A stretch of 64,000 nucleotides of DNA, from NCBI GenBank assembly GCA_015063645.1, contig SVTS01000004.1:1155-65154 (forward strand), given 5' to 3'. Both the position numbers and the translations under genes were made by a program. Position 1 is the first letter of the stretch; each line of letters begins with the position of its first letter. Below, one piece after another: positions 1 to 64,000 of the stretch. The DNA is from Oscillospiraceae bacterium (lineage in GTDB: Bacteria; Bacillota; Clostridia; Oscillospirales; CAG-272). The notes below the pieces were generated by a model. It made no database searches and was not told where the DNA came from. It worked only from the letters and a program-made list of their open reading frames with translations.

Positions 1-119
1 ATACCATACTTTATCCGTTTTGTATACAAAAATCACTTGCATTCTGCTATAATTATCTTGCCACAGTTGTTTTGCGAACTTGCCGCAAAATTTAATAATG
101 ATTCAAAAGGAGAGTAATC

Positions 120-1613
120 ATGAACGCAAAACGCATTCTCGCAGCACTGCTTGCATCCCTGATGCTCGTACCGGCGCTGGCTGCCTGCTCGGATGAAGGT
201 GCAGGCACCCCCGCGGACGATACCACCGCCGCAGACGTTACCACCGAACCTGCTGAAACCGAACCCCGCGAAACCGAACGCCACGAGATCAAGGACGATC
301 TGCCCAAGGATCTGAAACTGGGCGGCAAGACGATCAACTTCTTTATCGCTACCGAAGCTGTCTATGACAACTACGTCATGGGCAGTGATGAAAAAGCCGG
401 CGATGTAGTCAACGAAGCCGTTCGTCTCCGCAACAATAACGTGCAGGAGCAGTTGGGATTTGTCTTCAAGGCAAGCCGCAACTCAGAGACGCTGGAGACC
501 GTTGGCCCCGCTGTTTCTTCTCTGATTCTGGCAGGCGACTCCACCTATGATGCATTCCTCGCGCAGCAGTGCCGCATCACGGGTCTGGTTTCCCAGAAGC
601 TGTTCTACAACGGCTACGATCTGAAATACGTGAACTATGAGCAGCCGTGGTGGCTGAACAACTTCATGGATGAGCTGACTCTCGGTACGTCCTACCGTCC
701 TCTGCTGGTCAGCGACTTCAATACGGGTACCATCGAGGCGATCCGTGCCAACATCTTCAATAAGGATCTGTACCGTGATCTGTACGGCGATCCTGATGCG
801 CTGTATCAGGAGGTTCTGGACGGCAAATTCACCTTTGACCGCATGAACGAACTGGTTGCCGGTGCATACAAAGATCTGAACGGTAACGGCAAGACCGACG
901 TGGATGACCAGCTGGGTCTTCTGGCGTGGGCTCTGCAGGCATCCGTTGACCCCTTCGTTTACTCCGGTGAGATCGGCTTTACCACCCGCGATAAGGACGG
1001 TTACATCCAGCTGAACATGATTTCCGAGGAAGCGGTTGCTCTGTGCGAGAAGCTCTGCGCCTTCTTCCATCAGCCTGCTGTATCCTCTGCCGCCGGTAAG
1101 AATCCCGCGAACTTCTTCGTGTCCGGTAATATCCTCTTCATGGGCAACGGTACCTTCGGCTCCTGCTCCGCTCTGCGTGATATGGAAGACGACTACGGTA
1201 TTCTGCCCCATCCGAAGATGACGGAAACCCAGGAAACCTACTACTCTCTCGTACATGATACATCTCTGCTGACGGGTGTGTCCATCGCTTCGAAGAATCT
1301 GGATGTTGTCGGTGCGGTTCTGGAAGCGCTTGCCGCCGAATCCTACCGCCGCGTAACGCCCGCATACTATGAATCCGCACTGAAGCTGAAGTATGCCCGC
1401 GATGACGTGTCCTCTCAGATGATCGACCTGATCAAGAGCAACATGACCACCAACTTCATCTATGCATACAATACCTCTCTGAATGCCATCGGTCATATCT
1501 ACCGCACGCTAGTTACCAAGAATAACGTAGAATACGTTTCCATGGTGCAGAGCAAGCTGCCTGCCGCTGAGGCAAGCCTGGCTGAACTGGTTAAGACGTT
1601 CAAGGGTGAGTAA
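120..1613 (+). CDS. extracellular solute-binding lipoprotein, large (~500 aa) ABC sugar-SBP family, paralog group A
   Basis: 497 aa ORF; RBS AAAGGAGAG upstream; signal peptide plus lipobox LAAC; T/E/P-rich linker; close paralog of 55686..57170 and 42967..44448 (shared ETERHEIKDDLP and LPAAE..L.E.VKTFKGE ends). Confidence 0.85.
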   Translation: MNAKRILAALLASLMLVPALAACSDEGAGTPADDTTAADVTTEPAETEPRETERHEIKDDLPKDLKLGGKTINFFIATEAVYDNYVMGSDEKAGDVVNEAVRLRNNNVQEQLGFVFKASRNSETLETVGPAVSSLILAGDSTYDAFLAQQCRITGLVSQKLFYNGYDLKYVNYEQPWWLNNFMDELTLGTSYRPLLVSDFNTGTIEAIRANIFNKDLYRDLYGDPDALYQEVLDGKFTFDRMNELVAGAYKDLNGNGKTDVDDQLGLLAWALQASVDPFVYSGEIGFTTRDKDGYIQLNMISEEAVALCEKLCAFFHQPAVSSAAGKNPANFFVSGNILFMGNGTFGSCSALRDMEDDYGILPHPKMTETQETYYSLVHDTSLLTGVSIASKNLDVVGAVLEALAAESYRRVTPAYYESALKLKYARDDVSSQMIDLIKSNMTTNFIYAYNTSLNAIGHIYRTLVTKNNVEYVSMVQSKLPAAEASLAELVKTFKGE

Positions 1614-1660
1614 GAAAACAAAAAAAGCATCGGAAAACTCCAATGCTCTGGAACACAGAC

Positions 1661-1694
1661 AAAAGCCCACTTCCTTTTCGGAAGTGGGCTTTTT
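1661..1694. terminator. bidirectional rho-independent terminator between SBP gene and pgsA
   Basis: AAAA-GCCCACTTCC-ttttc-GGAAGTGGGC-TTTTT hairpin with A-run and T-run flanks. Confidence 0.8.
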
Positions 1695-1700
1695 CAACAA

Positions 1701-2282
1701 TCAGAAATCTTTCAGGTATTTTGCGTAGCCCCTGAAATAGTCGATACCGCTCCACAGAGTCATCACGATCATTGCCGCCGTGGTAATCCAGGAGAGGATA
1801 TGCCAATCGCAGAACAGAGCCAGGGGAATCAGCGGCTCAAGGAGCACGACAACAATGCACGCCACCTGCGTACAGGTCTTCACTTTCCCCAGCCAAGCTG
1901 CGGCAATCACCTCGCCGCCCTGGGATGCGGCAATCAGGCGCAGGGATGTCACCGCCATTTCGCGGGCGATGACAATCACAGCCGCCCATACGAAAATGGG
2001 GCGCAGATCCGCGCAGGGCGGATAGACCAGAATGCCCAGCATAGCGCCGAACACCATCATCTTATCCGCAAGGGGATCCATCAGCTTGCCGAAATTGGTG
2101 ATCAGATTGTATTTGCGGGCGATTTTGCCGTCCAGCATATCGGTGAAGGATGCCAGACCAAAGATCGCCGCGGCGATCAGTCGGCACGCCCACTCCGGGA
2201 TCGGCAGCGGAACGCACAGGAACACCATGAATATCGGGATCATGACGATCCGCAGCATTGTGAGTTTATTGGGAAGGTTCAT
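1701..2282 (-). CDS. pgsA: CDP-diacylglycerol--glycerol-3-phosphate 3-phosphatidyltransferase
   Basis: MNLPNKLTMLRI... and DMLDGKIARKYN..FGKLMDPLADK CDP-alcohol phosphatidyltransferase motif; start moved to internal ATG at 2282, preceded by AAAGGAGA. Confidence 0.9.
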   Translation of the reverse strand: MNLPNKLTMLRIVMIPIFMVFLCVPLPIPEWACRLIAAAIFGLASFTDMLDGKIARKYNLITNFGKLMDPLADKMMVFGAMLGILVYPPCADLRPIFVWAAVIVIAREMAVTSLRLIAASQGGEVIAAAWLGKVKTCTQVACIVVVLLEPLIPLALFCDWHILSWITTAAMIVMTLWSGIDYFRGYAKYLKDF

Positions 2283-2430
2283 GGAGGGGTCTCCTTTTTG
2301 AAGTTTTGGGGACAATGGCACTGAATCGCGCCTGAAAAACTGAATGCGGATAAAAATAACAAAAATACCGATATGCCGCATTTGTTCGATGGGGCGTCGA
2401 GGGCGCCGCCCCCTACAGTGAAAGGTAGAA

Positions 2431-3780
2431 TTACAGCTTCGTTTCGCCTACGAGGTCGTAGTCCATGGCGTCGGTGATTTTCACGTCCACGAAAGAGCCT
2501 TCGGCGAATCTTGTACCAGCGGGAGAGGTGAAGTACACCTTACCGTCGATCTCCGGCGCATCGTACTGAGTCCGTCCGTAGTGCGCTTCCGATACCACGT
2601 CAAATCCCTCGCAGAGGACATGCACCGTTTTGCCCACAAAGCGGCGCTTCGCCTTTTCGCTGATCTCCGCCTGGGCACGCATGATGATATCCGCACGGTC
2701 CTGTGCAACCTGAGGATCGATCTGATCGGGCATATCGTATGCGGGGGTTCCCTCCTCACGGGAGTAGGGGAACACGCCCAGACATTCAAACTTCTCCTCC
2801 GCGGCAAAGCGGCACAGCTCCTCGAAATCCGCCTCGGTTTCACCCGGGAATCCGGTGATCAGTGTGGTGCGGAGCGTGATACCCGGCACGCCTTCTCTCA
2901 GGCGATGGATCGCATCGCGGATGCAGGCGCTGTCGCCGTGACGGTTCATCCGCGCCAGCACTGTGTCGGACGCATGCTGCACCGGAATATCGATATATTT
3001 CACAACGCGGTCGTTGTACGCGATCTCGTCGATCAGCTCCGGCGTGATCTTATCCGGATAGCAGTAGAGCAGCCGGATCCACGGAATCTTCGTCGCCTCC
3101 GTGATGGCGCGGATCAGCTTCGGCAGTGCGTATTCGCCGTAGATATCCCGTCCGTAGGCGGAAGTATCCTGCGCCACCAGCACCACTTCGCGAATCGCCA
3201 TGTCGTCCAAGGTCTTTGCCTCGGCGACAATATCCTCAATCGTGCGGGAACGCATGTTGCCCCGGATGCCGGGGATTGCGCAGTACGCACAGCGGTTGTC
3301 GCAGCCCTCAGAGATTTTCAGATACGCATACGCGTCGGTGGTCACCACACGGTCGCCGCCTAGCGCCAGCTTCTCCTTGTCGTCAAAACGGGCGTATTTC
3401 TTCTCTGATTTCTTATCCAGAGCCGCCTCAATCGCCTCTACGATGGAGTGAATGGAGCCGACACCGATCACTGCATCCACCTCGGGCATATCGGTGAGGA
3501 TCTCCTCCCGATAGCGCTCCGGCAGACAGCCGGTCACAACCAGCGCCTTCAGATTCGCATGCTCCTTCAGCCAGGCAACGTCCAGAATATTGTCAATCGC
3601 CTCGCGCTTCGCGCTCTCAATGAACGCACAGGTGTTCACAATCACAACATCGGCTTCGCTCTCCTCCGGCGTGATCGTGTATCCTGCCTGCGCCACATGC
3701 GCCAGCATCACCTCAGTGTCCAGCTGATTCTTCGGACATCCGAGGGAGACAAATCCAACTTTGATATCGCTTTTCTTCAT
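2431..3780 (-). CDS. rimO: ribosomal protein S12 methylthiotransferase RimO (radical SAM, MTTase N-domain + TRAM)
   Basis: 449 aa; VGFVSLGCPKNQLDTE N-terminus, CDNRCAYCAIP radical-SAM cluster, C-terminal TRAM-like segment. Confidence 0.9.
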   Translation of the reverse strand: MKKSDIKVGFVSLGCPKNQLDTEVMLAHVAQAGYTITPEESEADVVIVNTCAFIESAKREAIDNILDVAWLKEHANLKALVVTGCLPERYREEILTDMPEVDAVIGVGSIHSIVEAIEAALDKKSEKKYARFDDKEKLALGGDRVVTTDAYAYLKISEGCDNRCAYCAIPGIRGNMRSRTIEDIVAEAKTLDDMAIREVVLVAQDTSAYGRDIYGEYALPKLIRAITEATKIPWIRLLYCYPDKITPELIDEIAYNDRVVKYIDIPVQHASDTVLARMNRHGDSACIRDAIHRLREGVPGITLRTTLITGFPGETEADFEELCRFAAEEKFECLGVFPYSREEGTPAYDMPDQIDPQVAQDRADIIMRAQAEISEKAKRRFVGKTVHVLCEGFDVVSEAHYGRTQYDAPEIDGKVYFTSPAGTRFAEGSFVDVKITDAMDYDLVGETKL

Positions 3781-3819
3781 AGGGTAATCCTTTCAGTCAG
3801 GGAGCTCCGCCTCCGACAC

Positions 3820-4464
3820 TCAAAACTCCGCAATAGCTTCCTTGATCTCGCTTCCCGTGTATCCCAGCCTGAGCAGAGACAGAACCATCTTCTGCATCTC
3901 CCCGGGATCCTTAGGCGGAGCACCGTATTTCTTCTCAATAATCGCGTGCAGGGCACGGCGGAAATCCTCCTCCGGAATCGCCGCGATCGCATCGCGGATC
4001 ACCTCTTCGGGATAGCCGCGGGCGGCAAGCTCCGCCGTAATGCGCCGCTTGCCCCAGTATTTGCGATGCAGATAGATCTCCGCACTGCGTTCCGCCTGCG
4101 CTTCTTCTCGGACAAATCCGTGCTCGACGGCATAATCTGCCGCCTCCTCACAGATCTCCGCATCAAATCCGTACTGCGCCAGACGCGCCGCCAGATTGTG
4201 TCGGCTCTGTCCGGAATAGGAAAGAATGCTCTTCATCCGCGCAATGGCGCGGGAGAACGCGGCGTTGTGCTCCATCTGCAGATAGTCTGCCTCGGCAAGA
4301 ATCACACCGGGCTTCATTTTACCCCAGAGCCACAGCTCCCGGGTGATCAGATACTGCGCCTCCGCGGCTTTTGCGGCGGCGGATGCACCGTCCTCCTCAA
4401 CAAGAACGGTGACCGAGATCCCCGCAGGGGATTCTGAGATTGATGTAACAGTGTAGGTATTCAC
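3820..4464 (-). CDS. recX: RecX-family regulatory protein
   Basis: C-terminal repeated three-helix RecX-like segments (..NLAARLAQYGFDAEICEEA.., ..ITAELAARGYPEEVIRDAI.., ..MVLSLLRLGYTGSEIKEAI..); GTG start at 4464 preceded by AAAGGAG; the longest ORF would start at 4530. Confidence 0.65.
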   Translation of the reverse strand: MNTYTVTSISESPAGISVTVLVEEDGASAAAKAAEAQYLITRELWLWGKMKPGVILAEADYLQMEHNAAFSRAIARMKSILSYSGQSRHNLAARLAQYGFDAEICEEAADYAVEHGFVREEAQAERSAEIYLHRKYWGKRRITAELAARGYPEEVIRDAIAAIPEEDFRRALHAIIEKKYGAPPKDPGEMQKMVLSLLRLGYTGSEIKEAIAEF

Positions 4465-4591
4465 GGGTAACTCCTTTTCGGGTGCGGATCCGTCCCGCAG
4501 GACGGCATCCGGTACAGACACCGCCGGCAAAGCACATCACCGTTTGCCCACGGCATCTGAAAATGCATTTTTGTTCTTGAATTTTTGTATA

Positions 4592-5749
4592 TTATGCGCG
4601 GCAAACCGTGCCGGCGCGGACTTCAAATACGGATACTTCGCTGAGACGGCTGAGCGCTGTATCCGGCTCGCAGGAGGTGATAATCACCTGTCTCTCCCCC
4701 AAAGCGGAGAGCAGATAATTCCGCCGTCCCGCATCCAGCTCGGAAAAGACATCGTCCAGCAGATACACCGGCTCCTCACCGCCCAGCGTGCGCGACAGTG
4801 CGCCCTCGCCCAGCTTCATCGCCAGTGCCAGCGATCTTGTCTGTCCCTGGGAGGCGTACAGTTTTGCTGCCTCGCCGTTCAGACTGATCGTGATATCGTC
4901 CCGGTGAACACCGTGAAGCGTTGTTCCCGCGGCGATCTCCCTCTGCCTCTCGCAGCACAAACCATCGTAAATCGCCTGCGCTAATGCAGGCGCGGGATGC
5001 GCGGCTCGCTCATGCACGTCCGCGTCACATGCAGGCGGGGTGCAGTACGCCGCTCCGATCCCGGTATAGGTGAGACAGGGCGTCTCCCGTCCCTCCGTCA
5101 TCTCGGCAAAACATTCCGCCACATAGCAGGACAGCCGATCCGTGTATGCCGCACGCGCCGCCGCGATAAAGGCGCCGCTGCGGGCAAGCTGTTCCGCGTA
5201 TACATCCCACTGCTGCGGGCTGACACTGCCGCCGTCGGCGGCAAAACGCAGAAGCGCGTTCCGCTCCGTCAGCGTACGGGTGTAGGCGGTCAGTGCCGAT
5301 ACGTACCGTGGAAACAGCTGCGCAATGGCGATATCCAGAAAACTCCGCCGCTCGGCGGGGGATCCGCTGACAAGCGCCAGATGCTCCGGCGAAAACAGCA
5401 CCGCACGGAACGAGCCCACCAGTTCCTTCACACCGGACAGCGGCGCGCCGCCCCGGGTGAGACGTTTTCTCCCCGTCCGGGGAATCACCGCTTTCAGCGC
5501 GGTATCGTAGGCATCGCCCTCCGCACGGCATATCAGCTCCGCTTCGGCAAAATCCTCGCCTGTGCGGATCAGCAGCTTATCCGGAACGCCCCGGAAGGAT
5601 TTTCCACGCGAAAAATAGTAGATTCCCTCCAGAATGTTGGACTTGCCCTGGGCATTCTCGCCCCAGAGCACGTTCACGCCGGGTGAAAATTCCACCTCGG
5701 CGGACGCAATATTGCGGAAATTCTCAAATGTGATTTTCTTTGCTTTCAT
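4592..5749 (-). CDS. recF: DNA replication and repair protein RecF
   Basis: 385 aa; FENFRN..., Walker A GENAQGKSNILE, signature SQGQTRSLALAMKL, Walker B YLLDDVFSELD; ATG overlaps stop of upstream gene (ATGA). Confidence 0.9.
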   Translation of the reverse strand: MKAKKITFENFRNIASAEVEFSPGVNVLWGENAQGKSNILEGIYYFSRGKSFRGVPDKLLIRTGEDFAEAELICRAEGDAYDTALKAVIPRTGRKRLTRGGAPLSGVKELVGSFRAVLFSPEHLALVSGSPAERRSFLDIAIAQLFPRYVSALTAYTRTLTERNALLRFAADGGSVSPQQWDVYAEQLARSGAFIAAARAAYTDRLSCYVAECFAEMTEGRETPCLTYTGIGAAYCTPPACDADVHERAAHPAPALAQAIYDGLCCERQREIAAGTTLHGVHRDDITISLNGEAAKLYASQGQTRSLALAMKLGEGALSRTLGGEEPVYLLDDVFSELDAGRRNYLLSALGERQVIITSCEPDTALSRLSEVSVFEVRAGTVCRA

Positions 5750-6468
5750 ATGCCCTCACGGGGGATCAGCGCACAGCCGCCGTCCATCCATTCCAGATGA
5801 CAGAACTGCGTGCCGCCGTCCTCACGGGTGATCATTGCTATCAGACCGCCGTCCGGCTCCTCATACAGTGAAGCGGATACGCCTTCGATTTCGATGGGCA
5901 GCGGAATTTCTGTCCATGCGGATACCCAGGGCGAAAACTGCGCCGCAGCAGCGGCTTTTCCCTGACGGAAATACAGCATGGCAGCTCGCTCACCCGGCGC
6001 AAGCCACAGCACGGGAGACTCCCCTCCCGGCAGAATCAGCTGCGGATCTCTGCGGCTGCCCGGCAGAATCCGGTAAATATCCCTGCCGGATACACTGCGG
6101 CGGGTGAAGAAAAGCTGATCAAAGAACAGCTTCCCGTCCGTGCAGTCCCAGTCTGGCGGCGTAAGGATTCCGCCTTCCGGGCGAAATCTGCTGATGCCCG
6201 GCATAAATTCCTGCGTGGTGAACAGCCGGATTCCGTGCCTGCCCTCCGCGGTGTCCACGGTGACGGCAAGCGTATCGCCGCTCAGATGAGGCGATGACCA
6301 GCCGGTGATCCCCTCCGCATCCGCCGCCTGTATCAGCGGACGGGGCACGGAATAATGGATAAAATCCCGCGTGACCTGCTCGTATACGCCCGATCCGTCC
6401 GCGGATATCAGATAATACTGTCCACTGTCCGGGATAACGTGCGCCGCACGGGGAATACATTCGTTCAT
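5746..6468 (-). CDS. hypothetical protein, no recognisable motif
   Basis: 240 aa ORF with RBS GGGAGGAG; translationally coupled to recF by a 4-nt ATGA overlap; high GC3 coding pattern. Confidence 0.55.
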   Translation of the reverse strand: MNECIPRAAHVIPDSGQYYLISADGSGVYEQVTRDFIHYSVPRPLIQAADAEGITGWSSPHLSGDTLAVTVDTAEGRHGIRLFTTQEFMPGISRFRPEGGILTPPDWDCTDGKLFFDQLFFTRRSVSGRDIYRILPGSRRDPQLILPGGESPVLWLAPGERAAMLYFRQGKAAAAAQFSPWVSAWTEIPLPIEIEGVSASLYEEPDGGLIAMITREDGGTQFCHLEWMDGGCALIPREGI

Positions 6469-6484
6469 GCGCTCCTCCCGTTTT

Positions 6485-7372
6485 TCAGACGAGGGACAGA
6501 ACGCCGTTCTCTTCTTTCAGATAAAACAGCCGCATCCTCTCTGCACCGCCGGGGGTGTTGGGCGTATGCAGACTCACGCGCAGATCGCCCGCAAGATCCG
6601 TGAAGATCATGCCGTGACCGCCGTCCGCCGTGTACAGAAGCGGATTCGTCTGCTTCCAGGGACCGCACAGTTTTCCCGACGGGGATACGGCAGCCGCCAG
6701 CACGTAGCGTTTCGGCTGATCGGGAGACGGTCGTCCGCCGGATGACCAGAGCATGGCAAGCGCTCCGCTCCGCATTTTGTGCAGAAACGGTCCGTCCGTG
6801 ACCAGATTGTCCTTCCGTCCGTTCCGATCGGAGGGGAACGGCGGCAGTGCCCATTCAGCTTCCGAGGCGCGGAAGAGCAGCTGCGGCTCACCCGCCGCCG
6901 CGGACAGATCCGCTTTCAGCGGCACGGCGCAGATCTCGCCGTCGCCCACCTGCAGCCATTCGTGGCAGAATACCATATAGGGTATCCCGTCCTCCTCGTA
7001 CAGCGTTCCGTCCAGCGCTTCCCAGTCACGGGGTGTGGCGGGAGCGTCGGATATGGGAACAAAGTTCATCCCCTCCTCGGGGCAGAACGTATCGGATACA
7101 AAAATCTGCGTACCACGGCAGGCACTGTCGCTCTTCAGGGAAAGGAAGAGATACCATTTTCCCCCGTACGCATGTACCTCCGGCGCCCAGTAATCCCGCG
7201 TCGCCCAGAATCCCTCCGGCGGCGTAAAAATCGGCATCGGATCGGAGAAATGAATCAGATCCTCCGACGCCCGGGCGCAGACCCCTTTACCTCTGGACGC
7301 GATCAGATAATACTTCCCGTTTGCACAGACAATAAACGGATCGCGTACATTTATATCGTTTATGTGATTCAT
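6485..7372 (-). CDS. glycoside hydrolase family 43-like protein (five-bladed beta-propeller)
   Basis: VRDPFIV..GKYYL, YWAPEVH..GKWYLF and GIPYMVFCHEW blocks typical of GH43; start uncertain (7372 MNHIND, 7414 or 7435 are possible). Confidence 0.75.
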   Translation of the reverse strand: MNHINDINVRDPFIVCANGKYYLIASRGKGVCARASEDLIHFSDPMPIFTPPEGFWATRDYWAPEVHAYGGKWYLFLSLKSDSACRGTQIFVSDTFCPEEGMNFVPISDAPATPRDWEALDGTLYEEDGIPYMVFCHEWLQVGDGEICAVPLKADLSAAAGEPQLLFRASEAEWALPPFPSDRNGRKDNLVTDGPFLHKMRSGALAMLWSSGGRPSPDQPKRYVLAAAVSPSGKLCGPWKQTNPLLYTADGGHGMIFTDLAGDLRVSLHTPNTPGGAERMRLFYLKEENGVLSLV

Positions 7373-7529
7373 ATTTTCTTTTTTACAGCACAGCTGTATT
7401 CTGTTCACCGCCATACCCCCGGAGATTGCCGGCATTCCGCCGCAGGCGGAACGCGGACTGAGTCCGCACGGCAGGCTCGCGAGAGCGGTCGCTTTCCTTA
7501 CACTTCAGGATGACTTTCCGTCACCCTGC

Positions 7530-8678
7530 TCATTCAGGATCATCCAGTCCGAGATCCTCGCCGCTATCTTCGTCCTCGTCACCCATGGACAGAAGACGGA
7601 TATCCAGCGGCTCGTCGTCGCCTTCTTCAAAATCTGCCTTGTCTTCGGCGGCTGCCTTGTCGCGAATCAGAGCCTCGATTTCATCGGACAATTCCGGATT
7701 GTCCTCCAGGAATTTGCGCGCGTTGTCCTTGCCCTGACCGATCCGCTGACCGGAGTAGGAGAACCATGCGCCGCTCTTTTCCACAACCTCCAGCTTGACT
7801 GCCATCTCCAGAATCTCCGATGCCTTAGAGATGCCCTCGCCGTAGAGAATATCGAATTCCGCCGTCTTGAACGGGGGCGCTACCTTATTCTTGACCACCT
7901 TGCAGCGGACATGGTTGCCCACCACTTCGGAGCCGTTCTTGATGCTCTCCACGCGGCGGATATCAATGCGGACGGAGGCGTAGAACTTCAGCGCCTTACC
8001 GCCGGGCGTCGTCTCGGGATTGCCGTACATCACGCCCACTTTTTCACGCATCTGGTTCAGGAAAATCACGATGCAGCGGGTCTTGGATACGGTGCCGGAC
8101 AGCTTACGCAGTGCCTGGGACATCAGTCTTGCCTGCAGACCGACGTGCGCCGCACCCATGTCGCCCTCGATCTCCTGCTGGGGCACCAGTGCCGCTACGG
8201 AGTCGATAACCACAATATCAATGGCGCCGGAGCGGACCAGCGCTTCGCAGATTTCCAGACCCTGCTCGCCGGAGTCGGGCTGAGAAACCAGCATGGAATC
8301 TATATTGACGCCCAGAGCCTTGGCGTATACCGGATCCAGCGCGTGCTCCGCGTCGATGAATGCCGCCTCGCCGCCGGCTTTCTGTACTTCCGCAATAGCA
8401 TGAAGCGCCAGCGTAGTCTTACCGGAGGATTCGGGACCGTATATCTCAATAATGCGTCCGCGGGGAAGTCCGCCGACACCCAGTGCCATATCCAGATTCA
8501 GTGAACCGGTGGATACGGAGGAAACCTCCATGCGGGGGTTCTCACCCATCTTGATGATGGAGCCTTTGCCATAGGCACGCTCGATCTGGGAAATCGCGGA
8601 GGATATCGCTTTCTGCTTCTCTTCCGGCGTAGCATCCGCCGCGAGAGCAGTGGAGGTGGGTTTCTTCGTGGATTTCAT
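7530..8678 (-). CDS. recA: recombinase RecA
   Basis: [15 protein letters not shown], Walker [24 protein letters not shown]; start at MKSTKK (8678) with RBS GAAAGGAA; long acidic C-terminal tail. Confidence 0.97.
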
Positions 8679-8765
8679 ATGTAGGGTTCCTTTCGGGGAT
8701 ATATTTTGAAATGACCGTATTCTTCTCGTATATGCAAAGTCGCGGGGCATAGAATCCCAAGTATT

Positions 8766-8794
8766 ATTATACCACAAATGCGCACCCATGTCCA
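8766..8794 (-). promoter_or_regulatory. sigma-A type promoter for recA
   Basis: On minus strand TGGACA-17 nt-TATAAT preceded by TGG (extended -10); about 80 nt leader to recA. Confidence 0.6.
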
Positions 8795-8844
8795 TGATTA
8801 TTTCAGAAAATCCGCCTGAAATTTCACCGGATAGGGGACGGCTG

Positions 8845-8872
8845 TTGACATCATCCGTTTTTTCAGTATAAT
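8845..8872 (+). promoter_or_regulatory. sigma-A type promoter for GNAT-cyclase gene
   Basis: TTGACA-16 nt-TATAAT. Confidence 0.65.
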
Positions 8873-8909
8873 TATAGATAGAAATATCATAGACAGATGA
8901 GGTTTTTCC

Positions 8910-10001
8910 ATGAAATTCCGTACAGCAAAACCGCAGGATGCCGCCGCCATCGGCGTCCTTTATGAAGAAGCAAAAGCGTCCATGCGTGCCCTCGGCATTG
9001 ATCAGTGGCAGAGAGGCATTCCCTCCGCCGACACAGCCGCCGCCGATATTGCCGCAGGAGTCAGCCGCGTTGCCGAGGCGGACGGGCAGGTCGTTCTCTC
9101 CTACACCTTCGTCCCCGGCGGCGAAGCCGATTATGAGAAAATCGAGGGCGCATGGCTCACGGACGGCGCGGATTATGCCGCCATGCACCGCGTGGTGATC
9201 GCATCCACCCTCCGGGGCACGGGCGCATCCACGCAGATGATCCGGCAGGTGATCGCCGAAGCACGCGGCAGAGGATTTTCCTCCATCCGTGTGGACACCC
9301 ATCCCGGCAATCTGCCCATGCGGCGGATGCTGGAAAAGCACGGATTTATCCACTGCGGCACAATCCACCTCATCGGCGGTCCCGATGACGGCGCGGAGCG
9401 TGTCGCCTACGAGCGGATTCTGACAAAACGTCTGTATGACATCACCCAGGAGCTGTTCTCCTCCGTGGTCTTCCCCGGTGATCCGGCACCGACGCCGGAA
9501 GCGCTTGCCGCCATAGCAGACGGTGCTGCGGTCAACGTCACCGCACTCCACATGTGCGCCCACAACGGCACCCATCTGGATGCACCGCTCCATTTCATCG
9601 ACGGTGCTAAATCCGTCACCGATTTCCCGCTGGAAACCTACATCGGCGAAGCGGATGTGGTGGAATGCACCAAGGAATTCTTCACCGCAGAGGATGCCGC
9701 GCGGCTGATTCCTACGGGATGCCGCCGGCTGCTGATCCGCGGCGGCGGAATCCCCGATGAGGGCGGTGCGCAGGCGATCGTGGATGCGGGCATTATTCTG
9801 GTAGGCGTGGAGCCGCAGAGCGTGGGCGACGCAAAACGTCCCCGTGCCGTGCATATGATCCTGCTCTCCGCCGATATAATTCCGCTGGAGGGTATCCGCC
9901 TCGGCGAAGTCCCCGTGGGACGCTACACGCTCTTTGCCGCTCCGATGAAATGCGGCGGCATTGAAGGTGCGCCTGTCCGCGCAGTTCTGGCAGAGATGTG
10001 A
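8910..10001 (+). CDS. fusion protein: N-terminal GNAT acetyltransferase + C-terminal putative cyclase / kynurenine-formamidase-like domain
   Basis: N-half has GNAT acetyl-CoA fold pattern (..[22 protein letters not shown]..); C-half carries [11 protein letters not shown] (HxGTHxDxPxH cyclase-family metal motif). Confidence 0.75.
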
Positions 10002-10064
10002 CGGGAGAAACGGTCGCTTTTTCAGGAAAAAACTCCCCAAAAAGCTCTATGCAGGAGAAACATC

Positions 10065-11015
10065 ATGTATTATCTCGGTTTTGACATAGGCGGAACAAAA
10101 TCCGCGGTCTGCCTCGGTGAGACGAATGCGGACGGCACAATCCGCATCCTCGGAAAAGAGAAATTTCCCACGACAGGCGCGCCGTACACGGTGCTGGACG
10201 GACTGATCGCCGCGGCGCGGCGGATCATGGATGCGGAAGGTATCGCTGCGGCGGATGTGCGGGCGGCAGGCATCTCCTGCGGAGGTCCCCTATCTTCGGC
10301 GCAGGGCGTAATCCTATCCCCGCCCAATCTGCCCGGCTGGGATGAGATCCACGCCGCAGAGCATATACAGGATGCGCTGGGCATCCCGGCGTATCTGGAG
10401 AATGATGCCAACGCCTGTGCCGCGGCGGAATGGCTGTTCGGCGCGGGACGCGGTACGAAAAATATGATTTTCCTCACCTTCGGCACAGGGCTTGGCGCAG
10501 GACTGATTCTGGACGGCCGCCTCTACCGGGGGACAACGGACAGCGCCGGCGAGATCGGGCATGTTCGTCTGACGGACGGCGGTCCCGTGGGATTCGGCGT
10601 GGCAGGCAGCTGTGAAGGCTGGTGCTCCGGCGGCGGCATCGCCCGCCTTGCACGCATGGAAGCGGAGCGTGATCCCGCCGCATCGGCGGCGCTTCTGCGG
10701 GAAGCCGGATCGGCGGAGAACATCAGCGCGGCGAACGTGGCAAAACTGGCAAACGCAGGCGATCCGTTCTGCCGGCGGATCTATGAGATGAGCGGAGAAA
10801 AACTGGGACAGACACTGGCAATCCTCTCCGATATTCTGGACGTGGAGAGGATCGTGATCGGAAGCGTGTTCGCCCGCTCGGAAAACCTGCTCCGCCCCGC
10901 CATGGAGCGGGTGATGCGACAGGAAGCTTTGCGCATGCCGGAGGTTGTCCCCGCCCAGCTGGGCGAATCCATCGGCGACATGGCGGCACTCGCCATCGCC
11001 GTGAACGCGCGATAA
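10065..11015 (+). CDS. ROK family sugar kinase / regulator-like protein
   Basis: YLGFDIGGTKSA N-terminal ATPase motif, ENDANACAAAEWLFGAGRG, GEIGH and Cys-containing ROK motif. Confidence 0.85.
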   Translation: MYYLGFDIGGTKSAVCLGETNADGTIRILGKEKFPTTGAPYTVLDGLIAAARRIMDAEGIAAADVRAAGISCGGPLSSAQGVILSPPNLPGWDEIHAAEHIQDALGIPAYLENDANACAAAEWLFGAGRGTKNMIFLTFGTGLGAGLILDGRLYRGTTDSAGEIGHVRLTDGGPVGFGVAGSCEGWCSGGGIARLARMEAERDPAASAALLREAGSAENISAANVAKLANAGDPFCRRIYEMSGEKLGQTLAILSDILDVERIVIGSVFARSENLLRPAMERVMRQEALRMPEVVPAQLGESIGDMAALAIAVNAR

Positions 11016-11046
11016 TCACATGAGACTGCGCAAGCCGTAGAAAATA

Positions 11047-11076
11047 CCCCAAGGGGTGTCGGGGGCGAAGCCCCTG
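11047..11076. repeat. short copy of GC-rich palindromic repeat family A
   Basis: CCCCAAGGGGTGTCGGGGGCGAAGCCCC; shares GGGGTGTCGGGGGC-N3-GCCCC with 19496, 53950 and 15079 copies. Confidence 0.6.
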
Positions 11077-11113
11077 CATAACCAAAACAATCCACTCCAT
11101 CGGAGGAACACCC

Positions 11114-11740
11114 ATGCATATCCACAATCTGATACAGCGGTATCCCGCCCTTGCAGGATGCCAATCCGATATTGCCGCCGCAGCCGGAATGCTGATCGAC
11201 TGCTTCGCCGGCGGCGGAAAACTGCTGGTCTGCGGCAACGGCGGCAGTGCCGCCGATGCGGATCACATCGTGGGGGAGCTGATGAAAGCATTCCTCCTCC
11301 CGCGCCGGCTGCCGGACGCAGAAATACAGGCACTGCAAAAGCTGGACGAGGACGGCGCCTGGCTCGCCGCCACGCTGGAACGCGGTCTGCCTGCCGTATC
11401 CCTCTGCGCCCACAGCGCGCTGATGACGGCGGTGGCAAATGACCGCACCGCGGAGACAATATTCGCCCAGCAGGTGACGGCGCTTGGCTGTCCGGGTGAC
11501 GTGCTGATGACAATCTCCACCTCGGGAAACAGCCGCAACTGCGTCCTCGCCGCAAAAATGGCAAAACTGCGCGATCTGCGGGTAATCGCCCTGACGGGCG
11601 CAAAGGAAAGCCGCCTCAGCGCGGCGGCGGATGTCTGCATCCGCGTGCCGGAGACGGAAACGTACAAGGTGCAGGAGATGCATCTCCCCGTATATCACGC
11701 CCTCTGCGCGCAGATCGAAGCGCATTTTTTCGGTGAATAA
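11114..11740 (+). CDS. gmhA: SIS-domain D-sedoheptulose-7-phosphate isomerase
   Basis: LLVCGNGGSAADADHIVGEL and ISTSGNSRN motifs characteristic of GmhA. Confidence 0.75.
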   Translation: MHIHNLIQRYPALAGCQSDIAAAAGMLIDCFAGGGKLLVCGNGGSAADADHIVGELMKAFLLPRRLPDAEIQALQKLDEDGAWLAATLERGLPAVSLCAHSALMTAVANDRTAETIFAQQVTALGCPGDVLMTISTSGNSRNCVLAAKMAKLRDLRVIALTGAKESRLSAAADVCIRVPETETYKVQEMHLPVYHALCAQIEAHFFGE

Positions 11741-11942
11741 TACCATCCGAACAAGGAGATATTCCCCTGCTTACGTTTCATCATAACATCCCCGACGGCG
11801 CGGCATTACACACTGCTAAAGGATTTATGTAAAACCGACAACCGGACAGTTTCCCCTTCTTAATAGAGTCCCAATTCAGTTTTGTGTTCCTGTCTGACGG
11901 AAAGCTGCCGTACAATTAACCTGAATTTTCGGAGGTAACAGT

Positions 11943-12251
11943 ATGTTCGTTTACTCAATTATTATGTTTTCAGCTGCAGTGATTTTTGTGGGAATGAGCA
12001 TTGCAATATACAGAGGCAAAACGGATTTGATTCACGATTACCACCAAACAAAAGTCACGGATAAATCAGCCTACGGAAAGGCCTTTGGAAAAGCAATGTT
12101 TGTTATCGCAGCAGCATTGCTCCTCAGCGGCATAATAGGTCTGTTTGATAGCTTTGCTATGATTGCTGTTGCAGTGCTTATTGCAGGATTGGCTGTTGGA
12201 ATAGGCTGCATCGTTGCGGTACAAAGAAAATACAATAAGGGCATATTCTGA
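11943..12251 (+). CDS. small membrane protein (3 predicted TM helices), unknown function
   Basis: 102 aa ORF, RBS GGAGGT; hydrophobic segments; locally AT-richer than neighbours. Confidence 0.5.
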   Translation: MFVYSIIMFSAAVIFVGMSIAIYRGKTDLIHDYHQTKVTDKSAYGKAFGKAMFVIAAALLLSGIIGLFDSFAMIAVAVLIAGLAVGIGCIVAVQRKYNKGIF

Positions 12252-12347
12252 ATTCCGACCTATCTGAACATCGGTAACACAAAAAGTAATTGGGAGTTAA
12301 TAAAACAATATCCGAAAGGAGAGCGGGGGGTCCCCGCAACAACCGAC

Positions 12348-13898
12348 ATGCTGCATCTTGCATCCACATCCCGCAGCCGCGTCTGCGGATTTCTGCGCGC
12401 CGACGGACGGCGCCTTGTGAATGAGCGCGGTGAAGAAGTTATCCTCACCGGCATGGGACTGGGCAACTGGCTTCTGTGGGAGGGCTACATGTGGCGGCTG
12501 TACGGCAAGTATGACCGTCCGCGCACCATCGAAACATTGCTCTGCGAGTTGTGCGGTGAGGAGTACACCGCCGATTTCATCCGCCGCTTCAGAGAGAATT
12601 ACATCACCCGTGAGGATGTACGCCGCATGGCGGAGGAGGGATTCAACTCCGTCCGTGTGCCCATCGGCTGGCGTACGCTCATGAAAAACGAGCCCGGCTA
12701 TCCCCTGATCGAAGAGGGATTTGCCCTGTTGGACCGCTTCATCGACTGGTGCGAGGAGGAGAAAATCTACGTGATTCTCGATCTCCACGGTGCACCCGGC
12801 GGTCAGACCGGCGCCAATATCGACGACTGCTTCGACGACCGTCCCCGTCTCTTCACTGATCCCGAATCCCGCGAGGCAGGACTGAAGCTGTGGCGCGCCA
12901 TGGCGGAGCGATATAAGGATCGCTGGATCGTGGCGGCGTACGATCTGCTCAACGAGCCGCTCCGTCCGGAAAGAGACGCCCGTTATCCCCGTATCCCCGA
13001 TTACAGAAACGATCTGGCGCAGTTCTACCGTGACTGCATCGCCGAGATCCGGAAGATTGACACCCGTCACACCGTGCAGGTGGAGGGCAGAAACTGGGCA
13101 AGCAAGGCGGATATCTTTGACGCGAAATGGGACAGCAATCTGGTGATCCATTTCCACCGCTACTGGTGCCGTCCCGACATCGCCGTTTATAAAGAATTCC
13201 TCGCCAAATCGGCGGAACTGGACGTGCCGCTCTATCTGGGCGAGACCGGCGAAAACAACAATGAATGGTATGCCGCCATGTATCCGCTGTCCCTGTCGCT
13301 GGGCATCGGCTGGAACATCTGGCCGTGGAAGAAGATGGCATGCACCAACTCCCCCTATTCCGTCCGTCCGCCAAAGGGCTGGGAAAAGATCCAGCAGTAC
13401 GGCCGCGGCGGCGAGCGTCCCTCATTCGCCGAAGCGCAGGCAATCCTGGACGGCTATCTGGAAAATATGAAGATCGAAAACTGCGACTACAATCCCGCCG
13501 TGACCGCATCCTTCTGCCGCCGTCCCGGCAGTGCGTGGAAGGCAGCCGATTTTGATGAACTGCCCGGCAGGGGCATCTCGTACTTCGGCGAAGCCGTGCT
13601 GGATCGGGGCATTTACCGGGACGGCACAGGCATGCGCCTTGTGGGCGGTAATGAATGGAATCAGCTGGATCTGCTTCTCGCCCCCGGCGAGTGGGCGGAA
13701 TATTCCATGAGCGAATCCGCCGCGGGCGGCACGCTGCACATCATCGGCGATGGTGAGATCACCGTCACCGCAGGCAATGAGACGCTTGGCACAGGCACGC
13801 TTCCGCTGGATGTAAAGATCCCCGCCGGGGACGGCGAGATCACGGTGCGGATCACCGGCAATGCCCGTGCAAAACTGCACAAACTGGAATACCGCTGA
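12348..13898 (+). CDS. glycoside hydrolase family 5 protein with C-terminal beta-sandwich extension
   Basis: FNSVRVPIGW, ILDLHGAPGGQTG and YDLLNEP (GH5 acid/base NEP) motifs; no signal peptide; start assignment tentative because the RBS is distant. Confidence 0.8.
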   Translation: MLHLASTSRSRVCGFLRADGRRLVNERGEEVILTGMGLGNWLLWEGYMWRLYGKYDRPRTIETLLCELCGEEYTADFIRRFRENYITREDVRRMAEEGFNSVRVPIGWRTLMKNEPGYPLIEEGFALLDRFIDWCEEEKIYVILDLHGAPGGQTGANIDDCFDDRPRLFTDPESREAGLKLWRAMAERYKDRWIVAAYDLLNEPLRPERDARYPRIPDYRNDLAQFYRDCIAEIRKIDTRHTVQVEGRNWASKADIFDAKWDSNLVIHFHRYWCRPDIAVYKEFLAKSAELDVPLYLGETGENNNEWYAAMYPLSLSLGIGWNIWPWKKMACTNSPYSVRPPKGWEKIQQYGRGGERPSFAEAQAILDGYLENMKIENCDYNPAVTASFCRRPGSAWKAADFDELPGRGISYFGEAVLDRGIYRDGTGMRLVGGNEWNQLDLLLAPGEWAEYSMSESAAGGTLHIIGDGEITVTAGNETLGTGTLPLDVKIPAGDGEITVRITGNARAKLHKLEYR

Positions 13899-13911
13899 GG
13901 AGGAGACACCT

Positions 13912-15075
13912 ATGTCCGTACAGAACATTCCGGATCGTGAGATCGCCGCGGCACTGGCGGAAATGGAAGCCCTGTACGATCCGCAAAAGCAGCTGGACCT
14001 GTACACCGATCTCTATGATCCCGCCACGGGCGGCATGTATTTCTCCCTTCCCGCCGTCACGCGGGAGGGATTCGGTCCCAATATCGAATCCACCGCGCAG
14101 GCGGCACTGCCCGTCGCCCTCTACTCCGACGCGGAGAAAAAGAAGCTGGGCAGCTGGATACAAAGCCTGCAGGATCCCGTCACGGGCTGGTTCATGGAGG
14201 GGGAGTTTGATATTGCCTCCGCATCCGTGGGCAAGAAACAGCGCAACCATTTCATGGGCATGGCGGTGCTCCGCGCCTGCGGCATGACGCCGCTGTATCC
14301 CACCGCCACGGAACGTGCGGTACAGACACCGCCTCCCGCCGCCGACACGCCCGATGCGGCAGATGACTCCTATCTCTCCTCGCTGGACGCCTATATGGAT
14401 TGGGTGAAAAACAGCTACGACTGGGACGGAAACGATCCGACGAAAAAGCACGTCTGGCAGGCGGGCAATGACATCGGCGATTTTTCCGCACAGCTGAAAG
14501 AGATGGGCTGGCTGGACACAGTAGCGGCGTTCATCCGCTCCAAACAGCGTCCGGACAACGGACTTTTCACCGATGAGATCAGCATTGTGGGCATCTCCGC
14601 CGTGACGAAGCTGTCGGGAATGTACACCCTCACCGGCACGCCGATGCCCTACATGGACAAAATCATCGAATCCGCGGCGTATCTGGCGGAGACCGCCCGA
14701 TTCACCGCCGGATCGGAGCCGTACAACATTACGCTGGCGATGCGGTTTATGGTAAAAAGCGCCGGCGAGACAGGCATTGATGCGGATACGCAGGCGGCGC
14801 TCCGCCGTGCCGCACCGCGCTTCGTGCGGGGCATCGCCGGGGCGATGAAGGATTTTCGCAAAGCGGACGGCGGATTCGGCTACTGCGTGGGCGGTCCCTG
14901 TACCCATTCTCAGGGCGCCTACGTGACACCGCCGGGCATCGACTGCTCCGACGTGAACGGCAATCAGTTAGCGAAAGGCGTGCGGAACGATCTGTACTGG
15001 CTGATGGGTCTGGAAACCCCGCCGCTGTTCACAGATGAAGCGTTTTATGCAAGGATCAAGGCAAAAATGCGCTGA
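13912..15075 (+). CDS. hypothetical protein (possibly alpha/alpha-toroid like)
   Basis: 387 aa from ATG at 13912 with RBS GAGGAGGAG; coding GC3 pattern; no firm family recognised. Confidence 0.6.
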   Translation: MSVQNIPDREIAAALAEMEALYDPQKQLDLYTDLYDPATGGMYFSLPAVTREGFGPNIESTAQAALPVALYSDAEKKKLGSWIQSLQDPVTGWFMEGEFDIASASVGKKQRNHFMGMAVLRACGMTPLYPTATERAVQTPPPAADTPDAADDSYLSSLDAYMDWVKNSYDWDGNDPTKKHVWQAGNDIGDFSAQLKEMGWLDTVAAFIRSKQRPDNGLFTDEISIVGISAVTKLSGMYTLTGTPMPYMDKIIESAAYLAETARFTAGSEPYNITLAMRFMVKSAGETGIDADTQAALRRAAPRFVRGIAGAMKDFRKADGGFGYCVGGPCTHSQGAYVTPPGIDCSDVNGNQLAKGVRNDLYWLMGLETPPLFTDEAFYARIKAKMR

Positions 15076-15078
15076 CAC

Positions 15079-15158
15079 CGGAGGGGGTCGGGAGCGAAGC
15101 CCCCGGAATTCTAAAATATCCAAGGGGGTCAAAGGGGGAACAGAGTTCCCCCTTGCAG
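15079..15158. repeat. 80-bp palindromic repeat element (family A), flanked by 11-bp direct repeat TGCGCTGACAC
   Basis: GGGGGTCGGGAGCGAAGCCCCCGG ... GGGGGTCAAAGGGGGAACAGAGTTCCCCCTTG; direct repeats at 15068..15078 and 15159..15169. Confidence 0.7.
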
Positions 15159-15204
15159 TGCGCTGACACATAAAGCAAGATATCAAAAAGAAAGGATCAC
15201 CACC

Positions 15205-16326
15205 ATGAACTTTACCTATCTCGACCGGTATCTGGAATCCCTGCTGGATTTCGGCTTTCCCATGTATGACTGCACCGTGTATGTCAATCATAACGAAGTC
15301 TACCGCCGCCGGGGCGGCAATATCGGCGCGCCCGGCTCCTGGTATTTTCTCTACTCCTGCTCCAAGCCCGTCACCTGCGCCGCCGCGCTGACGCTGCTTG
15401 AACAGGGCAAATACAAGCTGACCGATCCCGTTTCCGCCTATCTGCCGGAATACGCCGATGTACAGGTAGAAGAACGCCTGCCCGGCGGAGTCTCCTACCT
15501 CCGTCCGCCCAAGTCCCCGATGCAGATCCGGCATCTGTTCACCATGACCGCCGGTCTGAATTACAATATGCGCACGCCCGCGATTCTGGAAGCTATCGAG
15601 AAGACGGACGGACGCGCGCCCACCCGTGAGATTGCCCGCGCTATCGCGAAAACGCCCCTCTCCTTCGATCCCGGCGACAGATGGCAGTACAGTCTCTGCC
15701 ACGACGTGCTCGCCGCGCTGACCGAGGTGATCGCCGGGGAAAAGTTCCGCGATTACGTAAAGCGCATGATGTTCGATCCGCTGGGCATGAAGAACACCGG
15801 CTACTGCATCCCCACCGGTGCGGATCTGGATTTCGTGAACACACAGTACCGCTACAACGATGAAAAGCACATCGCCGAAGTAACGGAGAAGAAGGTCACC
15901 CACATTCTCGGTCCCGACTACGACAGCGGCGGCGCAGGCATGATCTCCTGCCCGGAGGATTACATCCTCTTCGCAGATGCCATGGCAAACGGCGGCGTCG
16001 GCAAAACCGGCGCGCAGATTCTCTCTCCCGCCACCATTGATCTGATGCGCACGAACTGCCTCACAGAGGAGCAGCGGCGCACCTTCAGCTGGGCACAGCT
16101 GGCAGGCTACGGCTACGGTCTCGGTGTCCGCACCATGATCGACCGCGCCGGCGGCGGCTCCATCGGTCCCATAGGCGAATTCGGCTGGGGCGGTGCGGCA
16201 GGCGCGCTGGTATACATCTCCCCCGAGAAGAAAACCGCGGTTTATCTGGCGCAGCACACGCTGAATCCTCACGAGGACAAGGTTCTGCCTGAGCTCAGAA
16301 ATGTAGTTTTTGCGGCGATCGGATAA
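15205..16326 (+). CDS. serine hydrolase, beta-lactamase/transpeptidase-like (class C family)
   Basis: SCSKPVT (SxxK) and YSLCHD (Yxx) motifs; no signal peptide. Confidence 0.8.
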   Translation: MNFTYLDRYLESLLDFGFPMYDCTVYVNHNEVYRRRGGNIGAPGSWYFLYSCSKPVTCAAALTLLEQGKYKLTDPVSAYLPEYADVQVEERLPGGVSYLRPPKSPMQIRHLFTMTAGLNYNMRTPAILEAIEKTDGRAPTREIARAIAKTPLSFDPGDRWQYSLCHDVLAALTEVIAGEKFRDYVKRMMFDPLGMKNTGYCIPTGADLDFVNTQYRYNDEKHIAEVTEKKVTHILGPDYDSGGAGMISCPEDYILFADAMANGGVGKTGAQILSPATIDLMRTNCLTEEQRRTFSWAQLAGYGYGLGVRTMIDRAGGGSIGPIGEFGWGGAAGALVYISPEKKTAVYLAQHTLNPHEDKVLPELRNVVFAAIG

Positions 16327-16369
16327 CAGATTTTCCTATTCTGTACACCCGGAAATATTCCCCTTCCTC

Positions 16370-16398
16370 TTGACACCCATCATAAAGTGGTATATAAT
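16370..16398 (+). promoter_or_regulatory. consensus sigma-A promoter of oxidoreductase/TIM-barrel operon
   Basis: TTGACA-17 nt-TATAAT. Confidence 0.75.
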
Positions 16399-16416
16399 TA
16401 AGCTGTGAAAAATCCG

Positions 16417-16487
16417 TCCTGCAGGGGTGCACCCGGGGACACTTTCTCACATAAAATTCATCCTGCCGGGGTGCACCCGGGGGACTT
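16417..16487 (+). promoter_or_regulatory. two direct copies of TCCTGC(A/C)GGGGTGCACCCGGGG(G)AC, each with a perfect 10-bp palindrome GGGTGCACCC, in the leader
   Basis: Copies at 16417..16444 and 16461..16487 (44 bp apart), between the -10 box and the RBS of 16506. Confidence 0.7.
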
Positions 16488-16505
16488 CAAACGGAGGAAT
16501 CATCC

Positions 16506-17546
16506 ATGAAGAAATTTGCTGCCGTGATCGGCTACGGCGGAATGGGCGGCTGGCATACCCAGCACCTGCTGAAAAGCGATGTTTTTGAACTCGCCGGAAT
16601 CTATGATATAAAGAAGGAGCGCTGCGAGCTGGCGGAGAAGAACGGTATTCACGCATACGCTTCCCGCGAAGAGCTGCTTGCCGATCCGCGCATTGAACTT
16701 GTCACCGTCGCGACTCCCAATGATGTACATGAAGAAATCGTTGTTGCCGCACTGAAGGCAGGCAAGAATGTTATCTCCGAAAAGCCCGTTACGCTGTCCC
16801 TGGATTCGCTGGAGCGTATGATCGCTGTGGCAGAATCCTGCGGCAAGCTGTTCACCGTTCACCAGAACCGCCGCTTCGACGTGGACTATCTGGCTATGAA
16901 GCAGATCCACGACTCCGGCGAGATCGGTGAGGTCATCAATCTGGAATCCCGTATCCACGGTTCCCGCGGCATCCCCTCCGACTGGAGAGGCGAAAAGGAA
17001 CACGGCGGCGGCATGCTCTATGACTGGGGCATTCATCTGATCGACCAGGCGCTTATGGTTCTGGGCTGGGATGTGGACACGGTCAACTGCCGTTTCGATC
17101 ACATCACGAACGAAGAAGTGGACGACGGCTTCCAGCTGGATATCCGGCTGAAGAGCGGCAAGCGTGCGTACATCGAAGTAGGTACATACAACTTCATCGC
17201 TATGCCCCGCTTCTACATGAGAGCGAAGAAGGGGACCGCACTGATCACCGACTGGCGTGAGGAAACCCAGGTCGTGAAGTGCAAATACTGGCATGAGAGC
17301 GACGTCATCCCGGTGGAAACCGCTGCCGGTCTGACCAAGACGATGGCTCCCCGTGATGAGGTGACCACGGACACCTATCGCGTAGCCCGTCCCGCATCCG
17401 ACGTACACGATTACTACCGCAACATGTATGCCGCCATTGACGGCAAGGCAACACAGCTTGTCACCCACGAGCAGATGCGCATCGATCTGAAGGTGATCAT
17501 GAAGGCATTTGAATCCGTTGAAAGTGGCATGACCGTAAAATTCTGA
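16506..17546 (+). CDS. Gfo/Idh/MocA family NAD(P)-dependent oxidoreductase
   Basis: N-terminal Rossmann AVIGYGGMGGWH, EKP motif (ISEKPV), C-terminal alpha/beta domain. Confidence 0.85.
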   Translation: MKKFAAVIGYGGMGGWHTQHLLKSDVFELAGIYDIKKERCELAEKNGIHAYASREELLADPRIELVTVATPNDVHEEIVVAALKAGKNVISEKPVTLSLDSLERMIAVAESCGKLFTVHQNRRFDVDYLAMKQIHDSGEIGEVINLESRIHGSRGIPSDWRGEKEHGGGMLYDWGIHLIDQALMVLGWDVDTVNCRFDHITNEEVDDGFQLDIRLKSGKRAYIEVGTYNFIAMPRFYMRAKKGTALITDWREETQVVKCKYWHESDVIPVETAAGLTKTMAPRDEVTTDTYRVARPASDVHDYYRNMYAAIDGKATQLVTHEQMRIDLKVIMKAFESVESGMTVKF

Positions 17547-17607
17547 GAAACGGAGGAGGGGATTGTATCAATCCCCTCCTGATTTTTTATAAAGGAGAGC
17601 TCACACC

Positions 17608-18489
17608 ATGCGTATTTCTACCACAACCAATTTCCTCGCCAAGCGCTTCGGCTCCATGCAGGCAGCTGTCCGCATGCTGGCTGAGGCAGGCTTTGACTGC
17701 TATGATTATTCCGTATTTGATACAAGCGAAAACAACCCGCTGTACTGCGACGGCTGGCGTGAGTATCTCGCCGAAGTAAAGGCTGCCGCCGATGCGGTCG
17801 GGATCGTCTGCAACCAGTCGCACGCTCCCTTCCCCTCCAGCATGCCCGATCTTCCGAAGAACGCAGACTACAACGCTCATATCTTTGAGCGGATCGTTCG
17901 CGCCATGGAAGGCGCCGCTCTGCTGGGCGCACAGAACATCGTTGTCCATCCGGTACAGCATCTGAATTACTGGGAAAACCAGCAGAAGCTCTTCGATATG
18001 AACATGGATTTCTACCGTTCCCTCGCGCCTTACGCGAAGAAATTCGGCATTAAAGTCTGCGTGGAAAACATGTGGCAGCGCAAGGACGGGCGGATCTGCG
18101 ACTCCACCTGCGCTCCCGCATCGGAATTCGCCGCCTATCTGGATACGCTGGCGGATGACTGCTTCACCGGCTGTCTTGATCTGGGTCACTGCGGTCTCGT
18201 CGGCCGCGACGCCGCGCAGATGATCCGCGATCTGGGCGCATCCCACATCGGTGCGCTCCACGTACATGATAACGATCACTACGGCGATCTGCACACCATC
18301 CCCTTCAACGGCAAGATGAACTGGCCGGAAATCACCGAAGCGCTGGGCAATATCGGCTACGCCGGCGATTTCACCTATGAAGCAGACAGCTATCTGAATC
18401 CCCTGCCGAACGATTTCGTGCCGAACGCTCTTGCTTATATGGAAAAAATGGCGCGCACCCTCACCGCAAGAATCGACGCCGCAAGATAA
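17608..18489 (+). CDS. sugar phosphate isomerase/epimerase (xylose isomerase-like TIM barrel), paralog 1
   Basis: 293 aa; AGFDCYDYS, IVVHP, CVENMW, CLDLGHC, LHVHDND metal-site pattern. Confidence 0.85.
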   Translation: MRISTTTNFLAKRFGSMQAAVRMLAEAGFDCYDYSVFDTSENNPLYCDGWREYLAEVKAAADAVGIVCNQSHAPFPSSMPDLPKNADYNAHIFERIVRAMEGAALLGAQNIVVHPVQHLNYWENQQKLFDMNMDFYRSLAPYAKKFGIKVCVENMWQRKDGRICDSTCAPASEFAAYLDTLADDCFTGCLDLGHCGLVGRDAAQMIRDLGASHIGALHVHDNDHYGDLHTIPFNGKMNWPEITEALGNIGYAGDFTYEADSYLNPLPNDFVPNALAYMEKMARTLTARIDAAR

Positions 18490-18491
18490 AG

Positions 18492-18600
18492 GCTCCGAGG
18501 GTGTCCTCCCGAAAAGGTGTACCCCCGCGAAAATCCATTAAAGTTTTTGGGGGCGCGGACCCTTTTTCCCAAAAGGATCCGCATCCCTCCCCAAACCCAA
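18492..18600. repeat. intergenic palindromic repeat cluster (family A head + family B-like hairpin)
   Basis: CCGAGGGTGTCC... then AAAGTTTTTGGGGGCGCGGACCCTTTTTCCCAAAAGGATCCGC; related to 48593 and 55629 copies. Confidence 0.55.
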
Positions 18601-18614
18601 AAGGAGACACACTT

Positions 18615-19490
18615 ATGAAAATCTCAACCACCACCTATCCTTACTGCAATGCCCACGGCACAGCAGAAGCCATCCGCCTGATCGCCAACGCAGGTTTTGA
18701 CTGCTACGATTATTCCGTGTTCGATATCTCCGAAAATAATCCTCTGTACTGCGACGGCTGGCGCGATTACATTGCCGATCTGCGCCGGAAGGCGGATGCG
18801 CTGGGCATCGCCTGCAATCAGGCCCACGCGCCCTTTCCCACCAGCAAACTGCCCACGCCCTCAAACGAGGCGTACAATGATACCATCACCGACAAGGTGA
18901 TCCGCTCCATGGAAGCGGCGGCAATGCTGGGCGCAAAAGCCATCGTCGTCCATCCGAAACAGCATCTGGATCACTGGGATCACATCGAGGATCATTTCCG
19001 GATCAATATGGAGTTCTACCGTTCCCTGGCTCCGTATGCAAAACAGTTCGGCATCAAGATCGCCCTGGAAAACATGTGGCGTACCCGCGACGGAAAAATT
19101 GTGGAATCCACCTGCTCCTCCGCTGAGGAATTCAACCGCTATTTTGATACCCTCGCCGATGACTGCTTCACCTGCTGTCTGGATCTGGGACACTGCGGTC
19201 TGACCGGTTTCAAAGCGGAAGACATGATCCGTGCCATGGGAAAGCGCATCGGCACGCTCCATGTCCACGACAATGACGATTTCCACGACTCCCACACCCT
19301 GCCCTTCAACGGCAAAATGAACTGGGAAGCTATCACGCAGGCGCTGGGCGAAATCGGCTACGAAGGCGATTTCACCTACGAAACGACTGCTTATCAGAAA
19401 AAGATTCCCGATTATCTGATGCCCGATGCCCTCTCCTATATGGAGAAAATGGCACGCCGCCTCTGCGAACAAATCGACGCCGCAAGATAA
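18615..19490 (+). CDS. sugar phosphate isomerase/epimerase (xylose isomerase-like TIM barrel), paralog 2
   Basis: Start at MKISTTT (RBS AAAGGAGA); by eye more than half of residues identical to paralog 1, same C-terminus ..YMEKMAR.L...IDAAR. Confidence 0.85.
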   Translation: MKISTTTYPYCNAHGTAEAIRLIANAGFDCYDYSVFDISENNPLYCDGWRDYIADLRRKADALGIACNQAHAPFPTSKLPTPSNEAYNDTITDKVIRSMEAAAMLGAKAIVVHPKQHLDHWDHIEDHFRINMEFYRSLAPYAKQFGIKIALENMWRTRDGKIVESTCSSAEEFNRYFDTLADDCFTCCLDLGHCGLTGFKAEDMIRAMGKRIGTLHVHDNDDFHDSHTLPFNGKMNWEAITQALGEIGYEGDFTYETTAYQKKIPDYLMPDALSYMEKMARRLCEQIDAAR

Positions 19491-19495
19491 AGAAT

Positions 19496-19578
19496 CCGGG
19501 GGGTGTCGGGGGCTCTGCCCCCGACCACAACTAACTTAACCGGGGGGCAAGGGGGACGGAGTCTCCCTTGACTGACGA
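19496..19578. repeat. full-length palindromic repeat element, family A
   Basis: CCGGGGGGTGTCGGGGGCTCTGCCCCCGACCACAACTAACTTAACCGGGGGGCAAGGGGGACGGAGTCTCCCTTGACTGACG. Confidence 0.7.
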
Positions 19579-19635
19579 ACGGTTATCGAACCCACCGCGG
19601 CTGTCGCCGCATAAAAAACAAAGGAGTCTCCCACC

Positions 19636-20538
19636 ATGCCTATGAAAATCTCCACCACCACCGGCCGTCTGGCAAAAGCCCACGGCGAAGCGGAAGCCAT
19701 CCGCATGATTGCAAACGCAGGTTTTGACTGCTATGATTATTCCAATTTCTCCATCGTCGGATGGGAGGAAAATCCCGTATTCGGCGCGGATTGGGAAGCC
19801 TACGCCGATTCTCTGAATGCCGCCGCGAAGGAAGCCGGCATCAGCTGCAACCAGTCCCACGCGCCTTTCCCCTCCCGTAAAATGGACGGAAAGCCCGAGG
19901 ATGAAGCCTACAACGAAATCATATTCGACAAGCTGGAGCGGTCGATCCGCTTCGCGGGCAGACTGGGGGCCAAATCCATCGTGGTACATCCCATCAAAGC
20001 GTTCCCCCATTTCGGCAAAGAAGCGTACTGGAAAGATCTGAACATGGATTTCTACCGCTCCCTTGCGCCCATTGCCAAAGAAGCCGGCATCAGAATCGCG
20101 CTGGAGAACATGTTCGTCACCGATCCGAATCGAAAGATTTACACCGAATCCACCTGCGGGGATCCGAGAGAATTCGCCGACTGGCTCGACACCCTCGCGG
20201 ATGACTGCTTCACCGGCTGTCTCGATCTGGGGCACTGCCAGCTGGGCGGTTATGACACCGCATACGCCATCCGTACGCTGGGTGCGGACCGGCTGGGTGC
20301 ACTCCATGTGCATGACAACGATTACAAGGTCGATCAGCATATGCCGCCGTTCTGCTTCAACACGGAAGCATACTGGGTCACCGTCACGGAGGCACTGGCG
20401 GAGATCGGCTACCGGGGCGATATGACGCTGGAATCCGACCGGATGCTCGTCAGGCTGCCTGTCAAGCTGTATCCCACCGGTCTGCGCTTCATGCATGACG
20501 TTGCCCGGTATCTGGCGGATCAGGCGGAGGCAAAATAA
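19636..20538 (+). CDS. sugar phosphate isomerase/epimerase (xylose isomerase-like TIM barrel), paralog 3
   Basis: 300 aa; same AGFDCYDYS, IVVHP, ALENMF, CLDLGHC, LHVHDND pattern but more diverged. Confidence 0.8.
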   Translation: MPMKISTTTGRLAKAHGEAEAIRMIANAGFDCYDYSNFSIVGWEENPVFGADWEAYADSLNAAAKEAGISCNQSHAPFPSRKMDGKPEDEAYNEIIFDKLERSIRFAGRLGAKSIVVHPIKAFPHFGKEAYWKDLNMDFYRSLAPIAKEAGIRIALENMFVTDPNRKIYTESTCGDPREFADWLDTLADDCFTGCLDLGHCQLGGYDTAYAIRTLGADRLGALHVHDNDYKVDQHMPPFCFNTEAYWVTVTEALAEIGYRGDMTLESDRMLVRLPVKLYPTGLRFMHDVARYLADQAEAK

Positions 20539-22007
20539 TGGCGGATTTTGTTACATACCGCGCATTCGGCGCGAAAGGCGACGGCAAAACCGACGATTTC
20601 GCGGCGATCTGCGCCGCCCATGACTATGCAAACGAGCATCATCTGCCCGTAAAAGCGGATGCAGGTGACACTTACTACATCGCCGCCCACGCGGCAAGTG
20701 CCAGAATCAGAACCGACACCGACTGGACTGGCGCAAAGTTCATCATCGACGATTCCAGGCGCTCCGTGGAAGACCGTACCCATCAGGTTTTCATCGTCGC
20801 ACGGGACACGGAAAAATCCGTCGATCTGATTGCCATGGGACTGACATCCCTGAAAGCGGGGCAGAAAAAACTGCCCGTCGCTCCGGGGCAGGATCTGTGG
20901 GTGAGCGTTACGGACAATCACACCGCCAACTTCATCCGCGAAGGGCTGAATCAGAACAACGGAACGGCGCAGAATGACTGCTTTCTGCTCCACGCCGACG
21001 GCACGGTGGATCCTGCATCGCCCATCATCTGGGATTTTGCCGAAATCACGGAGTGCAGTGCATTTCCCGTTGAGCAAACACCGCTGACTATCCGCGGCGG
21101 CACCTTCACCACCATCGCCAATCAGGCACCGTCCCGCTACACCTATTACACCACGGGCATCATGATCAACCGCTCGGGTGTGACCGTGGACGGTCTGACC
21201 CACTATGTGGAAGGAGAATTGGATCACGGCGCGCCCTATGACGGCATCATTCAGGTATACTGGTGTGCCAATGTAACGGTGAAAAACTGCCTGTTCACCG
21301 CCCATTATATCTACAAAACCATCGGAGCGGCAAACAAGCCGGTGTCCATGGGTACCTACGATATCCGCTGCCGCAGTGCCGTCAACGTGCGCTTTGAAAA
21401 CTGCGATCAGACCACGGACATCATGGATCGGCGGTACTGGGGGCTCTTCGTCTCCGATTTCTGCAAGAATCTGACCCTCTCCCACTGCCGTTTCTCCCGC
21501 TTTGATGCCCATATGGGCGTGACCAATGCCACCATCCGCCACTGCACCCTTGGCTGGCAGTGTCTGAACGCCATCGGTCACGGCACACTCACGGTAGAGG
21601 ATACCACCGCCTACGGCAGCAGCTTCGTAAACCTCCGCTCGGATTACGGCTCCACCTGGAACGGCGATATGATCATCCGCCGCTGCAGATGGCTACCTGC
21701 ACCGCGAGACAGCGGCAATGCCCTCATCGGCGGCTCCTACCACGGCGGACATAATTTCGGCTTCATCTGCCATATGCCCCGTACCGTCACCGTGGAAGAT
21801 CTGTATGTAGAAGACGAAAACTGTACTTCCATCGCCATCCTCGGCAATATCACCCCCGCCAACACAAGCGACAGCTTCCGCTATACATACCCCTACCATA
21901 TCACAGAAAAAGTCACCGTCAAAAATCTCCGTACCGCCAGCGGACGGGAATGGACACTGTCGCAGAACCCATATATGTACAGAAACACCATCCAGGAACG
22001 TAAATAA
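20538..22007 (+). CDS. right-handed beta-helix protein (pectate-lyase superfamily / GH28-related N-terminus)
   Basis: N-terminus YRAFGAKGDGKTDDFAAI typical of pectate_lyase_3-type beta-helix proteins; start overlaps previous stop (TAATG); no signal peptide. Confidence 0.7.
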   Translation: MADFVTYRAFGAKGDGKTDDFAAICAAHDYANEHHLPVKADAGDTYYIAAHAASARIRTDTDWTGAKFIIDDSRRSVEDRTHQVFIVARDTEKSVDLIAMGLTSLKAGQKKLPVAPGQDLWVSVTDNHTANFIREGLNQNNGTAQNDCFLLHADGTVDPASPIIWDFAEITECSAFPVEQTPLTIRGGTFTTIANQAPSRYTYYTTGIMINRSGVTVDGLTHYVEGELDHGAPYDGIIQVYWCANVTVKNCLFTAHYIYKTIGAANKPVSMGTYDIRCRSAVNVRFENCDQTTDIMDRRYWGLFVSDFCKNLTLSHCRFSRFDAHMGVTNATIRHCTLGWQCLNAIGHGTLTVEDTTAYGSSFVNLRSDYGSTWNGDMIIRRCRWLPAPRDSGNALIGGSYHGGHNFGFICHMPRTVTVEDLYVEDENCTSIAILGNITPANTSDSFRYTYPYHITEKVTVKNLRTASGREWTLSQNPYMYRNTIQERK

Positions 22008-22061
22008 CCATATTCTTCCCTCTGCCCCTCTCATCACATAACCCTCAGAAAGGCACTTCTC

Positions 22062-22568
22062 ATGAAAATCTTTATCGCATCCGATATCCACGGCTCCGCA
22101 TACTGGTGCGGAAAAATGCTGGAAGCGTTCGCCGCCTCCGGCGCTGACCGGCTGGTCCTGCTGGGCGATATCCTCTATCACGGTCCCCGGAATGACCTGC
22201 CTGACGGCTACGCTCCGAAAACCGTCATCGAACAACTCTCTCCTCTGAAAGAGAAAATCATCGCCGTCCGCGGCAACTGCGAAGCGGATGTGGATCAGAT
22301 GGTTCTCCCTTTCCCCGTGCTGGCGGAATACGCCGTCATCTTCCTCGGAGGGCAGACTGTCTATATCACCCACGGTCATAAGGATCCGCCGCCGCTGCAA
22401 AACGGCGATATCCTCCTCTGCGGTCATACCCATATCCCCGCGGACGAAATGCGGGGCGGATACCGCTATCTGAATCCCGGCTCCGTTTCCATCCCGAAAA
22501 ACAGCAGCGGACATTCGTACATGATCATGGACGATGCAGGCAGAATAGAGTGGAAGGAGCTTCGCTGA
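22062..22568 (+). CDS. YfcE/MJ0936-family metallophosphoesterase
   Basis: SDIHGS, GDILYHGPRN, RGNCE, HGH, GHTH motifs. Confidence 0.85.
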   Translation: MKIFIASDIHGSAYWCGKMLEAFAASGADRLVLLGDILYHGPRNDLPDGYAPKTVIEQLSPLKEKIIAVRGNCEADVDQMVLPFPVLAEYAVIFLGGQTVYITHGHKDPPPLQNGDILLCGHTHIPADEMRGGYRYLNPGSVSIPKNSSGHSYMIMDDAGRIEWKELR

Positions 22569-22574
22569 TCCGCC

Positions 22575-23951
22575 ATGACTAATCCTGTGTCCCTGCCCCG
22601 CACGTACACCGTTACTCCTGCGGACAAACGGCAGTTCTGGTATATCATGCTTCCCGCATTTATTGAAGGCATCATCATGCAGCTATTCGGCATGATTGAT
22701 ACCCTGATGCTGGGCAACACCGCCGATTCCGCCGTCAATATCGCATCCGTCTCCCTCGCCAACACGCCGCACATGTTCATGAGCGGCATTCTTTCCGCAT
22801 TCTCCATCGGCGCCACAACCGCCATCGCATTCTATACCGGTCAGGGCAGACAGGATAAAATCGCCGCCACGACCCGGCAGACCATACTGACGGTGCTTCT
22901 GGTGAGCCTGCTTATTGCAGTCCCCGCATTTATCTTCGCGCCGCAGATCGTGGCATTCGCCGGTGCGGAGGGAGAGCTGCAGCCGGGCGCGACGCTGTAT
23001 TTCCGTATCATCATCGCCGCCTATCCCATTGAAATACTCACTGTTGCCGCCACCGCATGCATGCGCGGCATCGGCGTTACAAAAATCGCCATGATATACA
23101 ACATCACTGCAGGCGCGTTCAACGTGCTGGGCAATTATGTACTGATCTACGGCAAATTCGGCTTCCCGGAGATGGGCGTCGCCGGTGCGGCGCTCTCCAC
23201 ATCCCTCTCCAAATGCATCTCTTTCGCCATCGCCGCCTGGTACATGCTGACGCAGGACAGCCCGGTGCGCATCCGTCTCACGGAAAGCTTCCGCTTTACC
23301 CGGGACGGAATCGGACGGGTGGCAAATGTGGGCATCACCACGGCACTGGAACAGGTGCTGCTGCAGGGCGGCAACGTGATCGCCTGCAAGATCGTGGCGG
23401 TCATGGACACCGCATCCATCGCGGCATTCAACATCTGCTCCTCCATCAACGGACTTTCATGGCGTCCGGGCAGTGCGTGTCAGGTGGCATCCACCACCTT
23501 CACGGGGGTCGATCTGGGCGAGGGACGTCCCGAAAAGGCGCGGGCGCGTTCCCTGATGGTCTTCCGCTACGGCATGATCTTCTGTGCGGTTCTGTCCGTA
23601 TTCCTGCTTCTGTTCCGTTATCCGGTGGCGGGACTCTTCACCCCCGAAGAAGAAATCCGCCGCCTGGCGGGACATGCGCTGTTCTTTGATGCTGTCAGCA
23701 TTGCCGGCATCACGGCGCACGTCATATTCTCCGGCTCGCTGAGAGCATCCGGCGATCAGAAATACTCCCTGATCGCGTCCATGATCAGCATCTGGACGGC
23801 GCGGGTCGTTATTGCAGGAATTCTTGCGATGACGGGGATGCTTACAGTGGATACCGCACGGCTGTGCGTCGCCATTGATCAGACGATCCGCGGCAGCATT
23901 ATGAGTGCGCGTTTCTTCAAAAGCGACAGGCTGAAAGCACGCTCAGAATAA
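22575..23951 (+). CDS. MATE family efflux transporter
   Basis: 458 aa, about 12 TM segments, N-terminal ..MLPAFIEGIIMQLFGMIDTLMLG.. MatE pattern. Confidence 0.85.
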   Translation: MTNPVSLPRTYTVTPADKRQFWYIMLPAFIEGIIMQLFGMIDTLMLGNTADSAVNIASVSLANTPHMFMSGILSAFSIGATTAIAFYTGQGRQDKIAATTRQTILTVLLVSLLIAVPAFIFAPQIVAFAGAEGELQPGATLYFRIIIAAYPIEILTVAATACMRGIGVTKIAMIYNITAGAFNVLGNYVLIYGKFGFPEMGVAGAALSTSLSKCISFAIAAWYMLTQDSPVRIRLTESFRFTRDGIGRVANVGITTALEQVLLQGGNVIACKIVAVMDTASIAAFNICSSINGLSWRPGSACQVASTTFTGVDLGEGRPEKARARSLMVFRYGMIFCAVLSVFLLLFRYPVAGLFTPEEEIRRLAGHALFFDAVSIAGITAHVIFSGSLRASGDQKYSLIASMISIWTARVVIAGILAMTGMLTVDTARLCVAIDQTIRGSIMSARFFKSDRLKARSE

Positions 23952-24006
23952 AATCCCCTCCGCCCGACCCCGGGCGGAATTTCTCATACGGTCACGGAGG
24001 AAAAAC

Positions 24007-25044
24007 ATGTCTGAAATTTTTCTTGCGATGAGCGGCGGCGTAGACAGCAGCACGGCGGCTCATCTTCTGCAGCAGGCGGGATACGCAGTCCGCGGCGTTA
24101 CAATGCAGATGTTTCCCGGCGGGGATGCCCCTGTCCGCGGCGCGGCGGAAGTCTGCCGCGTTCTCGGCATTCCCCATACGGCGATAGACGTATCCGACGC
24201 ATTCGCTGCGGCGGTGATGGAAGATTTCCGCCGGGAATACGCCGCCGGGCGGACGCCGAATCCCTGCGTGGTCTGCAACAGAGAGATCAAATTCCCCCTG
24301 CTTCTCCGCTGTGCGGATGAAATTGCTCCGGGAGCACGGATCGCCACCGGACACTACGCCCGGATCGTGCGCTGCGGCGACCGGCTGGCAATCGCCAAAG
24401 CGGCTGATCCGGCGAAGGATCAGAGCTACATGCTCTGGCAATTGTCCCAGCAGACGCTTGCACGGTTGGTTTTCCCGCTGGGCGATTACCGCAAGGAAGA
24501 GATCCGCGCCATCGCGGCGCAGGCGGGACTGCCCGGCGCCTCCGCCGGGGATTCCCAGGACATCTGCTTTATTCCGGACGGAGATTACACGGCATTTCTT
24601 GTGCGCTGCGGCGTACCGCTTCCCGCCGGGGAATTCACGGATGAAAGCGGAAAGATTCTGGGACAGGCGAAAAATCAGGCATGCTACACCGTCGGGCAGA
24701 AGCGCGGGCTGGGCATTGCGCTGGGACGACCCATGTATGTGAAATCCCGGGATGCGGCGGCGAATCGGGTTGTGATCACACCTGACGATCCCCACGGCAG
24801 AGTGGTGACGGCGGACAATGTCCGCTACATGGCGGCGGCACCGGGGGAATTGGATACGCCCCGGCGGCTGTCGGTGAAATTCCGCTATGCACGAAATGAG
24901 TATCCCTGCACGGTCCGTGCGGAGGGAGATCAGCTGCTGATTGAGCCGGACGAACCGGTACGCGCACCGGCGCCGGGACAGTCCGCGGTGCTGTACGACG
25001 GGGATATGATTGTCGCCGGCGGGCTGATTGCGGAATGGGAATGA
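24007..25044 (+). CDS. mnmA: tRNA 2-thiouridine(34) synthase MnmA
   Basis: PP-loop AMSGGVDSS, NPCVVCN, SQQTLA motifs; RBS GGAGGAA. Confidence 0.92.
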   Translation: MSEIFLAMSGGVDSSTAAHLLQQAGYAVRGVTMQMFPGGDAPVRGAAEVCRVLGIPHTAIDVSDAFAAAVMEDFRREYAAGRTPNPCVVCNREIKFPLLLRCADEIAPGARIATGHYARIVRCGDRLAIAKAADPAKDQSYMLWQLSQQTLARLVFPLGDYRKEEIRAIAAQAGLPGASAGDSQDICFIPDGDYTAFLVRCGVPLPAGEFTDESGKILGQAKNQACYTVGQKRGLGIALGRPMYVKSRDAAANRVVITPDDPHGRVVTADNVRYMAAAPGELDTPRRLSVKFRYARNEYPCTVRAEGDQLLIEPDEPVRAPAPGQSAVLYDGDMIVAGGLIAEWE

Positions 25045-25051
25045 GAGAGAC

Positions 25052-25104
25052 GCGGGGGAAACTTTTTTGAAAAAATTTTCCCCGGACCCCTTTCAAAAAA
25101 CTTT
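25052..25104. repeat. palindromic repeat family B (inverted orientation)
   Basis: CGGGGGAAACTTTTTTGAAAAAATTTTCCCCGGACCCCTTTCAAAAAACTTT is approximately the reverse complement of 48593..48647. Confidence 0.7.
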
Positions 25105-25110
25105 ATACAT

Positions 25111-25147
25111 AAAAAACGGGAAGATTCCGAATGGAATCTTCCCGTTT
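25111..25147. terminator. bidirectional terminator between mnmA and SBP gene
   Basis: AAAAAACGGGAAGATTCC-gaat-GGAATCTTCCCGTTT. Confidence 0.8.
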
Positions 25148-25156
25148 ATGTTTGGA

Positions 25157-26650
25157 TTACTTTTTGCCGAAGCCTTCGTTGAGGGTATCCATCTTCTGAT
25201 TTACCTTGGGTGCGATGGAGGCGAGTGCGGAGGTCAGGTCATAGTTCTTCTCCACGAGCATGAAGCGGAGCTTACCGTCGCGGATCTCGGAGCAGAAAAT
25301 CGTGTCGCCGAAGTCAAATACGCGGTTGTTATAGATAATATCCAGCATGTCGGCGGATTCGCTGTCGCGGGTATCGCGTCCCTCCAGGGACAGATCAAAA
25401 TACACGGGACGGACGGAACGGTAATACTCAGAGGAAAGTGCTTCCAGTACTGCGCCGGTCATCGCCTGACGGTTGTTCACCTGAGGAATCACAAACAACT
25501 CAGGATACTCACTGCGCGCACGGTAGTTTTCCTGATCCTCATTCAGCTTAGGATAGGGCAGGATGCCGAAGTCAACTTCCATCTCACGGTAGCTGCTTAC
25601 ATTGCCGCCGGTGGAGTCACAATACATACCCAGTCCTGTTTTGAACATATCATACTCTGCCTGCTCCTGCGCATCGGTGGTAGATGCAACGGTAGGATGC
25701 CAGTTGTTGTTGTCCCACATCATATCCATGATGGCGGTAAACATGTTGTAGAAGTTCTCATTTCCTTCCATATTATTGTACAGGAAGTTATTTTCATCCT
25801 TCTTCAGCATATACTGATCCATACCGAGCAGGAAAGAGGGCATAATCTGCTTGGAAGGTGTAACATATGCATAACGGTCAACTTCCGTCATCTTGGAGTC
25901 GCCGTTCAGATCTGCGCTGACGTCCGTGATCGTGGATTTGAACAGATCCAGCGTCCATTTTCCATCCCGGACCACTTCGTAAACGGATTTACCGCCCAAA
26001 CGCTTCTCCTCAACACCCAGATCATCATACAGCTTCTTATTGAAGAGGAGCATATGGATGGAATCGTATGTAGTCAGGTTATAGGCGCCGAGGGCAAAAT
26101 ATTTTTCCTTGCCCAGGGTAACTTCGTTTGAGAATTCCTCATCCCACCAGAGTGCGCTCAGATCCACGTTGGGAATATCGGTAAGCTTCTGTGCCAGACC
26201 TTCGGCAGCGTAGTTGAACATATTCACGTGACGTCCGTTGAAAATATCGTAGGTAGCGTCGCCGCTGAGAAGCAGATTCCGGGGCGCATCGTTATCGGTA
26301 TAGTCCACCAGACCGTAATAATCCTCTTTGAAGGATACTTTCAGTCGTTCCTCTACTTTGATTTTCGCGTCAAAGCGGGCATCGTTCAGCGTCTCGCCGT
26401 TGGCTTCCGCGATGAACATCTCGCCGTGATAAAAATATTTCAGTCGGGTATATGCACGGAAGGTCGCGCCCTTGTAGTCCAGATCGGCGGGAAGTTTATC
26501 ATTCGGGATTGCCGGCTCGGTGGTTTCGGTGACAACGGCAGTGGTATCTGCCGCAGCTGTTGTATCCTCTGCAGGAGGAGTCGGATCGGATGCGCAGGCG
26601 GGCAGCGCCAGCATCAGCAGCGCAAGAAGCAGGGATAATGTCTTCTTCAT
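25157..26650 (-). CDS. extracellular solute-binding lipoprotein, large SBP family (divergent paralog)
   Basis: Start at MKKTLSLLLALLMLALPACASD (lipobox LPAC), RBS AGGAAAGGAA; overall SBP architecture as for the other six. Confidence 0.85.
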   Translation of the reverse strand: MKKTLSLLLALLMLALPACASDPTPPAEDTTAAADTTAVVTETTEPAIPNDKLPADLDYKGATFRAYTRLKYFYHGEMFIAEANGETLNDARFDAKIKVEERLKVSFKEDYYGLVDYTDNDAPRNLLLSGDATYDIFNGRHVNMFNYAAEGLAQKLTDIPNVDLSALWWDEEFSNEVTLGKEKYFALGAYNLTTYDSIHMLLFNKKLYDDLGVEEKRLGGKSVYEVVRDGKWTLDLFKSTITDVSADLNGDSKMTEVDRYAYVTPSKQIMPSFLLGMDQYMLKKDENNFLYNNMEGNENFYNMFTAIMDMMWDNNNWHPTVASTTDAQEQAEYDMFKTGLGMYCDSTGGNVSSYREMEVDFGILPYPKLNEDQENYRARSEYPELFVIPQVNNRQAMTGAVLEALSSEYYRSVRPVYFDLSLEGRDTRDSESADMLDIIYNNRVFDFGDTIFCSEIRDGKLRFMLVEKNYDLTSALASIAPKVNQKMDTLNEGFGKK

Positions 26651-26782
26651 AATCGTGTTCCTTTCCTGATACAAAGATTTAAGTATCCGAGGATATTATA
26701 ACAGAAAAGGCAAGAAAACAGTGTACATTCTGTCTGAAATATGATATAATAAATATAGAAACTGTATAATCCGGAGGATAAA

Positions 26783-27637
26783 ATGACAGGTATTCCTTTT
26801 TGGGACATTGAGGTAAATGAGTATACGGCAGGCTATACGGTCTCCGAGGGCTTCTCCATGGACGGAGAGCACGCTCATCATCATATGGAGTTTCTTTTCA
26901 ACTTCTCTCCGATCCCTACCCGGTACACGCTCAACGGAAACATATACGAAGTGGATACGCCGAGCATTTCCTACCGTGCGCCGTATATTCTGCATTCCGG
27001 CTCCACCGTGCACGCCTGTAATCCGGGCGGCTACCGACGGTTTGCCCTGAACGTCCATCCCTGCATTCTGGCGGAATACGGCGGCATCTGCGATATGGGA
27101 CGTCTTCGTGACCGGACCGAATGCCTGCTCCCTCTGCGTGTGGAGCAGATACAGAAATTCGAGCCGATTCTGGATCGGCTGCAGACAAAGGGAGTAAAAC
27201 CGCTTCCCCGGCATGCGTGGATCGGACTGTTTTCCGCCCTGCTGACGGAAATCGACCGACTCATCCCGGAGGAGGAGAGCACCGGCAAACACGGTCAGGA
27301 GATTCACCCCTACATTCAGGAGCTCCTGCGCTTTGTCGTGGACAATCCCGGAGAAAATCTGAGCACGCAGGCGCTGGCGGAAAAATTCTTCGTCAGCCGT
27401 GCCAAGCTATGCGCGGACTTCCGCGCCGCCACGCGGATTTCTCTGCACGAATATGTCACCGCCATCCGCATCGCCCATGCCAAGCTGTGGCTTGCAGAGG
27501 ACATGCCGCTGTCGCTGATTGCGGAGAGATGCGGATTCTCACAGGAATCCTCGTTCATCTACATGTTCCGCCGCCGCACCGGCATGACGCCGGGTGAATG
27601 GCGGGAGAGGAAAAAAATACCGGAAACTTCAGACTGA
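26783..27637 (+). CDS. AraC family transcriptional regulator
   Basis: C-terminal double HTH (..IAERCGFSQESSFIYMFRRRTGMTPGEWR); N-terminal IPFW..EV sensor domain paralogous to 44615..45457; divergent from SBP gene. Confidence 0.85.
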   Translation: MTGIPFWDIEVNEYTAGYTVSEGFSMDGEHAHHHMEFLFNFSPIPTRYTLNGNIYEVDTPSISYRAPYILHSGSTVHACNPGGYRRFALNVHPCILAEYGGICDMGRLRDRTECLLPLRVEQIQKFEPILDRLQTKGVKPLPRHAWIGLFSALLTEIDRLIPEEESTGKHGQEIHPYIQELLRFVVDNPGENLSTQALAEKFFVSRAKLCADFRAATRISLHEYVTAIRIAHAKLWLAEDMPLSLIAERCGFSQESSFIYMFRRRTGMTPGEWRERKKIPETSD

Positions 27638-27652
27638 AGTTTCCGGTATTTT
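27611..27652. terminator. bidirectional terminator overlapping the AraC stop codon
   Basis: ATACCGGAAACTTCAG-a-CTGAAGTTTCCGGTAT with A-run and T-run flanks. Confidence 0.8.
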
Positions 27653-27664
27653 GCTTTATAGGCT

Positions 27665-29446
27665 TTATTCAAAATCAAAGGACATGATATGCACGTCATC
27701 CGCGCCCCAGGTTTCCATAACGGCGAGGCGAATGCCGGTAACCTTGCGGCACACGGGAGCGGTAACCAGACGGCGGAGATTTTCCGTCTCAAAGAGTACG
27801 CCTTCCCAGCCGTTTTCGGTTTCGATCTCCAGCGAGTACACTTTCGCCAGCGTTTTCGGCATACACATCACAGGAGACTCCGGTGTCAGGCTGGCACCGC
27901 GCATAGAGTGGGTACGCTCACACTTATCGCCCGGCAGGGTGATGCGATCCAGATCGGAGTCAAAAATCACGCGGACGCGGGAAACTTCCGTGGGCTCATC
28001 CATATGATACTCCACGGAGGCGCCGATACCCATGGTGAAGCCCTGTTCACCCTCGCCGTAGATGGCGTTATTGCGGTCGATGCCGCTGCGCAGGTTCAGG
28101 ATATCGCCGGAAACGGCGTCGTCACAGCTCAGTTCGGCTGCCAGAGCCGCTTCACTGACAGTACGGCGGCACCAGGGCAGGAAGCAGTCGTCGTACATCA
28201 GCGTCTGCTGCAGCTCATCCAGATGGGATTCATACACACCGCGGGGGGAGGTTTCGTACTTCCGCGCGATTGCCGCGGCGGTACCCACCGCCTGACCGAT
28301 GACGGAACAGGTCGCCATAACACGGCTGGAGCTCATTGCCACATGCGTCATGCTGATATTCCGACCGGCGAAGAACAGATTCTCCATGTTGCGGGAATAC
28401 ATGGTACGGTAGGGGATACCGTAAGGAGAGCCGGGCTGCACGGAGCGGTTTGCCTTACCCGGATTATTGAATCCGCGGGGATCGTGATCGTCCAGAGGCC
28501 AGCCGCCGAAGGCAACCGTATCCTCAAATTTGCCGCCTGCCATGATATCATTCTGCGTCATGAGAACGTCACCCAGCATACGGCGGGATTCTCTCTTACC
28601 CGGCAGGAAGCCGAGGAAATCCAGCTGCCAGTTTGCCGCATCGGGAAATTCGCCGCTGTTCTTGAACGCATCCCACATGCCGTAGGCAAGCGCCACAAGC
28701 TCGTCGCGCACAACTTCCGAATCACCGATGGAATCCCGGTCACCACCCAATTCCAGATACCAGAAATTCTCCGAAGAGCGTTCCAGATGGGGACGGCGGC
28801 GTTTCAGATCCTCCGCCGTCAGTTTCTTTGCCCATGCGGGCGCGATAAACTCCACGGGATGATCCAGCTTACGTCCCTGAAGCAGGCAGGACATGCCCAT
28901 CGTCTTGCTGTCCGCTTCCTCCACGGCAAGCTCCTCACCGAATTCCGCCACGGCTTCGCGGCCGATGCGGAAATCCGCGCCGGTCAGGGGCGCGAGGATG
29001 GAATCTCCGGAGCAGTCGGCGAAGAGATCCGCCTCCACGCAGATAAAGCGCTGGGTGGTCATCTGCCAGCCGGTGACGGAGACGATGCGGTTTCCGTCCG
29101 TCTCCGCGTCCATACAGGAGGTATTGAGCAGAAGCGTCAGATGGGGCTCCGCCTTGGCGAGAGCATACATCTGCGCATCCCACAGGGAGTAGATTTTATA
29201 GGGATTGTAGTGCAGATTGGAGAGCTGCAGCTCCTCAATCAAACCGGTCTCGCGGTTTCCCTCGCCCTGCGCTCCGCAAACCCACATGCGGATTTCGGAG
29301 GAGGCGTTTCCGCCGAGCATGGGACGTTCATGCATCAGAACCGTATCGATACCGTGCCGTGCGGCGGCAACGGCGGCGCAGAGTCCGGAAAGACCGCCGC
29401 CGACCACGCAGAAATCCGCACGGATTTTCTGTGTCGTAAGTGCCAT
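27665..29446 (-). CDS. FAD-dependent oxidoreductase (PUL-associated FAD_oxidored type)
   Basis: N-terminal dinucleotide fold DFCVVGGGLSGLCAAVAAARHG..ERPMLGGNASSE; 593 aa. Confidence 0.8.
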   Translation of the reverse strand: MALTTQKIRADFCVVGGGLSGLCAAVAAARHGIDTVLMHERPMLGGNASSEIRMWVCGAQGEGNRETGLIEELQLSNLHYNPYKIYSLWDAQMYALAKAEPHLTLLLNTSCMDAETDGNRIVSVTGWQMTTQRFICVEADLFADCSGDSILAPLTGADFRIGREAVAEFGEELAVEEADSKTMGMSCLLQGRKLDHPVEFIAPAWAKKLTAEDLKRRRPHLERSSENFWYLELGGDRDSIGDSEVVRDELVALAYGMWDAFKNSGEFPDAANWQLDFLGFLPGKRESRRMLGDVLMTQNDIMAGGKFEDTVAFGGWPLDDHDPRGFNNPGKANRSVQPGSPYGIPYRTMYSRNMENLFFAGRNISMTHVAMSSSRVMATCSVIGQAVGTAAAIARKYETSPRGVYESHLDELQQTLMYDDCFLPWCRRTVSEAALAAELSCDDAVSGDILNLRSGIDRNNAIYGEGEQGFTMGIGASVEYHMDEPTEVSRVRVIFDSDLDRITLPGDKCERTHSMRGASLTPESPVMCMPKTLAKVYSLEIETENGWEGVLFETENLRRLVTAPVCRKVTGIRLAVMETWGADDVHIMSFDFE

Positions 29447-29474
29447 ATCGTTACCTCAGTTATAACTGGAATTA

Positions 29475-31139
29475 TTACAGAGCAGCGGCGATCATGCCAT
29501 TGATCTTCTCGCGGAGAGAAAGGAGATAGTTCGCGTTCTTGGGATAGCAGGAGAAGGTCAGCTTATCGCTGAGTCCCTCGTCAATTGCGGCGAGAACGGC
29601 ATCCTTGCCGCACAGGGAAGCCGCCAGCTCAAAGGCACGGATATCCTGCATTGCCTGTGCAACGTGCATGAAGTGGAGCGTCTCATATGCCGTTCCGTCG
29701 GGAGCGGGATATACGGCAAAGCCGTCGCCTGCGGGGAAGAAGTATTCACCGTCGTTGCAGTGATAGGGATCGATATTGCTGATGGAATACTGGCTGTTGT
29801 AGAAGTTGTAGCCCCACTGCAGGAAGCCCACGATATCGTGCTTGAACATCTGCGCGCCGAGAACGCGGGTACGGTAGCCGGGCATTGCGATAAAGCGGTT
29901 GGATACGCCAACGCCCTGAGAGCAGCAGTAATAGGTCCACAGACCCGGGATCTTTGCCTCCAGGAAGGGTTCGATGTGGTTGTTGGAGGGAATCGGATGG
30001 GACAGAGCGCCCGTCTGATAGAAATCAAACTTGGACAGCGCGTCCATGATGTAGTAATCTGCCAGATGCTTATCCAGAACGGCACGAACCTTCTTGTACT
30101 GTTCCAGATGATCCAGACCGGGCTCGTCGGAGACGTGGAATACACATCTCTGATCCGCGCCGATGGCCTTCAGGTAGCGGAGAAGTGCGGGCAGGAATGC
30201 ATCCAGGAAGGATGTATATTCTTCGCCCAGAGAATCGGTCTCCCAGCCGAATACTTTCTTGTATTCGCCGTCCACGGTCGCCATGATCTTGGGAGCATGA
30301 CCCGCGCCCCACTGGGTGAAGAGATGGCTGATCTCGATATACTCAACGCCGCAGCGGTTGAGGATGTCGATCCATCTGCCCAGCTTATCAAATCCGAAGA
30401 ACCATCTGCCCTCGGTGCGGACAACGTCCACCAGCTGTACGGTGGTACGCTCTCCGCCCACAGCGGTATCCAGCGGAGGCGTGAATACGGGGGTCAGGAT
30501 CATATTGATGGAGTTCTTCGCAGCGGTGCGGATAAAGTTCTCCACGATGCGCCAGTGTTCCTCGCTCCATACGGGAACGTGATAGTAATCAGCCAGGCAG
30601 TCCGCATGGAACCACTCGGTGTGGCGGGTCGTCTGTGCGGGAATCTGCGCGCCGACAACAGTCAGGGTGAAGGTCTCGGAGAGCACTTCCTCGCCGTTGG
30701 CGTTGACCAGATAAATGCGGATAGGATACTCGCCTGCGGGCTGATTCTTCGGTACGTTCACGTCGATCCACAGAGAACGGGTGTCAGCGTAAACGATATA
30801 CAGCTGCTTGGTGGCAGGAGCAGGGATCATCAGATCGGGATAGAGATCGGGGGTACGGCGCAGATAGTCATCGTCGTAGCGGGTCTTGTATGCGGGGAAG
30901 CGTACGGGAACGCTCTCCACAACCTGAGCGCTGACAGCATCGGCGATGGGGGATTCCACGCGCCAGAACACGACCTGCTTGTGATCCAGACGTTCATTAT
31001 TACTGCGCCAGATCAGCTGGAAAGAATAGCGCTCACCCTGCAGGGCAGAGGCCGATTTCAGCTCGGGGAAGGATTCCACTTCCTGATCCCAGAAGCATTT
31101 CTCAAGGGATGAAACCAAACGATAAGAAATAACAGACAT
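29475..31139 (-). CDS. DUF4091-like glycoside-hydrolase-related protein
   Basis: N-terminus ..LVSSLEKCFWDQ.. and overall length resemble DUF4091-containing proteins; family call made from memory. Confidence 0.6.
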   Translation of the reverse strand: MSVISYRLVSSLEKCFWDQEVESFPELKSASALQGERYSFQLIWRSNNERLDHKQVVFWRVESPIADAVSAQVVESVPVRFPAYKTRYDDDYLRRTPDLYPDLMIPAPATKQLYIVYADTRSLWIDVNVPKNQPAGEYPIRIYLVNANGEEVLSETFTLTVVGAQIPAQTTRHTEWFHADCLADYYHVPVWSEEHWRIVENFIRTAAKNSINMILTPVFTPPLDTAVGGERTTVQLVDVVRTEGRWFFGFDKLGRWIDILNRCGVEYIEISHLFTQWGAGHAPKIMATVDGEYKKVFGWETDSLGEEYTSFLDAFLPALLRYLKAIGADQRCVFHVSDEPGLDHLEQYKKVRAVLDKHLADYYIMDALSKFDFYQTGALSHPIPSNNHIEPFLEAKIPGLWTYYCCSQGVGVSNRFIAMPGYRTRVLGAQMFKHDIVGFLQWGYNFYNSQYSISNIDPYHCNDGEYFFPAGDGFAVYPAPDGTAYETLHFMHVAQAMQDIRAFELAASLCGKDAVLAAIDEGLSDKLTFSCYPKNANYLLSLREKINGMIAAAL

Positions 31140-31201
31140 GGGTATATATCTCCTGTTTAATAAATTTTCCTGTTGGATAATCCGGGGGTATCAATTCCGC
31201 T

Positions 31202-33148
31202 TTATTCTTCGATTTCCTTAACGCTTCCGTCGGAAAGCGTCAGTCTGATCGATGTCGACGCCACATCCGTGCATGCTTCCACTGCAGTGATCCGCGGTGC
31301 GTTGCCGTCAAACGGGCACAGCACCGTCACAAGACGGATGCTTCCCTGGAATACGCCGCGGTTCTGCACGGTCGGGATCGGCTTGTGATCCGGATCCTTT
31401 ACACCGTAGTGTCTCGGCAGCCAGCCCTGATACTCAGGCGTCAGCTCGCCCCGCAAAATCCGCATGCTGCCGGCGGACATCACTGCCGTGATGCCTACGC
31501 CGTCCTCACAGACGTTGTTCACACTGCGTCCGGACAGCGTTGTCGGATTGTCGTGCATATGCCACAGGGATTCGTAGGTGTGCGTCTCTTCATCCGCCGC
31601 GGCGAGCCGATCCACCGCGATGAACATCGGCGGCAGCCCCGCTTCGTTTTTCAGGAAGATGAAGCGGCGGGTGTGAGTCACGGGAATGTGATTCGCCCCG
31701 TAGCCCTCGGTGTAACTTGCCTCGGCGGTATCGCGGGTCTCGCCCGGGATGAATTTCGTGTCGGATTTCAGGGAGATCATCTCCGGCTCCCACGCCACAA
31801 AGCCGCGGCGCGCCTGATCCTTTCCGTCCACGCGGATTGTGTTGTGACCGCGGGTGGAAAGCACGTATTTACGCATTTCGGAGGAGTCATACGCGAACTG
31901 TCCCGCCTCTGTGATCAATTCGTGCCCTAGGGCAAAAATCTGTACGTTCAGTTTATCCTCGTGCTGATGCGCGGTACCGAAGGGGGATCCGTCCATGTAC
32001 GCCCAGTATCCCATCGGATCCCAGCCGTCACGCATGATCACGGCTCCGCCGTATTCCATCAGCAGGGAGCTGCATGCAGGCGGACATCCCTCCGCACGCT
32101 CCGTGGCGAACCAGCGGTAATCTTCGCGGTCGGGATACAGCGCCCATGCTTTCTTCAGCGCGCTCATGGCGTTCAGATGTCCGCCGTCATTCATCGTGGG
32201 GCAGAACAGATCAGGACGTGCCGTTTTGGGATAGCAGTCATACATCTTGCACAGACCCTCTTCCAGATAGGAAGGCGGCGTCTTATCCGCACGGCGGTAC
32301 ATCTCCAGCGTTCCCTCATAGTTGGAAACCACCACATGGTGATAGCCCATGGACAGCTCGTTCTGCATGCCGTCGGGATAGACCTGTACGTCCAGCTCCT
32401 CTTTCAGACGCATATGGGCGTATTCCAGCCACTCCGCGCTGTCTTTGAAGAAAGTACAGAACAGACCGATACGGGAGAGACCGTGCATCTCCATGATCAG
32501 CCAGTTGCGGGCAGTGTTGAATCCCCTCAGCCGCCAGCCGTGCTCCCAGAGGGATTTGCAGTAGACGGTCAGCGCCTCATCGGAGAAAGAGGGGGAATGC
32601 AGGAACGCATGGAGCGCGAAGATCCAGCAGCTCATGCGGATGCCCGCTTCGATGGTGCGCCAGCAAACGGTGGAATACCCGCTGGCGTTCTCCGGCACCT
32701 GAGCCTGAATCGCCCAGGAGATCATCTGCGCCGACCATTCGGCGGCGTATCTCTCATCGCCTGTGGCGATGTATGCCTGCGCCAGTGTGCGCCATTCGGG
32801 ATGGCGGTTCAGCTGCCAGGGCCATTCTTTATAGGCGTTGTAAGTAGGATTGAGCTCCCAGTCGATCTTCCCGTCAAAGGTGTGGGCAACGCCGCAGGAT
32901 ACAAACGTGTGTCCCATGACTTTCTCCGCCGACTCCATCAGCGAATCCCGCCGGGCAAGGATGCTCTCCTTCTCCGGTGCAATGTATCTCGCAGGATTCA
33001 GTACACCGCGGACATAATCGGCAAAGATCTTCTGCGCAGCGGCGAAATCGCCTGCCTCCGCCAGAGCCGGCAGAGATGCCAGCGCCGGGATGGAAGTATC
33101 CACACATTCGGTGAAGAACTGACTGTCACTCAGCCTTGTTGTAATCAT
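31202..33148 (-). CDS. heparinase II/III family protein (alginate-lyase-like N-domain + heparinase II/III C-domain)
   Basis: Start at MITTRLS (RBS AAAGGAGA); WPWQLNRH, ..GTAHQHEDKLNVQIF.. blocks typical of the family. Confidence 0.75.
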   Translation of the reverse strand: MITTRLSDSQFFTECVDTSIPALASLPALAEAGDFAAAQKIFADYVRGVLNPARYIAPEKESILARRDSLMESAEKVMGHTFVSCGVAHTFDGKIDWELNPTYNAYKEWPWQLNRHPEWRTLAQAYIATGDERYAAEWSAQMISWAIQAQVPENASGYSTVCWRTIEAGIRMSCWIFALHAFLHSPSFSDEALTVYCKSLWEHGWRLRGFNTARNWLIMEMHGLSRIGLFCTFFKDSAEWLEYAHMRLKEELDVQVYPDGMQNELSMGYHHVVVSNYEGTLEMYRRADKTPPSYLEEGLCKMYDCYPKTARPDLFCPTMNDGGHLNAMSALKKAWALYPDREDYRWFATERAEGCPPACSSLLMEYGGAVIMRDGWDPMGYWAYMDGSPFGTAHQHEDKLNVQIFALGHELITEAGQFAYDSSEMRKYVLSTRGHNTIRVDGKDQARRGFVAWEPEMISLKSDTKFIPGETRDTAEASYTEGYGANHIPVTHTRRFIFLKNEAGLPPMFIAVDRLAAADEETHTYESLWHMHDNPTTLSGRSVNNVCEDGVGITAVMSAGSMRILRGELTPEYQGWLPRHYGVKDPDHKPIPTVQNRGVFQGSIRLVTVLCPFDGNAPRITAVEACTDVASTSIRLTLSDGSVKEIEE

Positions 33149-33200
33149 ATCAGAATCTCCTTTTGTATGTAAGGATATTATGCGGTAATCATACATGGTC

Positions 33201-33229
33201 ATTGTAGCAGAAATGGGACGTATTTGCAA
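33201..33229 (-). promoter_or_regulatory. sigma-A promoter of heparinase/DUF4091/FAD-oxidoreductase operon
   Basis: Minus strand TTGCAA-17 nt-TACAAT. Confidence 0.6.
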
Positions 33230-33329
33230 TAGGGCAGCGGAAAATTCAGCAAAAAAATCCGCTCCGCGCACATAAATCCCGCCATACTGCACAAACTACC
33301 CACGAATCAATCAGAAAGGAATTACAATC

Positions 33330-33764
33330 ATGATCGAACAGGATACCGTCCGCCTGCTGCGCGAATGCGACGCTGGCGTCAAAATGGGCACAGCCTCCAT
33401 CGATGACGTGCTGGATTTCGTCCGCTCCGAGGAAATGCGCGCCCATCTCGTTCACTCCAAAGAGGAACACAATTCCCTGGAGGGAGAAATCGAAGCTGCA
33501 CTCCACCGCTTCCACGACGAGGGGAAAGAACCGAATCCCATCGCCAAGAGCATGTCGTGGATGAAGACCAACGTCATGCTGAAAATGCACGAATCCGACA
33601 ACACCATCGCGGATCTGATGACAGACGGCTGTGATATGGGTGTCAAATCCCTCAGCCGCTATCTCAATGAGTACAAAGCCGCCGATGAGAGTGCCAAGGA
33701 CATCGCGAAAAAGCTGATTCACATGGAGGAAACACTGGGACAGCAGATGCGCGCCTATCTGTGA
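33330..33764 (+). CDS. hypothetical helical protein
   Basis: 144 aa ORF, RBS GAAAGGAA; helix-rich composition; no family recognised with confidence. Confidence 0.6.
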   Translation: MIEQDTVRLLRECDAGVKMGTASIDDVLDFVRSEEMRAHLVHSKEEHNSLEGEIEAALHRFHDEGKEPNPIAKSMSWMKTNVMLKMHESDNTIADLMTDGCDMGVKSLSRYLNEYKAADESAKDIAKKLIHMEETLGQQMRAYL

Positions 33765-33867
33765 GCAGGAATTGTCAGCTTCCGCTGAGCCAGGGAAATG
33801 AGGAGAGGGTGAATTGCCCTCCGCGCGGTGTCAGCCGCGCAAAAAGCTGCACAGCAAAAGATATCTG

Positions 33868-33896
33868 TTGACACTGTGGACAATCTGTGCTATAAT
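33868..33896 (+). promoter_or_regulatory. consensus sigma-A promoter
   Basis: TTGACA-17 nt-(TGc)TATAAT. Confidence 0.75.
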
Positions 33897-33939
33897 AACC
33901 CCATCACCACCCCCGCTCAGCGGAAAAGGAGGGCGTCCC

Positions 33940-34806
33940 ATGAAAATCATCCCTGTCTGCGAAATGGATATGCACGCGCAGGACGGCGCGATTTACGGCG
34001 ATTATCTCTTCCGTTTCAACGGAAAAGGGCTCTGCCGCGTTTTTGATGCCCGCGGTCTTACGGCAGGCGTGCAGTCTCTCGCACGCATTGCGGAATTCCG
34101 TATCTCCGGCGAGGATCCGCTGGTTCCTCATTTCAATGCAGTCTGCTTCGGCTCGGAATTCTATGCCAGGGGAGACGAATTCCCGCTGATGTACGCCAAT
34201 CTCTATAACAATTACGCCAAAGAGGAAAACCGCCGGGAGGGCGTCTGCTGCGTCTACCGCATGCAGCGATCCGGCACGGATTTCTCCATGACCCTGGTGC
34301 AGATCATCCGCATCGGCTTCACCGATGACCGCATCCTCTGGCGTTCCGCCGAGGGGACGAACGACGTTCGCCCCTACGGCAATTTCGTGGTGGATACGGA
34401 AAAGAATCTGCTGCACGTTTTCACCATGCGCGACGCGGATCACACCGCCCGGTATTTCACCTTCAAACTGCCCCGTCTGGCAGATTCCGTCCCGGATCCG
34501 GAATTCGGCATCCCCTCCGTAACGCTGGGGCGGGAAGATATCCTCAGCTTCTTCGATACGGAGTATCACCTGTATATCCAGGGTGCCTGCTGCCACGGCG
34601 GTCTGATCTACTCCTCCGAGGGATTCAACGAGAAGATCCCGCCGGCACTGCGCGTGATCGATCCCGCAGAGAAGAAACAGATCCGCCATATGCACCTGCC
34701 GGATTACGGCTATACCGTAGAAGCGGAGTGGATTGAGTTTTACGGCGGAAAGTGCTATTACAGCGATGCCCACGGGCAGACCTTCCTTGTGGATTTTGAT
34801 CTTTGA
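33940..34806 (+). CDS. hypothetical protein
   Basis: 288 aa from MKIIPVC with RBS AAAAGGAGGG; the longer ORF start at 33814 lies over the promoter. Confidence 0.6.
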   Translation: MKIIPVCEMDMHAQDGAIYGDYLFRFNGKGLCRVFDARGLTAGVQSLARIAEFRISGEDPLVPHFNAVCFGSEFYARGDEFPLMYANLYNNYAKEENRREGVCCVYRMQRSGTDFSMTLVQIIRIGFTDDRILWRSAEGTNDVRPYGNFVVDTEKNLLHVFTMRDADHTARYFTFKLPRLADSVPDPEFGIPSVTLGREDILSFFDTEYHLYIQGACCHGGLIYSSEGFNEKIPPALRVIDPAEKKQIRHMHLPDYGYTVEAEWIEFYGGKCYYSDAHGQTFLVDFDL

Positions 34807-34877
34807 TGCCATACCCCGGCGGAATCAACCCGTTTCCGCCGGGGTAAAATTTTTTTGAACTTTTTTTGCAAAACCCC

Positions 34878-34906
34878 TTGCTTTTTTTTCGGAAGCGTGA
34901 TATAAT
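34878..34906 (+). promoter_or_regulatory. sigma-A promoter of tRNA-Ser
   Basis: TTGCTT-17 nt-(TGa)TATAAT, about 50 nt upstream of the tRNA. Confidence 0.65.
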
Positions 34907-34955
34907 ATTGAAGCTGTCAAGTGAATAGTAAATGTTCCATAGACGCGGCACACAT

Positions 34956-35048
34956 GCAAAGGTGGCTGAGCTGGTCTAAGGCGCACGACTGGAAATCGTG
35001 TGTTCGGCTAATAACCGACCGAGGGTTCGAATCCCTCCCTTTGCGCCA
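34956..35048 (+). tRNA. tRNA-Ser (anticodon GGA), CCA encoded
   Basis: Acceptor GCAAAGG/CCTTTGC, anticodon arm CACGA-cuGGAaa-TCGTG, long variable arm, T-arm GAGGG-TTCGAAT-CCCTC, G discriminator + CCA. Confidence 0.9.
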
Positions 35049-35088
35049 AAACAAAAAATCTCGTCTTCGACGAGATTTTTTGTTTTGG
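35047..35088 (+). terminator. rho-independent terminator after tRNA-Ser
   Basis: CAAAACAAAAAATCTCGTC-ttc-GACGAGATTTTTTGTTTTG perfect long hairpin. Confidence 0.8.
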
Positions 35089-35092
35089 CGCA

Positions 35093-35245
35093 GTGATGTG
35101 TTCCGCTGCGCGGAACGTGAAGCGTGCTCTGCACGTGAAGTGTGCCCTGCGGGCACGTGATGGCGCTTCGCACTGATGCGGAACACATCTCTTCACGTTG
35201 CGCCGCAGGCGCAATTCTTCACTTGCCCGCAAGGGCATACTTCAC
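35093..35245 (+). repeat. array of six mini-hairpins punctuated by GTGA(A/T)G (left half) and CTTCAC (right half)
   Basis: GTTCCGC-tgc-GCGGAAC, CGTGC-tct-GCACG, GTGCCC-tgc-GGGCAC, GCG-ctt-CGC, TGCGCC-gca-GGCGCA, TGCCC-gcaa-GGGCA; 12-nt long-range pairing 35095..35106 / 35178..35189. Confidence 0.7.
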
Positions 35246-35301
35246 TTTGCGATATGACAGCATCTGCTCTCACATATATTTACTATCAAAGGAGGCCGCT
35301 C

Positions 35302-35796
35302 ATGTCCCCATCCATCCGCCCCATGACATCCGTCTATCTGATCCGTGACGAATCCTTTCTTCTGCTCTACCGGCAGGGCGGCAGGGTCGTCAGCGATGTC
35401 TGGACCGGCGCCGCCGGCGGGCATTTCGAAGAGGGGGAGATGCGGGATCCCCGGGCCTGTCTGCTCAGGGAGATGCGGGAGGAAATCGGTCTGACAGAGG
35501 CGGACATCGAAGACCTCGCCCTCCGCTACATCACCCTGCGGTATGTGAATGGCGAGATCCGCCAGAATTACTATTTCTTTGCCCGTCTGAAAGACGGCGT
35601 CAGCGGTGATCTCCATTCCACGGAGGGGACGCTCCGCTGGATTCCTTTCACGGACGCGCTCCCGCTTGCAATGCCCGTCAGCGCAAAATATGTCGTGGAA
35701 CATTATCTGAACACAGGACGGTTTGACAACTGCCTCCGGGGAGGTATTTCCGCGCCGGACGGAACGCAGTTCGTATGCATGGACGACACCGTCTGA
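35302..35796 (+). CDS. NUDIX hydrolase
   Basis: Start MSPSIRP with RBS AAAGGAGG; Nudix box GGHFEEGE..x..REMREEIGL. Confidence 0.8.
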   Translation: MSPSIRPMTSVYLIRDESFLLLYRQGGRVVSDVWTGAAGGHFEEGEMRDPRACLLREMREEIGLTEADIEDLALRYITLRYVNGEIRQNYYFFARLKDGVSGDLHSTEGTLRWIPFTDALPLAMPVSAKYVVEHYLNTGRFDNCLRGGISAPDGTQFVCMDDTV

Positions 35797-35813
35797 ATAC
35801 AGGAGGACACATC

Positions 35814-36713
35814 ATGAAACTCGCGACCACAACAGGCGATTTCTTTTCCTATACCCATTCCCAGACTGAATCCCTGCGCCATATCCGTGCCGCCGGATTC
35901 CATTTCGCGGATTACAGCTTCGGCAGTGATTACCGGAATCGAACCGGCGTGTACAGCGAGAATTACCTCGCCTATTTCGATGAAATCTCCCGTGCCGCAC
36001 AGGATATCGGCATCACCCTGATTCAGGCGCACGCGCCCATGGGCAAGCCGCTGGTGGATCCCGACGGCGCACTTCTTGCGGATACGATCCGCTGCGTGGA
36101 CGCCTGCGGCGCGTGGGGCATCCCCAATCTGGTGGTACATTCCGGCTACCGCCCCGGCATTTCCCCGGAGGAAACGTTCGCCGAAAACAGAGAATTTTTC
36201 CTGCCGATCCTGCAGCGTGCCGAAAAATACGGCGTAAACATCCTCGTGGAAAATTTCAACAAAATGCACGTGGACGGCATGTACTGGATCGACAACGCTC
36301 CCGATCTGCTGGCGCAGATCGAATGCGTGAATCATCCCCTCTTCCACGCGGTCTGGGACGTGGGACACGCCAACATGCAGGATATGCCCCAGGATGAGGC
36401 TCTGCGCCTGCTGGGCAGCCACATCCGCGCCCTCCATATTCAGGATAACATGGGCAATGCGGATTCCCACCTGCTGCCGTTCCTCGGTACTTTGAATCTG
36501 GATTCCGTGATGAACGGGCTGTCGGACATCGGCTACACGGGATATTTCACCTTTGAGGTAGGCGGCATTTTCACCCCTGCGGCAAAGCGCCGCGTATGCG
36601 AGCGGGATTCCCGCCTGGCATCGGCACCGCTGGCACTGCGCGATGCCGCCGAGCGGTATCTGTACGATCTTGGCAGAGTTGTGCTGGAAGCGTACGGATG
36701 CTTTGAAGAATAA
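35814..36713 (+). CDS. sugar phosphate isomerase/epimerase (xylose isomerase-like TIM barrel), distant paralog 4
   Basis: Start MKLATTTG (RBS CAGGAGGA); LVVHSG, LVENF, WDVGHAN, LHIQDN metal-site pattern. Confidence 0.8.
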   Translation: MKLATTTGDFFSYTHSQTESLRHIRAAGFHFADYSFGSDYRNRTGVYSENYLAYFDEISRAAQDIGITLIQAHAPMGKPLVDPDGALLADTIRCVDACGAWGIPNLVVHSGYRPGISPEETFAENREFFLPILQRAEKYGVNILVENFNKMHVDGMYWIDNAPDLLAQIECVNHPLFHAVWDVGHANMQDMPQDEALRLLGSHIRALHIQDNMGNADSHLLPFLGTLNLDSVMNGLSDIGYTGYFTFEVGGIFTPAAKRRVCERDSRLASAPLALRDAAERYLYDLGRVVLEAYGCFEE

Positions 36714-36737
36714 GGAGATAAATCGCTTCTTCTTCCC

Positions 36738-36766
36738 TTGACATCTCTCTTTTCATCCTGTATAAT
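36738..36766 (+). promoter_or_regulatory. consensus sigma-A promoter
   Basis: TTGACA-17 nt-TATAAT. Confidence 0.75.
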
Positions 36767-36828
36767 AGCCCTGTAAGGCGGTGCGGAGCATCTCCGCGCC
36801 GCCATCTTATTTTCCGGAGGATTTCACC

Positions 36829-38967
36829 ATGTCCGATTTCATCCGCATTGAAAACGAACAATTCTGTCTTACCGTCGGCAGTGATGCCGTTGTCCGCTCC
36901 CTCATCTGCCATGCCACAGGCGAGGAATGTGTGGACGCATCCCAGATGCTGCCGCTGTGCTCCGTCACGCAGCACCGTCCCTTCAACAACGAAATCAAGC
37001 TGGCGCATCCCAACAAGCGCATGACCTTTGCCGCCAACCGCATCCGCCGGGAAGGCGATTCTCTGATCGTCGGTTTTGAGCTGATCGGCTACGAGGCGGT
37101 GATTACTCTTAACGTAAAGCCTCAGTACATCGGCTTCAAACTCGCCGATTTTATTGTTCCCGAGGGGGCGTTCGGCGGTCTGTGCATGACCCCGCCGCCT
37201 GTGGCGGAGTTCCGCATTCTCCAGCTGCCCGTAAAGAACCGCGAAAAATTCGGCGAATGGCTGAATGTGGCGTGGGATAATAAAACTGCCGTAAACGTAC
37301 TGGCAACCTCGCCCTATGCCCGCATCGATGCCGAAAAACGCCTCGGCTTCCGCATCATGAGCGCGGATGCCGTACAGGGTGTGAAGATCCGCGGCACGGA
37401 AGCCGCGCTGATCGCCTGCGCATCCGACAAACTGATGGATAACATCGATGCACTGGAGGAGGATTACGGTCTGCCCCACGGCGTGAAGAACCGCCGCAAT
37501 TCCCCGCTGAATGCATCCATGTACTGGGTACACGATATGGGGCCCCACAACGTGGATGAGCACATCGCCCGCGCAAAGCAGGGCGGTTTCCGCATGATGC
37601 TGATCTATTACACCTGCCTCTATACCGGCAGCGGATACTCCCGTCTGGGCGACTACGATTACAAAGACTGCTATCCGAACGGTGCCGCTGATGTCAAAAA
37701 GATGCTGGACAAAATCAAAGCGGCGGGCATCACGCCCGGATTCCACATTCTCCACACCCATATCGGTCTGCAGAGCCGTCTCGTCACGCCGGTGGCGGAT
37801 CACCGCCTACATCTGACCCGGCATTTTACCCTCGCCCGTCCGCTGAGTGAGGAGGACACCACCGTATATGTGCAGGAGAATCCCGAGGACAGCGTTATGC
37901 ATGAGAAAGTACGCGTGCTCCGATTCGGCGGCGAGCTGATCTTCTATGATGGATACTCCACGGAATATCCCTACTGCTTCACCGGATGCAAACGCGGTCA
38001 TCTGAAGACAAATGTGGTCGCTCATCCGCTGGGCGAGATCGGCGGCATTCTGGACATCAGCGAATTCGGCGCTACCAGTCTGTATCTGGATCAGAACACC
38101 GATCTGCAGGACGAGATCGCGGACAAAATTGCCGAGGCGTACGACGCGGGCTTTGCGTTCATCTACTATGACGGCTCGGAGGGCACGAACGCTCCTTTCG
38201 ATTTCCACGTTCCCAACGCCCAGTACCGCATCTACAAAAAGCTGGGGAAAGAGCCGCTGTTCTGCGAAGGCGCGGCAAAATCCCATTTCAGCTGGCACAT
38301 GCTCAGCGGCGGCAACGCCTTTGACCAGTTCCGCATGAATATTTTCAAAGAGAAGATCATCGAATTCCCCTTCGAGGAAGCGCCCCGCATGGCGCAGGAT
38401 TTCACCCGTCTGAACTTCGGCTGGTGGGCGTTCTTCGATGACACCCAGCCCGATCACTACGAATTCGGCACCAGCCGTGCGGCGGCATGGAACTGCCCCG
38501 TCACCATGAAGGGCTATCTGGACAGAATGGCGAAGCACCCCCGCGTGGGCGATATTCTGGAAGTCATGCGCCGCTGGGAAGATGTCCGCGCCCGGAATCT
38601 GCTGACGGACGCCGACAAAGAAATGCTGAAGGATCCCGCCCAGGAGCACACCCTGCTGCTTGACGGCAAGGGCGGCTACACGCTTGTGCCGTACAACGTA
38701 ATCGACGGCGCGGCACAGGGCAATGAGGCTGCGGCGGCATTCTCCTTTACGCTGGACGGACGCGGATACGCGGTGCTCTGGCACAAAACCGGCGAGGGTA
38801 CACTGACCCTGCCGACTCTGCCGGATCTGAGAATCGAAAAAGAGCCGGGCGGCGAAATAATGGAAGCCGCTGACGGCACAATCACACTGGCAGGCAAGGT
38901 ATACATTTCCACCGCTGTAAGCGAAGCGGAAATGGCGGAGGCAGTACGTACAATCACGCTGGCATAA
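36829..38967 (+). CDS. large uncharacterised protein (712 aa), possibly glycoside-hydrolase-like
   Basis: Start MSDFIRIEN with RBS GGAGGA; strong coding pattern; no signal peptide; no family recognised. Confidence 0.7.
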   Translation: MSDFIRIENEQFCLTVGSDAVVRSLICHATGEECVDASQMLPLCSVTQHRPFNNEIKLAHPNKRMTFAANRIRREGDSLIVGFELIGYEAVITLNVKPQYIGFKLADFIVPEGAFGGLCMTPPPVAEFRILQLPVKNREKFGEWLNVAWDNKTAVNVLATSPYARIDAEKRLGFRIMSADAVQGVKIRGTEAALIACASDKLMDNIDALEEDYGLPHGVKNRRNSPLNASMYWVHDMGPHNVDEHIARAKQGGFRMMLIYYTCLYTGSGYSRLGDYDYKDCYPNGAADVKKMLDKIKAAGITPGFHILHTHIGLQSRLVTPVADHRLHLTRHFTLARPLSEEDTTVYVQENPEDSVMHEKVRVLRFGGELIFYDGYSTEYPYCFTGCKRGHLKTNVVAHPLGEIGGILDISEFGATSLYLDQNTDLQDEIADKIAEAYDAGFAFIYYDGSEGTNAPFDFHVPNAQYRIYKKLGKEPLFCEGAAKSHFSWHMLSGGNAFDQFRMNIFKEKIIEFPFEEAPRMAQDFTRLNFGWWAFFDDTQPDHYEFGTSRAAAWNCPVTMKGYLDRMAKHPRVGDILEVMRRWEDVRARNLLTDADKEMLKDPAQEHTLLLDGKGGYTLVPYNVIDGAAQGNEAAAAFSFTLDGRGYAVLWHKTGEGTLTLPTLPDLRIEKEPGGEIMEAADGTITLAGKVYISTAVSEAEMAEAVRTITLA

Positions 38968-39003
38968 AAGGGAAAACCGATTCTCAATCTGTCCATAGCC
39001 AAC

Positions 39004-40742
39004 ATGAACCCGGCATACATAGAGGAAATCTGCGCGGATCTGCTCGATCAGCAGAAGCGGGGCATCGCGGACTGCGCCATGATGATGATGCAGTTTGCCC
39101 CGGAAGGCACACCTCCCGAACCGAAAGCAGAGCAGCAGTGCCGCACCTATGATCTCTTCAGAGAGCGTCTGGATAAAATGGGAGTAAAGCACGGTGTGCT
39201 GGTTCAGTCCACGCTGGGGCACGTCTTTCCCCCTCCCGTCCCCATCCGTTCCAGAAGGTAATCGGGCTTGTTACGGGAACACAGTATGACGTATACAAGC
39301 CCTACGATAAAACGCAGATGGACGGCATCGTCTTCCAGTGCCAGTGCTGTCCCTATGACAAAAACCTGCAGGCGTATCTGCGGGAACAGATGTGCACTCT
39401 TGCCTCACGCCATCCCTCTGTGATCATGATCGACGACGATATGGGACTTCTGTACCGCGTCGGCATCAAGGGATGCAGCTGCCCGCTCCATATGGCGGAG
39501 GCGTTCGCCGGACGGGGCAATCCCACGGCGGCGCGCTTCAACAACGGCTGTTTCGGCTCGGAGACCTCCCGCTACTTCAGCGGATATATGCTCCGTGCCG
39601 CCGTACAGCGGGAGCATCTGCGCGGAAAAATCGATTTGTTTCTCACGGAAGGGGACACCTGTCCCCACAATCGTTACGCGGTGAGTGCCGCCCGTCTGCA
39701 CGCGCACATGACCGGCACAATCCTTGAGGGAGCAAAAGGAGTCAAGGGGTGGATCACATCTCTTGACTCTTCCGGCTTTGATCTCTCCGCGGGACGCGCT
39801 TACCGGAATATTCTGGCGAAACACCGGGGATTTTATGAAAAACTGGCACAGCTGTATGACGGCTGCCGCTTCACCGGATGCCGTATTCCCGTGCCTCAAA
39901 CGCGGGATTTCTCCATCCGCACGGCGAACATCTTCCAGACGCCGCTCAGCTGCTGGGCAACAAAGGTGCTGGAACGCTACGGCGTGCCGATGTATGCATC
40001 CAAGGAGGCAGGCGGTGCCGTTTTCCTTGACGAAGCCGCCGTACCGGGTTTTACAGACGAGGAGATATGCACACTCCTCGGCGGTACGCTCTTTCTCTCT
40101 GCCAGTGCGGCGCAGATGCTCATCTCCCGGGGATTCGGAAATGACATCGGCACCGATGTCAGAGAGTGGACAGGCGGACTGATCACCGCCGAGCACATCC
40201 GTGTCACAGGCACCGATATCCGCCGGCAATTCGGCGGGATGGAGCTTGTTCCTCTCTCCACGGAGACAGAGACTCTTTCCGACGCGCTGTATCAGCCGGG
40301 TGACGGCACAAAACAGGCGATGTATCCGGCAGTCACCTCGTACCGCAACGTCCGGGGCGGCACGGTCATCGTATTCTCAGGCACGCCGGATGTGGCGTTC
40401 CACTACGATCGGAGCGTATCTTTTTTGAACAGCGCACGAAAAAAGCAAATCTGTTCTGTGCTCGCCCGCACGGGAAATCTTCCGGTGTACTATCCGGAAG
40501 ATCTGGAAATTTACATGAAAGCGGGATTTCTGCCTGACGGAACGCTGCTCTGCGCGCTGTTCAATCTCTCCCTGGATCCGCTGGAAGATATCCCTCTGAT
40601 CTGTGCAGATCCGGTAAGGGAGAGCGGCATACTGACGCCGGAGGGAGACGTGCGTCCCTGCACTTTTTTGCGGGAAGACGGCATGATCCGCATCTCCGAG
40701 CCGCTGTATCCGATGCATCCCGTGATTCTTCTTCTCCGCTGA
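39004..40742 (+). pseudogene. uncharacterised ~580 aa protein gene interrupted by a -1 frame change in a C-rich tract (ORFs 39004..39261 and 39177/39318..40742)
   Basis: Frame 1 ORF ends at 39259..39261; frame 3 is open from 39177 and reads ..HPFQKVIGLVTGTQYDVYKPYDKTQMDG..; the two frames overlap around TTTCCCCCTCCCGTCCCC (39226..39243). Confidence 0.6.
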
Positions 40743-40792
40743 AACCGGACTGTACATCAGGCTTGTTTCCGTCCAATAATCCACCCATAAAA

Positions 40793-40833
40793 GCACCGCA
40801 GACTCCCGTTAAACAGGAGCCTGCGGTATTTTT
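40793..40833. terminator. bidirectional terminator between convergent genes
   Basis: CACCGCAGACTCC-cgttaaaca-GGAGCCTGCGGT followed by ATTTTTG. Confidence 0.7.
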
Positions 40834-40837
40834 GTAT

Positions 40838-41848
40838 TTATCTCCGCCTGCCGCGGAGAACAATATGGGCATTGTGATAAAAATCCGTGTGTTCCGCACA
40901 GCGCAGTGCCGCGGCAATTCCGTCAGCAAACGCAATCTCCGGATTCTCTCCGGTACACGCCGCGTGAACGGCGACAGCATGCAGAAGCGCGTACACGCCG
41001 TACAGACCGTCCCACGCCTCCGTCGGCGGGATTCCGTCCCCCGCATAGGGAAACTGGACGAAGTACATGTGGTTCGCCAGAATATTTTCCAGATACCGCT
41101 CCATTCCGGGCAGCCGCTCCTTCGCGCGGCTCTCCGCATCCGCGGGTGCCTCCCATGCCGTGATCCTCTCCGCAAGTGCATGCAGGCTGCCGCTGTGCAG
41201 TCCCAACTCCCTGAGCAGCAAAAGACCGTGTGCGTACAGTTCTGCCGCATCCGCCCGGTACGGCTCGCCGATACAGGCACCGATCCGGCTGAGGCGCTCT
41301 GTATGCGGCACGCCGGCTTCCTGCCAGATCTCCATACAGCGGCGGCGGCGGGATCGCTGTTCCTCGTCCATCCCTGCATCAGGCGGCGCTGCGGATACTT
41401 CCAGCGTCTCCGTGACAAAGCGGAGCGGCCCGTCCGTCTCCATGAGCATCTCAATCACCCGCTCGCAGGCACCGGAGCACACCGCTTCGGTGACATCCCC
41501 CGGTTTAACGGATCGGGGGAAAAGGCGGCACACCGCCGGCTGCACCGATTCGCCGCATTCTTTATGCAGGCGGCACCAGCCTTCGCTGTCCATAACCCGG
41601 CACTTTCCGCCCTCCGTGGCGGTGATAAAAGCGTACCGCGCCTCCGTGGGCGTATCAAAAACGGTAAACGATTCATTCAGTATTCCGCGCAGTTCTCCGC
41701 TGCACTGCAGCTGCATCAGGCGGGTGTATTCGCCCTCGCTGAGTGTGATCCGCCAGCCCTGACAGCAGACGGTACGGCAGTCGCCGCATTTGCAGCGGAA
41801 TTTCCGGAAATATTCCGGGGCTTCCACATTGACTTTTTCCGTAACCAT
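40838..41848 (-). CDS. FliB/YkgJ-type cysteine-cluster protein (flagellin lysine-N-methylase family-like)
   Basis: N-terminal FRCKCGDCRTVCCQGW CxxCxxCC-type cluster, second Cys block GWCRLHKECGE..CRLFPR; 336 aa. Confidence 0.7.
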   Translation of the reverse strand: MVTEKVNVEAPEYFRKFRCKCGDCRTVCCQGWRITLSEGEYTRLMQLQCSGELRGILNESFTVFDTPTEARYAFITATEGGKCRVMDSEGWCRLHKECGESVQPAVCRLFPRSVKPGDVTEAVCSGACERVIEMLMETDGPLRFVTETLEVSAAPPDAGMDEEQRSRRRRCMEIWQEAGVPHTERLSRIGACIGEPYRADAAELYAHGLLLLRELGLHSGSLHALAERITAWEAPADAESRAKERLPGMERYLENILANHMYFVQFPYAGDGIPPTEAWDGLYGVYALLHAVAVHAACTGENPEIAFADGIAAALRCAEHTDFYHNAHIVLRGRRR

Positions 41849-41949
41849 TACCCCTTACTTGCAGTACTTGTAAAAAATGACAAGGGAAATTATAGCACAA
41901 AACCCCAGAAAATGCAAGGGTTTTTCAGGAAATTTCTGAGATTAAATGG

Positions 41950-41986
41950 AAAAACTGCCGCACAATACTGTACGGCAGTTTTTTCT
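41950..41986 (-). terminator. terminator of the 42024..42860 gene
   Basis: AAAACTGCCG-12 nt loop-CGGCAGTTTT with U-run on the minus strand. Confidence 0.7.
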
Positions 41987-42023
41987 GCGGGAAAGTTATG
42001 CGGACTCGGGACAGAGCAGCCGA

Positions 42024-42860
42024 TTATTTACGCTTCTTGGAAACCACAACGCCGCCGAGGGATGCTGCTGCAACAACAGCGATGACAGCGAATGCATCAA
42101 AGGTTGCGGGAGCGGTGGTGGAAGAAGCGGGCTTCTGGGTCTGTGCCGCGGGCTTGGTAGTCTCTGCAGGCTTGGTAGCAGCTGCTTCAACCTTTACTTC
42201 CTTATCGGAAAGGGTAACATAGTCATACTTCTTTGTCTCATTTGTGCCGGGGTTGTTCTTGTGAACGGGACCAACGGAGTTGCGGGTACCCCCACCGGTG
42301 ATATCATCAATAACGATATTGATACCGAGGTTAACGCCGGCCTTGGGTGCGACAAGAGCAGCCTCTGCGAGGTCGTATACAACTTCAACAATGTAACCGG
42401 TCTTTGTCATAGTGCAGGCTGACTGTGCGTTTTTCGCGCTTGCCGCATAACGGAAATCCAGACGGTTATCCTGTGCACTGACCATGACCTTGTAGGCGTT
42501 CTTGGTGCTGCCGTTGTTCAGAAGGTCAACGATGTATTCGATGGCTTCGTTCTCATAGATGTTCTTGGCTGTGTCTACGGGAACGATCTCGGGGTCGGTT
42601 ACTTCAGCTGCCATGTAGAGCTTGTTGTTGCCCCAGAGAAGGTAAGCAACACCGGAAGCTTTGGGCGTGCCGGAGGTGGTCTTATTAAGTTTTACAGCCA
42701 GACCCTGAGAGTAGATCTCGTCGATTTTGCCGTCGAGCTTGATCTCGCCCTTATAAAGCGGGATATCGCCCCATTTGTTGCCGTCTGCGTTTGCGAATAC
42801 CGTTACTGCAAGAGATGCGATCATAAGCAGTACGAGTACCAGAGAGGTGAGCTTTTTCAT
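42024..42860 (-). CDS. secreted CBM9/DOMON-like carbohydrate-binding protein with C-terminal PATFDA-TM-KKRK anchor
   Basis: Signal peptide MKKLTSLVLVLLMIASLAVTVFA; IKLDGKIDEIY.. and LLWGNNKLYMAAEVTD blocks typical of CBM9-like domains; T/P/A/K linker, APATFDA, 17-aa hydrophobic helix, SKKRK end. Confidence 0.7.
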   Translation of the reverse strand: MKKLTSLVLVLLMIASLAVTVFANADGNKWGDIPLYKGEIKLDGKIDEIYSQGLAVKLNKTTSGTPKASGVAYLLWGNNKLYMAAEVTDPEIVPVDTAKNIYENEAIEYIVDLLNNGSTKNAYKVMVSAQDNRLDFRYAASAKNAQSACTMTKTGYIVEVVYDLAEAALVAPKAGVNLGINIVIDDITGGGTRNSVGPVHKNNPGTNETKKYDYVTLSDKEVKVEAAATKPAETTKPAAQTQKPASSTTAPATFDAFAVIAVVAAASLGGVVVSKKRK

Positions 42861-42966
42861 GTTTTTCTCCTTTTATGTTTTTTTTATTTTCCACCGCGTG
42901 GCTGCATCTATAAAAGAGTTAAATCACTCACCCGGGAAGGAACATTTTTGAAAACTGTGCCTTGTC

Positions 42967-44448
42967 TTACTGACCCTTGAACGCCTTGACAAACTCTTCC
43001 AGCAGATTCTGTGCAGCGGGAAGTGTGGAAGCGATTTTGGACATGTAACTGTCATCGTTGTTGACGATCAGCTTGCGGTGAACATGACCGATACGGTTCA
43101 GCGCGTAGTTGTACGCATAGATGAAGTCAGAGGTCATCGTTTCGCGGATCAGGTCGATCATCTGCGTGGAAAGGCTGTCGCGGGCATACTTCAGCATCAA
43201 CTCGGATTCATAGTATGCGGGAGTAACGTAGTAGTAGGACTGTGCGGAAAGTGCTTCCAGAACCGCGCCGGTCATCTCGATATTATCGGAGGAAACGGGA
43301 ACGCAGCTCAGCTGTGCGGTTGCGGCAACCTGGGTCTTGTAGTTCTCCTGCGTATCGGAGGTCTTGGGGAAGGGCAGGAAGCCAAAGTCGTCTTCCATAT
43401 CGCGCAGACCTGCGGCGGTGGACAGCATACCGGTCACAAAGAGGGCGTTGCCCGCCTTGAAGACGTCGGTTCTCGAATGCTCAGCATCGACATGGGAGCC
43501 GGGACCGTGGAAGATCGCGTTCAGACGGTTGATGATTTCGTAGGAATCCTCGCTTCCGACGGTCAGCTCAACGAAGCCGTCATCGGTACGCTTGGTATGG
43601 GAAACGTGACCGCCGTAAACCCACGGATCGGAGGTGGAGTTGAGGGAGGAGGCATAGTAGCCCAGCTGGTCGGTATAATCCACAGCACCGTTACCGTTCA
43701 GATCCTTATAGGAGCCCTGTACCAGCTGCTTGAAGTAATCCAGCGTCCAGTTTCCGTCCAGAACCTTCTGATACAGATCATCGGGATTGCCATAGAGATC
43801 CTGATAAAGATTCTTATTGAAGAAATTGGAGTGGGTATACGCAAATACATGGGTATTATAGTCGCTGACCAGCAGGAAGCGGTGCGTCTTGCCCAGTGCC
43901 ATGTCATCCATGTACTTGTTGAACCACCACGGCTTGTCGAAGTTGACGTACTTCAGATCATAGCCGTTGACGAATACCTTCTGGGGAACCAGATACGGCA
44001 CTGAAACGTCCATGCCGAGGAACAGATCGTAGGTGTTGTCATCCGCCATGATCAGAGCGGAAATCTTCAGGTGGTTGTCACTGTAGGAATCGTCGAAGCC
44101 GTTGCATTCAATCTTGATCTTCAGACGCTCTTCCACAGCGAGGTTGCGTGCCCATACGGTTTCGTTGAGAAGGTCACCCTTCAGCTCCTCGGAGCCCATA
44201 ACGAACTTGGTACCGTTGGATTTTGTGGAAGCATACACGCGCCAGGTCTTGTTCTTGTAGTTCAGATCGGCGGGCAGATCGTCCTTGACTTTCAGACGCT
44301 CGTTTTCCTCTTCCGTTTCGGCTGCCGTGGTAGTCTCTCCCGAAACAGCGGTGGTATCCGCAGAAGGAGTACCGGAATCGTCCGAACAGGCGGCCATTGC
44401 AGGCACAAGCATCAGAAGCGCGAGCAGTACAGATATGATTTTCTTCAT
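42967..44448 (-). CDS. extracellular solute-binding lipoprotein, large SBP family, paralog group A
   Basis: Start MKKIISVLLALLMLVPAMAACSDD (lipobox MAAC); C-terminus ..LPAAQNLLEEFVKAFKGQ as in 120..1613. Confidence 0.85.
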   Translation of the reverse strand: MKKIISVLLALLMLVPAMAACSDDSGTPSADTTAVSGETTTAAETEEENERLKVKDDLPADLNYKNKTWRVYASTKSNGTKFVMGSEELKGDLLNETVWARNLAVEERLKIKIECNGFDDSYSDNHLKISALIMADDNTYDLFLGMDVSVPYLVPQKVFVNGYDLKYVNFDKPWWFNKYMDDMALGKTHRFLLVSDYNTHVFAYTHSNFFNKNLYQDLYGNPDDLYQKVLDGNWTLDYFKQLVQGSYKDLNGNGAVDYTDQLGYYASSLNSTSDPWVYGGHVSHTKRTDDGFVELTVGSEDSYEIINRLNAIFHGPGSHVDAEHSRTDVFKAGNALFVTGMLSTAAGLRDMEDDFGFLPFPKTSDTQENYKTQVAATAQLSCVPVSSDNIEMTGAVLEALSAQSYYYVTPAYYESELMLKYARDSLSTQMIDLIRETMTSDFIYAYNYALNRIGHVHRKLIVNNDDSYMSKIASTLPAAQNLLEEFVKAFKGQ

Positions 44449-44549
44449 AGCGTAATCCTTTCCATTCGTTCCCATAGAATATTTTTCTGGATAATCCGGA
44501 ATTCTGTACTCCGGGTAAAAAAATTATAGCATAAATTCCGCCCGCATAG

Positions 44550-44578
44550 TTTACAAATCGCGCAAATTATGCTACAAT
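44550..44578 (+). promoter_or_regulatory. sigma-A promoter of AraC regulator
   Basis: TTTACA-17 nt-TACAAT. Confidence 0.6.
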
Positions 44579-44614
44579 CTATACATAAATCTATTAAAAA
44601 ACAGGAAAAACAAT

Positions 44615-45457
44615 GTGAAGAAAAATAATCCGATCAAATCCCATATCCCGTTCTGGTCGATGGAAGTTCCAACCGTCTGTTTTACACCGGCGCACACGGA
44701 CACAGGCTATGCGATCAGCACAGAGCACGCGCACCAGCACTATGAGATGAACTTCTGCTACTCACATGCATCTATCCGCCACACCGTGAGCGGCAAGATT
44801 ATCGACACGACCACGCCGTTTTTCTCCTTCCGCGCACCGCTGGTACTCCACTCCGTACGGACGCTGGATGACAGACCGTACACACGTTCCAACGTATACT
44901 TTCATCCGGGAATGCTGAAGAAATACGAAAACATCTGCTCCCTCGGCAAGCTGAGCAACGTGCGCGCATGCACCATTCCCACTGATGAGAAGCAGATGGA
45001 ATATCTGGATAAGCTGATCGGGCATATGGGACGCCTGTGGGAAGAAGATGCTCCGGAGAATGTCTGTGTAAGCCTGCTGGCTGCTCTTCTGTATGAAGTC
45101 AATGCCCTTGTCCCGGAGGATCTGCCTCCGCAGACGGAGACACCGCCGTACATACAGGAGGTCATGCTGTACATCGTGGGACATATCGAGGATAATCTGA
45201 CGCTGGACAGTCTGTCGAGGCAGTTTTTCATCAGCAAAAGCAAGCTGGCACAGGATTTCCACTCCGTGACGGGACAGAGTGTGCACGATTACACCACCGC
45301 AATCCGCATGTGGCGTGCAAAAAGCATGCTCACGGAGGGCATGCCGCTGTCCATCATCGCCGACGCCTGCGGATTCTCCCGGGATTCCGCGCTGATCACC
45401 ATGTTCCGCCGCGAGTCGGGCATGACGCCCACCGAGTGGCTGAAATCCGTGCAGTAA
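44615..45457 (+). CDS. AraC family transcriptional regulator (paralog of 26783..27637)
   Basis: GTG start; IPFWSMEV.. sensor domain, C-terminal ..IADACGFSRDSALITMFRRESGMTPTEW HTH; divergent from SBP gene. Confidence 0.85.
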   Translation: MKKNNPIKSHIPFWSMEVPTVCFTPAHTDTGYAISTEHAHQHYEMNFCYSHASIRHTVSGKIIDTTTPFFSFRAPLVLHSVRTLDDRPYTRSNVYFHPGMLKKYENICSLGKLSNVRACTIPTDEKQMEYLDKLIGHMGRLWEEDAPENVCVSLLAALLYEVNALVPEDLPPQTETPPYIQEVMLYIVGHIEDNLTLDSLSRQFFISKSKLAQDFHSVTGQSVHDYTTAIRMWRAKSMLTEGMPLSIIADACGFSRDSALITMFRRESGMTPTEWLKSVQ

Positions 45458-45517
45458 AATATGGATACGTCACCCAAAAACAGCTGCACCGAACGCAGAA
45501 AAATTCCCCCATCCCCC

Positions 45518-45546
45518 TTGCGCAAAAGCGCACTTTATGATACAAT
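45518..45546 (+). promoter_or_regulatory. sigma-A promoter of large GH-like gene
   Basis: TTGCGC-17 nt-(TGa)TACAAT. Confidence 0.55.
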
Positions 45547-45578
45547 GATGATACATCAATCTGCAAGGAGATTTTACC

Positions 45579-48503
45579 ATGAACGATAAGACTCTTTCCG
45601 CGATTCAGCAAACCGCGAAATCCTACGGCTCCGTGCCTTTCTGGAGCTGGAACGATGATCTGGAGCCGGAGGAACTCCGTCGGCAGATCCGCGCCATGGA
45701 CAAAATCGGCATGAACGGCTTCTTCATGCATGCCCGCGGCGGTCTGGAGACCGAATATCTCTCCGACAGATGGTTCGAATGCATCAATGCCTGCGTGGAC
45801 GAAGCAAAGAAGCTGGGCATGGATGCCTGGAGCTATGACGAAAACGGCTGGCCCTCCGGATTCGCCGGCGGTCTGCTTCTGAAGGACGAGGACAATTTTG
45901 CCCGCTATCTGACCCACGCCGAAGAGGATACCTATCCCACCGACAGCGCGGTTCTGGGCGTATATAAAATCGAGGACGGCAAGTGCCGCAAGGCGACTGC
46001 CGCCGACAGCGCACCGTTCTGCGTTGTCCGCGAGGGTGCGGATTCCTCCTATGTGGACGTACTCCGTCAGGATGTCATCGCCAAATTTATCGAAGTTACC
46101 CACGAGGAATACAAGCGCCGTGTCGGCGAGGATTTCGGCGGCGTGATGCCCGGATTCTTCACCGATGAACCCCAGTATTACCGTTACGCCTCCCCGTGGT
46201 CGAAAAAGCTGCCCGAGGAATTCATGGCTCGCTTCGGCTACTCCATCGAAGAGATCTATCCCGCCGTGTTCTGGGATTTCGAGGGATGCGAAGCGTATCG
46301 CTACGATTATTATCTGCTGCTGCATGAATTGTTCATGAAGAATTTCGCCAAGCAGATCTACGACTGGTGTGAGGAAAACGGCTGCCAGCAGACCGGTCAC
46401 GCCATCGACGAGGGTTCCCTTGGCGGACAGGTCATGTGCTGCGGCGGCGTTATGCCTTTCTATCAGTACGAGCACGTTCCGGGCGTAGACTATCTGGGAC
46501 GCGATATCCAGACGGATCTGCTGGGCAAGCAGCTTGGTTCCGCCTGCGCACAGCTTGGACGCAAAAAGGCACTTTCTGAAACCTTTGCCTGCGCCGGCTG
46601 GGATGTCAGCCCCCGTGAACTCAAGCGCATCGCCGAGATGCAGTACGCCGGCGGCGTCAATCTGATGTGCCAGCATCTGTATCCGTACTCCGAGCGCGGT
46701 CAGCGCAAGCGCGATTATCCCCTGCACTACTCCGAGCACAGCCCGTGGTATGACAAGATGGTGGATTTCGACCGTCACTTCACCAATCTGGGTGCACTGC
46801 TCGGTGCCGGCGAGGAATATTCCACCACGCTGGTGATCCATCCTGTCCGTGCGGCATACCGCGTATACAAGCGCCACCTGGGTCACGGCTCCTGCGGTCA
46901 GCTGGATGCGGATCTCCGGGTACTGATGAAACAGCTGGGCGACGCACAGGTTCCCTATCACTTTGGTGACGAGGGCATGATGGAGACGATGGCATCCGTG
47001 GAGGGTGCAAAGATCCGCGTGGGTCTGTGTTCCTATGACTACATCATCGTTCCCAAAATGGAGACGCTGACGGCGAACACCGTAAAGCTTCTGCGTGAAT
47101 TCGCCGCAAATGGCGGCAAGATCTGGTTCGCGGGCGATGTTCCCGGCGAGATCGACGCAAGAGCTGCCGATCTGTCCGATCTGTCCTCTACCACCTCCTT
47201 TGAGGAGATCGCCGCCGCTTCCGATGTGATCACCACGCTTGACGGCGGGATCGTGCCCGCACTCCGTCAGCGCATCCGCGTAATGGACGGACGGAAGATC
47301 ATCTTCACTGCCAACATTACCGCTGCTGATCACTACGGCGTGCGCATGAACATCAAAAACTGCGCCGGCGCGGCAGGCGTCTCCACCGATACACTGGAAA
47401 AATTCCCGCTGATGGGCGAGAAGAATGCCGACGACTCCCTCACCGTAGCACTGGACTTCCCCGCCTCCCATTCCATCGTGATCATCGAGGACGCGGACGC
47501 GCAGATGCTGCCGATTCCCGCATCCTTCGGCGCAAAGCCCGCCATGGCTCTGCCGGAGATCTGGAAGCTGTCCGCTCCGCTGACCAATGCTCTGACCATT
47601 GACTACGCAGCCATCTCGAAGGACGGCGGCGCAAGCTGGACGGAAGACCGTCCCATCGAGCGGGTGCGCGATGAGCTGCTCCGCGAGCAGTACGAAGGCA
47701 ATCTGCTCCTCCGCTATCCCTTCACGGTAGACGTAATTCCCGCATCCGCGGAGATCGTCTGGGAGAATCCCGGCGTGAAGAGCGTCCGGGTCAACGGTGT
47801 CGAGGTACAGGCGAACGGTTATCTCCATCCCGACAAGGCGTTCAGCCGTGCGGATGTGGCATCCCTCCTGCAGGTTGGCGTGAACGGCATCGTCCTGGAA
47901 TACGACTATTATCAGAAGCCGCTGGTCTATGACGTACTCTTCGGCGACGTTATGGAATCCCTGCGCAACTGTCTGAATTTCGATACGGAGATTGAATGCG
48001 TCTACGTCCGCGGTGATTTCCGCATCGGCATGGATCTAAGCAAGTGCACCGACACCGTCAAATCCGCCATCGAATACACCGGCACATTCCCGATCATCGC
48101 ACCCCGGTGTGAGATCGCCGTGCGGGACATGGTCCGCGACGGACTGCCCTTCTACGGCGGTGCCGTGGAAGCGGAATGCACCGTCGGCTGGAAGCCGGGT
48201 GACGCAACCGTCTTCCGTCCGGATGGCAGATTTGCCGCTGTGGACGTATGGGTGAACGAAGCGTATGCCGGCATGGTCTTCTTCAACAACGAGCTGGATC
48301 TGGCAAAATATCTGCGTGAAGGCGACAACACGCTCCGCATCCGCATCGTCAATGCGCTCCGCAACACCGCCGGCCCGCATCACCGCGCCGACGTGGAGCC
48401 CTTCAGCGTAGGTCCGGTCACGTTCTCCTTTGAGAAGCAGTGGAAAGACGGTCAGTGCGCCGCTTATCTCACCCGTTATGCATTTGTGAAATACGGAATT
48501 TAA
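45579..48503 (+). CDS. large intracellular glycoside-hydrolase-like protein (N-terminus resembles the PFWSWND.. GH106/GH2-like family)
   Basis: 974 aa; SVPFWSWNDDLEPEELRRQIRAMDKIGMNGFFMHARGGLETEYLS..YDENGWPSGFAGG; RBS AAGGAGA; family call tentative. Confidence 0.7.
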   Translation: MNDKTLSAIQQTAKSYGSVPFWSWNDDLEPEELRRQIRAMDKIGMNGFFMHARGGLETEYLSDRWFECINACVDEAKKLGMDAWSYDENGWPSGFAGGLLLKDEDNFARYLTHAEEDTYPTDSAVLGVYKIEDGKCRKATAADSAPFCVVREGADSSYVDVLRQDVIAKFIEVTHEEYKRRVGEDFGGVMPGFFTDEPQYYRYASPWSKKLPEEFMARFGYSIEEIYPAVFWDFEGCEAYRYDYYLLLHELFMKNFAKQIYDWCEENGCQQTGHAIDEGSLGGQVMCCGGVMPFYQYEHVPGVDYLGRDIQTDLLGKQLGSACAQLGRKKALSETFACAGWDVSPRELKRIAEMQYAGGVNLMCQHLYPYSERGQRKRDYPLHYSEHSPWYDKMVDFDRHFTNLGALLGAGEEYSTTLVIHPVRAAYRVYKRHLGHGSCGQLDADLRVLMKQLGDAQVPYHFGDEGMMETMASVEGAKIRVGLCSYDYIIVPKMETLTANTVKLLREFAANGGKIWFAGDVPGEIDARAADLSDLSSTTSFEEIAAASDVITTLDGGIVPALRQRIRVMDGRKIIFTANITAADHYGVRMNIKNCAGAAGVSTDTLEKFPLMGEKNADDSLTVALDFPASHSIVIIEDADAQMLPIPASFGAKPAMALPEIWKLSAPLTNALTIDYAAISKDGGASWTEDRPIERVRDELLREQYEGNLLLRYPFTVDVIPASAEIVWENPGVKSVRVNGVEVQANGYLHPDKAFSRADVASLLQVGVNGIVLEYDYYQKPLVYDVLFGDVMESLRNCLNFDTEIECVYVRGDFRIGMDLSKCTDTVKSAIEYTGTFPIIAPRCEIAVRDMVRDGLPFYGGAVEAECTVGWKPGDATVFRPDGRFAAVDVWVNEAYAGMVFFNNELDLAKYLREGDNTLRIRIVNALRNTAGPHHRADVEPFSVGPVTFSFEKQWKDGQCAAYLTRYAFVKYGI

Positions 48504-48516
48504 GGCAGGGGGATGC

Positions 48517-48647
48517 GCCGGGGGATTTTTGAAAGAGGCGCAGCCTCACAATCCCCCGGCCTCCCTTTAACTTTTATTGGTAAAATTTTATTAAAGTTTT
48601 TTGGAAAGGGTCCGGGGAAACCTTTTTTTCAAAAAAGGTTTCCCCGG
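48517..48647. repeat. two palindromic repeat units (family B)
   Basis: GCCGGGGGAT...ATCCCCCGGC hairpin, then AAAGTTTTTTGGAAAGGGTCCGGGGAAACCTTTTTTTCAAAAAAGGTTTCCCCGG. Confidence 0.7.
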
Positions 48648-48661
48648 TTTATATATCACTC

Positions 48662-50056
48662 ATGTTCCATACCGTAGCCGCCGTATCCACCCCTCCGGGG
48701 AAGGGCGGCGTCGCCCTGATCCGCATCTCCGGCGAGGAAGCCGCGGCAGTTGCGGATCGGATGTTTATCCCCCTGCAGGGCGGAAAACTGTCGGATCAGC
48801 CGCCGCGGCGCGCCGTATTCGGCTCCATCATCTCTCCCGACACAGGGGAAATTCTGGACACCGGTGTGGCGGTGATTTTCCGCGCGCCCGCGTCCTACAC
48901 CGGTGAGGATACCGCTGAGATCAGCTGTCACGGCGGCGTTGCTGTGACCCGTGCGACTCTTGCCGCGGCTTTTGCCGCAGGAGCGGAGCCTGCCGGTCCG
49001 GGCGATTTCACCCGCCGGGCATTTGTGAACGGCAAGCTTACGCTGACGGAAGCGGAAGCGGTAGGGCTTCTGATCGATGCCGATACCGAAAGCCGCCGTG
49101 CGCTGGCATCCGGTGCCGTGCGGGGCAATCTGACCCGTGCGCTGGATCCCATCGGCGATGCACTGAGCCGTGTTCTCTCCGCGATCTACGCCGCCATTGA
49201 TTATCCCGACGAGGATATCGGCGATGAAGGCGAGCGGGAGATCGCCGGGGTGATCCGCGCCTCCATGGCGGATATTGACCGGCTTGCCGCCACCTATAAG
49301 ACGGGCAGTGCCATCGCCCAGGGAATCCCCACCGCCATTGCGGGACTGCCGAACAGCGGCAAGAGTTCGCTGTACAATGCCCTGCTGGGCAGTGACGACG
49401 CCATCGTCACCGATATTCCCGGCACCACCCGGGACGTGCTGTCCGCGCAGGCAGATGTGGGCGGCGTTACGCTCTGTCTGGCAGACACCGCCGGCATCCG
49501 TGACGGCACGGATACGGTGGAAATGATCGGTGTGGAGCGGGCACGGCAGAAGATTGCACAGGCCGCGCTGGTGCTTCTGGTATGCGACGCATCTCAACCG
49601 CTGCATGAAGATTTCTGTACGCTGGCACGGGACGTGCGCGAAAGCGCGCCTGCCGCGCACATTATTGCCGTGATGAACAAGAGCGATCTGCCTGCCGCCG
49701 GCGACGGTGAGACGGAGAAATTTCTCGGCGGCGTTGCCGACGACGTCATCCGCATCTCCGCGAAGCGGGGAGACGGGATGGACGCGCTGCGCGCCGCTGT
49801 TGCCCGTGCCGCCGGCACGGACATGCTGGACGTATCCAGCGATGCCGTGATCTGGGATGCCCGCCAGCAGGCGGCGCTCCACCGGGCATACACATCGCTG
49901 TCGGAAGCGGAAACTGCGCTGTGTGCAGGCGAGCCGCTGGATGCGGTCTGCATGCTGTGCGAGAATGCGCTCAGCGAGATCCGGGGCGTAGACGGCAGAG
50001 CAGTGGATGAGGAGATTGTTGCGGGAATTTTTGCACGGTTCTGTGTAGGAAAATGA
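48662..50056 (+). CDS. mnmE: tRNA modification GTPase MnmE
   Basis: TVAAVSTPPGKGGVALIRISG N-domain, G-domain GLPNSGKSSLYN / DTAGIR / NKSD, C-terminal FCVGK. Confidence 0.92.
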   Translation: MFHTVAAVSTPPGKGGVALIRISGEEAAAVADRMFIPLQGGKLSDQPPRRAVFGSIISPDTGEILDTGVAVIFRAPASYTGEDTAEISCHGGVAVTRATLAAAFAAGAEPAGPGDFTRRAFVNGKLTLTEAEAVGLLIDADTESRRALASGAVRGNLTRALDPIGDALSRVLSAIYAAIDYPDEDIGDEGEREIAGVIRASMADIDRLAATYKTGSAIAQGIPTAIAGLPNSGKSSLYNALLGSDDAIVTDIPGTTRDVLSAQADVGGVTLCLADTAGIRDGTDTVEMIGVERARQKIAQAALVLLVCDASQPLHEDFCTLARDVRESAPAAHIIAVMNKSDLPAAGDGETEKFLGGVADDVIRISAKRGDGMDALRAAVARAAGTDMLDVSSDAVIWDARQQAALHRAYTSLSEAETALCAGEPLDAVCMLCENALSEIRGVDGRAVDEEIVAGIFARFCVGK

Positions 50057-50079
50057 GAATGGATGTCGCCTGCAAAAGT

Positions 50080-50170
50080 GGGCGAGGGGGATTTCGCCGC
50101 CTGCGGGCGGCGAGTCGGGGCTCTGCCCCAACACCCTGCCGCCTTTTGAAAAAGGCGGGCGAAAATTTTT
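50080..50170. repeat. cluster of GC-rich hairpins (CGCCGC..GCGGCG, GGGGCTCTGCCCC, CCGCC-TTTTGAAAAA-GGCGG)
   Basis: Shares the GGGGCTCTGCCCC core with family A and the TTTTGAAAAA core with family B. Confidence 0.6.
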
Positions 50171-50183
50171 ATAGGTGACAGTT

Positions 50184-51365
50184 ATGATGGATTTTGATGT
50201 AATGCCGCCGCGTCAGGGGACGCGGTGTGAAAAATGGGACGGCATGTCCCGCACGTTCGGCGAAGCCGCTGTGGGCGATGTGATTCCGCTCTGGGTAGCG
50301 GACATGGATTTTTCCTGTGCACCGGAGATTCTTGCGGCAGTCCGCCGTGCGTATGACTGCGGCGCTCTGGGATATCGCTATCTGGGCGACGGATTTTATG
50401 CCGCTATTGCGGGATGGATGAAGAAGCGGCACAATCTGGACGTGCCCACGGAGTGGATTCTGCCGCTGCCCGGCGTTGTCGCCGGCATTTCCGCCGCTGT
50501 TGCCGCATTCACGGATGTGGGAGACGGCGTGATCATTCAGACGCCGGTGTACACGCCTTTCCACGATGTTCCCCGGAACATGGGGCGGAAGCTGATCGAG
50601 AATCCGCTGATTGAGACAGAAGAAAACGGCATCCTCCGCTACGAGATCGATTTTGATCATCTCGCTGCGGTCTGCGCGGATAAATCCGCGAAAGTGCTTG
50701 TACTTTGCAGTCCGCACAATCCGGTAGGACGTCTGTATACGCCCGATGAGCTTGCACGGATCGCGCGGGTCTGCGCAGAGAACGATGTATTTCTGATCAG
50801 CGATGAGATTCATTCGGACATTGTACTGGACGGACGGAAGTTCACGCCGATCCTCTCCGCCGCGCCTCAAAGGAGCCGCATCTGCCAGCTGGGATCCCCC
50901 TCCAAGAGCTTCAACACCGCCGGCACGCACTCAGCGTATATGATTATTCCCGACGCGGACGAGCGGGCGAAGGTGCAGGCATTCTGGCACGCGCTGCACA
51001 TTCCCACGGAATCCTTCATCTCCGCCGAGGTGATCACCGCCGCGTACAACGAGGCGGAATATTATGTGGATGAGCTGTGTCCGTATGTAACGGAAAACAT
51101 GCATTTTCTGTGCAGCTACCTCCGTGAGCATCTGCCGAAGGTACGGCTGGCGCAGACCGAAGCGACGTATTTGCTCTGGGCGGATTTTTCCGCGTACAGC
51201 ACAGGCAAGGAGCTGATGGACACGCTGGTACGCGAGGCAAGAGTTGCCCCCGATCCGGGCAACTGGTTCGGCAGTACGTACGGGGGCTATCTCCGCATCA
51301 ACGTCGCCGCTCCGCGCAGCATCATCGAGGAAGCCGCCAGGCGGATCGTGCAGTGCTTCGGATAA
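50184..51365 (+). CDS. MalY/PatB-type PLP-dependent C-S lyase (aminotransferase class I/II)
   Basis: RQGTRCEKWD.., ..LWVADMDF.., SPHNPVGR, LGSPSKSFN (PLP lysine) motifs; ATG at 50184 after AGGTGA (GTG at 50175 is also possible). Confidence 0.85.
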   Translation: MMDFDVMPPRQGTRCEKWDGMSRTFGEAAVGDVIPLWVADMDFSCAPEILAAVRRAYDCGALGYRYLGDGFYAAIAGWMKKRHNLDVPTEWILPLPGVVAGISAAVAAFTDVGDGVIIQTPVYTPFHDVPRNMGRKLIENPLIETEENGILRYEIDFDHLAAVCADKSAKVLVLCSPHNPVGRLYTPDELARIARVCAENDVFLISDEIHSDIVLDGRKFTPILSAAPQRSRICQLGSPSKSFNTAGTHSAYMIIPDADERAKVQAFWHALHIPTESFISAEVITAAYNEAEYYVDELCPYVTENMHFLCSYLREHLPKVRLAQTEATYLLWADFSAYSTGKELMDTLVREARVAPDPGNWFGSTYGGYLRINVAAPRSIIEEAARRIVQCFG

Positions 51366-51440
51366 GCAAACAAACGCACTCCGGGGAGAGACGGGGCGCT
51401 GCCCCACAGGAACTTTCATTAAAAATTTACACTTCCGTTA

Positions 51441-51469
51441 TTTACAAATGCCTGCCTGTATAGTATAAT
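51441..51469 (+). promoter_or_regulatory. sigma-A promoter of cysE operon
   Basis: TTTACA-17 nt-TATAAT; the -10 box is the loop of a perfect 9-bp inverted repeat CCTGTATAG/CTATACAGG (51455..51480). Confidence 0.7.
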
Positions 51470-51475
51470 ATCTAT

Positions 51476-51686
51476 ACAGGCATTGATCGGTGAGAATCCG
51501 GCATCCGCTCCCCCAGAGAGCCGCTGTCATGGGCTGCAAGCAGCGGTGGAGTCAGCCGGGCTGTGCCTCCGTGAGCCTGCCGTGCGATACTGTAGCGCGG
51601 CACGTTTCCCGCGTTAAGGGACAGAGTACAAACGAGAGTGGAACCGCGATCCGTCGCCTCTTGGGACGGTTCGCGGTCTTTTTTAT
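51476..51686 (+). promoter_or_regulatory. T-box riboswitch leader (candidate Cys specifier UGC) with terminator
   Basis: AGAGA box, candidate specifier GGGC-UGC-A, T-box sequence GAGAGUGGAACCGCG, terminator GAACCGCGATCCGTC...GACGGTTCGCGGTC + TTTTTT directly upstream of cysE. Confidence 0.75.
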
Positions 51687-51705
51687 TGAATTGAGGTACA
51701 AAAGT

Positions 51706-52671
51706 ATGAAGCATTACCGCATTCATGTGGAATTCCGCATGCCCGGTCTGCGTCGCCTCGGAGAGGACACCATCGGCACGGTTGTGCAGGCAGTGGACGC
51801 ATTCCGCGGCATCAAGCACATCGGCGACGGGGTGAAGCTCCACACCCGGGTTATGAAGCCCGATCCGGAGCCGGAAGAAGAGGAAAACGTCCTCAGGGAC
51901 GAGCCTCTGAGCGAGGATGCCTTTGAGGAAACGGGCGAATACTCCTCTCCGGCGGACGCATTTTTCAGCGAAGCTGAGGAGAAAGCCAAGCGGCTGTGGG
52001 ATTCCGTTCTCCGTACTGCCGAGGAGATCAAAGAGGACATCGACATCATCTGCGAGCGTGACCCTGCCGCCCGTTCCCGGGCAGAGGTACTGATGCTGTA
52101 CTCCGGTCTGCACGCTCTGCTGATCTACCGTGCGGCGCACGCGCTGCATGAAAAAGGATTCTGCTTCACCGCCCGTGCGATGAGCCAGATCGGACGGCTG
52201 CTGACGGGCATTGAGATCCATCCCGGCGCGCAGATCGGCCGCGGATTATTCATCGACCACGGAAGCGGCGTTGTCATCGGCGAAACCGCCATCATCGGCG
52301 ACTACTGCACGCTGTATCAGGGTGTGACCCTGGGCGGCACGGGCAAGGACACCGGCAAGCGTCACCCCACGCTGGGTGATCATGTGATGGTCGGTGCCGG
52401 CGCGAAGCTGCTGGGCAATTTCACCGTGGGATCCGGCTCCAAGATCGCCGCAGGCGCGGTGGTACTGGGTGAAGTACCGGAGAACAGCACGGCAGTGGGC
52501 ATTCCCGCGAGAGTGGTACGCCGTGCCGGTCAGAAGGTGGATGATCTGGACCAGACCCACATTCCCGACCCGGTATCCCAGGCACTGTGCCGGATCGGCG
52601 TACGGCTTGAGGAGATGCAGGCAAAGATTGACGCTCTGGAAAAAGCGGGCACGGAGGCGGATGCACAATGA
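51706..52671 (+). CDS. cysE: serine O-acetyltransferase with ~100 aa N-terminal extension
   Basis: Core IKEDIDIICERDPAARS..GIEIHPGAQIGRGLFIDHGSGVVIGETA..GKRHPTLGD hexapeptide repeats; RBS GAGGT 8 nt before ATG 51706, just after the T-box terminator. Confidence 0.85.
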   Translation: MKHYRIHVEFRMPGLRRLGEDTIGTVVQAVDAFRGIKHIGDGVKLHTRVMKPDPEPEEEENVLRDEPLSEDAFEETGEYSSPADAFFSEAEEKAKRLWDSVLRTAEEIKEDIDIICERDPAARSRAEVLMLYSGLHALLIYRAAHALHEKGFCFTARAMSQIGRLLTGIEIHPGAQIGRGLFIDHGSGVVIGETAIIGDYCTLYQGVTLGGTGKDTGKRHPTLGDHVMVGAGAKLLGNFTVGSGSKIAAGAVVLGEVPENSTAVGIPARVVRRAGQKVDDLDQTHIPDPVSQALCRIGVRLEEMQAKIDALEKAGTEADAQ

Positions 52672-53615
52672 AATGTCCCAACTGTCAAAGAGATAATTAC
52701 CCGGGCGCGAAATTCTGTCTCGGATGCGGCACTCCCCTGCCCCAGCCGCCGTCCCGCGGCAAGCTGGCGCTGATCGCGCTGCTGAAAGCAGCGGCGTATT
52801 ATGGTTTATTTTTCGTTGTCCAGACGTCGGTGATGTTCATTTATGAGATTGCGCTTCTGATGCCGGAGGCATTCCGTCTCGGACTGAGCGGCGGTGCGAT
52901 AGACGGTGATCTGATGGAGCGGCTGACAGAGACGCTGATGGATGCGCTCTCCAAGAACATCCACATTCTGCTGATTCTCAGCGGAGCGCTGACGCTGCTT
53001 ATTCTGTTTTTCTTCTATCATCTGCGCCGGAAAAATCCTCTGGACGAGATGCATCTCACGGGGACTTCGCTGCCGCCGCTGGCGATGGCGCTTATTCTGG
53101 GCATTGCGGCGCAGTTCTTTGTGAGCATCACGCTGACATTTCTGCCGATCCCGGAATCGATGATTGAGAGTTTCAACGAAAACCGGAGCACGGAGCTGAT
53201 TTACGGCGGCGGTCCTTTATGGCTGGAGCTGATCAGCATTGCGGTGGTTACGCCGATTCTGGAAGAAGTGATTTTCCGCGGGCTGATTTTCACGCGGCTT
53301 CGCCGTGCGATGTCCGTCTCTCTTGCGGTAGGCATATGCGCCGTGATTTTCGGTGCGGTACACGGGCACATCATTGCGTTTATTTACGCAGGGCTTCTGG
53401 GCATTCTGCTCTGTCTGCTGATGCTCCGTGTGAACGATTCGGTTCTCGCGCCGATCTTCTGTCACATGGGCTTTAACTTCGGCTCATATCTGGTCAACTG
53501 GACCTTCGGCGACACCCTCAACATGCCGCTGATGCTGGCGTTCTACTTCGTTTCCATCGCCCTCTGTCTGATCTGCGGATATCTGATTTTCCGGCGGACG
53601 GCTGAGGAGGAGTGA
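52668..53615 (+). CDS. zinc-ribbon + CPBP (CAAX/Abi) family intramembrane metalloprotease
   Basis: N-terminal CPNC..x..CLGCG zinc ribbon; multiple TM helices; LEEVIFRG and FGAVH CPBP motifs; ATGA overlap with cysE stop. Confidence 0.8.
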   Translation: MKCPNCQRDNYPGAKFCLGCGTPLPQPPSRGKLALIALLKAAAYYGLFFVVQTSVMFIYEIALLMPEAFRLGLSGGAIDGDLMERLTETLMDALSKNIHILLILSGALTLLILFFFYHLRRKNPLDEMHLTGTSLPPLAMALILGIAAQFFVSITLTFLPIPESMIESFNENRSTELIYGGGPLWLELISIAVVTPILEEVIFRGLIFTRLRRAMSVSLAVGICAVIFGAVHGHIIAFIYAGLLGILLCLLMLRVNDSVLAPIFCHMGFNFGSYLVNWTFGDTLNMPLMLAFYFVSIALCLICGYLIFRRTAEEE

Positions 53616-53735
53616 CGGGGGAGGGAACGGCGGGGCGCTGCCCCGGACCCCGGCAGGACTCTGTCCTGCACCTGGCAGGGGACGAGTCCCCTGCACCCCG
53701 CAGCTGGTGAAGCCGTGGAGATTGTGCGGGTTTGG

Positions 53736-53797
53736 GTGCCGCAAATACTTGCGGCACGGATTTGGCTTGCCATACTTGCGGCGCAAATACTTGCGCC
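53736..53797. repeat. three tandem mini-hairpin units GC(C)GCAAATACTTGCG(G)C
   Basis: GTGCCGCAA-atac-TTGCGGCAC, partial GCCATACTTGCGGC, GGCGCAA-atac-TTGCGCC. Confidence 0.6.
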
Positions 53798-53866
53798 GGA
53801 AGCGCAGTCCGAACACCGCTGAAGCGGTAATTACCGCTAATCTTTATTGGATTCACCGAAGGATAT

Positions 53867-54037
53867 CGGGAGCTGTACCCCCAAACCAACTCCATTTGAT
53901 CCGCGGGCGGCAGCACCGGCTGTCCCCCCGACCAACTTCACTTGATTCGCCGGGGGTGTCGGGGGCTGTGCCCCCGACCGCAACCTGACTTCTCGGGGGG
54001 TCAAGGGGGGCAGAGCCCCCCTTGCCATGCGCTGCAC
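53867..54037. repeat. family A palindromic repeat: two degenerate half-units plus one full unit in tandem
   Basis: Three ~45-nt units sharing GCTGTNCCCCC(G)ACCNAAC..ACTT..CG, the last continuing into GGGGGGTCAAGGGGGGCAGAGCCCCCCTTGCCATGCGCTGCAC. Confidence 0.7.
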
Positions 54038-54089
54038 AAAAATTACAGCTATCAAAAATAAAACAATAATACAAAGGAACAACGACACT

Positions 54090-55520
54090 ATGAAACTCTA
54101 CAATTCTCTCTCCCACGAAAAAGAGGAATTCATTCCCCACGAGCCGGGCAAGGTGAGCATGTACACCTGCGGTCCGACCGTGTATCATTTCGCGCACATC
54201 GGCAATCTGCGTTCCTATATCATGGAGGATGCGCTGGAGAAATATCTCCGCTACGACGGTTACGACGTAAAGCGCGTTATGAACATCACCGACGTAGGTC
54301 ATCTGACCAGCGACGCGGACACCGGCGAGGACAAGATGCTCAAGGGTGCGAAGCGCGAGAAGAAAACCGTCATGGAGATCGCGAAATTCTACACCGACGC
54401 GTTCTTCGCTGACTGTGAAAAGCTGAACATCAAGAAGCCCGACGTGATTGAGCCGGCAACCGGCTGCATTCCGGAGTTCATTCAGATGGTACAGGGACTG
54501 CTGGAAAAGGGCTACGCCTACATTTCCGGCGGCAACGTGTATTTTGACACCTCCAAGCTGGAAAAGTATTACGTCTTCAACAATTTTGAGGCGGAAGATC
54601 TGGAAGTCGGCGTCCGTGAGGGCGTTGAGGAGGACACCAGCAAGAAGAACAAGGCGGACTTTGTTCTGTGGTTCACCAAGTCCAAGTTTGAGGATCAGGA
54701 ACTGAAGTGGGACAGCCCCTGGGGCATCGGTTATCCCGGCTGGCATATTGAGTGCTCCGCCATCAGCCTGAAGCACAACGGCGAGTATCTGGATCTGCAC
54801 TGCGGCGGCATCGACAATGCGTTCCCGCATCACACGAACGAAATTGCTCAGTCCGAGGCGTATCTGGGACATCCGTGGTGCAAATACTGGTTCCACATTC
54901 TGCATCTGAACACAAACAGCGGCAAGATGAGCAAATCCAAGGGCGAATTCCTGACGGTTTCCCTGCTGGAGGAGAAGGGCTACGATCCGATCGTATACCG
55001 TTTCTTCTGTCTGCAGTCCCATTACCGCCGCTCGCTGGTCTTCTCCTGGGAGGGGCTGGACAATGCCGCAACGGCGTATGACAAGCTGATCGCGAAGATC
55101 GCCGCGCTGGATCCGGCGAAGAAGGAGCCGGCAAACGCGGATGCGGAAGCCGCTGTACGCGCATCCTTCAAGGAAGCGCTGGACAACGATCTGAACACAT
55201 CTCTGGCGGTAACGGCGGTATACGATGTGCTGAAGGCACCGATCTCCGACGCGGCAAAGAGACAGATTCTGGGTGAGTTCGACGCGGTGCTGTCGCTGAA
55301 TCTGCTGAAGGCGGCAGACGCGAAGCGCGCGGAGGCAGAGACGGATGCGCCTGCCGGCGACAGCGAGCTGATCGCGAAGATCGAGGCGATGATCGCCGAG
55401 CGTGCGGCTGCGAAGAAGGCGAAGAATTACGCCCGTGCGGACGAGATCCGCGCTGAGCTGAGCGCGATGGGCGTGACGCTGAAGGACACGCCGAACGGCA
55501 CGGAGTTTACGATTGCGTAA
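54090..55520 (+). CDS. cysS: cysteine--tRNA ligase
   Basis: MYTCGPTVYHFAHIGNLR (HIGH), KMSKSKG (KMSKS); start at MKLYNSL 54090. Confidence 0.95.
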   Translation: MKLYNSLSHEKEEFIPHEPGKVSMYTCGPTVYHFAHIGNLRSYIMEDALEKYLRYDGYDVKRVMNITDVGHLTSDADTGEDKMLKGAKREKKTVMEIAKFYTDAFFADCEKLNIKKPDVIEPATGCIPEFIQMVQGLLEKGYAYISGGNVYFDTSKLEKYYVFNNFEAEDLEVGVREGVEEDTSKKNKADFVLWFTKSKFEDQELKWDSPWGIGYPGWHIECSAISLKHNGEYLDLHCGGIDNAFPHHTNEIAQSEAYLGHPWCKYWFHILHLNTNSGKMSKSKGEFLTVSLLEEKGYDPIVYRFFCLQSHYRRSLVFSWEGLDNAATAYDKLIAKIAALDPAKKEPANADAEAAVRASFKEALDNDLNTSLAVTAVYDVLKAPISDAAKRQILGEFDAVLSLNLLKAADAKRAEAETDAPAGDSELIAKIEAMIAERAAAKKAKNYARADEIRAELSAMGVTLKDTPNGTEFTIA

Positions 55521-55575
55521 AGGGGAAACGCTGGGGGATTTTTGAAAAAATCCCCCAGCCCCCAAAAACTTTTAT
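55521..55575. repeat. family B palindromic repeat
   Basis: GCTGGGGGATTTTTGAAAAAATCCCCCAGC followed by CCCCAAAAACTTTTAT (compare 25084..25106). Confidence 0.65.
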
Positions 55576-55577
55576 AT

Positions 55578-55626
55578 AAAAAAGTACAGCTGAACGTGTA
55601 CGAAAAAGTTCAGCTGTACTTTTTTA
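55578..55626. terminator. bidirectional terminator between cysS and SBP gene
   Basis: AAAAAGTACAGCTGAAC-12 nt-GTTCAGCTGTACTTTTTT. Confidence 0.8.
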
Positions 55627-55628
55627 TT

Positions 55629-55677
55629 AAGTTTGGGAAAGGGGTCTGGGGGAACCCTTTTCAAAGGGTTCCCCCAG
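55629..55677. repeat. family B palindromic repeat
   Basis: AAGTTTGGGAAAGGGGTCTGGGGGAACCCTTTTCAAAGGGTTCCCCCAG (compare 48593..48647). Confidence 0.65.
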
Positions 55678-55685
55678 CGTATCTC

Positions 55686-57170
55686 TTATTCGCCCTTGAA
55701 GGTCTTGATCAGTTCAGCCAGTTTCTGCTCAGCGGCAGGCAGCTTGGACTGTACGGTGGAAACGTAGTCAGAGGAGTTATTGGTGATCAGGGTACGGAAC
55801 ACGTGAGCGATGCTGTTGAGAGAGGAGTTATAAGCAAAGATGAAGTTGGTGGACATGGAATCCTTGATCATATCGATCATCTGGGAAGAAATGTCGTCAC
55901 GGGCATACTTCAGCTTCAGTGCGGATTCATACCATGCGGGAGTTACGCGGCGGTAGGATTCAGCGGCGAGAGCTTCCAGCATTGCGCCGGTAAATGCCAG
56001 ATCCTTGGAGGTGATGGAAACACCGGTCAGATGGTTGGTGTCATGTACAACGGAGTGGTATGCTGTCTGCTCGTCATAGATCTTCGGGTTGGGCAGATAA
56101 CCGTAGTCATCCTCCATGTCACGCATACCGGTAGCGTTATTCAGGAGACCGTTGCCCATGAACAGGGATCTTCCCTCGGTGAAAATCTGAACTTCCTTAC
56201 CGCCGGACTTGGTATTGACTGCCTGCTGGTGGAAGAATACGTTCAGCTTATCCAGCAGCTTGATGGCTTCGTCGTTGATCATGTTCAACTGAATAAAGCC
56301 GTCCTTATCACGGGTAGTGAGCGGAACCTCGGAACCGTAAACAAAGCCGTCGGTAGTAGAGAGAAGCTGATTAGTGATGAAGCCAAGCTGGTCAGTGGTA
56401 TCCACCACGCCGTTGCCGTCCAGATCGGAGTACGCGCCGGAAACGAGGGTGTTCAGCTTATCCAGCGTCCACTTGCCGTCCAGAGCGTCCTTGTACAGTT
56501 CGTTGGGATCGCCGTAGAGCTTTTCATAGAGAACCTTATTGAAGAAAAGTGCACGGATATATGCGATGGTCTGGGTATTATAATCGCTGGCGAGCAGGAA
56601 ACGGTAGTCCTTGCCGAGGGAGATCTCATCCATGAAGTTGTTCATCCACCACGGCTGATCGAAATTCACGTGGGGAAGTTCAAAGCCGTTGACGAACATC
56701 TTCTGGGAAACGAGGGAGGTCATACCGTACTGAGAGCCGACGTAGATATCATATGTTGCATCTCCTGCCAGAATCAGCGTGGAAACTGCGGCGGGGATTT
56801 CCTTATAGTTCTTATTTTCGGTAACCATATTCAGCTTGACGCCAAAACGGTCCTCAACATTTGCATTTCTTTCCCAAACAGCTTCGACAACAACGTCACC
56901 GGCTTTTTCTTCCTTACCGGCATAAAAGTCATCAAAAACAGCCTGGGTACCGATATAGATGCCGAAAGTCTTGCCGTCGAATTTCAGATCGGCAGGGAGA
57001 TCGTCCTTGATCTCATGGCGCTCGGTCTCCGGGGGTTCGGTTTCAACGGGAGCGGTGGATTCTGTGGAAGCGGTGGTATCGGCAGGCTTGCCGGAATCGG
57101 AGCAGGCTGCCATTGCGGGAATCAGCATCAGGGATGCCAGAATCGCTGCAAGAATACGCTTGGTTGCCAT
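55686..57170 (-). CDS. extracellular solute-binding lipoprotein, large SBP family, paralog group A
   Basis: Start MATKRILAAILASLMLIPAMAACSDSG (RBS AAGGAGAG); near-identical architecture and C-terminus to 120..1613. Confidence 0.85.
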   Translation of the reverse strand: MATKRILAAILASLMLIPAMAACSDSGKPADTTASTESTAPVETEPPETERHEIKDDLPADLKFDGKTFGIYIGTQAVFDDFYAGKEEKAGDVVVEAVWERNANVEDRFGVKLNMVTENKNYKEIPAAVSTLILAGDATYDIYVGSQYGMTSLVSQKMFVNGFELPHVNFDQPWWMNNFMDEISLGKDYRFLLASDYNTQTIAYIRALFFNKVLYEKLYGDPNELYKDALDGKWTLDKLNTLVSGAYSDLDGNGVVDTTDQLGFITNQLLSTTDGFVYGSEVPLTTRDKDGFIQLNMINDEAIKLLDKLNVFFHQQAVNTKSGGKEVQIFTEGRSLFMGNGLLNNATGMRDMEDDYGYLPNPKIYDEQTAYHSVVHDTNHLTGVSITSKDLAFTGAMLEALAAESYRRVTPAWYESALKLKYARDDISSQMIDMIKDSMSTNFIFAYNSSLNSIAHVFRTLITNNSSDYVSTVQSKLPAAEQKLAELIKTFKGE

Positions 57171-57269
57171 GGTATTACTCTCCTTAATTATAATATTTGA
57201 TGTCAATATTAATAATACCACACATCGGCAGATTTGTCAAGCCCAATTGGTTTTTTGGATGGCATAAAG

Positions 57270-57298
57270 AAAACAGCACCGGAAACCGGTGCTGTTTT
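57270..57298 (-). terminator. terminator of 57316..57978
   Basis: AAAACAGCACCGG-aaa-CCGGTGCTGTTTT. Confidence 0.8.
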
Positions 57299-57315
57299 GA
57301 TATGTAAGAACTGAA

Positions 57316-57978
57316 TTATCTCTTCTTCTTCAGAACAACGGTACCTGCGAGAGATACAGCTGCGACGGCGGCAACGATGATGCCTGCGTCAAAGGTAGCG
57401 GGAGCCGCAGGAGTTGCAGCGGGCTTGGTGGTTGCAGCGGGAGCCTTGGTGGTCTCCTCAGCCGGCTTAGGTACGTAGATGCGGAGAGCAGCCTTATCGC
57501 CTTCCGTTACGGCACGGGTAGGAGTAACAGACAGGTTGAAAGCGCGAACTGCGAAAGTACCCCACCATTCCTTGGTAACTTCAACAACATTGGTGTTTAC
57601 GTTGCCGGGACGGGCGACGTCATCCTTGGAGAGATCGGCATTAACCCATCCCTCGGGACGGTACTGATAGCCTGCGTCAACGATGATGATGGAGCCAACG
57701 GGCAGTTCCTTCTGGGTGAAGGTCTTGGATGCGATGTAGTTGGGCAGATTGGAAGCGTCGCTGTTTGCCTTGCTGATTACAACATTGCCATATGTGGTAT
57801 CGCTGGAGTTGTAATAAGCGTTCATCTCGCCGAACCAATCGAGAGCAACATAGTCGGAAGACTTCTTGCCGAGGGACTCGATGAGTTTGGCATCGGCGGA
57901 CGGAACAGCAGCGATAGAGGGAGCCATCATGGCAACTACCATGAGAGCGCAGAGGAGAAATGCAGCGAACTTTTTCAT
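57316..57978 (-). CDS. secreted protein of unknown function with C-terminal PATFDA-TM-KKKR anchor
   Basis: Signal peptide MKKFAAFLLCALMVVAMMAPSIAA; T/P/A/K linker, APATFDA, hydrophobic helix GIIVAAVAAVSLAGTVV, LKKKR end. Confidence 0.7.
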   Translation of the reverse strand: MKKFAAFLLCALMVVAMMAPSIAAVPSADAKLIESLGKKSSDYVALDWFGEMNAYYNSSDTTYGNVVISKANSDASNLPNYIASKTFTQKELPVGSIIIVDAGYQYRPEGWVNADLSKDDVARPGNVNTNVVEVTKEWWGTFAVRAFNLSVTPTRAVTEGDKAALRIYVPKPAEETTKAPAATTKPAATPAAPATFDAGIIVAAVAAVSLAGTVVLKKKR

Positions 57979-58084
57979 GATATAACCCTTTCTGGTGGAA
58001 AAATTGTAATATAATATTACTGGTTATAGTATAGCATCGATATGTGTGAATTACAATACAAAAAATCAACAAAGAAAGAACCAA

Positions 58085-58115
58085 AAACAAACAAAGCATC
58101 GGAAAAACCGATGCT
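58085..58115 (-). terminator. terminator of 58126..59613
   Basis: AGCATCGG-aaaaa-CCGATGCT with U-rich tract on the minus strand. Confidence 0.7.
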
Positions 58116-58125
58116 CTGCTTGTTA

Positions 58126-59613
58126 TCAGCCTTGGTTTCCGGCCTGGATCGTCGCGATCAGATCGGCGATTGCATTTGCGGCGACTGTCCGCTTGGATGC
58201 ATCGTGGGTCACAAGGGTGTTCTTTCCCTGATTAACCACTTTGTAGATCTGCGTCAGATAGCTGCCCCAGTTGTACACGGAGCCGATATCCATCACCAGC
58301 GTATTGTGGATAATTTCCAGCATATCCACGGATTGCACATCGCGCGCGAGCTTGGATTCCAGATACGCCTCGTAGAATACGGGCAAGACGTTATAGTAGG
58401 ATTCGTATGCCATTGCCTCCAGCACAAAAGAGACATCATCGACATTCTTTACGCTGATCGGCACGGCGAACATGGGAACATTAAAACAGGAAGCGGTATG
58501 GATATAGTTCTCCTGCTCGGCATTCGCCTTCGGTATGGGCAGAATACCGTAGTTGATCTCATACTCGCGGCAACCGTCCTCCAGCATGGAAATCTGCACC
58601 AGGAGCTGATCGTTCTGCATCATGCGGTTGGATTCCGTCCAGATGTGATCCACGTTCTTGATGTTGCGGATACAGAGGTAATTGGTGGTGTCGGCAAAGA
58701 TGTTGTTCACCAGCTTATCCCAGAGGTTAATGGCCTCCTCGGTAGCGGCGGTAATGTAGGGAATATCGTTTTCATCCTTGTCAGCGATCAGGTAGCCCGC
58801 CCCTACGGCCAGACAGTAGCCGGAGTAGTCATCGGCGCTGTGACCCCAGCGGTCGTTGTTGTCGCGGACGCCGTCACCGTTCAGATCGGCGGCACCGACC
58901 CTAATCAGCTTGATGAACTCGTCCAGCGTCCAGGTGCCGTCATACGCCATCTGATAGTAATTGTTGATATCCAGACCGTTGTCCTTCATCAAATCAATAT
59001 TGACGATCGGATGATAAAGCCACTGCCGGGAGGTGAGGCTGAATGCATTGGCGGACATGAACAGCTTGTTCATCAGTGTAAGAGAGTCGTTCAGCTGATG
59101 AAACCACCACGGCTGATCAAAATCCTGATACTTCAGGGTATTCATATCGTAAAGCAGATTGCCTGAAACGTAATAAATCAGGCTGTTGCGTGGGCCGTCG
59201 ATCAGCACCTGATAGGAGTCGTCACCCGCCTGCACGTTCTGCAGGATATCCTTGGTGGGCGTGGCCTGGTTGGTGGGAGAGATCTGAAGTATTTCAAAAT
59301 TATACTTCTCGTTCAGCGCCAGATTACGCGCATAGACCGCATCGTTGACGCTTTCGCCGTTCTCCTCCTCAGCATATACACCCTTTTCGGTCTTGCCGTA
59401 GAAGGTGAACACCTGCCCCTCCAGATCCATCGCCTTGGGCAGACCGGAGGGAATTTTGGTCTCCTCCGGCTCGGTGACTGCGGGAGCGGTGGATTCCGTA
59501 CTTTTGTCGGAGGTTTCCGGCGTATCGTCCGCATCCGGCGCCGAGCATGCGGTCAGTGCGGAGCCAAGCATCACGGATACCAGAAGCACTGCGGTAATTT
59601 TTCTGATATTCAT
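58126..59613 (-). CDS. extracellular solute-binding lipoprotein, large SBP family, paralog group B
   Basis: MNIRKITAVLLVSVMLGSALTACSAPD lipobox; shares ..PEETKIPSGLPKAMDLEGQ.. and C-terminal ..Q(A/K)GN(Q/E)G with the next two genes. Confidence 0.85.
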   Translation of the reverse strand: MNIRKITAVLLVSVMLGSALTACSAPDADDTPETSDKSTESTAPAVTEPEETKIPSGLPKAMDLEGQVFTFYGKTEKGVYAEEENGESVNDAVYARNLALNEKYNFEILQISPTNQATPTKDILQNVQAGDDSYQVLIDGPRNSLIYYVSGNLLYDMNTLKYQDFDQPWWFHQLNDSLTLMNKLFMSANAFSLTSRQWLYHPIVNIDLMKDNGLDINNYYQMAYDGTWTLDEFIKLIRVGAADLNGDGVRDNNDRWGHSADDYSGYCLAVGAGYLIADKDENDIPYITAATEEAINLWDKLVNNIFADTTNYLCIRNIKNVDHIWTESNRMMQNDQLLVQISMLEDGCREYEINYGILPIPKANAEQENYIHTASCFNVPMFAVPISVKNVDDVSFVLEAMAYESYYNVLPVFYEAYLESKLARDVQSVDMLEIIHNTLVMDIGSVYNWGSYLTQIYKVVNQGKNTLVTHDASKRTVAANAIADLIATIQAGNQG

Positions 59614-59784
59614 GGAAATTCTCCTTTATATATGTATATCTGCATATATATTATAGCACAGTCATTGCCGCAAAAGTGTTTATTTTATTTCAAATACTGC
59701 AGCGGAAATACATATTCTGTCTCACATCTGTCCGCTTCCCAGCCGATAATTGCTCCATCCTCTCACACCACCGGGGTGCTTCAA

Positions 59785-59816
59785 AAAAGAGCACCGGATT
59801 ATTCCGATGCTCTTTT
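59785..59816 (-). terminator. terminator of 59827..61302
   Basis: AAAAGAGCACCGG-attatt-CCGATGCTCTTTT (one mismatch). Confidence 0.7.
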
Positions 59817-59826
59817 GTGTCATTTA

Positions 59827-61302
59827 TCAGCCTTCGTTGCCCTTCTTGACCTTTTCGATCAGATCGTCGATGGTCTTCTGAGCAGCTTCTTTCTTGGAAG
59901 CGTCGAAAGTAACGAGAGTGTTCTTACCCTGGTTAACGACCTTATAAATCTCGTTCAGATAGCCGCCCCAGCCGTAGCATGCGCCTGCATCCAGAACGAT
60001 GGTATCGTGAACGATACGGAGCATGTCAACGGATTCCTTATCGCGTACCAGCTTGGTCTCGAGATAGTTCTCATAGAAATCAGGTAGTACTTCGTAGTAA
60101 GAATCGTATGCCATTGCTTCCAGAACGAAGGAGATATCGTCCAGATTCTTTGCGGTGATCGGCACACCCATCATCGGCACGTTATAACCGGAGGAGGTGT
60201 GGTAGTAGCTCTCCTGATCCGCAGTAGCCTTCGGAATCGGCAGGATACCGTAATCAACTTCAAATTCACGGTGAGTGTTGCTCAAAGTAGCGATGTAGGT
60301 CAGAATCTGATTGTTGCGGAACATACGGGTCTGCTCAGACCAGATGGAGGATACGTTCTTGATATTGCGGATGCAGAGGTAGTTGTTCGCGTCAGCGAAG
60401 ATGTTGTTAACCAGCTTGTCCCAGAGAGTGATACCCTCTTCGGTAGCGGCAGAGATAACGGGTTTGTCATTCTCGTCCTTCTGGGTGATCATGTAACCGC
60501 CGCCAACTGCCAGAACGTAGCCTGCGTAGTCCTCGCCGGTGTGACCCCAACGGTCATTGTTGTCGCGGACACCGTCACCGTTCAGATCAACGGCACCGTT
60601 CTTGATCAGCTTGATGAACTCGTCCTGTGTCCACTTATTGTCATACACCATCTGGTAGTAGGTGTTCATGTCCAGATTGTTCGCCTTCATCAGATCCTTG
60701 TTGACAAAGATCAGATACAGGAATTCACGGGTCTTGAAAGAGAAGGAACCTGCGGTCATGTACAGCTTGTTTGCCAGAGATACGGACTTGTTCAGTTCCT
60801 GGAACCACCAGGGCTGATCAAAGTCCTGATACTTCATGGTGGTCATGTCCACCAGAAGCATGTTGGTTACATAGTTCTTCAGCGAGTTGCCGGGACCGTC
60901 GATGAGAACCTGGTAAGCGTCATCGCCAGCCTGTACGGAAGCCATGATATCCTTGGTGGGGTTGGTCTGGTTCTTCAGAATTTCCTGATAAACCGTGAAA
61001 TTGTACTGCTCCTGCAGACGGCGGTTGCGGTCGAAAACGAGGTCATTGATCGTTTCGCCCGTCTCTTCCTCAGCATAGACACCGGTCTCGGTCTTGCCGT
61101 AGAAGATGAACTTCTGACCCTTCAGATCCATCTTTTCAGGCAGACCGGAGGGGATTCTGGTTTCCTCGGGTTCAGTGGTCACTTCGGGGGTAGTTTCTGC
61201 GGGTGCGGTGGTATCGGTGCTTTCGGCGGGAGCCTCGGAGCACGCGGCAAGAGTACTTCCCAGCATCAGAGCGGCGAGAAGCAGTGCCATAATCTTCTTC
61301 AT
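59827..61302 (-). CDS. extracellular solute-binding lipoprotein, large SBP family, paralog group B
   Basis: MKKIMALLLAALMLGSTLAACSEAP lipobox; very similar to 61461..62948 along the full length, at protein and DNA level. Confidence 0.85.
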   Translation of the reverse strand: MKKIMALLLAALMLGSTLAACSEAPAESTDTTAPAETTPEVTTEPEETRIPSGLPEKMDLKGQKFIFYGKTETGVYAEEETGETINDLVFDRNRRLQEQYNFTVYQEILKNQTNPTKDIMASVQAGDDAYQVLIDGPGNSLKNYVTNMLLVDMTTMKYQDFDQPWWFQELNKSVSLANKLYMTAGSFSFKTREFLYLIFVNKDLMKANNLDMNTYYQMVYDNKWTQDEFIKLIKNGAVDLNGDGVRDNNDRWGHTGEDYAGYVLAVGGGYMITQKDENDKPVISAATEEGITLWDKLVNNIFADANNYLCIRNIKNVSSIWSEQTRMFRNNQILTYIATLSNTHREFEVDYGILPIPKATADQESYYHTSSGYNVPMMGVPITAKNLDDISFVLEAMAYDSYYEVLPDFYENYLETKLVRDKESVDMLRIVHDTIVLDAGACYGWGGYLNEIYKVVNQGKNTLVTFDASKKEAAQKTIDDLIEKVKKGNEG

Positions 61303-61350
61303 GATGAATTCCTCCTATGATACAATAAATAGTACAGATTATGCATTTTT

Positions 61351-61379
61351 AGTTTATCACTTTCCGAACAGTTTGTCAA
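61351..61379 (-). promoter_or_regulatory. sigma-A promoter of 59827..61302
   Basis: Minus strand TTGACA-17 nt-(TGa)TAAACT. Confidence 0.55.
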
Positions 61380-61400
61380 CAGAAATTCGCATTTTACCAT

Positions 61401-61443
61401 AAAAAACCGTGCACCGCAGAGACCTGCGGTGCACGGCAAAAAA
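61401..61443 (-). terminator. terminator of 61461..62948
   Basis: CCGTGCACCGCAG-agac-CTGCGGTGCACGG with A-run and T-run flanks. Confidence 0.8.
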
Positions 61444-61460
61444 CGGGAATATTCTTTTTA

Positions 61461-62948
61461 TCAGCCTTCGTTGCCGGCCTTGACTCTTTCGATCACAGTA
61501 TCGATGGTCTTCTGAGTGGATGCCTTCTTGGATGCATCAAAGGTAACGAGAGTATTGGTACCGGTATTGACTACCTTGTAGATCTCGTTCAGGTAGTAGC
61601 CCCAACCGTATACGGCACCGGCGTCCAGAACGATGGTGTCATGGACGATACGGAGCATATCCACGGACTCGCGGTCACGAACCAGCTTGGTCTCGAGGTA
61701 ATCCTCATAGAAGGTAGGCAGTACATCGTAGTAAGAGGTGTATGCCATGGCTTCCAGAACGAAGGAGATCTCGTCCAGGTTCTTGGCCGTGATCGGCACG
61801 CCCATCAGAGGTACGTTGTAGCTGGATGCGGTGTGGTAGTAGGATTCCTGATCCAGAGATCCCTTCGGGATCGGCAGGATGCCGTAGTCGATCTCATATT
61901 CGCGATATGCGTTGCCCAGCGTGGTGATCCAGGTCATGGCCTGATCGTTCTGGATCATACGGGTCATCTCGGACCAGATAGAAGATACGTTCTTGATATT
62001 GCGGATGCAGAGGTAGTTATTCGCGTTGGCGAAGATGTTATTAACCAGTTTATCCCACAGAATGACACCCTCTTCGGTAGCGGCGGAAACAATGGGCCTG
62101 TCATTCTCGTCCTTCTGGGTAATCATGTAGCCGGCACCGACTGCGAGGCAGTAGCCTGCGTAGTCCTCACCGAGGTGACCCCAGCGGTCATTGTGGTCGC
62201 GGACGCCGTCACCGTTCAGATCGGCTGCGCCGACCTTGATCATCTTGATGAACTCATCGTTGGTCCAGGTGCCGTCATACGCCATCTGGTAATAGTCGGC
62301 GATATTCAGACCGTTGGCCTTCATCAGCTCGGTATTGCAGATAACCATGTACAGCCAGCTGCGGGCAGAGAGAGAGAAGGCACCGGCGGTCATGTACAGC
62401 TTGTTGGCCAGGGATACGGAGTCGTTCAGCTCCTGGAACCACCAGGGCTGCTCAAAGTCCTGATACTTCATGGTGGTCATATCCACCAGCAGCATATTGG
62501 TTACGAAATTGCGCAGGGAGTTGCCGGGTCCGTCGATAAGGACCTGATAGGTATCATCGCCTGCCTGAATAGAAGCCTGGATATCCTTGGTGGGGTTGGT
62601 CTGGTTTTTGAGCTTCTCCTGGAAGATCTTGAAGTTGTACTGTTCCTGAAGAGCCAGATTGCGGGCGAAAACAACGTCATTGACCTTGTCGCCGGTCTCT
62701 TCTTCCGCGTACACACCGGTCTCAGTCTTGCCGTAGAAGGTGAACGTCTGCCCCTTCAGATCCATTTTTTCGGGCAGACCGGAGGGGATCTTGGTCTCCT
62801 CAGGCTCTGTGGTCACTTCGGGAGTGGTTTCCACAACAGCGGTGGTACCGGTATCGGTGGTCTCCGCCGGTGTGTCAGAGCACGCGGCGAGAGTGCTTCC
62901 CAGCATCAGCGCGGCGAGAAGCATCGCGATCATACGCTTAGCGTTCAT
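61461..62948 (-). CDS. extracellular solute-binding lipoprotein, large SBP family, paralog group B
   Basis: MNAKRMIAMLLAALMLGSTLAACSDTP lipobox; tandem duplicate of 59827..61302. Confidence 0.85.
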   Translation of the reverse strand: MNAKRMIAMLLAALMLGSTLAACSDTPAETTDTGTTAVVETTPEVTTEPEETKIPSGLPEKMDLKGQTFTFYGKTETGVYAEEETGDKVNDVVFARNLALQEQYNFKIFQEKLKNQTNPTKDIQASIQAGDDTYQVLIDGPGNSLRNFVTNMLLVDMTTMKYQDFEQPWWFQELNDSVSLANKLYMTAGAFSLSARSWLYMVICNTELMKANGLNIADYYQMAYDGTWTNDEFIKMIKVGAADLNGDGVRDHNDRWGHLGEDYAGYCLAVGAGYMITQKDENDRPIVSAATEEGVILWDKLVNNIFANANNYLCIRNIKNVSSIWSEMTRMIQNDQAMTWITTLGNAYREYEIDYGILPIPKGSLDQESYYHTASSYNVPLMGVPITAKNLDEISFVLEAMAYTSYYDVLPTFYEDYLETKLVRDRESVDMLRIVHDTIVLDAGAVYGWGYYLNEIYKVVNTGTNTLVTFDASKKASTQKTIDTVIERVKAGNEG

Positions 62949-62988
62949 GATAATTCTCCTTTTACTAATATTTTATAAGGATATTATA

Positions 62989-63018
62989 ATTATAGCACTT
63001 TTTTGTACGGTATTGCAA
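62989..63018 (-). promoter_or_regulatory. sigma-A promoter of 61461..62948
   Basis: Minus strand TTGCAA-18 nt-(TGc)TATAAT. Confidence 0.6.
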
Positions 63019-63070
63019 TAGCAAAACACAAAAAATCACACTTGTTTTTAATAATACTCATTATCCTTTG

Positions 63071-63110
63071 AAAAAAACTTAAAACCTCCGTCACGGGCGG
63101 AGGTTTTAAG
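63071..63110 (-). terminator. terminator of 63117.. gene
   Basis: CTTAAAACCTCCG-7 nt-CGGAGGTTTTAAG with U-run on the minus strand. Confidence 0.75.
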
Positions 63111-63116
63111 TGTCCC

Positions 63117-64000
63117 TTACTCTGTCAGAGGCAGACCCAAATCCCGGAGCAGACGCGTCAGCACATACTTGTCCCGGATATCCGCGCCGCAGCGGAAGAG
63201 GATCTGCCGCTCCTCCTCACCGACGCCGATCTCCGCAAGTCCTGCGGGGAAACCGATCTTCTTCATAAACGCGCAAAGCTCCCCGGAATCGGGCAGCGTA
63301 TTCATCTCGGCGCACAGCTCGTCCCATTTTCCGATAATCCGCTCCAGCCGCAGGGCATGGGCGGATTTGTCATATTTATGCTCCACCGCTTCCAGCGCGA
63401 TCATGGCTTCCGCGCCGGGACCCACGTTTTCGCGCAGATAGGCGGCATGGGCATCCCAGTCGAAGGCTTCTGCGGCGGCAAGCGCCTTTGTCCGGTCGGG
63501 TCTGGTCGTTTTCAGATGTTCATAAGCGCGGATTACATCCAGCGCCGCCGCACCGCACTGGATGCCGTGCAGCTCCGCCGGAGTACCGAAAGCCAGAGAA
63601 CGCATATCCCGGATATGGGAGAGATAATGCTCCATGCCCGATGCGGGACGGGAAACGCCTGCACACCGCATGGCAAGTCCCGCCATAATCAGTCCCTTCG
63701 CCAGCACGCCTGCCGCATCGGGATCGCCAGCCAGAACCGCTTCGATATTCTCCGATGCCGCGTCCAGCGCGCTCCGCATCATATCCGCCACGGCAGGACA
63801 GTAGAACTCATCCAGAATAATCTTCGCCAGCCGCCATTCAACGAGGCTGACGTATTTCGCCGCCATATCGCCGTAGCCGGAGAGGATCATCCACCGGGGC
63901 GCCGCTGTCAGCACATCCGTATCCAAAAGGATCGTTTCGGGGGAGACGGTATTCAGGGAGACTTTCAGTCCGTCCATCTCCATAGCGGAAGTGGGCGATG
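63117..64000 (-). CDS. iron-containing alcohol dehydrogenase family, sn-glycerol-1-phosphate dehydrogenase (AraM/EgsA)-like; 5' end outside window
   Basis: C-terminal part only; ..PASGMEHYLSH.. and ..GIQCG.. metal/substrate motifs of the G1PDH/AraM group; reading frame continues past 64000. Confidence 0.7.
   Translation of the reverse strand, partial: SPTSAMEMDGLKVSLNTVSPETILLDTDVLTAAPRWMILSGYGDMAAKYVSLVEWRLAKIILDEFYCPAVADMMRSALDAASENIEAVLAGDPDAAGVLAKGLIMAGLAMRCAGVSRPASGMEHYLSHIRDMRSLAFGTPAELHGIQCGAAALDVIRAYEHLKTTRPDRTKALAAAEAFDWDAHAAYLRENVGPGAEAMIALEAVEHKYDKSAHALRLERIIGKWDELCAEMNTLPDSGELCAFMKKIGFPAGLAEIGVGEEERQILFRCGADIRDKYVLTRLLRDLGLPLTE

Follow-up and report, generated by a model that had tools for sequence, protein, structure and literature searches.

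A conserved C-terminal tail on secreted carbohydrate-binding proteins from uncultured Clostridia of gut and rumen: a possible, previously undescribed form of the sortase signal for cell-wall anchoring

In genome annotation, proteins destined for the cell surface are recognized by their C-terminal sorting signals. In the LPXTG/sortase A system (TIGR01167, PF00746) proteins with a signal peptide end in a motif, a helix and a basic cluster, position P4 of the motif being occupied by Pro and P1 by Thr, and many unlinked substrates are found per genome, as is the case for housekeeping sortases. The C-terminal tail described here agrees with this system in all of these respects, but has neither the Leu at P5 nor the Gly at P1'. 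The Ruminococcus NPXTG anchor (NF033846), whose hosts are related gut and rumen Clostridia, is likewise tripartite and of equal length and shares with the tail, to judge from alignment coordinates, the register x-P-x-T-x-D, the KKR end and a helix rich in Ala, Val and Ile, whereas the tail carries Phe for Gly at P1' and Ala for Asn at P5 and, by the curated cut-off of 23.5 bits, is not a member of this family. Class B signals, such as NPQTN-D of Staphylococcus aureus IsdC and NPKTG-D of Bacillus anthracis, resemble the tail in their variable P1' and their Asp at P2'. Class B sortase genes normally adjoin their one or few substrates; the tail, in contrast, occurs on many substrates per genome, has no sortase within ~1.1 Mb of flanking sequence and shows Ala rather than Asn at P5. 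IsdC itself sits inside the wall, held by a short tether, and hands its ligand to a substrate-binding protein (SBP) lipoprotein; in this it is a functional parallel to the relay proposed below. For the sortase B of Bacillus anthracis acting on DNPKTGDE, full activity was found to need the Asp at P2' (PMC11987632).

Tripartite ends on many targets with one presumed enzyme are also known from PGF-CTERM/archaeosortase A, PEP-CTERM/exosortase, GlyGly-CTERM/rhombosortase, MYXO-CTERM/myxosortase and Firmicu-CTERM/XrtG, and the tail is similar to these systems in both features but has no significant HMM match to any of the five signals. In the XrtG system the gene of the Firmicu-CTERM target adjoins XrtG (PMC12854382), whereas tail genes have no adjoining exosortase-family gene and no recurrent multi-pass neighbor. 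In addition, several C-terminal sorting signals are processed by CPBP proteases (myxosortases), and the signals processed in this way (MYXO-, JDVT-, Synerg- and CGP-CTERM) each contain an invariant Cys (10.1101/2023.06.07.544157). With regard to function, the tail proteins can be compared, by analogy only, to the SusE/F-type proteins of Bacteroidota, which are also surface-tethered, non-catalytic carbohydrate-binding modules encoded among glycan-utilization genes and have the primary binding protein next door, namely SusD in Sus-like systems and an SBP lipoprotein in the case of the tail genes. There is no sequence relationship between the two groups; SusE/F-type proteins are held by an N-terminal lipid and not by a C-terminal helix or sortase-type anchor, and the linkage of tail genes to SBP genes is statistically unestablished.

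Two genes carry the tail in the window, i.e. the whole stretch of 64,000 nucleotides that was analyzed. Gene 1 (42024..42860, minus strand) is an open reading frame for a secreted protein of 278 aa with a CBM9_1 domain. Sequence and hydropathy indicate a signal peptide at aa 1-25 (MKKLTSLVLVLLMIASLAVTVFANA; 42786..42860, minus strand) with a predicted cleavage site, and aa 42-218 match CBM9 (Pfam PF06452, CBM9_1) with 64.4 bits against a cut-off of 23.4. A linker rich in Thr, Pro, Ala and Lys (aa 219-249; 42114..42206, minus strand) leads to the signature motif APATFDA (aa 250-256; 42093..42113, minus strand), which is followed by a hydrophobic helix, apparent from sequence and hydropathy (aa 256-273), and the basic cluster SKKRK (aa 274-278), together encoded at 42027..42095 (minus strand), and by the stop codon (42024-42026, minus strand). 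Gene 2 (57316..57978, minus strand) is an open reading frame for a secreted protein of 220 aa, the domain family of which is unknown. It consists of a signal peptide (aa 1-24), a folded domain (~aa 30-171), a linker (aa 172-191), the motif APATFDA, evident from the sequence (aa 192-198; 57385..57405, minus strand), and a hydrophobic helix of 19 residues recognized from sequence and hydropathy (aa 198-216), which together with the cluster KKKR (aa 217-220) is encoded at 57319..57387 and precedes the stop codon at 57316-57318 (both minus strand). The folded domain of gene 2 gave no match in Pfam, and its homologues are mainly domains that lack the tail and lie at the C-terminus of larger proteins; some of them are annotated as PF16227. 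An AlphaFold2 model for gene 2 reached a pLDDT of >90 in the core; a fold search with the domain against the PDB returned no match at E<0.001. Both proteins have exactly two hydrophobic segments, one at either end, and a six-frame scan of the window found the arrangement of motif, helix, basic cluster and stop in these two genes only. Their linkers are short, ~20-30 residues, and similar in this respect to the N-terminal tethers of the neighboring SBP lipoproteins. The two reading frames and their tails, with APATFDA motif, helix and basic cluster, are exactly as given in a preliminary description of this DNA, which had also considered the mature domains unrelated; in fact no similarity between them is detectable, and alignment is limited to the tails.

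The two window tails share 66% DNA identity over 90 nt and differ by 8 synonymous and 12 non-synonymous codons, and therefore do not represent a recent duplication. The 8 synonymous differences in particular imply that the motif was kept by selection and is no fresh copy. To determine the spread of the tail, a 36-column profile was used for an HMMER scan of 1.84 billion cluster representatives (50% identity level), in place of a 42-column alignment including the linker, which in a word-indexed search was dominated by low-complexity candidates and gave one match. The profile matched 156 cluster representatives at E<=0.001, 8 of these at E<=1e-10, and in ~147 of the 150 best matches the tail forms the exact C-terminus. 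Its consensus is A-P-[QAK]-T-F-D-[AFM]-[GA]-[IV][IV]AAVAA[IV]VSAAGYA[IV]SKK[RH], and its length, counted from the Ala up to the stop, is fixed at 28-29 residues. Within the motif, Pro and Thr are conserved in 100%, Asp in 99%, Phe in 92% and the preceding Ala in 89% of the family, and the helix is also unusually conserved (VSAAGY), with the mid-helix Gly present in 94% and the mid-helix Ser in 80%.

A similar picture was obtained at the DNA level, where a degenerate pattern of the tail detected at least 119 blocks in species-representative genomes. All but two chance matches, one in a betaproteobacterium and one in an Amycolatopsis, came from ~35 species-level metagenome-assembled genomes (MAGs; 117 blocks), and a single MAG had up to 8-9 tail genes among the matches listed. 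These MAGs originate from goat, buffalo, cattle, chicken and human gut and are labeled as uncultured Ruminococcus sp. or as Oscillospiraceae, Eubacteriales or Clostridia bacterium. When the pattern was applied with P1' left free, 92 metagenome stretches were retrieved, and 96 of the 97 true tails had Phe at this position. Moreover, with gene 2 as query the tail was found on unrelated proteins with CBM9, Laminin_G_3 or unknown domains. Unrelated secreted proteins have in common a genuine C-terminal domain, tripartite and conserved, the occurrence of which is far beyond chance. The likeness of the two window tails might otherwise be explained by a recent local domain copy or by low complexity, given that Ala/Val/Thr/Pro-rich sequence is common at such ends. 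The probability of this explanation is next to nil, and we consider it refuted by the divergence of the two tails and by the presence of the tail in 156 independent clusters and ~35 MAG species on several unrelated cargo families. The preliminary description had linked a tail restricted to these two proteins to a recent copy, and neither the restriction nor the copy withstood the analysis.

Existing sorting-signal models do not cover the tail. No Pfam family, PF00746 included, matched it at E<=10, and no model of NCBIfam release 20 reached its cut-off. The top match for almost every tail tested was Rumino_NPXTG (NF033846), which remained below its cut-off of 23.5 throughout, with 13.6-20.0 bits when TFD tails were scanned in isolation or as part of short proteins, and with 7-8 bits or no match in several longer TFD-tail proteins. 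LPXTG_anchor (TIGR01167) gave 13.2 bits against a cut-off of 15.9 for the gene 1 tail scanned alone and no match for the gene 2 tail, PGF_CTERM (TIGR04126) reached at best 9.8 bits against 24.5, and the Loki-CTERM model also scored below its cut-off. For PEP-CTERM and GlyGly-CTERM, NCBIfam yielded nothing at E<=10, and the P-E-P and the Gly/Ser-rich GG motifs are absent from the tail; Firmicu-CTERM, the model of which was taken to be part of the library, likewise had no match at E<=10. The motif contains no Cys. With their signal peptide, hydrophobic segment and basic C-terminal cluster the tail proteins display the layout of LPXTG-type proteins, but the pentapeptide L-P-x-T-G itself is replaced, with A (89%) standing for L and F (92%) for G, while P and T are invariant.

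The tail nevertheless lies in register with known sortase signals. In the coordinates of Rumino_NPXTG the residue after the Asp falls on profile position 7 both in TFD tails and in the PxTGD tails of P0178 and P0192, and the motifs are consequently in register as N/S/A-P-x-T-G/F-D. Thus P, T and D coincide with those of the model and F lies opposite G, with the N and the G of the model unmatched. Variants of the motif were found on homologous cargo. P0146, a CBM9 protein of 274 aa with 31% full-length identity to gene 1, ends in APATGD followed by a helix and KKR, and P0173, also a CBM9 protein, has APQTGD at its end, while the orthologues P0095, P0198 and P0199 (50-57% identity) carry APATAD and PSTAD is present in P0032, which is homologous to gene 2. 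The G variants (PxTGD) scored 14.0 against 15.9 on LPXTG_anchor and 19.6-21.7 against 23.5 on Rumino_NPXTG. The mature CBM9 domain, used as query, retrieved 5 close relatives only, among which the exchange of F and A at P1' is visible. P1' is mostly Phe and occasionally Ala, Leu, Met or Gly, and this semi-variable P1' together with the invariant P4, P1 Thr and P2' Asp gives the pattern that is expected around a scissile Thr-X bond. Due to the NPXTG register and the CBM9 homologues with APATGD or APATAD, the tail is best read not as a new class but as a sortase-type signal in a lineage-specific form, and the Phe at P1' and the class-B-like Asp at P2' would be the marks of this putative variant. 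To our knowledge, a Phe consensus at P1' combined with Ala for Leu or Asn at P5 is undescribed for a natural sortase substrate. The novel, LPXTG-less signal proposed in the preliminary description is therefore borne out in so far as no curated model, be it LPXTG_anchor, Rumino_NPXTG, PGF-CTERM or Loki-CTERM, includes the tail, whereas its register with NPXTG(D) and the APATGD and APATAD ends of CBM9 homologues speak against a signal unrelated to LPXTG.

The cargo of the tail consists almost entirely of non-catalytic carbohydrate-binding modules. A Pfam scan of 130 tail proteins yielded CBM9 in 48, F5/8 type C in 15, Laminin_G_3 in 12 and CBM6 in 5 cases and no recognized glycoside-hydrolase catalytic domain, which fits the role in glycan capture that had been suggested for the two window proteins. 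Directly upstream of gene 1 lies a gene for an SBP-family lipoprotein (42967..44475, minus strand; signal peptide followed by Cys), a paralogue of the window gene at 25157-26650, which in turn matches SBP_bac_1; the product of 42967..44475 is a possible partner of gene 1. Gene 2 is flanked by two further SBP-family lipoprotein genes, directly downstream (55686..57170, minus strand) and directly upstream (58126..59613, minus strand). This SBP-type lipoprotein family of ~495 aa has seven copies in the window and is also the commonest recurrent neighbor of tail genes, with 31 genes in 26 of the 119 loci listed. Since the window contains no ABC-permease-like gene, its SBPs are orphans, as had been stated before. 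The association of the tail with SBPs, also part of the preliminary description, holds as far as the genes adjoin and recur, but direct SBP-tail gene adjacency, observed in 10 of 133 neighbor slots, is not statistically significant relative to the 6.65 +/- 2.0 obtained in within-locus shuffles, 164 of 2000 of which reach 10 adjacencies. Taken together, cargo and gene neighborhood make a functional tie to the SBPs plausible, in which glycans might be relayed in analogy to SusE/F or to the transfer of heme from IsdC to IsdE.

The sortase signature TLxTC was found by six-frame regular expression neither in the window nor in the genome-contig loci (791 kb), nor, by regular expression alone, in the metagenome loci (312 kb). 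Searches with phmmer using approximate S. aureus SrtA and SrtB sequences as queries gave no match in the window and the 791 kb of genome-contig loci, and no window ORF of >=120 aa has an LxTC sortase-type motif, so that the window lacks a sortase gene as first described. Likewise, no sortase was present in the annotated gene contexts of four other tail proteins, and in the ~1.1 Mb flanking tail genes there was no recurrent candidate enzyme of any sort, including protease-like or other multi-pass membrane families. These results exclude operon linkage in the style of class B or C, but say little about an unlinked housekeeping sortase. The signal itself is well supported: how the tail is built, how conserved and widespread it is, which cargo it has and that it is in register with known sortase signals was observed directly. 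The mechanism (cleavage, the enzyme, attachment to the wall and the hand-over of glycans to SBPs) is inferred, and as the ~1.1 Mb of flanks contain no sortase or other recurrent candidate, this applies to processing as well.

In the mechanism that we propose, the proteins would be exported by Sec and their N-terminal signal peptide removed, upon which the C-terminal helix and the Lys/Arg cluster would retain them in the membrane with the motif at its outer face. An unlinked transpeptidase of the housekeeping type, most likely a sortase, might then cut after the invariant Thr and join the protein to peptidoglycan; this enzyme would have to tolerate a bulky P1' (mostly Phe, at times Ala, Leu, Met or Gly) and to read the invariant Asp at P2'. 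The short linker, 20-30 residues in the window proteins, would position the non-catalytic carbohydrate-binding module within the wall or at its surface, where glycans could be gathered by it for the numerous orphan SBP lipoproteins of these genomes. We give about an even chance to this reading of the tail as a lineage-specific, sortase-type cell-wall sorting signal, in which A-P-x-T-F-D replaces L/N-P-x-T-G(-D) and which would display CBM-only proteins. It is consistent with the tripartite architecture, the wide spread, the conservation of P, T and D, the NPXTG register and the swap of anchors on CBM9 cargo, while the sub-threshold scores of all sortase-signal HMMs, the sortase missing from window and ~1.1 Mb, the combination of Phe at P1' with Ala at P5, the strong conservation of the helix (VSAAGY) and the short linkers, which resemble the tethers of SBP lipoproteins, argue against it. 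Helices as conserved as this one are rather expected in signals for intramembrane enzymes, or where a helix packs against another protein. A serious rival, though a less probable one, is that the tail is an unprocessed type I membrane anchor with helix and Lys/Arg cluster serving as a simple stop-transfer, in which case the juxtamembrane motif and the small-residue helix (AAVAA..SAAG) might pack against a partner, e.g. a transporter, or self-associate, and the carbohydrate-binding module would be held level with the SBP lipoproteins. Such an anchor would agree with the strongly conserved, small-residue-rich helix, with the short linkers of the window proteins, similar to the N-terminal tethers of the SBP lipoproteins encoded next to them, with the finding of no linked processing enzyme in ~1.1 Mb and with a fused ABC-ATPase/FtsX gene repeatedly located in the vicinity of the tail (11 such genes, in 9 of 119 loci). 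However, it does not account for a motif in which P, T and D are invariant and variation falls precisely on P1', next to the bond that would be cut, nor for the NPXTG/LPXTG register, and the occurrence of PxTGD on homologous cargo of other organisms also speaks against it.

That the tail is instead read by a dedicated non-sortase enzyme, e.g. of the rhomboid or exosortase/archaeosortase type or another membrane protease or transpeptidase, and belongs to a new signal-enzyme pair appears quite unlikely. The fixed length, the conserved helix and the many targets per genome, as in PEP-CTERM, PGF-CTERM and GlyGly-CTERM, would be in line with such an enzyme, as would the aromatic residue immediately before the helix, reminiscent of PGF and PEF motifs, and the failure to see a sortase in the window and the ~1.1 Mb of flanks; yet the tail has no HMM similarity to such signals (PGF_CTERM at 9.8 against 24.5, the others absent), its sole sub-threshold resemblances are to sortase-type signals, and no multi-pass membrane enzyme recurs by tail genes. 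One candidate in the window, a gene for a generic CPBP (Rce1-like) intramembrane protease (52668-53615, plus strand), is located between the two tail genes and belongs to a group with known sorting functions, but that it processes the tail is highly improbable, and we reject it. The gene overlaps cysE, to which it is translationally coupled, and is followed by cysS, a housekeeping context; its product scored far under the cut-offs of the MrtJ, MrtS, MroQ and pepcterm_CAAX models, no homologue was found near other tail genes in the 119 genome loci (791 kb), and the tail lacks the Cys of CPBP-processed signals. Furthermore, a single CPBP gene in 64 kb is unremarkable, since such genes average ~2.5 per genome in the genome set of the myxosortase study (14,477 in 5,846 genomes; 10.1101/2023.06.07.544157).

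A more far-reaching interpretation, which we regard as doubtful, is that the tail, as APxTFD-CTERM, is part of a new sorting pair that installs CBM-only proteins in the wall, from which glycans would be relayed to orphan SBP families that have expanded. The enzyme of such a pair might, no less tentatively, be a sortase subfamily with near-obligate Phe at P1' or a non-sortase, with uncultured gut and rumen Oscillospiraceae-like bacteria as hosts. By an analogy that is equally speculative, the system would then be a Gram-positive counterpart of the SusE/F glycan-binding proteins, organized like the Isd heme relay.

A literature search on the motif found nothing relevant. Since the tail is unseen by Pfam and NCBIfam models, several proteins per genome are filed as hypothetical in gut and rumen Clostridia that are abundant though uncultured, and the near-purity of the carbohydrate-binding cargo points to an unrecognized surface layer for glycan capture in Gram-positive fiber degraders. 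If a sortase reads the tail, an enzyme with a preference for Thr-Phe-Asp would provide a naturally orthogonal tool for sortase-mediated ligation, and if another enzyme does so, a new sorting system would be at hand. As to the remaining surroundings of gene 1, the FliB-like methylase gene adjoining it does not recur beside other tail genes. The window makes up nearly the whole of a JGI metagenome contig of 65.7 kb, and contigs of other samples, used to extend the window, contributed nothing new. A protein identical to the gene 1 product is also carried by JGI and ENA metagenome contigs.

The 64-kb window contains seven paralogous genes for SBP-family lipoproteins, each about 495 aa long, located at 120-1613 on the plus strand and at 25157-26650, 42967-44475, 55686-57170, 58126-59613, 59827-61302 and 61461-62948 on the minus strand, with pairwise identities of the proteins ranging from 27 to 79%. 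Only one of the seven reached the Pfam cut-off for SBP_bac_1. ABC permease or ATPase genes were not found anywhere in the window, and its seven lipoproteins are orphan SBPs that form an unusually dense set. The same lipoprotein family was encountered again in the related MAG loci.

The mature domain of the 220-aa tail protein (aa 30-171; 57466-57891, minus strand) was modeled with AlphaFold2, which confidently predicted a mostly beta structure with core pLDDT values above 90. A fold search of the PDB with this domain returned nothing at E<0.001, and its matches hinted weakly at the jelly-rolls of CBMs and lectins. Most homologues form the C-terminal portion of a larger protein, some being annotated as PF16227, and they end in ...RIYVPKK with no tail. 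With respect to the tail itself, the variants PQTMD and PKTLD were caught by chance in tail genes of the same loci (L042:2-625 and L110:314-1150, both on the plus strand), and therefore tail-positive MAGs can have Met or Leu, too, where Phe usually stands.

A large gene encoding a fused ABC-ATPase/FtsX-permease of up to 1059 aa was recurrent in the neighborhood of tail genes (11 copies, spread over 9 of the 119 listed loci, including L037, L043, L051, L079, L089, L100, L105 and L120), and in some loci it directly adjoins the tail gene on the same strand. In P0037 (258 aa, from an ENA contig), a single gene call combines an N-terminal fragment of an ABC-type ATPase (Pfam ABC_tran) with the tail-bearing C-terminal end of a surface protein; this fusion probably represents a chimeric assembly or gene call rather than a real architecture.

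Very long ORFs in the window (56% GC), among them 45396-47828 (minus), 53853-55565 (minus) and 55542-57200 (plus), lie antisense to GH106-like, cysS and SBP genes and were rejected as genes, being codon-bias artefacts opposite real genes. Directly downstream of the CBM9 tail gene, 40838-41848 (minus strand) encodes a Cys-rich 336-aa protein that scored 114 bits against the model of the flagellin lysine-N-methylase FliB, above the cut-off of 85. No flagellar genes were found near this FliB-like gene, which was not recurrent as a neighbor of tail genes at other loci. The CBM9 tail protein encoded beside it carries a Lys-rich linker. Elsewhere in the window, a CPBP/Rce1-like intramembrane protease with an N-terminal zinc-ribbon is encoded at 52668-53615 (plus strand), between a cysE-like serine O-acetyltransferase gene (51529-52671), whose stop overlaps the start of the protease gene, and cysS.
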